The position numbers and the translations under genes were made by a program. A stretch of DNA of 32,000 nt from Marinicellulosiphila megalodicopiae (GTDB lineage: Bacteria; Pseudomonadota; Gammaproteobacteria; Pseudomonadales; Natronospirillaceae). Numbering within the stretch: the first letter of the stretch is position 1; the number at the start of each line of letters is the position of its first letter. A model generated the notes under the pieces. That model did not search any database. It had not been told where the DNA came from and saw nothing but the letters and a program-made list of their open reading frames with translations. Shown piece after piece: positions 1 to 32,000 of this stretch. The stretch covers positions 4,282,450-4,314,449 of the forward strand of contig NZ_AP023087.1 in NCBI RefSeq assembly GCF_045862395.1, in the 5' to 3' direction.

Positions 1-158
1 ATACTTACATCCGATAATTTCGGGTACACTTTTAATTCGAGTTGAATGCCATTACCAGTAACATTGAAAATATATAAATTACCAACAAGCTCATCTACTA
101 TTTCCTCTGGAATAGATTCCAAACATTCTATAAATTCAGTTTCATCCCACTTTAACAT
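1..158 (-). CDS. Hypothetical protein, N-terminal part only (runs off the window start); reverse-oriented ORF in a cassette
   Basis: Hand translation of the minus strand from the ATG at 158..156 gives MLKWDETEFIECLESIPEEIVDELVGNLYIFNVTGNGIQLELKVYPKLSDVS... with no stop before position 1. It is absent from the ORF track because it is truncated. I recognise no family. Confidence 0.35.
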   Translation of the reverse strand, partial: MLKWDETEFIECLESIPEEIVDELVGNLYIFNVTGNGIQLELKVYPKLSDVS

Positions 159-175
159 CTATAGTAATCCCGATA

Positions 176-279
176 GGCATATAACGCCGCAATAAGCGGT
201 GAGTAACAGTTGGCTAAAATGCAGCGAAGCGGAACGAGCCCACTGTTACGAATCCGACTTGATTGCCTTGTTAAATGCC
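176..279 (+). mobile_element. Integron attC recombination site 1
   Basis: The 5' box is GGCATATAAC (ATATAAC has one mismatch to RYYYAAC). An internal 8-bp inverted repeat is GTAACAGT (203-210) / ACTGTTAC (242-249). The 3' box GTTAAAT (270-276) fits GTTRRRY. The 5' 24 nt are nearly identical to those of attC 2. Confidence 0.75.
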
Positions 280-287
280 TGTATAAA
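259..287 (+). promoter_or_regulatory. Candidate sigma70 promoter for the sense-oriented cassette
   Basis: TTGATT (259-264), a 17-nt spacer, then TATAAA (282-287), about 37 nt upstream of the ATG at 324. It lies partly inside attC 1. The DNA is AT-rich, so a chance match is plausible. Confidence 0.25.
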
Positions 288-323
288 TCATGCATAGTAT
301 AAATTTTTCACGGGCACATAAAA

Positions 324-614
324 ATGACAGATATGACAGATTTAGAAGCAAGAATTACTGTATTAGAAGGTCAAATGCAGCAAGTGCTATCAAGCTTATC
401 ACTAATGGATAATTCATTAAATACTTTCGGTGATTACAAAAACCGAACAGGTGAAGAGTTAACCTTCATTGACAATCAAATCCAGATAATGATGAATACT
501 CTGGAATCTATCTTATCAAGCAATATGCATCAAACAGATCTTGTTAGAGCTAAGGCGTTAAAAAAACGACTTAAAAACAATCAAACTAGAGCAAGAAAAG
601 CTAAGGCATCCTAA
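324..614 (+). CDS. Small coiled-coil protein with a basic C-terminal tail (unknown function); first gene of a two-gene cassette
   Basis: 96-aa ORF. It has a heptad-like L/I/M pattern and ends KALKKRLKNNQTRARKAKAS. Its stop lies 2 nt before the next ATG, suggesting translational coupling. Confidence 0.6.
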   Translation: MTDMTDLEARITVLEGQMQQVLSSLSLMDNSLNTFGDYKNRTGEELTFIDNQIQIMMNTLESILSSNMHQTDLVRAKALKKRLKNNQTRARKAKAS

Positions 615-616
615 AA

Positions 617-1006
617 ATGGTAAACAAAGCTGATCGCTTAGAGCGCTTAAAAGTATTACAGGAACAAGCAAGAAACCAAGAGCAGACGAGCTATTACGGC
701 GTGTTCAGCGAAGTTAGCGATTGTGCGAATATTCTGAATACTCTCGATCCTCAAAAACGCAAACCTTGGTTAACTGATGTACTTAATGACATGTATGTTA
801 AGCAACAAGGTATTTGTCCTGAATGTGGTCTAAAAATGGATCATAACGACTATGAAGTAGATCACAAAGTCCCTCATAAATTTGGTGGTGGAAACGAATC
901 ATCAAATATTCAATTAGTTCACCCCAAATGTAATCGACTTAAAGGTTCAAGTGTTGATACTTCTGTTTTGCTTCGATATTTGGAAGATCGATATCAAAAT
1001 TTATAG
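617..1006 (+). CDS. HNH endonuclease family protein
   Basis: The zinc-finger HNH motif is CPECG...YEVDHKVPHKFGGGNESSNIQLVHPKCN (CxxC, catalytic DH, N, and terminal H..C). Confidence 0.85.
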   Translation: MVNKADRLERLKVLQEQARNQEQTSYYGVFSEVSDCANILNTLDPQKRKPWLTDVLNDMYVKQQGICPECGLKMDHNDYEVDHKVPHKFGGGNESSNIQLVHPKCNRLKGSSVDTSVLLRYLEDRYQNL

Positions 1007-1021
1007 CCGGATACTACGGAA

Positions 1022-1128
1022 GGCATTTAACGCCGCAATAAGCGGCAAGATAAATGTTGGCTATAATTGTTGTGAGGAACGAACAGCAGCCAACGTTTAG
1101 CTGTCCGGTTTAATTGCATTTGTTAGAC
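1022..1128 (+). mobile_element. Integron attC recombination site 2
   Basis: ATTTAAC (1025-1031) fits RYYYAAC. The internal inverted repeat is GTTGGCT (1056-1062) / AGCCAAC (1088-1094). GTTAGAC (1122-1128) fits GTTRRRY. Its 5' end GGCATTTAA (1022-1030) is the exact reverse complement of TTAAATGCC (271-279), the first bases of the cassette it closes. Confidence 0.85.
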
Positions 1129-1133
1129 TTACA

Positions 1134-1658
1134 TTACTCTGGACTTTTGAGTAATCCACTTTTGTATAATTCTCGCCACACGTTAATATACATTTGTTGA
1201 CCATCAAGATTATCTAAACAAACTGCAACTGTATCTCCTAAATTCCCAAGGAATACACTACTACCCTCTGTTTTATCAGATTCTAAATCAGCTAGCAAAG
1301 TAGTACGGATTGTTTGAGGTATTTGATCACCAAGAAACTTTGAAAACTCCCAAATTCTTTCAAATTTTTCTGGGCTGATATCTTCAGTTAACTCGCTGAC
1401 AACCATTGACATTGTTACTGCTAATTCTGCTCCATTTGAATAATCTGAAAACTGTTTGGATTTTGCTGGTGCGGCTTTTTCAATGATTTCAGATATTAAC
1501 TTTAAACTAGCTGCACAAACTCCCCATGCATGTGACTCTTCATCAGTAACGTTAATATTTATAAATTTTATAGAATCATCAACATAGCTTTCGCTGTTTG
1601 CATTTAATATCAAAGAAAACCCAATGGATAAAGTTAGTAATATTTTTTTCATAATCAT
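1134..1658 (-). CDS. Secreted hypothetical protein (cassette ORF, reverse orientation)
   Basis: 174-aa ORF with an N-terminal signal peptide (MIMKKILLTLSIGFSLILNANS). It fills the cassette between attC 2 and attC 3. I recognise no family motif. Confidence 0.65.
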   Translation of the reverse strand: MIMKKILLTLSIGFSLILNANSESYVDDSIKFININVTDEESHAWGVCAASLKLISEIIEKAAPAKSKQFSDYSNGAELAVTMSMVVSELTEDISPEKFERIWEFSKFLGDQIPQTIRTTLLADLESDKTEGSSVFLGNLGDTVAVCLDNLDGQQMYINVWRELYKSGLLKSPE

Positions 1659-1689
1659 CCTAATTTTAGTTGATTAATGTAGATATGAA

Positions 1690-1805
1690 GTCTAACGCTC
1701 TAATAAACCGCGCAACAACGCGGAGCTTTCATTGTGTAAACTTCGCGAAGCGAAACACAATGAAAGCGGAGTGTTTTGCGTCGGTTTTAATTAGCTTTGT
1801 TATAT
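1690..1805 (+). mobile_element. Integron attC recombination site 3 (last in the window)
   Basis: GTCTAAC (1690-1696) fits RYYYAAC and is the exact reverse complement of GTTAGAC at 1122-1128, whose TTAGAC starts this cassette. There is a 13-bp perfect inverted repeat, GCTTTCATTGTGT (1725-1737) / ACACAATGAAAGC (1755-1767), around the palindrome CTTCGCGAAG. The 3' box GTTATAT (1799-1805) has one mismatch to GTTRRRY. Confidence 0.75.
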
Positions 1806-2387
1806 TTTTAGTTGTTTATATGCAACATTTAAGGATAAATAAAGATCTAAACGACCTTGAAGTATTTTATCTCGCCACTCTTCAGTCTGTTTAATTTCCA
1901 TTTCTTTATTTTCTCTCGATGCGTATCTATAAAAGTTAGATATGATATCGCCATAATTTCTAAGCGCCAATTGTTGATCTACGCAACCCAATAATAATAG
2001 GCGACCTTCAGAATTAGTGACACCCTTAAATAAAGTAAATATCTCTTCACGTAACAATGTTATTTTGTCATTTTTATCATAAGGTGCTTTAGGGTTTTTT
2101 GACCATTCAATTATGAATGCCCAATACTTCAAAAGAGCATGAGTCATTTCTTCAATTTCAGATGTAACAGATTCAAGAGTTTCTCTATGTTTTGTAATAT
2201 ATTCTTTTTCAATCGATTTTGAATGGTTATGCTTAGCAAGTGAATATGCTGAGACACCACTAATTAAAGCACCAAAACCAATTTTAATAGCAGTATCTGC
2301 AATTTCTATCCATGTGGTTGCCACAATTCTATCCTCTAAAATATAACATGTTATTAGACGGATTTTTTCTTCATTTCGCATTTTCAA
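1800..2387 (-). CDS. Hypothetical protein with one predicted TM helix, immediately beyond the last attC
   Basis: 195-aa ORF. It has a hydrophobic segment (IKIGFGALISGVSAYSL) and the rest is helical and charged. Its stop codon abuts the attC 3 crossover point. Confidence 0.55.
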   Translation of the reverse strand: MKMRNEEKIRLITCYILEDRIVATTWIEIADTAIKIGFGALISGVSAYSLAKHNHSKSIEKEYITKHRETLESVTSEIEEMTHALLKYWAFIIEWSKNPKAPYDKNDKITLLREEIFTLFKGVTNSEGRLLLLGCVDQQLALRNYGDIISNFYRYASRENKEMEIKQTEEWRDKILQGRLDLYLSLNVAYKQLKI

Positions 2388-2850
2388 TAGTTACCGTCGA
2401 TTTATTTGAATAACACAATATACATGAGCTCAAACACAATTAAAATTACTAAAACAACTATTTTTTTGAAGTAAATACGGAATATGTCTTTGCTATTTTA
2501 GAGTCTTGATATAAAAACATAGCAAATTGCAGAAACACGGAAAAATAGATAGCAAAAAGAAATAGGGAAAAATTCTGTCTATCTGATAATTAACATCCCA
2601 TGGGTTATGGGAGTTTTCTAAAATTTAAATGAAAATCGAGTAATTAAAGTGATATTACAACGTATTTAGTAACAACTCCCTGTACATTCAAATTTTGAAT
2701 TTTGAGAAATATGGATATTTTCCATATTTCTTGTCCGCCTATTTTTTTTTACTATTTTTCTGTCTTTGAGCTGGATTTACTATTTTTTTGGCTAAATCTG
2801 GATATCCAGTCAGCAATAATAGGGAAAATATGTAACTCCTTTTTTATAGA

Positions 2851-3162
2851 TTTGGATAGTTTTTTCGTAATGAATCACGAACCTACAGTGAGATTAATTT
2901 CTATATCGAGGTCTACGTGTGGGTGATATTTTCGTGTTGATTTGGATTGTTTTTTCCGAATAAATCCGGAACCTACAGGTGAGATTAATTTCTGCATTGA
3001 GGACGACGTGTGGATGGTGTTTTTCGTTTTGTTTTGGATAGTTTTTCCGAATAAATCCGGAACCTACAGGTGAGATTAATTTCTGCATTGAGGACGACGT
3101 GTGGATGGTGTTTTTTTCGTTTTGTTTTGGATAGTGTTTTCGTAATGAATCACGAACCTACA
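2851..3162. repeat. Tandem repeat of roughly 92 bp, about 3.4 copies, each with an 18-nt hairpin
   Basis: Units start at 2851, 2941, 3033 and 3126. Copies 2 and 3 are nearly identical; copies 1 and 4 are diverged. The shared core is TTGGAT(A/T)G, a T-run, the hairpin, then GAACCTACAG(G)TGAGATTAATTTCT. Confidence 0.9.
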
Positions 3163-3540
3163 AAAGCTTATCCTGTTAGTTAAATTTTCGGTAACGTCTT
3201 ACGGCTTGCCCCCTTCGTTTCTTCTATATAGATTAACCTATATTTTCGTTTGGTATTGTATACATCGAGTCGCTCAATTGGCCTATAAATCTATTCAGCG
3301 ATGGTATTAAATTTTTTATTTTTTGAAGAATTATGATGTGAGTAATATTTGGACCACAAAGGCTTTTAAGGGTTTGCTTTTTGATTGCTGCTTTGTTTGT
3401 CTATGGTTATGAAAATCGAGCGAATGCTGAATCAGCTTCGGCTTTGATTTTCCTGCGGAGCAATTTCAAATAAAAAGAGAGTTTCTAGCTGTCCCCCACG
3501 CACTTTATTACAAAAGAAACACATCACTTTCAATTTGAGT

Positions 3541-3579
3541 GTCTGACTATACCGTCTGACTAAACCTTCTGACTATGCC
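3541..3579. repeat. Triple 13-bp direct repeat
   Basis: Three head-to-tail units: GTCTGACTATACC, GTCTGACTAAACC and TTCTGACTATGCC. They lie in a roughly 650-bp region with no ORF. Confidence 0.85.
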
Positions 3580-3755
3580 GATTCAGGTCAACCAAATAGC
3601 CAGCCACTTTAATTGTTGAAACATCGATTATTGCTAATTTATATTTAGTAATGTCCGTTGAACAAAGATACCCAAACAGCTGACGTAAAACTCATAATTC
3701 TTCCATTAGCGCGACAAGTCTAATAAATAATAATGATATTTTTTAACAAAATTAT

Positions 3756-4403
3756 TTATACACTGTTTACTTTTTTTGCCACAATAAATAATGCTGCTTT
3801 TTCATGTGGCTGCCATTTATATTCTATTTTAAATCCCACTTTTTCAAATTGCTCAACTAACTCATCACAAGAAAACTTCATAACCAAAGGTGCTACCCCA
3901 AGTTTTGTCATAATAGGTAATATCCATTGCAATATCTTGGACTGCTGCTTTAAACAAGTTGTACTACTAATAAGCACTGCATCTTTGGGAAGGGAATGAT
4001 ATATTTTTTGTATCACTTCAGTGTAATTAGGCAATAAATGAAAGACACTCAATGCCAATACCATTTCATACTGATCTTTTTTTATTTCAAAATCATCTAT
4101 ACCCGTTTGAACAAATTGAATATTGTCGATGCCTTTTTGTTTTGCTTGCTGTATACCTACATTCAATAACGGTTCGCAGTAATCAATCGCCGTATAATGC
4201 TTTACATTGGGCGCATGTTTAATTGCCGTGCCGCCAGTTGCACATCCTATTTCTAAAATCGATGTATTTTTATCGTAGTATTTTTTTGTTTCCTCTAATT
4301 TGTGTTGATAAGCAGCTTCATCTGCAATGGGTTGACTTGCATATTTACTGGACATTTTATTCCAAAATTTAAGACCTTGATTCATGACATCTCCTAATTG
4401 CAC
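3756..4403 (-). CDS. Class I SAM-dependent methyltransferase
   Basis: 215-aa ORF with motif I ILEIGCATGGTA and a typical post-I acidic residue context (AIDYCEP). Confidence 0.85.
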   Translation of the reverse strand: MQLGDVMNQGLKFWNKMSSKYASQPIADEAAYQHKLEETKKYYDKNTSILEIGCATGGTAIKHAPNVKHYTAIDYCEPLLNVGIQQAKQKGIDNIQFVQTGIDDFEIKKDQYEMVLALSVFHLLPNYTEVIQKIYHSLPKDAVLISSTTCLKQQSKILQWILPIMTKLGVAPLVMKFSCDELVEQFEKVGFKIEYKWQPHEKAALFIVAKKVNSV

Positions 4404-4476
4404 TGGTTACTTGAAAGAGCATATCAAAAAAAATTTGAAATACACTATGACCATTGGATATAAATCACACACAAAT

Positions 4477-4512
4477 AAAAAAAGTCACAAAGATTACTCT
4501 TTGTGACTTTTT
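4477..4512 (-). terminator. Rho-independent terminator downstream of the GH16 gene (bidirectional shape)
   Basis: Perfect 10-bp stem AGTCACAAAG (4483-4492) / CTTTGTGACT (4499-4508). It is flanked by an A7 run, which reads as T7 on the minus strand after the hairpin, and by a T5 run. Confidence 0.65.
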
Positions 4513-4537
4513 AATTAAGCGTTAAATTTTATAAAAA

Positions 4538-7348
4538 TTATTCGCCTCTATAATGATCTAATGTAATTTTCAAAATACCACCACTTGCGCTGACTTGATT
4601 TGGACTAAATTTCGCATCGTTTTCACCAAAAGTCCAATTCGCTAGACTCCAACGGTTAGTATCAAGAGTATTAAAATCATCAGTCCACTGCAATACAAAA
4701 TTACCTGTGTTTTGATCAAGTGATGAGTATGACAAGTAATCTAATTCCATAGAAACTGGATACACAGAATCATCAATCGCTCCCACCCACTCTGCAATAT
4801 TTGCAGGCCAAAGGTTTAAACGTATTCCTTGCAGACTTGTTAAACTTGCGTATTGATCAACTGTCATATTTTCTTTTCCTGCTCTAGACAAAAATTGTCC
4901 ATCTAAGAAAAATTCAACACGATCTGGATACCAATCCATACGGTACAAATGAAAATCATCTGCTAAAGATTGTACTTGTGTATGCAGTGCATCACTTGTA
5001 ATACGCTCTGACGCTTTACCAGTAATAATATTCGTTTGTAAATCAACGGCATTATTTTTACCTAACACCTCCATATCAATTTCTTCCCAAGGCTCAGGAT
5101 CGACTTCACTGCCATTTTTGTAAGTAAAATAACCATTAACAATACCACTACCTTTTGCCGCTTTCATTCTTAATTCAATACTACCGTATAGATATAGATC
5201 TTCGGAGTAGATTTCGCCGGATGAATATAGCTTGTCATCGTTTAACGAATAATCAACTTCTTTAGGTGGCGTTACAATAACCGAACCGTCCGATTTTGAA
5301 ATTTCTAAATATTTAATTCTGATCGCTTCTTCTTTATATAGTTTTGGAAGATTTAAAGCAGCAAACTGATTATTATCACTTTGTTGTGTACCAGTTAAAT
5401 AATTACGGTAAGTATTTCGCGATTTTGTTTCAGCAACAAAACTCATGTCCGATGGAACCAAATCTTTTACATCATTAAAAGAAACAGTTTGTACACCCCA
5501 GTTTGCAACTTCTTCACGATAAATTAAACTGCTCACTGGCACGCTAACTCTTAGCCATTGATCATGGTAATCACGATCAATCGTTAAATTAATTGTGCCA
5601 TGAACATCACCTTGCGTCGCATAATCATCACCAGGAATAGGATCAACGCCGTCGTAGTTTAATTGGATATCTAAGTAAAATTCACCATCGTCAAATTCAT
5701 CAAGTTGCGCTGAGGTTAAACCACTATATGCACTGCGAACTTCTGTATTAGTTGGTAATACTGAGTTTGCAGAATCGATATAAATATCCATTGTGATCGT
5801 ACCTAAATCTGCAAACGATGCATTATCATTTGAAACTGGGAATTTAAATCCATTACCATGCTGTGAATCCCAATCTGTATATTTTTTCACTAGAATATTG
5901 TTGATTGATTGTGCACCGTTACAGTTAGCATTCGCGGTATAGCCTTTATCAATCACGTAGTCAGCCGTTGATTGAGCGATACCATCCCATTCTGTTGCAT
6001 TAGAATTCACATGACTCCAATCGTTATTGATGTTTGACATAGAGCCATCAACCAATAAATATCCGTCATGATCAATTACAGGATTTAAACCACATGTATT
6101 TATTGCATACAGTTTATGTTGAGCGCCTGCTGGAAGTGCAATTAACGAATAACTTTCATCTCCAGTTGTGACTGCAGCTTCTACTGTAATCATCACAGGT
6201 GTTTCAATTGTATTAATGCTATCTTTGACAGTAAACGTAGCAGTATACACACCTTCATTTACAATTGTGGTAGTTGCAGTTTCGCTATTAAATGCTTCAT
6301 CATTTATTAACCATGAATAGCTTAAATTTGCATCATCTGCATCGGTTGCTGTTCCAGAAACAGTAAATGACTGTCCTGCTGTAACTGTGTAACTTGAATT
6401 AACGCTCACAACGGGTGCCACATTTAATTCAACTAACACGCTGATTGTTTTTATAGTTGGCTGATTTATTGAATCATCTGCCGTTAACTCAACTAAAAAA
6501 GTTTGGCTTGGTTGAGTTAAAGAAAAAATATGAGTTGGATTTTCTAAAGTTGAATCTCCTCCATCTTTAAAATCCCAATAATAGGTTATGCCATCACTTT
6601 CAGGATCAGAGGCATTTGCCATAAAATCCACCGAAACGGTATCAATAGTTTTTACACCAATTTGAAATGAAGGATTAGCAACAGGCGGATAATTTACTCC
6701 AACTTGTTTAGCAGGTACTGTAACTTCAACCATTTTAGTAGCTTTATTATTATCAGTGTCTGTTACGCTTAGTTCGACATTATGCACTACTATTGAATCA
6801 CCTAATACATAGTCATGAATTGGGTTTTCTAAACTTGAATCATTACCATCTTTAAAGTCCCAAAAATAAGTTAATTGATCGCCATCTGCATCTGCAGCAT
6901 TTGCTGTAAACGTAGCAGAGCCAGTCGAGGAAATTTGAACAACCGGATCAAGTGTAGGTGTCCTATTTTCACTTGAAGTAACAGCAGGAACAAATACATT
7001 TACAATTTTAGATTTAAATTCTCCTTTACTGTCATACACAGTTAATTCAACTTCATAAGTTGCATCCTCATTCAATTCAGGAAATTTATGTTCAAATGAT
7101 GTTGCGCTTGATGATGTCGGTGAACCATCTTTAAAATTCCAGACATAAATTAAACTGTCGCCATCAGCATCGAATACTGTTGGGTTAAGTGTCACTGTAT
7201 TATTTACTGCTGTTGTTGTGTTAAAACTAACCACAGGGGCTGCGTTATCTTCAGTATTTGTATTATTTGATGTTGACTCAGGATCAACACAACCTACGCC
7301 TGCAAAAATTGCAATGCTGCTGGCCGCACAAAGCGCTTTAAAGTTCAT
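4538..7348 (-). CDS. Secreted or lipoprotein multi-domain glycoside hydrolase: 4 PKD-like repeats, an unassigned middle region and a C-terminal GH16 beta-glucanase (laminarinase-like) domain
   Basis: The N-terminal signal has a Cys (AIFAGVGC). The PKD-type motif recurs as YVWNFKDG, YFWDFKDG, YYWDFKDG and YSWLINDE. The GH16 catalytic motif EEIDMEVLG (ExDxE) is near the C-terminus. Confidence 0.9.
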   Translation of the reverse strand: MNFKALCAASSIAIFAGVGCVDPESTSNNTNTEDNAAPVVSFNTTTAVNNTVTLNPTVFDADGDSLIYVWNFKDGSPTSSSATSFEHKFPELNEDATYEVELTVYDSKGEFKSKIVNVFVPAVTSSENRTPTLDPVVQISSTGSATFTANAADADGDQLTYFWDFKDGNDSSLENPIHDYVLGDSIVVHNVELSVTDTDNNKATKMVEVTVPAKQVGVNYPPVANPSFQIGVKTIDTVSVDFMANASDPESDGITYYWDFKDGGDSTLENPTHIFSLTQPSQTFLVELTADDSINQPTIKTISVLVELNVAPVVSVNSSYTVTAGQSFTVSGTATDADDANLSYSWLINDEAFNSETATTTIVNEGVYTATFTVKDSINTIETPVMITVEAAVTTGDESYSLIALPAGAQHKLYAINTCGLNPVIDHDGYLLVDGSMSNINNDWSHVNSNATEWDGIAQSTADYVIDKGYTANANCNGAQSINNILVKKYTDWDSQHGNGFKFPVSNDNASFADLGTITMDIYIDSANSVLPTNTEVRSAYSGLTSAQLDEFDDGEFYLDIQLNYDGVDPIPGDDYATQGDVHGTINLTIDRDYHDQWLRVSVPVSSLIYREEVANWGVQTVSFNDVKDLVPSDMSFVAETKSRNTYRNYLTGTQQSDNNQFAALNLPKLYKEEAIRIKYLEISKSDGSVIVTPPKEVDYSLNDDKLYSSGEIYSEDLYLYGSIELRMKAAKGSGIVNGYFTYKNGSEVDPEPWEEIDMEVLGKNNAVDLQTNIITGKASERITSDALHTQVQSLADDFHLYRMDWYPDRVEFFLDGQFLSRAGKENMTVDQYASLTSLQGIRLNLWPANIAEWVGAIDDSVYPVSMELDYLSYSSLDQNTGNFVLQWTDDFNTLDTNRWSLANWTFGENDAKFSPNQVSASGGILKITLDHYRGE

Positions 7349-7585
7349 TTATCTTCCTCTTCTCATAGAATGAGAATGTAAATTAATAGTGATGAAATAT
7401 GTTTAAATTTTTATTATAAAAAATTAATAAATTGCTTATAAAATTTTAGGTCAAATATAGTCAACCTTTTAAAATTACAAATCAATGTCACTATATTTTG
7501 ATATATAAATTGTGAGACCTAATAGACATAAAATCGCCTACTAATTTACAAAACATTACATAAAGGTATACTTTAAATACATTAT

Positions 7586-7612
7586 AGTTATGTGACACAG
7601 TGTCACATAACT
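7586..7612. promoter_or_regulatory. 27-bp perfect palindrome, candidate operator upstream of the GH16 gene
   Basis: AGTTATGTGACAC-A-GTGTCACATAACT has 13-bp arms around one central base. It lies about 240 bp upstream of the GH16 start codon. Confidence 0.4.
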
Positions 7613-7875
7613 CGAAAATACCCTTTAAAATAAGACCTTTTAACAGACAAAATTTCTAAAAAAATCCAAAACTTCATACAAAACATAACATTAATTTTGT
7701 ATTTTCTTATTAATTAAGCAATTGGAGTGATTATAGAATTTGTTTAAATTTAATGATAAAAACCTTTGTACTGAGTCATTATTTTTTCATACTCAGTTCA
7801 TCCTTTATTAAAAAATCTTCCTTGATTTTATATTGTTAAGTAGCTTTTAAATAACTATGTTTAGTACTTTTTTTT

Positions 7876-7911
7876 AGCAGCTTTTTCAGCAGCTTTTTCA
7901 GCAGCTTGTTT
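7876..7911. repeat. 12-bp tandem repeat, 3 copies
   Basis: AGCAGCTTTTTC, AGCAGCTTTTTC and AGCAGCTTGTTT, just downstream of the SDR gene stop. Confidence 0.8.
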
Positions 7912-7941
7912 CTGCATTTAAGTCATTATTTTTTAATTAAA

Positions 7942-8679
7942 TTAAATATGAAATTCTTTAAAAGTTTGAGCCAATTTATTTGGATGCTCCTCTAATAAAG
8001 TAAACATTGCCTTTGCAAAATCATCAGGATAGATATCTAACTGGCCCTGATTTATGCCTTCAAATGTATTTATAGCCACACTTTGCCTTGTTGCTTTTGG
8101 CATTTGCTCACCAGGGGCTAAACGGGTATCTGTAGGTCCAGGATACACACAAACTGCTTTTATATTATCTCCAGCTAGTTCTATTCTTAATCCTTGTGTT
8201 AAAGACATCAACGCAGCTTTAGTCGCACTGTAAGGCCCTAATGATGGGAAGTTACTTAAGGCGGCAATGGACGCAATATTAATAATAAACGCTTGCTTAG
8301 ACTGTTTGAGCAGTGGTAAACATTGATGAATTATTTTAAGCGGCCCAAAATAATGGGTGTCCATTTCTAACTTAGCTATTTCAACTGCATTTGGGGCAGT
8401 ATTAAAACAACCATTTGCTATACCTGCATTATTAATTAGCACATCTAAAGATTCGATCTTTTGAGTTAGACTTTGGATATCGCTATCATCAAGCACATCT
8501 AATTTAATAGCTTTGATTATTTCTGGATTAAGTGCAACTACTTCCTCTAATGCATTTTTATCACGCCCGGCCGCATAAATTGTACTTGCCCCGTTTGCCA
8601 ATAATGCTTCTATAAACCCCAAACCTATCCCGCGATTTGCCCCAGTCACCAATACCGACTTACCTTTTAAATTAAACAT
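7942..8679 (-). CDS. Short-chain dehydrogenase/reductase (SDR) family oxidoreductase
   Basis: Cofactor motif TGANRGIG, the NNAG motif, and the catalytic YSATK (YxxxK). Confidence 0.9.
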   Translation of the reverse strand: MFNLKGKSVLVTGANRGIGLGFIEALLANGASTIYAAGRDKNALEEVVALNPEIIKAIKLDVLDDSDIQSLTQKIESLDVLINNAGIANGCFNTAPNAVEIAKLEMDTHYFGPLKIIHQCLPLLKQSKQAFIINIASIAALSNFPSLGPYSATKAALMSLTQGLRIELAGDNIKAVCVYPGPTDTRLAPGEQMPKATRQSVAINTFEGINQGQLDIYPDDFAKAMFTLLEEHPNKLAQTFKEFHI

Positions 8680-8711
8680 ATTTACCTCTTTTATCTATAT
8701 GTATTGCATTC

Positions 8712-8764
8712 GTTTATCAGTAATTTGATAAACAGCTTTCTCGATAAACAACTTTCTCGATAAA
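8712..8764. promoter_or_regulatory. Candidate LysR-type operator region in the divergent SDR/LysR intergenic space
   Basis: Inverted repeat GTTTATCA-gtaatt-TGATAAAC (8712-8733). It is followed by two direct copies of CTTTCTCGATAAA (8736-8748 and 8752-8764). Confidence 0.35.
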
Positions 8765-8859
8765 AAGCAGTTTTATTTATTCATGATCAATTGACAATAT
8801 AGCAAAATGGAATAACATTTATCCACCTTGCAAATAAATCAACCTTATAAGGCATTTAA

Positions 8860-9765
8860 ATGGATCAGAAGCAGTTATTCCCAATGATGAATGCATTTAT
8901 TGCAGTTGCTACGATTGGCAGTTTTTCTCAAGCAGCCAAGCAACTCGGTTCATCGCAACCTTCTATATCTCGATTAGTTAATGATTTAGAAGCACATTTA
9001 GGTGTGCGCTTATTGCAACGTAGCACCCGAAAGTTAAGCCTTACTGAAGCTGGTACTATTTATTTTGAAAAGGCCCATAAAATTCAACAGGATATTCTAG
9101 ATGCCCAGCAATCGGTCAACGCATTTAAACAAACCCCTTCGGGACTATTAAGAATAGGTGCACCATTGCATTGGATTGATTTAATGATTGCCCCCTATTT
9201 GGCCGAATTTTTACAGCGCTATACTCAAATCAAACTTGAAATCATTGCAACGGATCAGCATCAAGATATTGTACAAGACAGCCTTGACGTGGTTTTGCGT
9301 GTCGGCGATCCTAAACATTCAACCTATATTGCTGTTGCCATTAAACCTGTAAAGCTTACATTGTGCGCAAGTGCCAAATACCTTAATAGATTCGGCACAC
9401 CCAAGAGCATCACTGAGCTGACTCAACACAATTGCTTAATTTATAATAAGTTAAATGAATGGCAATCATTAACAAACAACCAATTAACTCAAATAAAAGC
9501 ACAGGGTAATTTAGATTCAAATTTAGTCACTGTTTTAATTTCATCTGCGATACAGGGTATGGGAGTCACGCTATTGCCAAACCTACTTTTAAAATCATAT
9601 TTTGATTCAAATGAATTAATTGAAGTACTTCCAAATGAAAATTGGTCAATTAAACACGCAACGGTAGAAAACGTTTACGCTTTATATTCCGATCGAAATC
9701 ACCTTGCGGCCAAAACCCGTGCATTTATTGATTTTTTTAAACAAAAAATTCAAGATGATTTTTAG
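8860..9765 (+). CDS. LysR family transcriptional regulator
   Basis: N-terminal HTH (FSQAAKQLGSSQPSISRLVNDLEAHLGVRLLQRSTRKLSLTEAG), about 300 aa, divergent from the SDR gene. Confidence 0.9.
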   Translation: MDQKQLFPMMNAFIAVATIGSFSQAAKQLGSSQPSISRLVNDLEAHLGVRLLQRSTRKLSLTEAGTIYFEKAHKIQQDILDAQQSVNAFKQTPSGLLRIGAPLHWIDLMIAPYLAEFLQRYTQIKLEIIATDQHQDIVQDSLDVVLRVGDPKHSTYIAVAIKPVKLTLCASAKYLNRFGTPKSITELTQHNCLIYNKLNEWQSLTNNQLTQIKAQGNLDSNLVTVLISSAIQGMGVTLLPNLLLKSYFDSNELIEVLPNENWSIKHATVENVYALYSDRNHLAAKTRAFIDFFKQKIQDDF

Positions 9766-9839
9766 AAAAACTCTATTAACCAATCTTTAAATTACTGTTA
9801 CACTCAGTGTTTATAGGGTAATTACAATAAAAATTATAA

Positions 9840-10922
9840 ATGGGAATCACTATGTTTAATATCACTAAAAACAAGCAGCCTCACTTGCTCAACCAATATA
9901 AAACGCATCTTAGTGCATTACTAGATCGTACACTACTTCGAACAGACTTAAGTGACACGCAAAAAGAATTATTAATAGAGTTATGCAAAACATTAGACAA
10001 CGCAAATAACTGGCAAGTCGCTTACGATATTGAACTGCAAATAATCGAACATTTAGATGAAGATGAACTCCAAGCTTGTTGGTCTAGAAAACTGGCTGAC
10101 AAAGAAGATTTAACAGAATCATTGCAAAAATTTTATAAAACGCAAAGTGAATTGAAATTAGAAGGATCGAAGCTTAAATCCATGCTTGCTAAATTAGTTT
10201 GCGATTTGCAGTGGCGCTTTGAGGTAATTAGAGTGCGCTCTAATTTTGCAGCAAGAACTCGTTTTTTAATTGCCTGTATGTTTTTACTGTCCTTTTTTAT
10301 TTTCTTCACTCCAACATTAACAAACACATTTTTAAATATAGAATTATTTAAAGATAACTTACGTTTGTATTATTTATTTACAGCGGCAAGTGCTGGATTA
10401 TTAGGCGCCTCTTTTTCACAGCTCACATCAATGCGGACCAATTTATCACATGCCACAATCGAACAAATTCGAACCATGAGCCATTTTAGTTATGTGGTAG
10501 CAAGGGGGGTAATTGGTGCAGGGGCAGGATTAATTATGTTTTACATTATTCAATCTGGTTTATTTGATTCAGTAATTTTCCCCAAATTTATTGTAGACCA
10601 AAGTCAACTATTAGATATTTTACAAACTCAACAGGCCGAGCAAACTCGCTTTACTGAAGCTGGTGGAAAATTACCTATGGTGGCGCACGACGTGATGAAT
10701 GCTAAAACAAAAATGTTGGAAAGTTCGAAAACCGTTCAAGTAATGGCAACAGCTCACAGCAATGAGAACCTTTTGCAAGTAGGCAGTTTGCAAAAACCGT
10801 CTCAAGGTATTTCTCTTTTAATAGTTTGGTGTATTGTTGCCGGTTTCTCTGAAAAATTAATTCCTGGTTTATTAAACAATGCAGAAAAAAAAGCATTAGC
10901 AGAATCGGAAAAAGCTAATTAA
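9840..10922 (+). CDS. Hypothetical membrane protein (soluble N-terminal domain followed by several TM segments)
   Basis: 360-aa ORF with hydrophobic stretches (FLIACMFLLSFFIFFTP, GVIGAGAGLIMFYIIQSGL, LLIVWCIVAGF). The start is uncertain: ATG 9840 or ATG 9852. Confidence 0.6.
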   Translation: MGITMFNITKNKQPHLLNQYKTHLSALLDRTLLRTDLSDTQKELLIELCKTLDNANNWQVAYDIELQIIEHLDEDELQACWSRKLADKEDLTESLQKFYKTQSELKLEGSKLKSMLAKLVCDLQWRFEVIRVRSNFAARTRFLIACMFLLSFFIFFTPTLTNTFLNIELFKDNLRLYYLFTAASAGLLGASFSQLTSMRTNLSHATIEQIRTMSHFSYVVARGVIGAGAGLIMFYIIQSGLFDSVIFPKFIVDQSQLLDILQTQQAEQTRFTEAGGKLPMVAHDVMNAKTKMLESSKTVQVMATAHSNENLLQVGSLQKPSQGISLLIVWCIVAGFSEKLIPGLLNNAEKKALAESEKAN

Positions 10923-10990
10923 TATTCAACTATCAAATATTTAAGAACCAAAAATTAAATAACCAAAAATTAAAGAACCGAAAATTAAAA

Positions 10991-11020
10991 AGCCCAAACT
11001 TTAAAAGTCTGGGCTTTTTT
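10991..11020. terminator. Bidirectional rho-independent terminator between convergent genes
   Basis: Stem AGCCCAAAC / GTCTGGGCT with one mismatch and loop TTTAAAA, followed by T6. An A/T-rich run precedes it, serving the opposite strand. Confidence 0.6.
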
Positions 11021-11024
11021 GGGT

Positions 11025-11600
11025 TTATGGCCAATTACGAATAATAATTTCCTCTATTATTAAATTGGCTGATTGTTGTTTATATGTAGCCCTAATTTTA
11101 TCTTTAAGTTTATGTTTTGCTTGCAGATAGTATAATGAGTCTGCTTGTAATAATTGTTTTTGTAATTCATCCAACTGGTTATTCACGCTTTTTTTAGCCT
11201 CATCAAACATTCTTGCGTTTCGTTCATCGTTGGTTGCATCTAATTGTTTTTGTTCAATTAAGGTTGCCTCATGTTTGGTTAGCATTATCTCAGGTGCGTC
11301 CAAATAAATTGTATTGTTTTTATATTCGCTATTAAAATTCCAATCTTTTGCATCAACTGACATTTCAAACTCTAAACTCCATTTGTATTGAACAATGCCT
11401 TTTCCAAGGCCCAGCCCTTTAGTATCTTTAATCGTGTCATTAAATAAAATATCAAATTCAATCAGGTTAAGCGTTTGAATTTGATTAATAGTGTTTGGAT
11501 CAAAATATTTTGAACTGACTTGTTTGGGAATATTTGCACCGATGATCATGCCGATTTCAATAATTAAAATTAAAAATACAACTTTCAAAAAATTATTCAT
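11025..11600 (-). CDS. Hypothetical protein with an N-terminal membrane anchor
   Basis: 191-aa ORF with an N-terminal TM segment (VVFLILIIEIGMIIGA). It overlaps the upstream gene by 8 nt, so the two form an operon. Confidence 0.55.
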   Translation of the reverse strand: MNNFLKVVFLILIIEIGMIIGANIPKQVSSKYFDPNTINQIQTLNLIEFDILFNDTIKDTKGLGLGKGIVQYKWSLEFEMSVDAKDWNFNSEYKNNTIYLDAPEIMLTKHEATLIEQKQLDATNDERNARMFDEAKKSVNNQLDELQKQLLQADSLYYLQAKHKLKDKIRATYKQQSANLIIEEIIIRNWP

Positions 11601-12240
11601 GATCGTGATCCTTTGCTTCTAAACCTTGCTCTGTATCTTGAAGGCTTTGCTCATCTTTAGTGAATCGTTTTACTACAAAATACACAATGGTCGATACAAT
11701 CATTACCGCCACAACATACGAAGTTAATATTTCAAATGCAGACACTGTAAAATTCAAACCTTTTGAAGCACCTAATAAAACAGGAAAACCCCAAGACACT
11801 AATGACACAGACCCAATTAATGTCATGATTATTTTTTGCTTATGGGTAATTGAATAGAATAATGTTTTCCCTTCATTATTATTTAATATCGGCAAAATAA
11901 ATCGATGCAATAAATAGCCATTAAATGACAACACAACCACAATGCTCACCTTTGACCACACTTTTGGATTTAGGACATTTTCAGGTTCAAAAATAGAATA
12001 ATGAATGATAAACCCAAGACCCGTTACCCATAAGATACACAAACCAATCGTGACTAGATTTGTTAAAAAATGCACCAATTTTAATTTTTCACTGCTTATC
12101 GGTTCAAATTGCAAAAATCGGATAATGATTAAATCGGATATCCAAGCACCACCCGCTCCAAAAGCCAGCCCAATAAAATGAAAAATAATTAATAATGTTT
12201 TGATATCTAATGCTTCGAAAATATTCACTGTATTAACCAC
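11593..12240 (-). CDS. Hypothetical polytopic membrane protein
   Basis: 215-aa ORF with at least 5 hydrophobic helices and an acidic, His-rich C-terminal tail (EAKDHDHE). Confidence 0.6.
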   Translation of the reverse strand: MVNTVNIFEALDIKTLLIIFHFIGLAFGAGGAWISDLIIIRFLQFEPISSEKLKLVHFLTNLVTIGLCILWVTGLGFIIHYSIFEPENVLNPKVWSKVSIVVVLSFNGYLLHRFILPILNNNEGKTLFYSITHKQKIIMTLIGSVSLVSWGFPVLLGASKGLNFTVSAFEILTSYVVAVMIVSTIVYFVVKRFTKDEQSLQDTEQGLEAKDHDHE

Positions 12241-12355
12241 TGTTAAACGATAATAATCTCAATACTACGCAATCACTTAAAAATTACCAGAGCAAGTTTG
12301 TTGCTATTTTATTGAATTTTGACGAGTTTCAAATTGACATCATTCTTTCAGGCAT

Positions 12356-12387
12356 AAAAAAACGGATTAAGATCACTCTTAACCCGT
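12356..12387 (-). terminator. Rho-independent terminator downstream of the di-heme/P450 cluster
   Basis: On the minus strand: ACGGGTTAAGA-gtga-TCTTAATCCGT (11-bp stem, one mismatch) followed by T7. Confidence 0.55.
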
Positions 12388-12466
12388 CATTTAAAAATAA
12401 AATCCTTTTATTGCTTTCTCACCTTAAAGAAACTGTTTGACTCATTAAATAAATCAGGCGCTTATT

Positions 12467-14302
12467 CTACAACGTTTTTAGATACTCAAGCAATGCCCAA
12501 ACACTTTGTTTATCATCACTCCAATCTAATTTATAAGTTTTACCATCTAAAGTAATGTCTTTATCATGTCCTGCATTACTAATTGATGGAGAACTTTGGG
12601 TATCAAATACATACCCTTCTTGTTCATCCCAATTATCCAATTCCCACTTAAACCCTACTAATTGAGTGTCGAAATCTAATTGGCTTTTTACAAATACATC
12701 AGGACGCTCATTTGGCACTAGCATATGATAAAGCGTAGGCACTGAACCATTATGCAAATAAGGCGCTTGCGCCCAAAGCCCAGGAAACGGCAATGCGTTA
12801 TATCCATTTTGCACTCTTGGTGGCAACATGACCTGTTTACTTTGCCCAACTAACGAAACCCCTTTATATTCTGCACAAGGCTGAACTTGCTTTCCTTCCA
12901 TTTCAATGGTGGTAGTTGGAGAACAATTTGCGTCACCTGCAAAACTTGCTTGCGCGCCGACTGTAATCACAGTGCCTGCCACTTTTGCACGCCCCATATC
13001 AGTTCCCATAATCGAATATACACGACCATTATTTGGTTGATGACAATCCGCACAGTTATCTTTGAATAATTGCTGTCCTGTTTTTGCTAGATCCACATCA
13101 ACGTCAAATGGATAAATAGCAGGTGGTAGTTTTTGCAATACTTTTTCAGCATGGGCTGAAACACTGATATCAATATTATCAAATCCTAGTGTAATTTGAG
13201 CAGCAATGTTTTTATACATTGGTAACGGGATATGACCATTCCATTGACCGCCACCATTTATTAATCGTGTTTCATCTTCATTCCAAACTGGATCGTGAGA
13301 GTCTTGATCCCATACAACCATTATGTCTGTCACACCATGACTGGCTGGCATAACTAATGGTGCAATTAACTTAGTTGTCATCTTTTCATCAAAGGTTTGA
13401 AATGCTGTGGCCGCATTAAACCCAATGGCATCTTCCATGCCGGCGAATCCAGAATTAATTCTATCTTTAATATTTGGATACAGTTTTTCGGTTAATGTCA
13501 CCCAACTTGCATACACGTTTTCTTGGTGTGTCACAAATTCAGCGATAATATCTGTCGCATCATTTTTAAATAATTGAATTTGAGCTGCCTCATAATTTGC
13601 ATCAAATACTCTTCCGTCGTATTGATAATTATTGTAAAAATAATTTGGATCTTGAGCCTCTACTTTATCTAGCGCGGTTAAAAATGCATCCACTACTAAT
13701 TGTTTTTTGGCAGACTCGTCAGTTTCATTGCCATAAATTTTATTTAAAGATTGGACAATACGCTCCCGATAACCAATCACGTTAAATTCAGAATTGATAC
13801 CGCCATCTAAATATTCAAACTCACCACTTGGTAATCTAACTCGACCAATATGACACCCTCCACAGGTAAACGAGGCGTAATCAATATCTGCAGTTAAATC
13901 TTTTCTCACTAAACCAGTAAAGCCAATTCCACGTGGAAATGGATACCCTACTAAGCGCTCATCATGAAACAATCCCATAACCGATAAAAAATTATCTTCA
14001 TCACCCCAATATTCAGGTGCAACTTCAGGCAATAATTTTAAGACAATCAAGGGAATACCATTGGTTTCGCTCACTGGAAAGTTTGCAAAATGATCATAGT
14101 TTACTTGGAATGTATCAATATGATCGGCAATATCCGCACGACGCTTTGCTTGAGCAAGCACCCAATCTTTAGGTACTGGTTTTACATAAGTGGATTTAGG
14201 TGCTTCTAACCGACTATCAAATAAACCACTTACTTTACCGTAAGCGAGTAATCCAATAATAGGCAATACAACAGCCGAAATTTTAAACAGAGGGTGATTC
14301 AT
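12467..14302 (-). CDS. Di-heme cytochrome c peroxidase-like protein (large form, membrane-anchored or exported)
   Basis: Two CxxCH heme c motifs (FTCGGCHIGRV and NCADCHQP). The CCP/MauG-like distal motif is WAQAPYLHNGSVPTLYHML. It has an N-terminal hydrophobic anchor and ends EYLKTL. Confidence 0.8.
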   Translation of the reverse strand: MNHPLFKISAVVLPIIGLLAYGKVSGLFDSRLEAPKSTYVKPVPKDWVLAQAKRRADIADHIDTFQVNYDHFANFPVSETNGIPLIVLKLLPEVAPEYWGDEDNFLSVMGLFHDERLVGYPFPRGIGFTGLVRKDLTADIDYASFTCGGCHIGRVRLPSGEFEYLDGGINSEFNVIGYRERIVQSLNKIYGNETDESAKKQLVVDAFLTALDKVEAQDPNYFYNNYQYDGRVFDANYEAAQIQLFKNDATDIIAEFVTHQENVYASWVTLTEKLYPNIKDRINSGFAGMEDAIGFNAATAFQTFDEKMTTKLIAPLVMPASHGVTDIMVVWDQDSHDPVWNEDETRLINGGGQWNGHIPLPMYKNIAAQITLGFDNIDISVSAHAEKVLQKLPPAIYPFDVDVDLAKTGQQLFKDNCADCHQPNNGRVYSIMGTDMGRAKVAGTVITVGAQASFAGDANCSPTTTIEMEGKQVQPCAEYKGVSLVGQSKQVMLPPRVQNGYNALPFPGLWAQAPYLHNGSVPTLYHMLVPNERPDVFVKSQLDFDTQLVGFKWELDNWDEQEGYVFDTQSSPSISNAGHDKDITLDGKTYKLDWSDDKQSVWALLEYLKTL

Positions 14303-14312
14303 AATTTATACC

Positions 14313-16136
14313 TTAAAGTGTTTTTAAATATTCAATAATAGCCATTGCACCTGGCTTATCATCGGACCAATTTAATTTGTATTCAATACCATTTTCATTC
14401 ACATCTTGGTCGTGACCTTTATTTGAAAATGTTTCAAAACTTTTTGTATCAAAAACATAACTATGCTCTGCTGATACGGTTTGATGATTGTCTTGTACCC
14501 ACTGATAGCCTAAATATGTTTGATCATAGGTTAACTGACTTTTGATAAACGTAGTTGGTCGCTCATTAGGCACTAATAAATGATAAATAGTTGGCACCGA
14601 TCCGTTATGTAAATATGGAGCTTGAGCCCAAATTCCACTTAATGGTCTTGCGTTATAACCATGATGTTGATTATTAGGTGACATAATTAAATCTTCTTTT
14701 CCTTCTAAAGACACGCCACCAAATTGCGCACAGGGTTTCACTTGTTCACCATATAACTCAACCTTTGTTTGAGTAGAACATTCTTTAAAAAAACCACTGA
14801 TGCCGCCTTTTCTAATTAATGTATTTACAACATAACTACGGTCAAGATTCACACCAAGGTTACTATAAACCTTACCGTTAAATGGTTGATGACATTGCGC
14901 ACAGTTGTCTGCAAATAATGCTTCGCCTTTTTTAGCAAGTTCAACATTCACATCAAATGGATACACAGACGCAGGAAGTTTATCCAATAATTCGACAGAA
15001 AATGCAGACACTCTTAAATCATTATCATCTAAGCCAATTGTTAACTGTGCCGCCATATTACGATACATAGGAATAGGGATATTACCATTGTATTGCCCGC
15101 CACCATTAATTAACGTTTGATGAGAATTATCCCAATGCGCTTTTCTTTCATCTTGGCGCCATACAGTCATAAAATCCGTTATACCTGGAGAGCTCGGTAA
15201 AATGTGTTTGGAAAATAATTTTCCAAAAAAAGTCGAATGGGCATCATTATATGAATTAACTGTAAATATTCCGGTTGCATCTGCCATGCCGGGAAACCCT
15301 TCTAAAGAACGTGTCTGGAATCCCTTGTAATTTTTATCTAGTAACGCAGCATAACCGGTATAATCTTGCGTGGTAGTTTTATAAAAATCACCAATTAACG
15401 ATCCAGATTTCTCAATAAAAAGTTTAATTTGATTTTTTTCATATGCCAAATCAAAGTTAACTACATCATTTTTATATTCATTATAAAAGTAACTATCACT
15501 TACGGATATTGCTTTTTCAAGTGCTGTTAAAAATGCATTTTCTAGTAATTGTTGCTGTTTAATCGGATCAGATTCATCTCCTATTATTTTTTGAAGGGTT
15601 TGATAAGTTTTCACTCGATAAGCAACAATATTAAATTCAGTATTCACGCCGCCATCAATATAATGAATTTTATTATTTTGATCTATCACGCGCCCAATAT
15701 GACAAGCGCCACAAGTAAAGGATGTATAATCTATTTTGCCCATAGGCTCAATTCTAGCTAAGCCACTTATTCCTATACCACGAGCTATTGGATAATTTTC
15801 CTGCCTTGTATCTTTAAATAACCCTACGACATCTAAAAAGTTTTCTTCACTGCCCCATAATTCTGGTGCAATAATAGGTAATAATTTTAAAATAATGAAA
15901 GGTGTTCCATCTGTTTGGCTAAAAGCATAATCGGCAAACCAATCAAATGCTTCTTGATTATCTGCAATATATGATTCTTTTTGCTGTATTTTTTGTTGCT
16001 GAAATTCAGACCAATTTTGTGTAACAGGTATTACAAATGGTTTACCTGTTGGGGATGCTAATTGTTTTGTGGGAATTGCTTTATATATTGTGATGCCTAC
16101 CAATAAAAACATGGCAATTAATAATATTTTTTTCAT
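14313..16136 (-). CDS. Di-heme cytochrome c peroxidase-like protein, tandem paralog of 12467..14302
   Basis: FTCGACHIGRV, NCAQCHQP and WAQAPYLHNGSVPTIYHLL. It is collinear with the 611-aa neighbour along its whole length and ends EYLKTL. The gap to the next gene is 10 nt. Confidence 0.8.
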   Translation of the reverse strand: MKKILLIAMFLLVGITIYKAIPTKQLASPTGKPFVIPVTQNWSEFQQQKIQQKESYIADNQEAFDWFADYAFSQTDGTPFIILKLLPIIAPELWGSEENFLDVVGLFKDTRQENYPIARGIGISGLARIEPMGKIDYTSFTCGACHIGRVIDQNNKIHYIDGGVNTEFNIVAYRVKTYQTLQKIIGDESDPIKQQQLLENAFLTALEKAISVSDSYFYNEYKNDVVNFDLAYEKNQIKLFIEKSGSLIGDFYKTTTQDYTGYAALLDKNYKGFQTRSLEGFPGMADATGIFTVNSYNDAHSTFFGKLFSKHILPSSPGITDFMTVWRQDERKAHWDNSHQTLINGGGQYNGNIPIPMYRNMAAQLTIGLDDNDLRVSAFSVELLDKLPASVYPFDVNVELAKKGEALFADNCAQCHQPFNGKVYSNLGVNLDRSYVVNTLIRKGGISGFFKECSTQTKVELYGEQVKPCAQFGGVSLEGKEDLIMSPNNQHHGYNARPLSGIWAQAPYLHNGSVPTIYHLLVPNERPTTFIKSQLTYDQTYLGYQWVQDNHQTVSAEHSYVFDTKSFETFSNKGHDQDVNENGIEYKLNWSDDKPGAMAIIEYLKTL

Positions 16137-16164
16137 TTTATTTTTCTTATCGTTATTATTAAAT

Positions 16165-16190
16165 AAAAAAGCCTCTCATAAGAAAGGCTT
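16165..16190 (-). terminator. Hairpin plus T-run between the P450 gene and the downstream di-heme genes (possible internal terminator or attenuator)
   Basis: On the minus strand: AAGCCT-ttcttatgag-AGGCTT followed by TTTTAT. The stem is only 6 bp. Confidence 0.4.
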
Positions 16191-16202
16191 AATAGGGTTA
16201 TC

Positions 16203-17534
16203 CTATTTCCATTTTAATTTGTAATCTTCTGGGAAAGGCCCATCTTTATAATCCATCTCAGATGCAGATTGAATATCTTTTCGCATTAAAACCTGCTTTA
16301 CCATTTCAGGAATCATTGCCATTCCTATGTATTTACCCACACAGTCGTGAGATGCAAATCCATAGTTAAAATTATGATACCAATTACGATTTGCATTAAA
16401 TTCTTCAGGATTTTCATAAGAATAATCATCAAACATTGCAGACTGAGTTAACGTTAAAACATTGGTTCCTGATGGAATTTTTGTTTCACGATCCGTGCCT
16501 TTTGCTATGGTGTAATCCATTGATGTTTGACGAAATAGATATGGGCTAATCGGTACAAATCGTAAAGCCTCCCAGACCATCGCATCAATTTTATCTGTAT
16601 TAGAATCAAGAGATGCCGCTTTGGCTTGTTCAAATAATTCAGGACGTTCAATAAAAAAGTTAATCACTTGCGCAACGGCTTGTGAGGTAGTTTCTACGGC
16701 ACCAATTAATAAGCCACCAGCGTTTGTACCAATACGCGTTAATGGAAAATCAACTTGAGGAGCGAATGAGCTACGCAACATACGTTTTACAATATCATCT
16801 TTAAATTCATATGCTGGCTTTTTAGCGATGGCTCTAAATATATTTAAAACTTGTACAGCACGACCCAATAACCGATCTTTGATTTGTACCGTTAGAATTT
16901 TACGAATCATTAACACAGTAACATAATCGACTAATTCTTTAGAACACTGTGCATGAATGTCTACAATTTCATCAAATCGCTCTTTAGAATTTAAGTCAAA
17001 TGGCTGATTATGGAATGTATTATATTGATTCCAATATGACCATTTTAATAATTTTTTACGACTAATTCCGTCCAAACCAAAATATTCTTGAACTAATATC
17101 GCAGGAACCATACGACAATATTCATTTACAATTTCAATTTCTCCGTCGGCATCATCCAAAATTTTCTTAGATGAATCACGAATTAATTTTCTAATTCTTG
17201 GAATATCTTCGCGATTTAACATACCTTGCATAATTGATTTTTCACGATAATGTAGCGCATCATCATCGTGTGCCATTAAATATCCAGGTTCAGTATCAGT
17301 GACACCCATCTTTGGTTTATATAACGCGTTGGTAAAAATCGTCGGCATTTGTAATGCATCACGAACATCTGTAAATAATGCAAGTAACGTACATTCAGGC
17401 GTCACCAATACTGGACGTTCCTCTCGTAACTGTTTAAAAAATGGAAGCGGTTCATCATGCATCCATTTTTTCACTAATGGAAATTTGTCCGCATCAGCAG
17501 CGGCATCAAATAACTCAAGATAATTTGTAGTCAT
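16203..17534 (-). CDS. Cytochrome P450
   Basis: Heme-thiolate signature FGFASHDCVGKYIG (FxxGxxxCxG), I-helix AGGLLIGAVETTSQ, and K-helix EALRF (ExxR). There is no signal peptide. Its start lies 10 nt after the upstream stop. Confidence 0.9.
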   Translation of the reverse strand: MTTNYLELFDAAADADKFPLVKKWMHDEPLPFFKQLREERPVLVTPECTLLALFTDVRDALQMPTIFTNALYKPKMGVTDTEPGYLMAHDDDALHYREKSIMQGMLNREDIPRIRKLIRDSSKKILDDADGEIEIVNEYCRMVPAILVQEYFGLDGISRKKLLKWSYWNQYNTFHNQPFDLNSKERFDEIVDIHAQCSKELVDYVTVLMIRKILTVQIKDRLLGRAVQVLNIFRAIAKKPAYEFKDDIVKRMLRSSFAPQVDFPLTRIGTNAGGLLIGAVETTSQAVAQVINFFIERPELFEQAKAASLDSNTDKIDAMVWEALRFVPISPYLFRQTSMDYTIAKGTDRETKIPSGTNVLTLTQSAMFDDYSYENPEEFNANRNWYHNFNYGFASHDCVGKYIGMAMIPEMVKQVLMRKDIQSASEMDYKDGPFPEDYKLKWK

Positions 17535-17544
17535 GATTCACCCC

Positions 17545-19692
17545 TTATAATGTTTTCAAATATTCAATTAAATCCCAGCGCTCTTTTTCAGATAACGCAG
17601 GTAATACTTCACCATTGTTTTGAGCAGTTTTTCCAGCACCGTATTCGTGCCCTGTGTTCATGTCACCAACACGAGTGGTAATAAATGCACTGCCATCATA
17701 ATCTTTTGATTTAAATCCAACTCGATTAGCGTCAAACTCACGACTGCCAACTACAAATTCATCTGGTCGATATTCACCCTCAGCAGGATCAGTGTCTAGT
17801 TTTTTAGGTAATAATAAATCGTATAAAGTTGGAACCGAACCATTATGTAGATAAGGAGCAGTAGCCCAAATTCCATTTAAGGCACGACCTTTATAAGCCA
17901 ATAATGAACTGTATGGGTTAGAAGTTGTATCAGCAACATAATTACCTTTTTTAACGGTTTCTGGCATTTTATTTTCAAAAAATGAAGACCCCAAAACATA
18001 CAAACGATCTAACCAACGACGTATAAAGAACTTATCAGGGTCGGGTGTTGCAATCACTCCTTTTGTTGCAGAAGTTAATATTTGCAATACAGGTGCGTCC
18101 TCACTAATAAATACATCACCAACTCCTGTTATAGATTGAACAGTGTGCTGAAAATTACCAGATTTACCTGTTGCCATCACACCATTTATAGCAGCTGCTT
18201 TATCAGTACCGACTAAGTTTATATCCATCATATTTGCGATGATGATTCTGTCCGCATTATTTCGATCGACCACTTCGTGACATGATTGACAGTATTGAGC
18301 ATAAACTAGCTGTCCACGTTCTGCTTTAACTTGATCGATTTCACCTAATATTTCTTGTGGCCAAACTGGTGACTGCAAGCGTTTAAGTTGAGCTTCTAAA
18401 CGGCGTAAATTTGTGACATCGATTGAAGATTTAAAATTAACTACTTCGTTTTTATTTTTTTGATCGGTTATTAAAGTAGATAATTCAAATCCATTAGGCT
18501 CATGTGATGTCCAATCTAAAATGCCAAACACACCAATCACTTCTCCGGTATTACGACCAAGCGGCCCAACACCTGCATTATTTGCTACACCATTCCACTG
18601 AGTATAATCTGCCTGTCCTATATCCCATAAAAATGGATAGCTCACTGGAGCATTTGGTTCATTAAAAATACTATTACGTACTCGTAATAAATCACGTTGA
18701 TTTAAACCTGGGTATCCTGGTTCTGTAGATGCTAATCGATCAAGTACCAATCCAAACTGTTTATCCACAATAATATTTTCATTTACGCCTTCAAGTACTA
18801 AATCGATTTGATCACGAGTTAAAACTCTACGACGTTCGCCGTTAGTTCCTGGTGCCGTGACCATTTCCATGGTATTGGCCAACTGCTGTTTGTTAATCAT
18901 ATGCTGTAATACACGGTTATAAATTCGTCCAAATGCATCTAGGCGACCATAACCATAATCGATATGACTGTGGTTTACTGTATTGTATAAACTGATTGTT
19001 TTTAGCCATTGCTCAGTTGACTCAATAACTTTAGCTTCTTTTTTAAAGTCATTATTACGTGCTAAAACAGTTTCAACATAACGTGTTTTTTTAGCTTCAT
19101 CTGCTAACGTGGCACGCATTGATTTTTCAATTGCAGTTAAAAAGCCAACCATATCGGCCATTGCTGGACCGCCATCAATACGAATTGCCGATGTGATACC
19201 ATCTTTTGTGAAATTAACTTGGTTAGTATGACAAGCAGCACAGGTGTAACCGATGTAGTCATTTCCCTGATATGTATCTTTAACTAAACCTACTGGTAAA
19301 CCATCTGGGTTTAAGAATGTTTCTTTTTGCGGTAAATACCGATACTTATCAATATTGTGGTTGTCACGTAACAATTTATTTGAATTTTCTTGCTCTAATG
19401 ACATAAATAAATCATATGGCATTAATGCTGAACCTTGAGTGGTATTATAAAACCAAAGGCTTTCTGCTTCTGTCCAACCTTGATCTAAATATACAGGGGT
19501 TGTAAAACTTTCCCCAAATTCACCATTTTCAAGTGCAATTGCACCTCGGTCGGGATCATCATCCCAGTTTTGGTAGGTTTTACCTGCAATTAATGCGATC
19601 ACCATTAATAAAATAATGACACCAACAATGCGCCCTGAGTATTTCAATAGGTAAAAAATTGCTGCGAAAATGGATTGGAAAAATGTAGCCAT
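17545..19692 (-). CDS. Di-heme cytochrome c peroxidase-like protein (715 aa, divergent member of the same family)
   Basis: YTCAACHTNQV, YCQSCHEV and GIWATAPYLHNGSVPTLYDLL. It has an N-terminal TM region (VGVIILLMVIALIAG) and ends EYLKTL like the other two. Confidence 0.8.
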   Translation of the reverse strand: MATFFQSIFAAIFYLLKYSGRIVGVIILLMVIALIAGKTYQNWDDDPDRGAIALENGEFGESFTTPVYLDQGWTEAESLWFYNTTQGSALMPYDLFMSLEQENSNKLLRDNHNIDKYRYLPQKETFLNPDGLPVGLVKDTYQGNDYIGYTCAACHTNQVNFTKDGITSAIRIDGGPAMADMVGFLTAIEKSMRATLADEAKKTRYVETVLARNNDFKKEAKVIESTEQWLKTISLYNTVNHSHIDYGYGRLDAFGRIYNRVLQHMINKQQLANTMEMVTAPGTNGERRRVLTRDQIDLVLEGVNENIIVDKQFGLVLDRLASTEPGYPGLNQRDLLRVRNSIFNEPNAPVSYPFLWDIGQADYTQWNGVANNAGVGPLGRNTGEVIGVFGILDWTSHEPNGFELSTLITDQKNKNEVVNFKSSIDVTNLRRLEAQLKRLQSPVWPQEILGEIDQVKAERGQLVYAQYCQSCHEVVDRNNADRIIIANMMDINLVGTDKAAAINGVMATGKSGNFQHTVQSITGVGDVFISEDAPVLQILTSATKGVIATPDPDKFFIRRWLDRLYVLGSSFFENKMPETVKKGNYVADTTSNPYSSLLAYKGRALNGIWATAPYLHNGSVPTLYDLLLPKKLDTDPAEGEYRPDEFVVGSREFDANRVGFKSKDYDGSAFITTRVGDMNTGHEYGAGKTAQNNGEVLPALSEKERWDLIEYLKTL

Positions 19693-20373
19693 ATCAATAT
19701 CCCTGTCATGCTTACCTGCACGAATTTATTGTTATTGTTTTAAGAAAGTCACTAGGTCTCGGACTTTGTTTGCGGTTCTACTGGCACCAGCGCTTTACTT
19801 TTACCAAGCAGATTAATAAATATACAAGCCGTATAATTATTTAGCTAAAATAACCGATTAGGCTTCTGAAATCTAGCACTTTTTGAATGGCGTTAAATAG
19901 AAAGGGGGATACTTAAAATCATTAATAAACTCAATCTATTCAGCTCAAATGTTGATCAAATATAAAGCATATAACAATTTAGTTACTTCATAGTTTTAAG
20001 ATCATATAATTTATCAACCACTGTAATCACCCGCATTAAATCATCCGTTTTAAACTCTATATATAGATAAGTATCCACATATCGTAATGTTTTGAAATTA
20101 ATTCCATTACTCACTCTACTTTGATAGTAATCAAATAACAGGATAACAGGCCTTTATTTTTAAATTTCATTCATGTGTAAACTTCAATTATTTCTAAATT
20201 TTCATTACCTATCCAAAAAAATATATGCAATTAATACATTCTCCTAATATCTTAAAATGCTTGATTGAGCTAAAAGATACAAAACTTTATTAGAATAAAG
20301 TGCATTAAATGATTGTTTCATATTAGAACCACAACTAACTAAATTCAAAAAAGCTCAATTGTGGATATCTGTT

Positions 20374-20606
20374 TTTACAAACATACAAATAAAAGTGACC
20401 AACAAAATATTCAACATCGGACGCGACGGATTTGATGCAGGTCAAGATGCGTTTTCTTTTGGTATTAGTGCAAAACAATATGTGTCGATGGCACTTGTTT
20501 AAAAGCAACAACTACTCGTGATTTGACGGACATAGTTGGATTAGGTTGTTTGATTAAACTGGAAGGTGGCGGACGCAATGTTCGGTATCAGTTAAGTTTG
20601 GATTAG
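20374..20606 (+). pseudogene. C-terminal fragment of a Fic-family-type protein (winged-helix tail), frameshifted
   Basis: Hand translation gives ...NIQIKVTNKIFNIGRDGFDAGQDAFSFGISAKQYVSMALV* (stop at 20500-20502). In another frame it continues KATTTRDLTDIVGLGCLIKLEGGGRNVRYQLSLD*. This xxTAxRDLxxLxxxGxLxxxGxGRxxxY pattern is typical of Fic protein C-termini. There is no start codon and no Fic core. Confidence 0.5.
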
Positions 20607-21034
20607 GTTTGATTTGGTTTAGTGGATTTGATTTAGTAAATAAAGTTTTATTAGAAAAGTATTGTGAAGCAAGCGATTTGACCTAGAATCGAATCTCTTT
20701 TTTGTAGGTCGTATGCTTTCACACAGGGATGTGTGCAAGGGGCGTGAGCATGCTTAAAGGGATTTAAGTAGTAGAGCAATGTCTGGAACTAATTGCCGAG
20801 AACGCGGTAGCTTTGCTGCGAAAAACTAATCAGGGTTTTTGAGTGTCCATACCACACTAGTGACCCAAGCCCGAGCAGGTTTGTTTTGCGGATTTTAGAT
20901 GACAGATGGGCGCGCGACCCTTTGGCTCTTAATTATATAATGTATAATGGCGTTTATGAAAACAGCTAACTTATATTTTTATGTAATATGTTTTAAATGC
21001 ATATTGCATTACCACACCAAAATAAGAATTAATA

Positions 21035-21711
21035 ATGAGTAAGAAAAAAGATAAAAACGCCCGAAAAAAATAGTTCAAAAAAAAGCACTAAAACAAAAAA
21101 ATAAATCCATTTCGTTTCAAGCAAGTCAGGCTGTAAAAGAGAAAACAGCCGTTGAAAAATTAAATTACCGCATCACCGAGGATCCATTTTCAGTATCAAC
21201 GAAACAAACACTACCCGAAGAAATAGAAAAAAGGAAACAATATCTTTTTGATAACTTAGAAGAGCGCCCAGAAGATTTAATAGAAGAGCTCGAACTTTTA
21301 GTGACTCAATATCCTCAAAATAATATCCTCTCGAACTTTCTTTCTAATGCCTATCTATTAACTAAACAAATGGAAAAACATGAAGCATTATCAGAAAAGA
21401 CTTTTTCAGAGTGTCCAGAATACCTATATGGACGTGTTCATTGGGCAAAAATATTAATGGATCGCAACGATTACAAACAAGCCAATGAAGTATTTAACAA
21501 TACATGGGATTTAAAGAAACTGTACCCACAACGTAAAGTATTTCACATAACAGAGGTACTAGCATTTTATAGTACAGCTATTACCTACCATGAAAATATG
21601 CAAGAAGAGAGTGAATTTTTATTTGCCTTTGATGTATTAAGAGAGCTTGATGTTGAAGAAGATATATTATTACAATATTCCCCATCAGTTATGAAATGGC
21701 GTTTTCTTTGA
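21035..21711 (+). pseudogene. Hypothetical helical-repeat protein interrupted by a frameshift at an A7 tract (intact 3' ORF is 21301..21711)
   Basis: ATG 21035 reads MSKKKDKNARKK then TAG (21071-21073). The frame that contains the track ORF is open from 21055 and reads ...PKKIVQKKALKQKNKSISFQ... An A8 run instead of A7 (21064-21070) would fuse the two into one ORF of about 225 aa. Confidence 0.45.
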
Positions 21712-21846
21712 TGTGTGTTTAGTCGATAAATAGAAGGCTTTTATCTTTAAAGGGTCGGTTGTTTCGTAATACTTTTTGAGTGTCTATGTCAAAATAAAGG
21801 CCTGACCCCAAGGACTCCAGCACAGTCAGCTATTATATTTAACTTA

Positions 21847-22089
21847 AAACCAAGAAAAATTAGTTTCAAACATTGCCTGCAAGTATGGCTGTCATATACA
21901 CAATCAAATCGGCAGCCTGATGATCATATATTTAAATTAATATCAAAACGGCAAGTAGGTAATCGACCCGGAAGAATAGAGCCAAGAGCGATTAAACGAA
22001 GGCCAAAACCTTATAAATTATTGACCGTTACACGCGAAGTTGCAAGAGAGGATATTAGAAGAAATGGCCACCCAAAGAAACAGAAATAG
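21847..22089 (+). pseudogene. IS4-family-type DDE transposase, C-terminal fragment only
   Basis: The open frame has no start codon: ...KISFKHCLQVWLSYTQSNRQPDDHIFKLISKRQVGNRPGRIEPRAIKRRPKPYKLLTVTREVAREDIRRNGHPKKQK*. The VGNRPGRxEPRAxKRRPKxY tail is what I recall from IS4-group transposases. Confidence 0.55.
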
Positions 22090-22188
22090 TACTTTATTAA
22101 AAGACTTTATCTCTTAACTTAGTGCCATTCAACTCTGACCCTCTTGATTTTTTTACTCATTCATAGCGAAATATCAGAATTCAATAGT

Positions 22189-23907
22189 TTATCCAAACGC
22201 TTCACCAAATAACCAATTAATAGGGTCTTTATCATACAACTCTAATATTACATTATTTTGAATGTATTGTTTTTCTTCTTTATTTAAAATATTTAATTTA
22301 TTGTCTTTGTCAAGAATCTCATCCAATGTGGATTGCCCCAAATTCACAAAATATTGTAATTCACTGCTTTTTATAATTTCAATAATAACTTTAAATATCA
22401 TTGATTTTTGTCTAGGGTCCATCTCGGAAAAAATACAACCATCATGTGCAATAAAACTTAGTAAGCTGGGATTTAATTGATAAAGAAGTAGATCGTAGCA
22501 GAAAATTTTAACCTCATTAATCCCTTGTGATCCATCTCGTGGAATTTGAGCATCAATATTAAACAAATATTTTGCGTCGTTGGTTTCACTTATCTCTAAT
22601 GAACCTCCGTGGTTTAAATAAAACTTCTTAACCAGTGCCCTGAACATATTCTCAATTGTCTCAAGAAAAATTTTAGAATCAACTAGATATTTTACAGCTT
22701 CAGCTTTTATATTTGCATTTTCCAAATCATATTGGCTTTTATCTTCTTTAAAACTTTGTAAAATCTGGCGATATTTATCCAACTCGCCAATTTCACTTTC
22801 AAAACTTCTTATTCTTTCGTTAATTGAGTTGTATTCTTCTAGCGCCCCTTTTGAATCTAGATCTTTTAAAATAGAATCTCTAATTCGCTCATTGTCTTTT
22901 AAATTAACATTCAAAGTATTCAATTGATCTTCTAATTCTAGTATTTCAGAATTAATTCTACTAGCTCTATTTTTTAATAAATTTTTATGGAAATCTGTAG
23001 CCTGATCTAATCGAATAGAGATTTTATCCCCAAAGAAAAACGATGCTTCTTCATAAATCTTCTTCACTTTTACAAGATCTATTTCTTTTACCCCCGCTTC
23101 ATCAAGGCTTTGTTTTTTCCGCCCCATACTTTTAATTACTTCATATATTTCATTTCTAATTTTGTTTATAATTTCAGTTTTAGCGTCAGCTTCTCTTTTA
23201 TATTTATCATAATTTTCAGCTATCACAAAATCTTGTTTATTCTTAATTAAAGTCTTTAACTCATCCTTTAAGTCATTTATATTACTCTCCCCTAACAAGC
23301 TTTCATAATTTTCTATAACACTTTTAGCTTTTTTTAACTTATTTAATTTTTCTTTTACAATTGATTTCTTAGTTACTAGATTAGTATTAATGCCTAGTAA
23401 TGCTAAGTTGGTATACATTTGATGATAATCTTGCTCTGGTCTACCTTGCTGGGCAATTATACTAGAATAGTAAGTCCCGCCATATCGCCTAGCAAATACA
23501 TTTAATATCTGCTTAAAGCTAACACCATTATAAAGCTCATTTTTAATGAATATTTTTTTAAGTTCAGATGGGTAATTTGATTTAACTATTTTTTCACCGT
23601 TTAAAATATGGTGTGATTGGCCGAAGTCTTTTTCAACCTTATAAGGCTTACCTTCATGCTCAAATTCTAAATAAAAAACACCATAACCAGAAAGGAAATT
23701 TTGAATTTTTTTCTCTGTAGGTTTCGTTGGGTCAAGATACGAGCCAAGCATTAAATGAATTAAGTTAAGTGAAAAACTTTTCCCTACTCCATTATATGTT
23801 TTTTTATCGGCACTCGTAAGTTGCAATCCTGCCAATATATTAAGTCCGCTTTCAAATTTTAACGTCTTAAATTTAGAATTATTAGAACTTAATTTTAATA
23901 ATTTCAT
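22189..23907 (-). CDS. Coiled-coil ABC/SMC-like ATPase (DUF2326/YydD-like); ATPase component of an ABC-3C-type system
   Basis: Walker A is TYNGVGKSFSL. A charged, heptad-rich insert of about 200 aa follows. The C-terminus has signature-like GSQGINEVKIF, Walker B-like LLSFIAHD, and DPRQ. It overlaps the upstream gene by 26 nt. Confidence 0.8.
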   Translation of the reverse strand: MKLLKLSSNNSKFKTLKFESGLNILAGLQLTSADKKTYNGVGKSFSLNLIHLMLGSYLDPTKPTEKKIQNFLSGYGVFYLEFEHEGKPYKVEKDFGQSHHILNGEKIVKSNYPSELKKIFIKNELYNGVSFKQILNVFARRYGGTYYSSIIAQQGRPEQDYHQMYTNLALLGINTNLVTKKSIVKEKLNKLKKAKSVIENYESLLGESNINDLKDELKTLIKNKQDFVIAENYDKYKREADAKTEIINKIRNEIYEVIKSMGRKKQSLDEAGVKEIDLVKVKKIYEEASFFFGDKISIRLDQATDFHKNLLKNRASRINSEILELEDQLNTLNVNLKDNERIRDSILKDLDSKGALEEYNSINERIRSFESEIGELDKYRQILQSFKEDKSQYDLENANIKAEAVKYLVDSKIFLETIENMFRALVKKFYLNHGGSLEISETNDAKYLFNIDAQIPRDGSQGINEVKIFCYDLLLYQLNPSLLSFIAHDGCIFSEMDPRQKSMIFKVIIEIIKSSELQYFVNLGQSTLDEILDKDNKLNILNKEEKQYIQNNVILELYDKDPINWLFGEAFG

Positions 23908-24115
23908 CTTGCACCTCCAATTTACCGATTATGTACAAATAATTTATACAATGTATTATTGTTTCAATGCTTATCTTTTTTGGGTAAGTTTTTAATAGCT
24001 CTGAATGAATACAATCAACAGTGAAATCTTTATGCTTTGCCAAATCTATAATGTATGAAGAAATACAAAATAAAGAATCTATTGGCTGTATGGATTTATT
24101 TGGAAGTATCATCAA
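23882..24115 (-). CDS. Small middle-component protein of the three-gene system
   Basis: 77-aa ORF whose ends overlap both neighbours (20 nt and 26 nt). Its size and position match the ABC-3C middle component. I recognise no motif. Confidence 0.6.
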   Translation of the reverse strand: MMILPNKSIQPIDSLFCISSYIIDLAKHKDFTVDCIHSELLKTYPKKISIETIIHCINYLYIIGKLEVQDEIIKIKF

Positions 24116-25109
24116 TTTTCACTCCCACTTCGCATATTTCAAAAAAATATGATATTAATATCCAAGAGATAATCATGCTATTAAAGTCTTTTACGTCCAT
24201 TAGGCTTTCAAGAGCGTTATTAAGTCTAATTATTATTTTATTGAAGTCTAAATTATACTCAGAAGCTTTGACGTGTAATTGCGTTACGCTAATTCTATTT
24301 AAAATACTTTTAGCCTCTTTACTGCTGAGCATTTCCACTAATATATTTTTATATAAATCTCCAATTACAAATTCTTGTAAATCGCTAGCTAAGTTGCCGT
24401 CATCAATCCCTTTTATAATAGTGGTATAATCTAAGCTTTTTTTAATTTCAAACGAAATTCTCTCATTTAATTTGTTTAGCTTAATTTTAGGATCAACTTC
24501 TATTGAGTTAAAGTCTTCATCATATGATGGTTGCGGTAAGTTATTTTTTGCTTTTAAAAGCTTTTTATATGTTAGGTTTAACACTATATGGTCAGTGTAT
24601 TTATCAGATTTATTCCTGAAGTATAATTCGCATAAATTTACCAGTCTATTTGTTTCTAAATTTTCTATAGATTTTATTAAATCACTCGAGTCATTTAATA
24701 TACTAATTAAATCTAGTTTATAAACTTCAAGTATAGAGTCTATTGTCTCTTTTTTTGGTCTGGATTTTTCTAATAAATAGTATATTGAAATATTATAGTC
24801 TTTATATTTTTTATCAGATAATGCCTTAAGAGAGTGAAGTATTTTTTCTTTAGACCTAGTCGTTGTGACTTGAATAAGCTCTTTTTTGGTAGTATCTATT
24901 AAGTCAATATATGGGGCATTATTGCACCCAAAATTTGCATTTTCGAACTTCCTGTCAAAAACCAAATTAAAAACATCTCTAAAATAATTTTCACCATGAA
25001 TATTTAAGCACTGATCATTTACAAATTGATGATGCTCAATATCTAGCCTAGTAATAGCCAGAATCCTGCTGATTGTATTAAAGGCCTCAATTCTATCCTG
25101 CACCATCAT
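24096..25109 (-). CDS. SMEK-like N-terminal domain protein with a helical C-terminal domain; putative effector component
   Basis: The N-terminal pattern LNIHGENYFRDVFNLVF...NNAPYIDLID...KELIQVTTTRS matches my recollection of the SMEK domain consensus (INIHAENFYRDLLN...AIDL.D....IAIQVTS). It is first in the operon. Confidence 0.65.
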   Translation of the reverse strand: MMVQDRIEAFNTISRILAITRLDIEHHQFVNDQCLNIHGENYFRDVFNLVFDRKFENANFGCNNAPYIDLIDTTKKELIQVTTTRSKEKILHSLKALSDKKYKDYNISIYYLLEKSRPKKETIDSILEVYKLDLISILNDSSDLIKSIENLETNRLVNLCELYFRNKSDKYTDHIVLNLTYKKLLKAKNNLPQPSYDEDFNSIEVDPKIKLNKLNERISFEIKKSLDYTTIIKGIDDGNLASDLQEFVIGDLYKNILVEMLSSKEAKSILNRISVTQLHVKASEYNLDFNKIIIRLNNALESLMDVKDFNSMIISWILISYFFEICEVGVKIDDTSK

Positions 25110-25138
25110 TTAATCACTCTTTCATTTTTATGGTTTCT

Positions 25139-25171
25139 AAATTAAAGCCATTTTAAAAACAGCTTTAATTT
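25139..25171 (-). terminator. Weak hairpin downstream of ilvD
   Basis: 10-bp perfect but AT-rich stem AAATTAAAGC / GCTTTAATTT with a 13-nt loop. No clean T-run follows on the minus strand. Confidence 0.3.
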
Positions 25172-25184
25172 AACTGTAAAGCTA

Positions 25185-27029
25185 TCAGTCCAGCAAATCC
25201 AAGTTACGAACCGCCCCCTTATCAGCAGAAGTCGCCAACAAAGCATAAGCCTTCAAAGCGCCCGTTACTTTACGAGCTCTTACTTCCGTCGGTTTCCAAG
25301 CGTCTTTGCCTTTTGCTTCCATCGCATCACGACGAGTTTGTAATTCTGCATCGGTTAAGTCGACGTTGATTGAACGCGCTGGTATGTTGATTAAAATCGT
25401 ATCGCCTTCTTCTAGCAATGCAATTGCACCGCCTTGCGCGCCTTCTGGTGAAGCGTGTCCGATGCTTAGTCCAGATGTGCCGCCTGAGAAACGTCCGTCT
25501 GTTAATAATGCACAGTCTTTACCTAACCCTTTTGATTTAAGATAGGTGGTTGGGTATAACATTTCTTGCATGCCTGGTCCGCCTTTAGGACCTTCGTAAC
25601 GGATGATGACGACATCACCTTTTACAATTTTGTCGGCTAAGATGGCTTTTACTGCGCTGTCTTGAGATTCAAAAATACGTGCACGACCTGTAAATACGTG
25701 AATACTTTCGTCTACACCTGCTGTTTTAACCACACAACCATCAAGGGCGATGTTGCCTTTTAATACAGCCAAACCACCTTCTAATGAATACGCATGTTCT
25801 AAAGAACGGATACAACCATTTGCACGATCTCCGTCTAACGTCGGGAAACGTGTTGACTGGCTAAATGCAGTTTGAGTTGGAATACCTGCTGGGCCTGCAC
25901 GATAAAACTCTTTCACTTTAGGGTCAGTAGTTTGCATGATGTCGTATTTAGCTAACGCGTCTTTCATGGTTTTGCTGTGCACAGTAGATACGTCGGTGTG
26001 TAAAAATCCACCACGATCTAGCTCGCCCAATATCGCCATGATGCCGCCGGCGCGATGCACGTCTTCCATGTGATAAAGTGGAGAGTTTGGTGCAACTTTA
26101 CATAACTGTGGCACTTTACGTGACAACTCGTCCATGTGAGACAAGTCAAAATCGATGCCGCCTTCTTGTGCGATGGCTAATAAATGCAAGATGGTGTTGG
26201 TTGATCCGCCCATTGCAATGTCTAGTGTCATTGCGTTTTCAAATGCTTTGCGGTTTGCGATGTTACGCGGTAAAACTGACTCGTCATCTTGCTCGTAATA
26301 TTTACGAGTGATATCCACAATCGTACGACCAGCCTCTAAAAATAACTGTTCACGATCTGAGTGAGTGGCTAATGCTGATCCGTTACCAGGCAGCGCAAGG
26401 CCTATCGCCTCTGCTAAACAGTTCATTGAGTTAGCAGTGAACATTCCCGAACATGAACCACATGTTGGACAGGCTGAGCGCTCGTATTCGGCTACTTTTT
26501 CATCACTTGCTGAATCATCAGCAGCAATGACCATTGCGTCTACTAAGTCTAATTTGTTTTCTGAAAGCTTAGTTTTACCGGCTTCCATTGGACCGCCTGA
26601 CACAAAAATAACAGGGATATTTAAGCGCATTCCCGCCATCAACATGCCCGGTGTGATTTTGTCACAGTTTGAAATACATACAATCGCATCGGCACAATGT
26701 GCGTTAACCATGTATTCAACAGAGTCAGCGATGATTTCACGCGATGGCAAAGAGTACAACATACCGTCGTGACCCATTGCGATGCCGTCATCTACTGCGA
26801 TGGTGTTAAATTCTTTTGCTACGCCGCCTGCTTTTTCAACTTCGCGGGCTACTAGTTGCCCCATATCTTTTAAATGAACGTGCCCTGGTACAAATTGAGT
26901 GAACGAGTTTGCAATGGCAATAATTGGCTTTTGAAAATCGTCATCTTTCATGCCAGTGGCGCGCCACAATGCACGAGCACCCGCCATATTACGGCCTTCG
27001 GTTGAGGTTTTAGAACGATACTTTGGCAT
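25185..27029 (-). CDS. ilvD: Dihydroxy-acid dehydratase
   Basis: 614 aa, collinear with E. coli IlvD from [22 protein letters not shown] through [13 protein letters not shown] and [15 protein letters not shown]. Confidence 0.97.
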
Positions 27030-27065
27030 AACTTTGCACCTTTATATGTAATTAAATAATAAGCC

Positions 27066-27185
27066 GGGGGTCGGATCCATTTCTTGATGGATCACCTTAA
27101 ATTGTGCCTCTAGTTTTTTGGATCTGACCCCAACCTTGTTGCATTGATAATAAAAAACGAGCAAAAAATTGGATCCGACCCTAAG
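27066..27185. repeat. Cluster of short REP-like repeats with a GGATC[CT]GACCC core
   Basis: GGGGGTCGGATCC (27066-27078, inverted copy), GGATCTGACCCC (27120-27131) and AATTGGATCCGACCCTAAG (27167-27185). Confidence 0.6.
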
Positions 27186-27273
27186 CTAAACGCATTGATT
27201 AAAACAACGGCTTGTAATGAGTTGAATTTGGTGGGTATTTAACACTATTTTGCGAATTTTTTATACCGCATTT

Positions 27274-27741
27274 TTAATGAGATAAGTCTTTTTCATTTGT
27301 TTGAAAAGTTAACGCTGAAAGTATCCAAGGCAAAATAACTAAGCTAAAGATCGCTAGACTTAAATATAAGTATTCTGCAAATATTAAAATATTCAAACAA
27401 GACAGGATGCTAAACCCTAATAATCCAGCGAGCTTTCTTTTTAGAACAAGAAAACCTAAGTAAACCAAAAGTATATTAAGTGCCATATAAACAATGGAAA
27501 GCATCAAAAAGAACACAACGACCGATGCCAATTCTTTTAACCAATGCAACTCTAATGAAGCAAAAAAATCAGCAAACAGAAAACTGACTCCAAAAATATT
27601 TAAAATTAGGAGCATCACCCCCACCACTATCAATGTATTTAAGGCCATCGAAATTCGTACGATCATGTCTGAAATTAAAAATAATACTTTAATTGTTCTG
27701 TCCATAATAAACTCTTCGACGATTAGAATATTTCTTGGCAA
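27274..27741 (-). CDS. Hypothetical small polytopic membrane protein
   Basis: 155-aa ORF, very hydrophobic (4-5 helices). The true start may be the internal Met (MDRTIKV...). It is bracketed by 19-bp direct repeats. Confidence 0.4.
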   Translation of the reverse strand: MPRNILIVEEFIMDRTIKVLFLISDMIVRISMALNTLIVVGVMLLILNIFGVSFLFADFFASLELHWLKELASVVVFFLMLSIVYMALNILLVYLGFLVLKRKLAGLLGFSILSCLNILIFAEYLYLSLAIFSLVILPWILSALTFQTNEKDLSH

Positions 27742-27821
27742 TTGGATCTGACCCTAGGTTATTTCTAGGTTATTTTTTTGCTGGAAGTGTCAGGGGCGAT
27801 CAAAAATGGATCCGCCCCCTG
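27740..27821. repeat. Second cluster of the same REP-like repeats
   Basis: AATTGGATCTGACCCTAGG (27740-27758) matches the copy at 27167-27185 at 17 of 19 positions. The imperfect hairpin GGGGCGATC-aaaaat-GGATCCGCCCCC spans 27793-27819. Confidence 0.6.
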
Positions 27822-27837
27822 GATTAAAATCTTTGGG

Positions 27838-28827
27838 TTAGATTTCTGAAATGTTGATTTCGCGAACGTCGTTCATTACTGCTTGGTTGGCTTCATCACG
27901 AAACATTAATGCTTCTTTTGCTCCGGTTTTTGAAATCACTGATTCGCAATTGATCATGCCTAAGCGTAAAGAATATAACGTGTCTTTACCCTGTGCTAAC
28001 CCTGCTACAAAACCAGATGCTAATGAATCGCCTGCGCCTGTAGTCTCTACTACTTGTACGTTATTTGATGGACGTGCGTGGTATAGTTTTTCACGATCCC
28101 ATACGTATGAGCCGTCTTTTCCGTTTGTGATCACTAAATATTTAGGTGGTAGATGACGCATCATGTCCATTAATTCAGGTACGGATTTTACGGCACCGGA
28201 ATTTAAGCCAAGAAACTCGCAAGCTTCTTCTTTGTTCATGATTAATACTTCTAGATTATCAATTAATGGCTTTAATTTTTCATAGCCTTGCACGGCTTGG
28301 TATGACGATGGGTTGAAGGCAAATTTTGCTTCGGTCATCTGTGCAATTTTAACGATGGTTTCAAATGACTCGTGCATCATTGACGATGAGTAAATCCACT
28401 TAGTGTCTAATTCACCCACTTCGTCGATGTGTAATGTGTCGTTCACACCTTTATAAGTCAAAATGGTACGGTCGCCGCTCATTGAGTCCATTACAAAAGA
28501 AAAACCCGAGGTTAAGCCTTTTGCACGCGGGCCTAAGAATTGGACTTTTTCTTCTTTAAGCATATCAACAATGAATTCGCCGTTTGAATCGTCGCCGATT
28601 TTACCTAAAAAACCTGTATTTAAACCTAAACGCGCAAAGGATACGGCTGTGTTGGTTCCGCCGCCGCCTGTGGTTTGGTTCATTTTGTTAATTAGGACTT
28701 TTGAGCCTAACGGGAATGCGATGAATTCTTCTTTATGGTGACGCGTATCAATACGCACTAAATCCGAATCGGTTGAAACAAACGTGTCCACTAGCGCACT
28801 GCCAATGGTGATGACATCAAAACTCAT
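27838..28827 (-). CDS. PfkB-family carbohydrate (ribokinase-like) kinase
   Basis: GG motif TTGGGGTNTAV and PfkB signature ETTGAGDSLASGF. Confidence 0.85.
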   Translation of the reverse strand: MSFDVITIGSALVDTFVSTDSDLVRIDTRHHKEEFIAFPLGSKVLINKMNQTTGGGGTNTAVSFARLGLNTGFLGKIGDDSNGEFIVDMLKEEKVQFLGPRAKGLTSGFSFVMDSMSGDRTILTYKGVNDTLHIDEVGELDTKWIYSSSMMHESFETIVKIAQMTEAKFAFNPSSYQAVQGYEKLKPLIDNLEVLIMNKEEACEFLGLNSGAVKSVPELMDMMRHLPPKYLVITNGKDGSYVWDREKLYHARPSNNVQVVETTGAGDSLASGFVAGLAQGKDTLYSLRLGMINCESVISKTGAKEALMFRDEANQAVMNDVREINISEI

Positions 28828-28939
28828 AAGTAACCTTCTTATTATCGATCGCTGTTGCGATATGGCTATAAAATATGGAGGCTATTCTGCCTGATTTTGG
28901 GGCTTTATTGTAGTTCTATTTGAGCTAACTGAAAGTACA

Positions 28940-29482
28940 TTAAATTTGCTTTTTATTAATGAGATAACCACTTTGCACAATTTCATTAGAGAACACGTTT
29001 GAATATTGAATTTCGCATTTAATTGGTTGCTCTAATGATCCAAACAAAGAGATGCCACCCCCCAATAATACAGGAATAGTGGTGATGATTAATTCGTCGA
29101 TTAGGTTGGCTTGTAAAAATTGTTGAATGGTATTTCCGCCGTCTATGTAAGCGTTTTTAAATCCTAACGTTTTGATTTGCTGCATGATTTGTTGTGGGTT
29201 GCCTGACATTATTTGGATTTTGTCTTCACAACCATTTGGTATGGTTTTCATGGATTGACTTAATACTACGACGGGTTTTGTGTAAGGCCAGTCGCCGTCA
29301 AAACTCGCCACTAAATCAAAGGTGTTTTTGCCCATCACTATCACGTCGATTCGATCCATTAGATCGGCATACCCCATGTCACTGCCGTCTTTGTTTTGGA
29401 TGTCGTGTAACCAATCGACTTGGTTATTTTTATCGGCTATGTATCCGTCTAGGCTGGTGGCGATGTATACGATGTTTGTCAT
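28940..29482 (-). CDS. Dihydrofolate reductase family / RibD C-terminal domain protein
   Basis: MTNIVYIATSLDGYIADKNN... is the typical N-terminus of this family. I moved the start to Met34 of the track ORF (28940..29581) because the upstream extension overlaps the GH3 terminator hairpin. Confidence 0.7.
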   Translation of the reverse strand: MTNIVYIATSLDGYIADKNNQVDWLHDIQNKDGSDMGYADLMDRIDVIVMGKNTFDLVASFDGDWPYTKPVVVLSQSMKTIPNGCEDKIQIMSGNPQQIMQQIKTLGFKNAYIDGGNTIQQFLQANLIDELIITTIPVLLGGGISLFGSLEQPIKCEIQYSNVFSNEIVQSGYLINKKQI

Positions 29483-29568
29483 GGCATGCTCTATGGTTTT
29501 ATTTTGGAGGTGATTGTATGTGGGTTGGAATGGCACTGTCACGTGTTCATTATTTAAAATGCAGATAC

Positions 29569-29597
29569 AAAAAAGGCCCACTTAAAAGTGAGCCTTT
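29569..29597 (-). terminator. Rho-independent terminator of the GH3 gene
   Basis: On the minus strand: AAAGGCTCAC-ttttaa-GTGGGCCTTT (10-bp stem, one mismatch) followed by T6. Confidence 0.6.
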
Positions 29598-29613
29598 GAG
29601 AATAAAAAATCAA

Positions 29614-31554
29614 TTATTCGTAAGTTAAGCCATATCCAAAATCGTATAATGGACTGTAAGATGGATCGCCAAAATTAAACGCATCACCTATACTTTCAGG
29701 CCATGAAAATGACAATTTGCCTTTAAAGTCATAATTGATTTCATCGGCGTCATTTTTAAATAATACCTCTGCAATACCGTCACCTTCACTGCCTGGTAAC
29801 CATGCGGCTACAAATGCATCCGATTGTGCAATTTCGTCTGTGATGACTCTTGGTCGACCTGATACAAAAATACCGACAACTGGAATGCCTGCTTCTTTAA
29901 ATTGCTGTATTGCAAGTAGGTCTTTTTTGGTGGCTGCTTGATATTCTAATGTGACTCCATCTTGCTCATAGTCGGTAACGGCTTCAATGTCACGATCCCC
30001 GAAAAACTCTGCGTAAGGGGTTTCACCAAATACATACACCACGACATCGGGCTTGTTCATTTCATCAAACTCACCGACTTCACTAAATGTGATATTTTCT
30101 GCTGATACTGTATTTTGAATGCCTTCTAAAATACTGGTTGCACCGACGTAGGCATCGTTATCGAAACCTGTTCCCTGCCAAGACAAGGTCCAACCGCCGT
30201 GCTGATTTGCCATGTTGTCGGCACTTAACCCTGCTACTAATACTTTTTGATTTCTGCTTAGTGGTAATAAATGGTTGTCGTTTTTAAGTAACACTAATGA
30301 TTCACGAACGGCTTGACGGGCAACGTCTCTGCTTTCTTGTGAGCCTAATAATGTTGATTGACCCGCTAACGCTCGATCTGATGGTTGAACTTGATCAAAC
30401 AAACCCATGTTCTTTTTAACGGTTAAGATGCGCTTTACTGCGTCGTTGATTCGATCTTCGCTGATCTCGCCCGCCTTTACTTCTGCAATGGTATTGGTGA
30501 TAAAGTCTTTCCATGCCCAAGGCACCATAAACATATCAATGCCTGCATTCACTGCTTGTGGGCAGGATTCTCTTATACAGTTTTCTACTTCTGCATGTCC
30601 GTCCCAGTCACCAATGACAAACCCTTCAAAGCCCATATCACCGCGTAACACATCGGTTAATAGGTATTTATTGCCATGCATTTTTTCGCCCAGTGCACTT
30701 GAGTAAGACACCATGACTGTTTGTACGCCAGCATCAATGGCAACAGGGTAACCCGCGCCATGAATGGCAAGTAACTCTTCTAATGTGGATTTATTTTCAG
30801 CACGATCGTCGCCGTTTACTGTTCCGCCGTCGCCAATGAAATGTTTGGCTGTGGCAATAATATGATTTGAATTTAAAAACTCGTCAGAATCTGTGACATC
30901 ACCCTGTAAACCTCGAACGATGTCGTCAGCTAAATTAGCCACAATAGATGGATCTTCGGAATAACTTTCGTAGGTTCTGCCCCATTTATCATCACGTGTC
31001 ACTGCAAGTGTGGGTGCAAATGTCCAGTCTACGCCGGTTACACGTACTTCTTGTGCGGTGATTTCGCCTATTTTTTGCATGAGTTCTGGGTTGTTTGCCG
31101 CGCCTAAACCAATGTTATGAGGAAATACTGTCGCGCCAATGGCATTACTATGACCGTGCACCGCATCAGTTCCCCACATAATTGGAATCCCAATTCGGCC
31201 GTTGGCATCGGATATAGACTCGTTGAAGTATTGGTTTGCATAGTACAACCAATTACCTACGGTGAATTCCTCAACGACAAAAGGAATGCCTCCTCCATTT
31301 AAGACACTGCCTAGGTGGTATTTTTCAATGTCACCTTCTTCTATATAACGTATTTCAGCTTGTACCATTTGGCCGACTTTTTCTTCTAGTGTCATTAGCG
31401 AGACAATGTCATCGATTGTCGTTACGCTAATATCTACCATGCTGTTATCAACCAAGTCTTCAGTCATGGTTTCAGAATCATTATTTGAATCATCGGAACA
31501 CGCACTCATTGTGGTTACGACTGCTAAAGCAATCATCCCTTTAGTTAAGCTCAT
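29614..31554 (-). CDS. Glycoside hydrolase family 3 beta-glucosidase / exo-beta-glucanase, lipoprotein-type signal
   Basis: Signal ending TTMSAC, the KHFIGDGG motif, and the nucleophile motif GFVIGDWDG. 646 aa. Confidence 0.9.
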   Translation of the reverse strand: MSLTKGMIALAVVTTMSACSDDSNNDSETMTEDLVDNSMVDISVTTIDDIVSLMTLEEKVGQMVQAEIRYIEEGDIEKYHLGSVLNGGGIPFVVEEFTVGNWLYYANQYFNESISDANGRIGIPIMWGTDAVHGHSNAIGATVFPHNIGLGAANNPELMQKIGEITAQEVRVTGVDWTFAPTLAVTRDDKWGRTYESYSEDPSIVANLADDIVRGLQGDVTDSDEFLNSNHIIATAKHFIGDGGTVNGDDRAENKSTLEELLAIHGAGYPVAIDAGVQTVMVSYSSALGEKMHGNKYLLTDVLRGDMGFEGFVIGDWDGHAEVENCIRESCPQAVNAGIDMFMVPWAWKDFITNTIAEVKAGEISEDRINDAVKRILTVKKNMGLFDQVQPSDRALAGQSTLLGSQESRDVARQAVRESLVLLKNDNHLLPLSRNQKVLVAGLSADNMANQHGGWTLSWQGTGFDNDAYVGATSILEGIQNTVSAENITFSEVGEFDEMNKPDVVVYVFGETPYAEFFGDRDIEAVTDYEQDGVTLEYQAATKKDLLAIQQFKEAGIPVVGIFVSGRPRVITDEIAQSDAFVAAWLPGSEGDGIAEVLFKNDADEINYDFKGKLSFSWPESIGDAFNFGDPSYSPLYDFGYGLTYE

Positions 31555-31671
31555 TTTCTTTATCCTATTGAAAGTGGGTTTTATTTTTATGAAGCTGGCT
31601 TTGTGATACGTAATCCTTCATAAAGTTCTTGTTTATTACTGCCATAAAACTTTACCGCCTTTTATGTTTAC

Positions 31672-31983
31672 CTAAAGTTGATTGGCTTTACGTATCTTAC
31701 CTTGATAATGATAAATACGATGCTGAATTTCTATGCCGTATTTTGTTTTTTTACAAATGATGAAATCAGGTTTGGGAATGTCTGACTCATTAATTTGATC
31801 GATAAATTTTATATCATCCACTTTTGGCTGAATATGACTTGTGATGTTTTTATTAAATTCCGTTTTGGCTTTTGGGTATTTAAAGTCGTAACTGTCTTTA
31901 ATTTTTTGGCCGTCTTCATCAAAATAATTCAGCGTAACTTTCGTGCCTTCTTTTTCAAGTTGAACATCTTGTACTCTGTACAC
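31672..31983 (-). CDS. Hypothetical protein (possibly continues beyond the window end)
   Basis: 103-aa ORF from a GTG at 31983. The reading frame stays open upstream to position 32000 (..LKDHL), so the true start may be off-window. Confidence 0.4.
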   Translation of the reverse strand: MYRVQDVQLEKEGTKVTLNYFDEDGQKIKDSYDFKYPKAKTEFNKNITSHIQPKVDDIKFIDQINESDIPKPDFIICKKTKYGIEIQHRIYHYQGKIRKANQL

Positions 31984-32000
31984 TAAATGGTCTTTTAAAT

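Follow-up and report, generated by a model that had tools for sequence, protein, structure and literature searches.

RoxA of Steroidobacter cummioxidans 35Y (PDB 4B2N) is a secreted polyisoprene-cleaving dioxygenase with two CxxCH motifs, a mass of about 65-75 kDa, twice that of a bacterial cytochrome c peroxidase (bCCP), and no cytochrome P450 partner. The FadCcp enzymes of Pseudomonas aeruginosa, the oleate 10S-dioxygenase PA2077 and the 7,10-diol synthase PA2078, belong to the same superfamily and are tandem paralogs, 43% identical, encoded in one operon that likewise lacks a P450 (PMC4496055). In the oxylipin pathways of eukaryotes a haem dioxygenase is as a rule coupled to a dedicated P450, with no co-encoded redox partner; examples are the fungal DOX-CYP fusions (LDS, AOS, EAS), lipoxygenase with CYP74, and cyclooxygenase with CYP5A or CYP8A (PMC13049297). 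Here we analyse a locus of Marinicellulosiphila megalodicopiae in which three large RoxA-like proteins are encoded together with a P450. No description of the pair at its core was found in the literature searched.

The window, i.e. the whole stretch of DNA that was analysed, comprises 32,000 nucleotides (NZ_AP023087.1:4282450-4314449). ORF calling recovered the four co-directional genes of the first-pass annotation, with the same ends and spacing, all on the minus strand: a di-haem cytochrome c of 715 aa (type A, 19692..17545), a cytochrome P450 of 443 aa (17534..16203), and two further di-haem cytochromes c of 607 aa (type B1, 16136..14313) and 611 aa (type B2, 14302..12467). The intergenic gaps are 10, 66 and 10 nt in gene order, the P450 starting 10 nt past the type A stop codon. 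The terminator proposed after the last gene was found by pattern scan and by reading of the sequence as a terminator-like hairpin of 12 pairs followed by a U-run (TTTTTAT in the DNA) on the minus strand at 12388..12361, 3' of the type B2 gene. A second terminator-like hairpin with a U-run, detected by pattern scan and RNA folding (-18.4 kcal/mol, z = -4.3), lies on the same strand at 16190..16169, inside the 66 nt that separate the P450 gene from the type B1 gene. A comparable hairpin and U-run also stand 3' of the P450 in locus L005, with a weaker one in L008. The hairpin in the gap is likely a boundary or attenuation point between the type A-P450 pair and the type B genes, which probably form a second transcription unit. 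As had been remarked, the window shows no ferredoxin or reductase gene, judged by Pfam among the scanned ORFs (most, not all, of those of at least 80 aa). Elsewhere in the window are GH16 and GH3 genes, and a DUF2326/SMEK gene set is located 2.5-5.4 kb upstream of the cluster, from which it is parted by 1.6 kb without any ORF of 60 aa or more.

Each of the three large proteins has exactly two CxxCH motifs, as claimed from the sequence earlier: CAACH151 and CQSCH468 in type A, CGACH142 and CAQCH412 in B1, and CGGCH147 and CADCH417 in B2. Each also has one APYLHNGSVPT[LI]Y motif (APYLHNGSVPTLY612 in type A; B1 has the PTIY version, not PTLY), as well as the expected N-terminal hydrophobic segment and C-terminal EYLKTL. 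The last feature is a hallmark of the superfamily and not of this cluster, since EYLKTL or a near variant is the C-terminus of most of the best 150 superfamily representatives and RoxA itself ends in EYIKTL. PF21419, whose domain includes the PY[LF]HNGSVP motif, was matched by all three proteins well above its cut-off of 26.7 bits (59.5 for type A, 71.4 for B1, 61.7 for B2). The wider RoxA-like superfamily is large: a search at E <= 0.001 matched 3,307 clusters of 50% identity.

The three proteins had been treated as one kind, and here the first-pass annotation does not hold: they fall into two deeply separated RoxA-like subfamilies, A and B. Type A matches the family NF040606 ('di-heme-cytochrome C peroxidase') over the entire model (1-524 of 524) with 573.6 bits, whereas B1 and B2 score 126.8 and 121.6 bits, under the cut-off of 150 and mainly in the C-terminal part, and thus stand outside that family. 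Type A is about 20-24% identical to the type B proteins, from which a very long branch separates it in the tree. B1 and B2 are paralogs, 46% identical over 601 residues, and their clades are distinct. In the type B alignment the pair Cys453/Cys469 (B1 numbering) is nearly invariant (>=90%), and many type B homologs have a lipobox-like GC near the N-terminus.

Fold comparison against a database of 48,161 chains returned RoxA (4b2n) as the top solved structure for both types, with Z 13.3 over 383 residues for the AF2 model of type A and Z 17.0 over 408 residues for that of B1 (pLDDT 89); Foldseek with the type A model did not recover 4b2n. Together with the PF21419 matches (3/3), this bears out the earlier placement of the proteins among oversized di-haem cytochromes of the RoxA and PA2077/78 kind. 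The next matches, at Z 7-11, were bCCP, YhjA, MauG, MbnH, BthA and hydrazine synthase gamma. The classical di-haem peroxidases of bacteria, like MauG, MbnH and BthA, have the same two-domain di-haem c core and MauG-type motif, but they are about half the size and match more poorly than RoxA. The C-terminal haem ligand is Met in bCCP and Tyr in MauG. The cluster proteins instead keep a RoxA-type His: in profile alignments GGH(641)D of RoxA corresponds to GHE681 in type A and GHD574 in type B, and this GH[DE] His is invariant in the homolog alignments of both types. From its alignment to RoxA we infer that the C-terminal haem would be bis-His ligated, as in RoxA. The distal C-terminal haem ligand of PA2077, H611, likewise maps onto RoxA H641 (PMC4496055). 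The part of type A expected to match the distal N-terminal haem pocket of RoxA (F301 and F317) is a loop (residues 367-379) that has low confidence in the model and is unaligned by HMMER.

These results bear on the idea that the di-haem proteins are peroxidase- or MauG-like, acting in peroxide detoxification, in modification of periplasmic proteins or on small nitrogen or oxygen species, with the P450 linked for regulation or stress rather than by a shared substrate. The peroxidase and MauG structures are indeed the runners-up in the fold searches, and type B homologs are common in Nitrosomonas, Mariprofundaceae, iron oxidisers and other lithotrophs, one of them lying inside a nitrate-assimilation cluster between NasT/NrtABC genes and a NirB gene. 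We consider it unlikely nevertheless: both fold searches put the peroxidases clearly below RoxA, the haem ligand is of the RoxA type, no conserved gene for a substrate protein adjoins the pair, and the tight co-inheritance with the P450 described below would be hard to explain without shared chemistry.

Likeness to RoxA extends to size, the two CxxCH motifs, the PY[LF]HNGSVP motif, the His aligned to H641 and the C-terminal EY[LI]KTL. The cluster proteins could accordingly be imagined to cleave polyene or isoprenoid chains (carotenoids, squalene, phytol, polyprenols, algal alkenes) in the manner of RoxA, with the P450 oxidising the fragments for beta-oxidation. Both the closest solved structure and the conserved bis-His ligation point this way, as do the marine polysaccharide- or hydrocarbon-degrading habits of several hosts (Paraglaciecola, Algibacillus, Thalassolituus), with which the GH16 and GH3 genes of the window agree. 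Yet identity to RoxA is 17-21% in structure alignments, and the RoxA, RoxB and RoxC equivalogs (NF050033, NF050034, NF051462) give 40-48 bits, confined to the motif region, against cut-offs of 900-1000. RoxA is secreted whereas the cluster di-haem proteins are membrane-tethered, type A is about 100 residues longer, none of the hosts is known to degrade rubber, and beta-oxidation or aldehyde dehydrogenase genes are not consistently linked. RoxA-like chain cleavage is in our judgement an improbable account.

Kinship with FadCcp, as suggested in the first-pass annotation, stands at the level of superfamily and size class, together with periplasmic location and C-terminal Leu, but not of haem-motif spacing. 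The two haem His residues are 270 positions apart in type B and 317 in type A, and the motif His follows the second of them by 95 and 144, respectively; the published positions for PA2077 give about 245 and 178 (PMC4496055). Published motif positions also provide a fingerprint for PA2077/78 (CAGCH with its His at 130, CAACH with its His at 375 or 365, and PYFH553 or PYFH543; PMC4496055). None of the best 150 representatives (50% identity) retrieved with the 607-aa protein, which reach to E = 1.6e-20, carries it. The proposal at stake is that the large proteins are fatty-acid dioxygenases and diol synthases of the FadCcp type whose hydroperoxides are rearranged by the P450 in an oxylipin-signal pathway. 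It can draw on the tandem arrangement of B1 and B2, which at 46% identity resembles that of PA2077/PA2078, where the pairing of a former of toxic hydroperoxide with its consumer is documented. It can draw also on the shared size class, two CxxCH motifs, MauG-type motif and RoxA fold, and on the eukaryotic pairing of dioxygenase with P450. On the other hand, besides the fingerprint missing from those 150 representatives and the deviating spacings, FadCcp was described in 2015 as almost without homologs outside P. aeruginosa (PMC4496055), and the P450 of the cluster is cytoplasmic, retains the acid-alcohol pair of O2-activating P450s, and is tied to type A rather than to the tandem pair that resembles PA2077/78. 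A pathway of this kind we therefore also hold to be unlikely.

The P450 shows the motifs attributed to it earlier, namely the I-helix GAVETTS, the ExxR motif EALR and the Cys loop FASHDCVG, and lacks a hydrophobic N-terminus. It could be assigned to PF00067 (51.5 bits, cut-off 22.8), with a top PDB match at E = 4e-14, but not to a named family: no NCBIfam P450 model came near its cut-off, the best being TIGR04538 with 59 bits against 500. E281, T282, T283, E322 and R325 (ExxR) and C398 are invariant in 17 P450 homologs, and a signal peptide was absent from all 17 aligned proteins. By these comparisons the protein represents a divergent P450 family of its own, dedicated to its type A partner. 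In most oxylipin P450s that rearrange hydroperoxides, Asn or a non-polar residue replaces the I-helix Thr, 8R- and 9R-AOS with Thr being exceptions (PMC13049297). The Asn or non-polar residue of self-sufficient P450s that convert hydroperoxides or endoperoxides (CYP74, CYP8A, fungal LDS and EAS) is absent here, its place being taken by E281-T282-T283, and the invariant E281-T282 acid-alcohol pair is typical of O2-activating, partner-dependent P450s. The suggestion that the P450 adds or rearranges an oxygen function is thus weakened as to rearrangement, while the I-helix typical of O2 activation is kept. Eukaryotic cascades differ further in that their dioxygenases have a peroxidase-cyclooxygenase or lipoxygenase fold and not a di-haem c fold, and in that their activities are fused or share one compartment, whereas those of the cluster would lie on opposite sides of the membrane. 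Near the N-terminus of type A a transmembrane anchor spans residues 19-37 or thereabouts, and the bulk of the protein should accordingly face the periplasm; B1 has an N-terminal signal or anchor. The caveat raised earlier, that the di-haem proteins are exported but the P450 is cytoplasmic, is borne out: the predicted split is conserved in the aligned homologs.

Conservation of the four genes elsewhere had been named as a check, and the same order was found amid unrelated flanks in L002, L003, L008 and L010, i.e. in at least four other genomes, which places the arrangement far beyond chance. In L003 a gene for a type I restriction subunit is present 2.8 kb from the cluster. Conservation is tightest for the first two genes. 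Of the 28 loci that a search with the P450 recovered, 26 have type A adjoining it and one further locus is cut, and the adjacency persists through orientation flips (tail-to-tail in L016 and L024-L030). P450-linked type A proteins form one clade, with 29 of its 30 rows P450-adjacent and an SH-aLRT of 93. Across Gammaproteobacteria, Gallionella and Acidobacteriota, type A and the P450 are inherited together; culturable marine hosts of the pair include Paraglaciecola algarum, Algibacillus agarilyticus and Thalassolituus oleivorans. The wider NF040606 family is only partly linked in this way. Among 400 genomes sampled evenly from the class, 19 have a full-length member, and in eight of these a P450 is adjacent; no P450 was seen beside NF040606 in 11 loci from 10 of the other 11 genomes (flanks of up to about 6 kb, two loci cut by contig ends), nor in the examined flanks (up to about 6 kb) of the second NF040606 copy of M. 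megalodicopiae. B2 accompanies the P450 without B1 in L005, L013, L017 and L018, and judging from this gene content the type B genes are optional additions to a functional core of type A and P450. No other conserved neighbour gene or redox partner was found across the compared loci.

Immediate neighbours in roughly 20 inspected lineages are mostly housekeeping or catabolic genes. This speaks against the pair serving defence or cell-death systems as an oxidative accessory, a notion that could draw on the DUF2326/SMEK island of the window and the restriction subunit of L003; with the ORF-free 1.6 kb between that island and the cluster, we regard it as highly improbable. Some neighbours, in lineages independent of one another, have a lipid flavour: a GDSL lipase directly upstream in L049, a Zn phospholipase C and a PhoD-like phosphatase in L020, GlpK and GlpD in L011, and FadB, FadA and an SDR in L002.

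The reading that we tentatively prefer, at somewhat less than even confidence, is a modular accessory oxidation system that spans two compartments and consists of the type A-P450 core and a type B extension acting on a hydrophobic substrate. In the core, an inner-membrane anchor would hold type A, most of which would lie in the periplasm, and the P450 would be cytoplasmic; the extension, two type B RoxA-like paralogs that follow the core, is present in this genome and in at least four others. Judging from fold and haem ligands, the di-haem enzymes would oxygenate this substrate with their N-terminal haem on the outer side of the membrane. What RoxA and PA2077 do suggests that the target is most likely a C=C bond in a chain of fatty acyl, alkenyl or isoprenoid type. 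Because its O2-activating I-helix is canonical, the P450 most likely carries out a hydroxylation or epoxidation of that molecule, or of what is made from it, from the cytoplasmic side, and its electrons would come from ferredoxins and reductases of general function whose genes lie elsewhere. Our best guess for the substrate, to which the neighbouring genes lend weak support, is a hydrophobic unsaturated lipid; the substrate class is drawn by analogy, since neither subfamily, at such low identity to RoxA, has a characterised enzyme. The mostly plain housekeeping neighbourhoods count against this two-compartment lipid-oxidation reading, and the type B relatives in Nitrosomonas and iron oxidisers, with the one in a nitrate-assimilation cluster, fit lipid catabolism poorly.

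The cluster may carry out oxylipin chemistry. In a more far-reaching version, which we think rather doubtful, the pair would parallel in bacteria the dioxygenase-P450 oxylipin cascades of eukaryotes, with the inner membrane between its two members: type A, on the periplasmic side, would act on unsaturated lipids (own, host or algal) by peroxidation or cleavage, the cytoplasmic P450 would convert the product to a signal or a usable metabolite, and the type B pair would add a step of dioxygenase and hydroperoxide consumer like that of PA2077/78.

Only two kinds of reaction are known in the RoxA-like superfamily, the cleavage of rubber and the dioxygenation of oleate with diol synthesis. The subfamily locked to a P450 offers a well-defined pair of genes with which a third could be sought, and any mechanism proposed for it must explain the consistent membrane split and the absent redox partner. 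If the substrate is an unsaturated lipid, the pair would represent a widespread bacterial route of oxylipin formation or lipid oxidation beyond P. aeruginosa.

Four genes of the cluster at 12467-19692 are read on the minus strand and, in agreement with the first-pass annotation, encode a 715-aa di-haem protein (type A; 19692..17545), a 443-aa cytochrome P450 (17534..16203), a 607-aa di-haem protein (type B1; 16136..14313) and a 611-aa di-haem protein (type B2; 14302..12467), with coordinates exactly as claimed and gaps of 10, 66 and 10 nt. In type A, B1 and B2 alike there are two CxxCH motifs, a single APYLHNGSVPT[L/I]Y motif and a hydrophobic segment at the N-terminus, and the chain closes with EYLKTL. 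The P450 (443 aa) has its I-helix, ExxR motif and Cys loop intact and lacks a hydrophobic N-terminus. Downstream of the last gene, B2, lies a hairpin with a U-run at 12388..12361, and no ferredoxin or reductase was detected by Pfam among the window ORFs scanned, both as had been noticed at first. A further terminator-like hairpin with a U-run lies on the minus strand at 16190..16169, within the 66-nt gap after the P450 gene (z = -4.3). Similar elements are found 3' of the P450 gene in two loci from other genomes (L005 and, weakly, L008). The type A and P450 genes (the A-P pair) are thus probably a transcription unit of their own, with termination or attenuation ahead of B1-B2. Inspected by eye at 17 loci, the 200-300 nt preceding the type A gene showed lineage-specific similarity only and no recognisable shared operator.

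Immediately upstream of the type A gene (window 19693-25184) there is 1.6 kb without an ORF of at least 60 aa, followed farther out by an ORF of 136 aa that matches no family and by genes for a 572-aa DUF2326 protein and a 337-aa SMEK-domain protein; these may form a three-gene set of defence type in AT-rich DNA (27-29% GC). On the other side, at 11025-12240 on the minus strand, two ORFs overlapping by 8 nt encode proteins of 215 aa (several hydrophobic segments) and 191 aa (N-terminal anchor), which belong to no Pfam or NCBIfam family and are not kept beside the cluster in other genomes; a strong terminator follows them at 11019..10987. The window also encodes a 936-aa protein that combines four PKD domains with a GH16 catalytic domain (4538-7348, minus strand) and a GH3 protein (29614-31554), which point to a marine polysaccharide-degrading lifestyle.

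The three large proteins had been taken as one kind, a view that was not borne out. All three match the RoxA-like Pfam domain PF21419, but only type A matches the NCBIfam 'di-heme-cytochrome C peroxidase' model NF040606 end to end (573.6 bits, cut-off 150), B1 and B2 remaining under the cut-off. B1 and B2 share 46% identity; by BLASTP, type A and B1 align at 24% identity and in the C-terminal part only. Profile-profile comparison found type A and type B homologous across 499 columns at 20% identity, and the branch between them in the tree measures 4.8 changes per site. The EYLKTL ending, or a close variant, forms the C-terminus of most representatives of the superfamily and is thus a family hallmark. 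Kinship to DUF1111 proteins was rejected, as the Pfam scan gave no DUF1111 match. The genome encodes a second NF040606 member (L046, G000:C1:3626575-3628110; 553-aa ORF, 481 bits), which falls outside the P450-linked clade described below and has no P450 within 6 kb. In an evenly drawn class sample of 400 genomes, tandem pairs of RoxA-like genes, their products about 500 aa long, are common (G195:C24:19437-21335, G114:C4, G176:C5, G140:C30, G315:C12 and G307:C106), and in G195 two copies lie within a single 1084-aa frame, so that tandem duplication looks like a general habit of the RoxA-like superfamily.

Type A and the P450 together make up the core unit. When one genome per species was scanned with the P450, 28 loci were recovered, in 23 of which a type A gene adjoins the P450 gene, usually immediately upstream of it; the two stand tail to tail in Bryobacterales and in a group of uncultured Gammaproteobacteria. 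The five loci without a type A neighbour comprise L017 and L018 (P450 and B2 only), L022 (a solo P450 in a Nitrospirota MAG) and two uninformative ones, L019, a 3.6-kb contig too short to judge, and L032, which ends inside the P450 gene. All-against-all clustering of the neighbouring ORFs revealed no third conserved gene or redox partner. As loci L005-L032 were ascertained via the P450, unbiased support for the linkage comes from the NF040606 proteins of the class sample. A full-length NF040606 member is present in 19 genomes, this one included, and the P450 at E <= 1e-60 in six of the 400. The P450 gene adjoins type A in G072, G269, G275, G343 and G125 and, at a contig end, in G332. G111 (L045, G111:C132, 1531-5085) encodes a type A-like protein of 738 aa and, after it, a more distant P450 of 418 aa, 31% identical to that of the window; this pairing has either descended from an early branch of the A-P pairing or arisen independently. 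The loci retrieved for the other NF040606 genes, among them L046, have no P450 in flanks of up to about 6 kb, those of L036 and L051 being cut by contig ends. The P450-linked type A proteins group in a single clade of the tree (29 of 30 rows, SH-aLRT 93), whose lone exception comes from G307, where the P450 lies apart, on a 3.6-kb contig of its own.

Type B genes are additions to this core. The commonest architecture is the A-P pair by itself, as in Thalassolituus oleivorans, and B2 is appended in L005 and L013. The earlier question of synteny was answered positively: the complete order A-P-B1-B2 of the window recurs in L002, L003, L008 and L010, with flanks that are all unrelated. A fourth architecture, in the Cellvibrio MAGs L017 and L018, has a B2-type gene directly after the P450 gene and no type A match anywhere in the locus, the 9 kb upstream included; the P450 is thus able to travel in the company of type B alone. 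B1-like proteins occur alone in Nitrosomonas and also in other settings. One type B homolog (L052, 6001-7851; 53% identity to B1) lies within a nitrate-assimilation cluster, flanked on one side by a NirB gene, an MFS transporter gene and a kinase/PP2C gene and on the other by NrtABC-like genes and a NasT-like ANTAR regulator. On a Mariprofundaceae contig (L053, 3928-10595), divergent RoxA-like genes encoding 638 and 608 aa stand beside two FAD_binding_3 monooxygenase genes.

Both types find their best structural match in the rubber oxygenase RoxA (4b2n), whose hallmark is a stable oxy-ferrous N-terminal haem: the type A AF2 model (pLDDT 74) reached Z 13.3 over 383 residues and the B1 model (pLDDT 89) Z 17.0 over 408 residues; classical peroxidases, MauG, MbnH, BthA and the gamma subunit of hydrazine synthase ranked below it at Z 5.5-11.4. 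For the type A model the match came from the exhaustive VIA-align search, Foldseek against the PDB having returned chance-level matches only and missed RoxA. Profile searches of the PDB aligned the C-terminal '...GGHDFTQSLTDSERWALIEYIKTL' of RoxA to GHE in type A and GHD in type B. RoxA H641 is the counterpart of PA2077 H611, given in PMC4496055 as distal ligand to the C-terminal haem, and since the aligned motifs fall at this site the C-terminal haem is likely bis-His as in RoxA.

That the di-haem proteins are exported and the P450 cytoplasmic had first been entered as a caveat; by predicted topology this split is a conserved design feature and not an artefact. A single strong transmembrane segment spans residues 19-37 of type A (K17 and R21 given as preceding residues), and residues 2-41 form one long helix in its AF2 model. 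Many type B homologs have a lipobox-like 'GC' near the N-terminus and all share a conserved Cys pair in the alignment, both consistent with export, and signal peptides are absent from all 17 P450s aligned.

The P450 belongs to a divergent family, judging from its score of 51.5 bits against the P450 domain PF00067, a best PDB match of E = 4e-14 and no NCBIfam model near its cut-off. Conservation within the family is strong, with identities of 45-79% (64% for the copy from Bryobacterales, Acidobacteriota), and an Atlas look-up returned unnamed P450 clusters only. The acid-alcohol pair E281-T282 is invariant among the 17 aligned homologs; such an E-T pair is a signature of O2-activating, electron-requiring P450s. 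At this position most P450s that convert hydroperoxides carry Asn or a non-polar residue, although 8R- and 9R-AOS have Thr (PMC13049297). We consider it fairly likely that the P450 acts as a conventional monooxygenase fed by general redox partners.

The proposed link to the fatty-acid di-haem peroxidases PA2077 (Q9I238) and PA2078 (Q9I237) of Pseudomonas aeruginosa (FadCcp) stood at the level of the superfamily. The proteins share a superfamily, and tandem B1/B2 resembles PA2078/PA2077 in layout, but motif spacings differ from those of type A and type B, and the published PA2077/78 fingerprint is absent from the 150 nearest representatives of B1. FadCcp was defined by PA2077/78 and their P. 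aeruginosa orthologs, with very low similarity to all else (PMC4496055), and the PA2077/78 accessions were absent from the AlphaFold cluster search results. Kinship beyond the superfamily stays putative.

Full-text literature searches gave no relevant description of a P450 paired with a RoxA-like protein, nor was any characterised member of the type A or type B subfamily found in the literature searched, and we infer the mechanism of the gene system by analogy only. Most neighbours of the pair are unrelated housekeeping genes. Lipid-related genes stand directly beside it in several independent lineages, namely a GDSL lipase gene (L049), Zn phospholipase C and PhoD-like phosphatase genes (L020), GlpK and GlpD (L011) and FadB, FadA and SDR genes (L002), with an EEP-family gene in L022 counted among them; they hint, weakly and anecdotally, at a lipid substrate. 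Against this stands the abundance of type B relatives in nitrifiers and iron oxidisers, and the one in a nitrate-assimilation cluster. A role in nitrogen-oxide chemistry was not adopted, its basis being the frequency of type B in nitrifiers and that single nas-cluster locus, in other words taxonomy and one locus. No link of the pair to NLR-type defence cassettes showed in the neighbourhoods inspected.

On a contig labelled as a Polaribacter MAG (L014), the A-P pair is nearest to Endobugula (Cellvibrionaceae) copies: its type A, 65% identical to that of the window, is sister to the Endobugula copy L007 in the tree, and its P450 is 74% identical to the window's, so the contig may be mis-binned rather than reflect transfer into Bacteroidota. 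The A-P system is real, conserved and modular, built of known kinds of protein in a combination not found described in the literature searched. The module was present in one of 24 other genomes of the window's own family, that one of the same genus; of 16 genomes belonging to the order's other families, three carried it, and across the class sample the share was about 2%. Given this patchy distribution, it is accessory and laterally mobile, not housekeeping.

Follow-up and report, generated by a model that had tools for sequence, protein, structure and literature searches.

Lamassu (ABC-3C) systems make up one superfamily, whose defence function has been validated by experiment and whose structures have been solved by cryo-EM. 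In these structures the complex senses DNA ends, upon which the effector, sequestered beforehand, is released and tetramerises. The tested Lamassu systems protect against phages; in the tested subtypes, defence depends on each of the three components and on the ATPase site and takes the form of abortive infection. The type II Lamassu DdmABC restricts both plasmids and phages. In short LmuB proteins Walker B is degenerate and the number of zinc hooks ranges from zero to two, and a descent of Lamassu from SbcCD has been proposed. Haudiquet et al. (PNAS 2025, PMC12663957) list SMEK among the effector types of short Lamassu. The Mrr/SMEK domain of a Kordia Argonaute system has been reported to be part of a guided nuclease, and its structure has been solved. 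The original prediction for the locus described here called the effector chemistry and trigger uncharacterised, a statement that the Lamassu cryo-EM and Kordia nuclease studies make outdated at the family level. Phage or plasmid protection, and its dependence on the active site of the effector and on the Walker A lysine, have been shown for other Lamassu subtypes only; no experiment on the SMEK subtype with DUF2326, MC6 and CTD10 was found in the searchable literature.

Here, a locus of Marinicellulosiphila megalodicopiae was analysed within a window of 32,000 nucleotides (the whole stretch of DNA under analysis). We consider it likely that the locus, lmuA-lmuC-lmuB, is a "short type II" Lamassu (ABC-3C) cassette for anti-phage defence, with all three genes intact and acquired horizontally. 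The cassette is a further member of the Lamassu (ABC-3C) family with a predicted SMEK/Mrr-like nuclease as its killing domain, a kind of system already described. Most probably it is the "SMEK" short-Lamassu subtype of Haudiquet et al. (PMC12663957) and PADLOC candidate system PDC-M68.

Gene layout and genomic context of the cassette

The cassette consists of three overlapping minus-strand genes at 22189-25109 (337, 76/77, and 572 aa), found where the original prediction had placed its open reading frames of 337, 77, and 572 aa. The genes and their flanks are as follows.

25110-25184, minus strand: spacer of 75 nt from the ilvD stop codon to the lmuA start codon, containing a ribosome-binding site
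24096-25109, minus strand: lmuA-like effector gene, 337 aa, with an N-terminal SMEK/Mrr-like nuclease domain and a putative C-terminal ABC-3C CTD10 docking/oligomerisation domain
23882-24112, minus strand: lmuC-like middle component, 76 aa from ATG 24112 (77 aa from TTG 24115)
22189-23907, minus strand: lmuB-like SMC/Rad50-type ABC ATPase of the DUF2326 (YydD) clade, 572 aa
21823-22080, plus strand: 3' end left over from a transposase gene of the IS4 family, lying outside the system and separated from the lmuB stop by about 110 nt

The predicted 26-nt overlap of lmuC and lmuB (23882-23907) proved exact. The predicted 20-nt overlap of lmuA and lmuC holds only with a TTG start at 24115; the likelier ATG at 24112 gives 17 nt. 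Both internal starts (lmuC and lmuB) have a GGAG-type ribosome-binding site upstream.

The GC content of the cassette is 0.284, compared to 0.362 in the remaining window, and the cassette is the lowest-GC 2.9-kb stretch of the window, with just 0.9% of sliding windows equally low. The AT-richness that had been claimed is thus real, but the contrast with ilvD overstates it, as ilvD is itself unusually GC-rich (0.459) and the GC3 of the cassette (0.22 to 0.26) is the same as that of its neighbours. The IS4 remnant alongside aligns with residues 369-458 of a transposase that is 464 aa long (51% identity; E = 2.5e-24 by tblastn) and, with the low GC, is a sign of mobility within the window. Besides this degraded element, a 2.5-kb ORF-poor stretch adjoins the cassette.

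In the 75-nt spacer, a terminator-like hairpin was sought and none was found, and promoter-like sites were no more frequent than expected by chance; nor did the conserved segment of the cassette contain a recognisable promoter of its own. Since no terminator separates ilvD from the cassette, read-through transcription from ilvD is possible. These features bear on whether the cassette is a silent or decaying passenger, its intact genes unexpressed or nonfunctional in the host. The missing promoter, the degraded IS element, and the adjoining ORF-poor stretch would agree with such a passenger, which we nevertheless regard as quite unlikely: the ORFs are full length compared to their orthologues (572, 76, and 337 aa), the window copy retains all family-invariant columns as well as the ribosome-binding sites and coupled starts, and read-through from ilvD could supply transcription.

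Turning to other genomes, all three genes occur in the same order in 14/14 other loci examined with upstream sequence, and lmuC and lmuB overlap by about 20 to 30 nt in every one of them. The contexts of other loci were the following.

P2-like prophage (two contigs), with the cassette between gpA and the portal gene
Four integrase-associated islands (integrase/AlpA)
One chromosomal locus with no obvious genes of mobile elements nearby
A plasmid copy adjoining a Gabija-like pair
Seven IMG/VR viral contigs

The closest relative shares 70% nucleotide identity, and its homology stops at the edges of the cassette, spanning about 25121-22183 of the window and starting only at about 25121, within the spacer. 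The cassette was not found beside ilvD in 80 other species, and it occurs sporadically across phyla and on mobile elements. As the locus is not conserved next to ilvD in other species and its composition is not host-like, the objection that the original prediction had raised against itself (a conserved, host-like locus) does not apply.

The cargo of such elements need not serve the host against phages. The cassette could chiefly target plasmids or rival mobile elements in the style of DdmABC, or serve the competition of its carrier element; this is possible, and we rate it well below an even chance. In its favour, DdmABC acts on plasmids as well as phages, and the cassette itself moves on prophages, integrative elements, and plasmids. 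Here, however, no intact mobile element surrounds the cassette, the IS4 remnant being the only trace of one in this genome, and the tested Lamassu systems are phage protective. The two roles are also compatible, and an anti-phage cassette is the reading followed below.

Effector and middle component

The original prediction assigned a SMEK domain to the 337-aa protein, and profile searches bear this out. The effector matched Pfam SMEK_N (PF21941) with an E value of 1e-25 (90.7 bits; cutoff, 27) and NCBIfam NF033859 with an E value of 4e-19 (68.2 bits; cutoff, 30), and SMEK_N was present in 166/166 effector homologues. The two domains of the protein map as follows.

24666-25073, minus strand: SMEK_N domain with a PD-(D/E)xK-type nuclease fold, aa 13-148 (Pfam, NCBIfam)
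24120-24608, minus strand: all-helical C-terminal domain, ABC-3C CTD10 by transitive homology, aa ~168-330

Conserved residues of SMEK_N are H38, E40, D45, D69, Q80-x-T82-T83-T84, and K89. Among 35 effector orthologues, D69, Q80, T82, and K89 are invariant and E40 is at least 90% conserved. In the AlphaFold model of the effector (mean pLDDT, 77.9), these residues fall on the alpha-beta-beta-beta-alpha-beta core of SMEK_N, which has strands predicted at aa 67-72 and aa 77-82 and a helix at aa 87-98. The domain also matched the Mrr domain of Kordia jejudonensis (PDB 26bh_D), with E values of 4.7e-10 for the single sequence and 1.8e-18 for the profile, and E40, D69, Q80, T82, and K89 align with it. 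A catalytic role is predicted for these residues.

The C-terminal half, which had been called unassigned although an ABC-3C C-terminal domain was anticipated, is CTD10, as judged from transitive homology and modularity. The C-terminal half of the window effector gave no match of its own in the Pfam search. CTD10 (PF20275) was matched by 11/35 effector orthologues; the Vibrio plasmid orthologue scored 28.5 bits, just above the Pfam cutoff of 28.1. In distant MC6/DUF2326 systems (Streptomyces, Cupriavidus, and Rhizobium), effectors matched CTD10 at 1.7e-18 to 3.7e-13. The N-termini of these three effectors had no match to SMEK_N or any other Pfam family, and for the Streptomyces and Rhizobium proteins hhalign likewise found no N-terminal similarity. 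A shared hFFxxCD motif was found by hhalign, and the effector ends in a conserved motif, W316...F323-E324-x-C326-x-x-G329. By transitive homology, the design of the effector is thus a variable N-terminal enzymatic domain joined to a conserved CTD that is common to effectors with other N-termini. Solved LmuA chains were the top Foldseek matches of the effector monomer model, at nonsignificant scores.

The nuclease domain on its own might equally recall a short-Argonaute system of the SPARMA type, as it matches the PADLOC model of an Argonaute-associated REase (1e-16) in addition to the Kordia Mrr-APAZ structure. The rest of the locus leaves almost no probability to that identity: the effector has CTD10 as its C-terminal half and no APAZ region, the two downstream genes encode MC6 and DUF2326 proteins and not an Argonaute, and no Piwi/Argonaute-family gene was present in the Pfam-annotated gene neighbourhoods of relatives. 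SPARMA was rejected on the effector domain architecture without APAZ and the absence of an adjacent Argonaute.

The middle protein was suggested to be an ABC-3C middle component, and it matched PF20293 (ABC-3C MC6) in Pfam with an E value of 4.3e-9 (36.7 bits; cutoff, 27.2). Its orthologues matched MC6 in 9/9 cases and MC7 in 8/9, and no sequence match to any solved chain was obtained. The ATG at 24112 gives an N-terminus of MILPNKS, which fits the orthologue consensus MILPTK, and the same 17-nt lmuA/lmuC overlap occurs in the closest relative (L099, 9796-9812). The protein is therefore probably 76 aa long, starting at ATG 24112 rather than at TTG 24115.

ATPase

The 572-aa protein matched DUF2326 (Pfam, 3.9e-24), in keeping with the DUF2326/ABC-3C ATPase match originally expected. 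The PADLOC comparison that had been proposed places it under candidate system PDC-M68B, matched over its full length at 5.9e-64. Given the profile E values for effector, middle protein, and ATPase (1e-25, 4e-9, and 4e-24) and the same gene order in 14 loci, the grouping of the three genes is not due to chance.

The predicted long insert in the ATPase head is helical in the AlphaFold model (pLDDT, 83.6), with helices at aa 176-427 forming a coiled-coil insert of about 250 aa. The model shows a split ABC head of the SMC/Rad50 type, with Walker A in the N-terminal part and the signature and Walker B in the C-terminal part.

23383-23907, minus strand: N-head, aa 1-175
23776-23799, minus strand: Walker A/P-loop, aa 37-44 (TYNGVGKS), with G42, K43, and S44 invariant
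22627-23382, minus strand: antiparallel coiled coil, aa 176-427
aa 428-572, minus strand: C-head
22438-22464, minus strand: degenerate Walker B, aa 482-490 (LLSFIAHD-G)

All of the motifs originally quoted are present, namely, TYNGVGKSFSL (aa 37-47), GSQGINEVKIF (aa 459-469), LLSFIAHD followed by G (aa 482-490), and DPRQ (aa 497-500). Conserved residues are G42, K43, S44, S460, Q461, G462, and D489, and a D-loop (SEMD) and an R499-Q500 pair lie C-terminal to Walker B. Asp489 is not followed by Glu, making this Walker B degenerate; all 27 close ATPase orthologues share H488, D489, and G490, whereas more distant DUF2326 relatives (Vibrio plasmid, Streptomyces, and Rhizobium) have HD-S. The Gly lies outside the published short-LmuB consensus hhhhD[Q/S/T/E], which is descriptive rather than defining. 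With an invariant Gly after the Walker B Asp, outside D[Q/S/T/E], ATP hydrolysis by LmuB may be absent rather than slow. No cysteine occurs within aa 176-427, and so the coiled coil has no CxxC zinc hook. A conserved motif, E287-A288-x-F290-x-F292...F306-H307, is located at its apex.

A Foldseek search with the ATPase model gave 114 matches at E values of 1e-3 or less; the 50 of these 114 that are listed are YydD, LmuB, Rad50, and SMC-family chains. Among the matches listed, the YydD model was the closest (2.8e-23), with LmuB chains at 6.8e-13 and 1e-10, SMC/Rad50 chains at 1e-13 to 1e-7, and cohesin at 7.2e-13. By sequence, no solved LmuB, Rad50, or SMC chain was matched by the window ATPase or by the 27-member profile. 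The window ATPase, for which PDC-M68B/DUF2326 was the best family, matched a PADLOC LmuB model marginally (E = 0.039), and its orthologues reached at least four PADLOC LmuB models (15/27 at up to 5e-6 and 5/27 at up to 5.6e-11). As LmuB scores no better than cohesin in Foldseek, placement of the ATPase in LmuB proper versus a sister clade rests on the orthologue matches and the literature.

The fold could also suggest a housekeeping SMC/Rad50-like complex for DNA repair or chromosome maintenance, with heads of Rad50, cohesin, condensin, and Smc5/6 matched at 1e-13 to 1e-7 (among the matches listed) and with SbcCD as the proposed ancestor of Lamassu. Such a role is very improbable for this locus. 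Its partners are MC6 and SMEK-CTD10 proteins and not an Mre11/SbcD-like protein or a kleisin, the coiled coil has no cysteines and hence no zinc hook, and the genes are patchily distributed across phyla and mobile elements and missing next to ilvD in 80 other species.

Proposed mechanism and comparison with known systems

Building on the observed gene structure, family assignments, folds, conservation of the cassette, and presence on mobile elements, we propose a mechanism whose stoichiometry, trigger, release-and-oligomerise switch, DNase chemistry, and phenotype would be those of relatives. If the solved Lamassu complexes of Vibrio, Salmonella, and Bacillus are a guide, LmuB and LmuC would be expected in an LmuA1-LmuB2-LmuC1 particle, in which the distal coiled coils and LmuC would hold the effector CTD10 and so maintain the SMEK nuclease in an inactive, monomeric state. 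LmuA would be set free once the LmuB heads and LmuC bound free double-stranded DNA ends or replication intermediates of the phage, a step that may be gated by ATP binding and slow turnover at the degenerate Walker B (HD-G). Freed LmuA would oligomerise via its CTD, bringing the nuclease domains together, and the resulting indiscriminate DNA cleavage would kill or arrest the infected cell (abortive infection).

A bolder proposal, which we hold to be unlikely, is that the DUF2326/MC6/CTD10 clade is a mechanistically distinct Lamassu branch, with a non-hydrolysing one-shot sensor, a Phe-rich apex in place of the hook, and a filament-activated SMEK. If so, LmuB, with its invariant His-Asp-Gly Walker B, could bind ATP without hydrolysing it and so fire only once; the Phe-rich apex could stand in for the zinc hook in effector docking or arm dimerisation; and the SMEK nuclease might be activated in filaments, the mode reported for Argonaute-linked nucleases, and not in the closed tetramer of Cap4-type LmuA.

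As a short Lamassu cassette, the locus resembles the short type II Lamassu/DdmABC systems (LmuA-LmuC-LmuB of Vibrio cholerae and LmuACB of Salmonella enterica) in gene order and gene overlaps; in an SMC/Rad50-like ATPase of about 570 to 600 aa whose coiled coil is short and has no zinc hook and whose Walker B is degenerate; in its small middle component; in an effector composed of an N-terminal nuclease and a helical C-terminal docking domain; and in being carried by mobile elements and defence islands. It differs from the solved systems in that its nuclease is SMEK/Mrr-like and not Cap4, and CTD10, MC6, and the DUF2326/YydD ATPase are other sequence families, with no sequence match of the ATPase, middle component, or CTD to solved chains and with D-G at Walker B. 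With the SMEK short-Lamassu subtype and with PDC-M68, it shares a SMEK effector next to a short LmuB-like ATPase, the latter being the full-length PDC-M68B match. The window effector had no match to PDC-M68A, which was matched by 19/35 orthologues (best E value, 1.1e-4).

Bacillus subtilis YydD, the founding DUF2326 member, is the best structural match of the ATPase (PDB 9a6c_A; E = 2.8e-23, among the matches listed); by its title, that entry is an integrative YydD-YydB model from cross-linking mass spectrometry. YydB-YydC-YydD differs from the cassette in that identity is only 20% and YydD is paired in the model with YydB instead of a SMEK protein; no yydBCD defence phenotype was found in the searchable literature. 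Finally, the short pAgo system SPARMA of Kordia jejudonensis has a homologous nuclease domain (profile E value, 1.8e-18) with the same E, D, QxT, and K positions, and in both systems the SMEK/Mrr domain is an effector held by a nucleic acid sensor. In SPARMA that sensor is a guide-loaded Argonaute acting via APAZ, whereas in the cassette it would be an SMC-like ATPase acting via CTD10 and the middle component.

Gene structure and surroundings of the cassette

The cassette had been predicted to consist of three overlapping minus-strand genes, which an ORF listing reproduced exactly; every sequence motif quoted in the original prediction was also found.

Features of the cassette and its downstream flank
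24096-25109, minus strand: lmuA-like effector gene, 337 aa (ORF listing)
23882-24115, minus strand: lmuC-like middle gene, 77 aa from TTG (ORF listing)
22189-23907, minus strand: lmuB-like ATPase gene, 572 aa (ORF listing)
21823-22080, plus strand: surviving 3' end of an IS4-family transposase gene, aligned at 51% identity (E 2.5e-24) with residues 369-458 of a 464-aa transposase
21301-21711, plus strand: orphan ORF in an ORF-poor stretch, 136 aa

The cassette is compact (2.9 kb) and apparently intact, and on sequence inspection both internal starts are preceded by GGAG-type ribosome-binding sites. The second and third genes do overlap by 26 nt, whereas the first overlap measures the expected 20 nt only with the TTG start. 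An ATG one codon downstream, at 24112, reduces it to 17 nt. From this ATG the protein begins MILPNKS, in agreement with the ortholog consensus MILPTK, and the 17-nt overlap is identical in the closest relative, a metagenomic cassette. Thus, as judged from sequence, the middle protein most likely has 76 aa.

The cassette had also been described as much more AT-rich than the adjacent ilvD. Its GC content (0.284 versus 0.362 for the remainder of the window) is indeed the minimum for 2.9-kb stretches across the 32 kb; however, its third-position GC is not distinct from that of neighboring genes, and ilvD (25185-27029, minus strand; GC 0.459, GC3 0.39) is itself an upward outlier from the window mean of 0.353. 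The contrast is therefore partly due to ilvD rather than to the cassette. Promoter and terminator scans gave matches at chance level only, Rfam and tRNA scans revealed no RNA genes, and no direct or inverted repeats bracketing the cassette were found.

Apart from the cassette, the window carries chromosomal genes of an ordinary kind, namely those for ilvD, a pfkB kinase, RoxA-like cytochromes, and a P450. Downstream of the cassette, 2.5 kb are poor in ORFs, a stretch that ends in the IS4-family transposase remnant. The remnant is separated from the stop codon of the ATPase gene by about 110 nt and has lost the 5' four-fifths of its gene. The adjoining 2.1 kb of this stretch (19693-21822) matched no entry of a plasmid collection and no Rfam family. 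Its orphan ORF lies between the two copies of an imperfect 40-nt direct repeat (20836-20875 and 21773-21812); this ORF had no Pfam match and shares no homology with the 135-aa convergent gene that follows the cassette in its closest relative. At 12467-19692 (minus strand), three paralogous RoxA-like multiheme cytochrome c proteins (611, 607, and 715 aa) are interleaved with a cytochrome P450 (443 aa); the arrangement resembles an oxidative gene cluster of an unusual kind and has no connection with the cassette.

Domains of the effector

Pfam recovered all three predicted components: a SMEK effector (1e-25), an ABC-three-component (ABC-3C) middle component (MC6; 4.3e-9, over the curated cutoff), and a DUF2326 ATPase (3.9e-24). 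SMEK_N spans aa 13-148 of the effector, with concordant NCBIfam assignment. The N-terminus also matched a PADLOC model of Argonaute-associated restriction endonucleases, and its solved homolog is the "Mrr domain" of the Mrr-APAZ short-Argonaute partner from Kordia jejudonensis (4.7e-10; 1.8e-18 with a 35-sequence profile). The effector family and the Kordia protein alike conserve residues E40, D69, Q80-x-T82, and K89, which map to a strand-strand-helix core in the AlphaFold model. This fits a PD-(D/E)xK-type nuclease, in which these residues would have catalytic roles. SMEK/Mrr-like domains have been described as nuclease effectors in one branch of short-Argonaute (pAgo) systems. That the cassette is itself a short-Argonaute system is refuted by its architecture.

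The C-terminal half of the effector is all-helical in the AlphaFold model and, in the window protein, gave no Pfam match by itself. Its assignment to ABC-3C CTD10 is supported in three ways. CTD10 was matched in 11 of 35 full-length effector orthologs; the ortholog on a Vibrio plasmid exceeded Pfam's CTD10 threshold; and much more remotely related MC6/DUF2326 systems, from plasmids of Streptomyces, Cupriavidus, and Rhizobium, gave strong CTD10 matches, down to 1.7e-18, behind N-termini that lack SMEK_N or any other Pfam match. When the Streptomyces and Rhizobium effectors, the two tested, were compared as profiles with the window family, the C-terminal motifs alone aligned. ABC-3C/LmuA effectors are defined by a variable warhead and a conserved C-terminal domain, and the cassette's family shows the same architecture.

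This modularity was demonstrated through annotated plasmid relatives instead of CTD-only searches. A word-indexed search with the CTD returned mainly short fragments without Pfam annotation, plus two SMEK-bearing proteins. An exhaustive profile search yielded no more than 40 clusters (50% identity); those of full length (∼325 to 347 aa) have the CTD positioned as in SMEK effectors, and the others are fragments. Separately, proteins P0241 to P0245 (195 to 222 aa) are nearly all CTD (E about 1e-60) and lack a SMEK domain; their genes may have been called too short, or they could represent effector-less LmuA variants resembling the literature's "clade O."

In the distant DUF2326 ATPase encoded on a Streptomyces sp. 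NBC_00212 plasmid (L095:3498-5264), a full-model CTD10 match lies within the coiled coil (aa 281-407, E 1.5e-28) and is stronger than that of the cognate effector. BLASTP found no similarity between this ATPase and its effector; the match may stem from biased composition or from a mixed Pfam seed. For the window, a CTD10 common to the effector and the ATPase arm was rejected, since hhalign of the CTD and ATPase profiles gave a probability of 0.6%.

The middle component and the ATPase

The middle-component profile had no match among solved structures. In the ATPase, which database sources label "YydD (DUF2326 family)," DUF2326 occupies aa 427-568. The PADLOC check assigned the protein end to end to candidate family PDC-M68B (5.9e-64) and matched it to an LmuB model with an E value of only 0.039; its orthologs match several PADLOC LmuB models (best, 5.6e-11). 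Sequence searches against solved structures, performed with the single sequence, a 27-member profile, and the C-terminal head alone, found no LmuB, Rad50, or SMC. Orthologs match LmuB models while solved structures were unmatched by sequence, which points to a genuine kinship with LmuB and to a divergent clade. The AlphaFold model (pLDDT 83.6) has a split ABC head and an antiparallel coiled coil of about 250 residues. Its best Foldseek match is the Bacillus subtilis YydD chain of the YydD-YydB integrative model (2.8e-23), followed by solved LmuB chains (6.8e-13 and 1e-10) and also by cohesin, condensin, Smc5/6, and Rad50 heads.

Cysteines, and with them a zinc hook, are absent from the coiled coil. 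Its predicted apex (aa 287-317) is Phe-rich and ranks with the best-conserved regions of the protein (E287, A288, F290, F292, F306, H307, L310, R314, and R317). Such conservation without a CxxC zinc hook suggests a functional docking or dimerization site. The Walker B motif reads His-Asp-Gly in all 27 close orthologs and His-Asp-Ser in more distant relatives; a 2025 survey (PMC12663957) gives hhhhD[Q/S/T/E] as the short-LmuB consensus. The invariant Asp-Gly offers a natural test of ATP hydrolysis versus mere ATP binding in Lamassu signaling. Every family-invariant residue is intact in the window copy, and it is therefore unlikely that the cassette is a silent passenger.

Mobility, proposed mechanism, and relation to Lamassu systems

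The cassette is not conserved downstream of ilvD: among the ilvD loci of 80 other species, all distant taxa, none carried it or any gene flanking it in the window. It recurs intact in very different genomic places. In Rahnella it lies within a P2-like prophage, between replication gene gpA and the portal gene; in the same prophage stretch, the Rahnella rivi chromosome and a metagenome contig (L002/L003) carry cytochrome b-like and cation-efflux genes as cargo. Integrase-associated islands hold it in Marinobacter, an alphaproteobacterium, the closest metagenomic relative, and one further metagenomic contig. Plasmid copies occur in Arcobacter and Vibrio, and seven IMG/VR viral contigs carry it; no relatives were found in a phage genome collection. 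On Vibrio alginolyticus plasmid NZ_CP135970.1 (L098, locus 265-6731), the SMEK-MC6-DUF2326 cassette directly follows a Gabija-like pair (an AAA_21/OLD-TOPRIM ATPase and a UvrD-type helicase), forming a small plasmid-borne defense island. Homology to the closest relative (70% nucleotide identity) runs from 12 nt upstream of the lmuA start to 6 nt past the lmuB stop; this confinement to the cassette edges indicates that the three-gene unit is a transferable module. A housekeeping SMC/Rad50 complex is contradicted by this patchy mobile distribution, by the partner genes, and by the lack of a hook. In annotating this genome of a marine symbiont-associated bacterium, the locus can be entered as a small, probable defense insertion on the downstream side of ilvD. 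Database homologs at 100% identity point to Marinicellulosiphila megalodicopiae (order Oceanospirillales) as the host.

Reviews and primary papers place ABC-3C, Lamassu type II, and DdmABC in one superfamily. Several Lamassu members protect against phages with an abortive infection phenotype, and LmuC, the ATPase site, and the effector active site are needed. Cryo-EM of Vibrio, Salmonella, and Bacillus Lamassu showed an LmuA1B2C1 particle that sequesters monomeric effector via the effector C-terminal domain and senses DNA ends; LmuA, once released, assembles into an active tetramer. The present analysis itself establishes the gene structure, the assignment to families, the folds, conservation, and mobility; for the remainder, drawn from relatives, a Lamassu-type sensor-effector switch is the best-supported mechanism. 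LmuB2-LmuC would retain LmuA through CTD10, and phage DNA ends or replication intermediates would trigger its release, gated by ATP binding. CTD-driven oligomerization of LmuA would then activate the SMEK nuclease, which would degrade DNA and abort the infection. Such a machine would also fit a role directed chiefly against plasmids or played out between mobile elements.

The original prediction of an ABC-3C defense candidate is thus supported, but Lamassu, the family to which the cassette belongs, is by now experimentally and structurally characterized and the subtype catalogued. The cassette opens no new category of system. PMC12663957 lists SMEK among effectors specific to "short" Lamassu and describes short LmuB as having a degenerate Walker B and from zero to two zinc hooks; the cassette fits this description and is most probably the catalogued SMEK short-Lamassu subtype. 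It is a clean example, combining a SMEK/Mrr-like nuclease, MC6, CTD10, and a YydD-clade ATPase. No experiments on the SMEK/MC6/CTD10/DUF2326 subtype were found in the searchable literature. The remaining interest lies in this combination, in the Asp-Gly Walker B, and in a two-sensor comparison. SPARMA, the short-Argonaute system of K. jejudonensis, uses the same nuclease domain as the cassette's effector, but its sensor is an Argonaute, whereas that of the cassette is an SMC-like ATPase. With one warhead under two unrelated sensors, comparison of these systems could separate the activation rules of the effector from those of the sensor.
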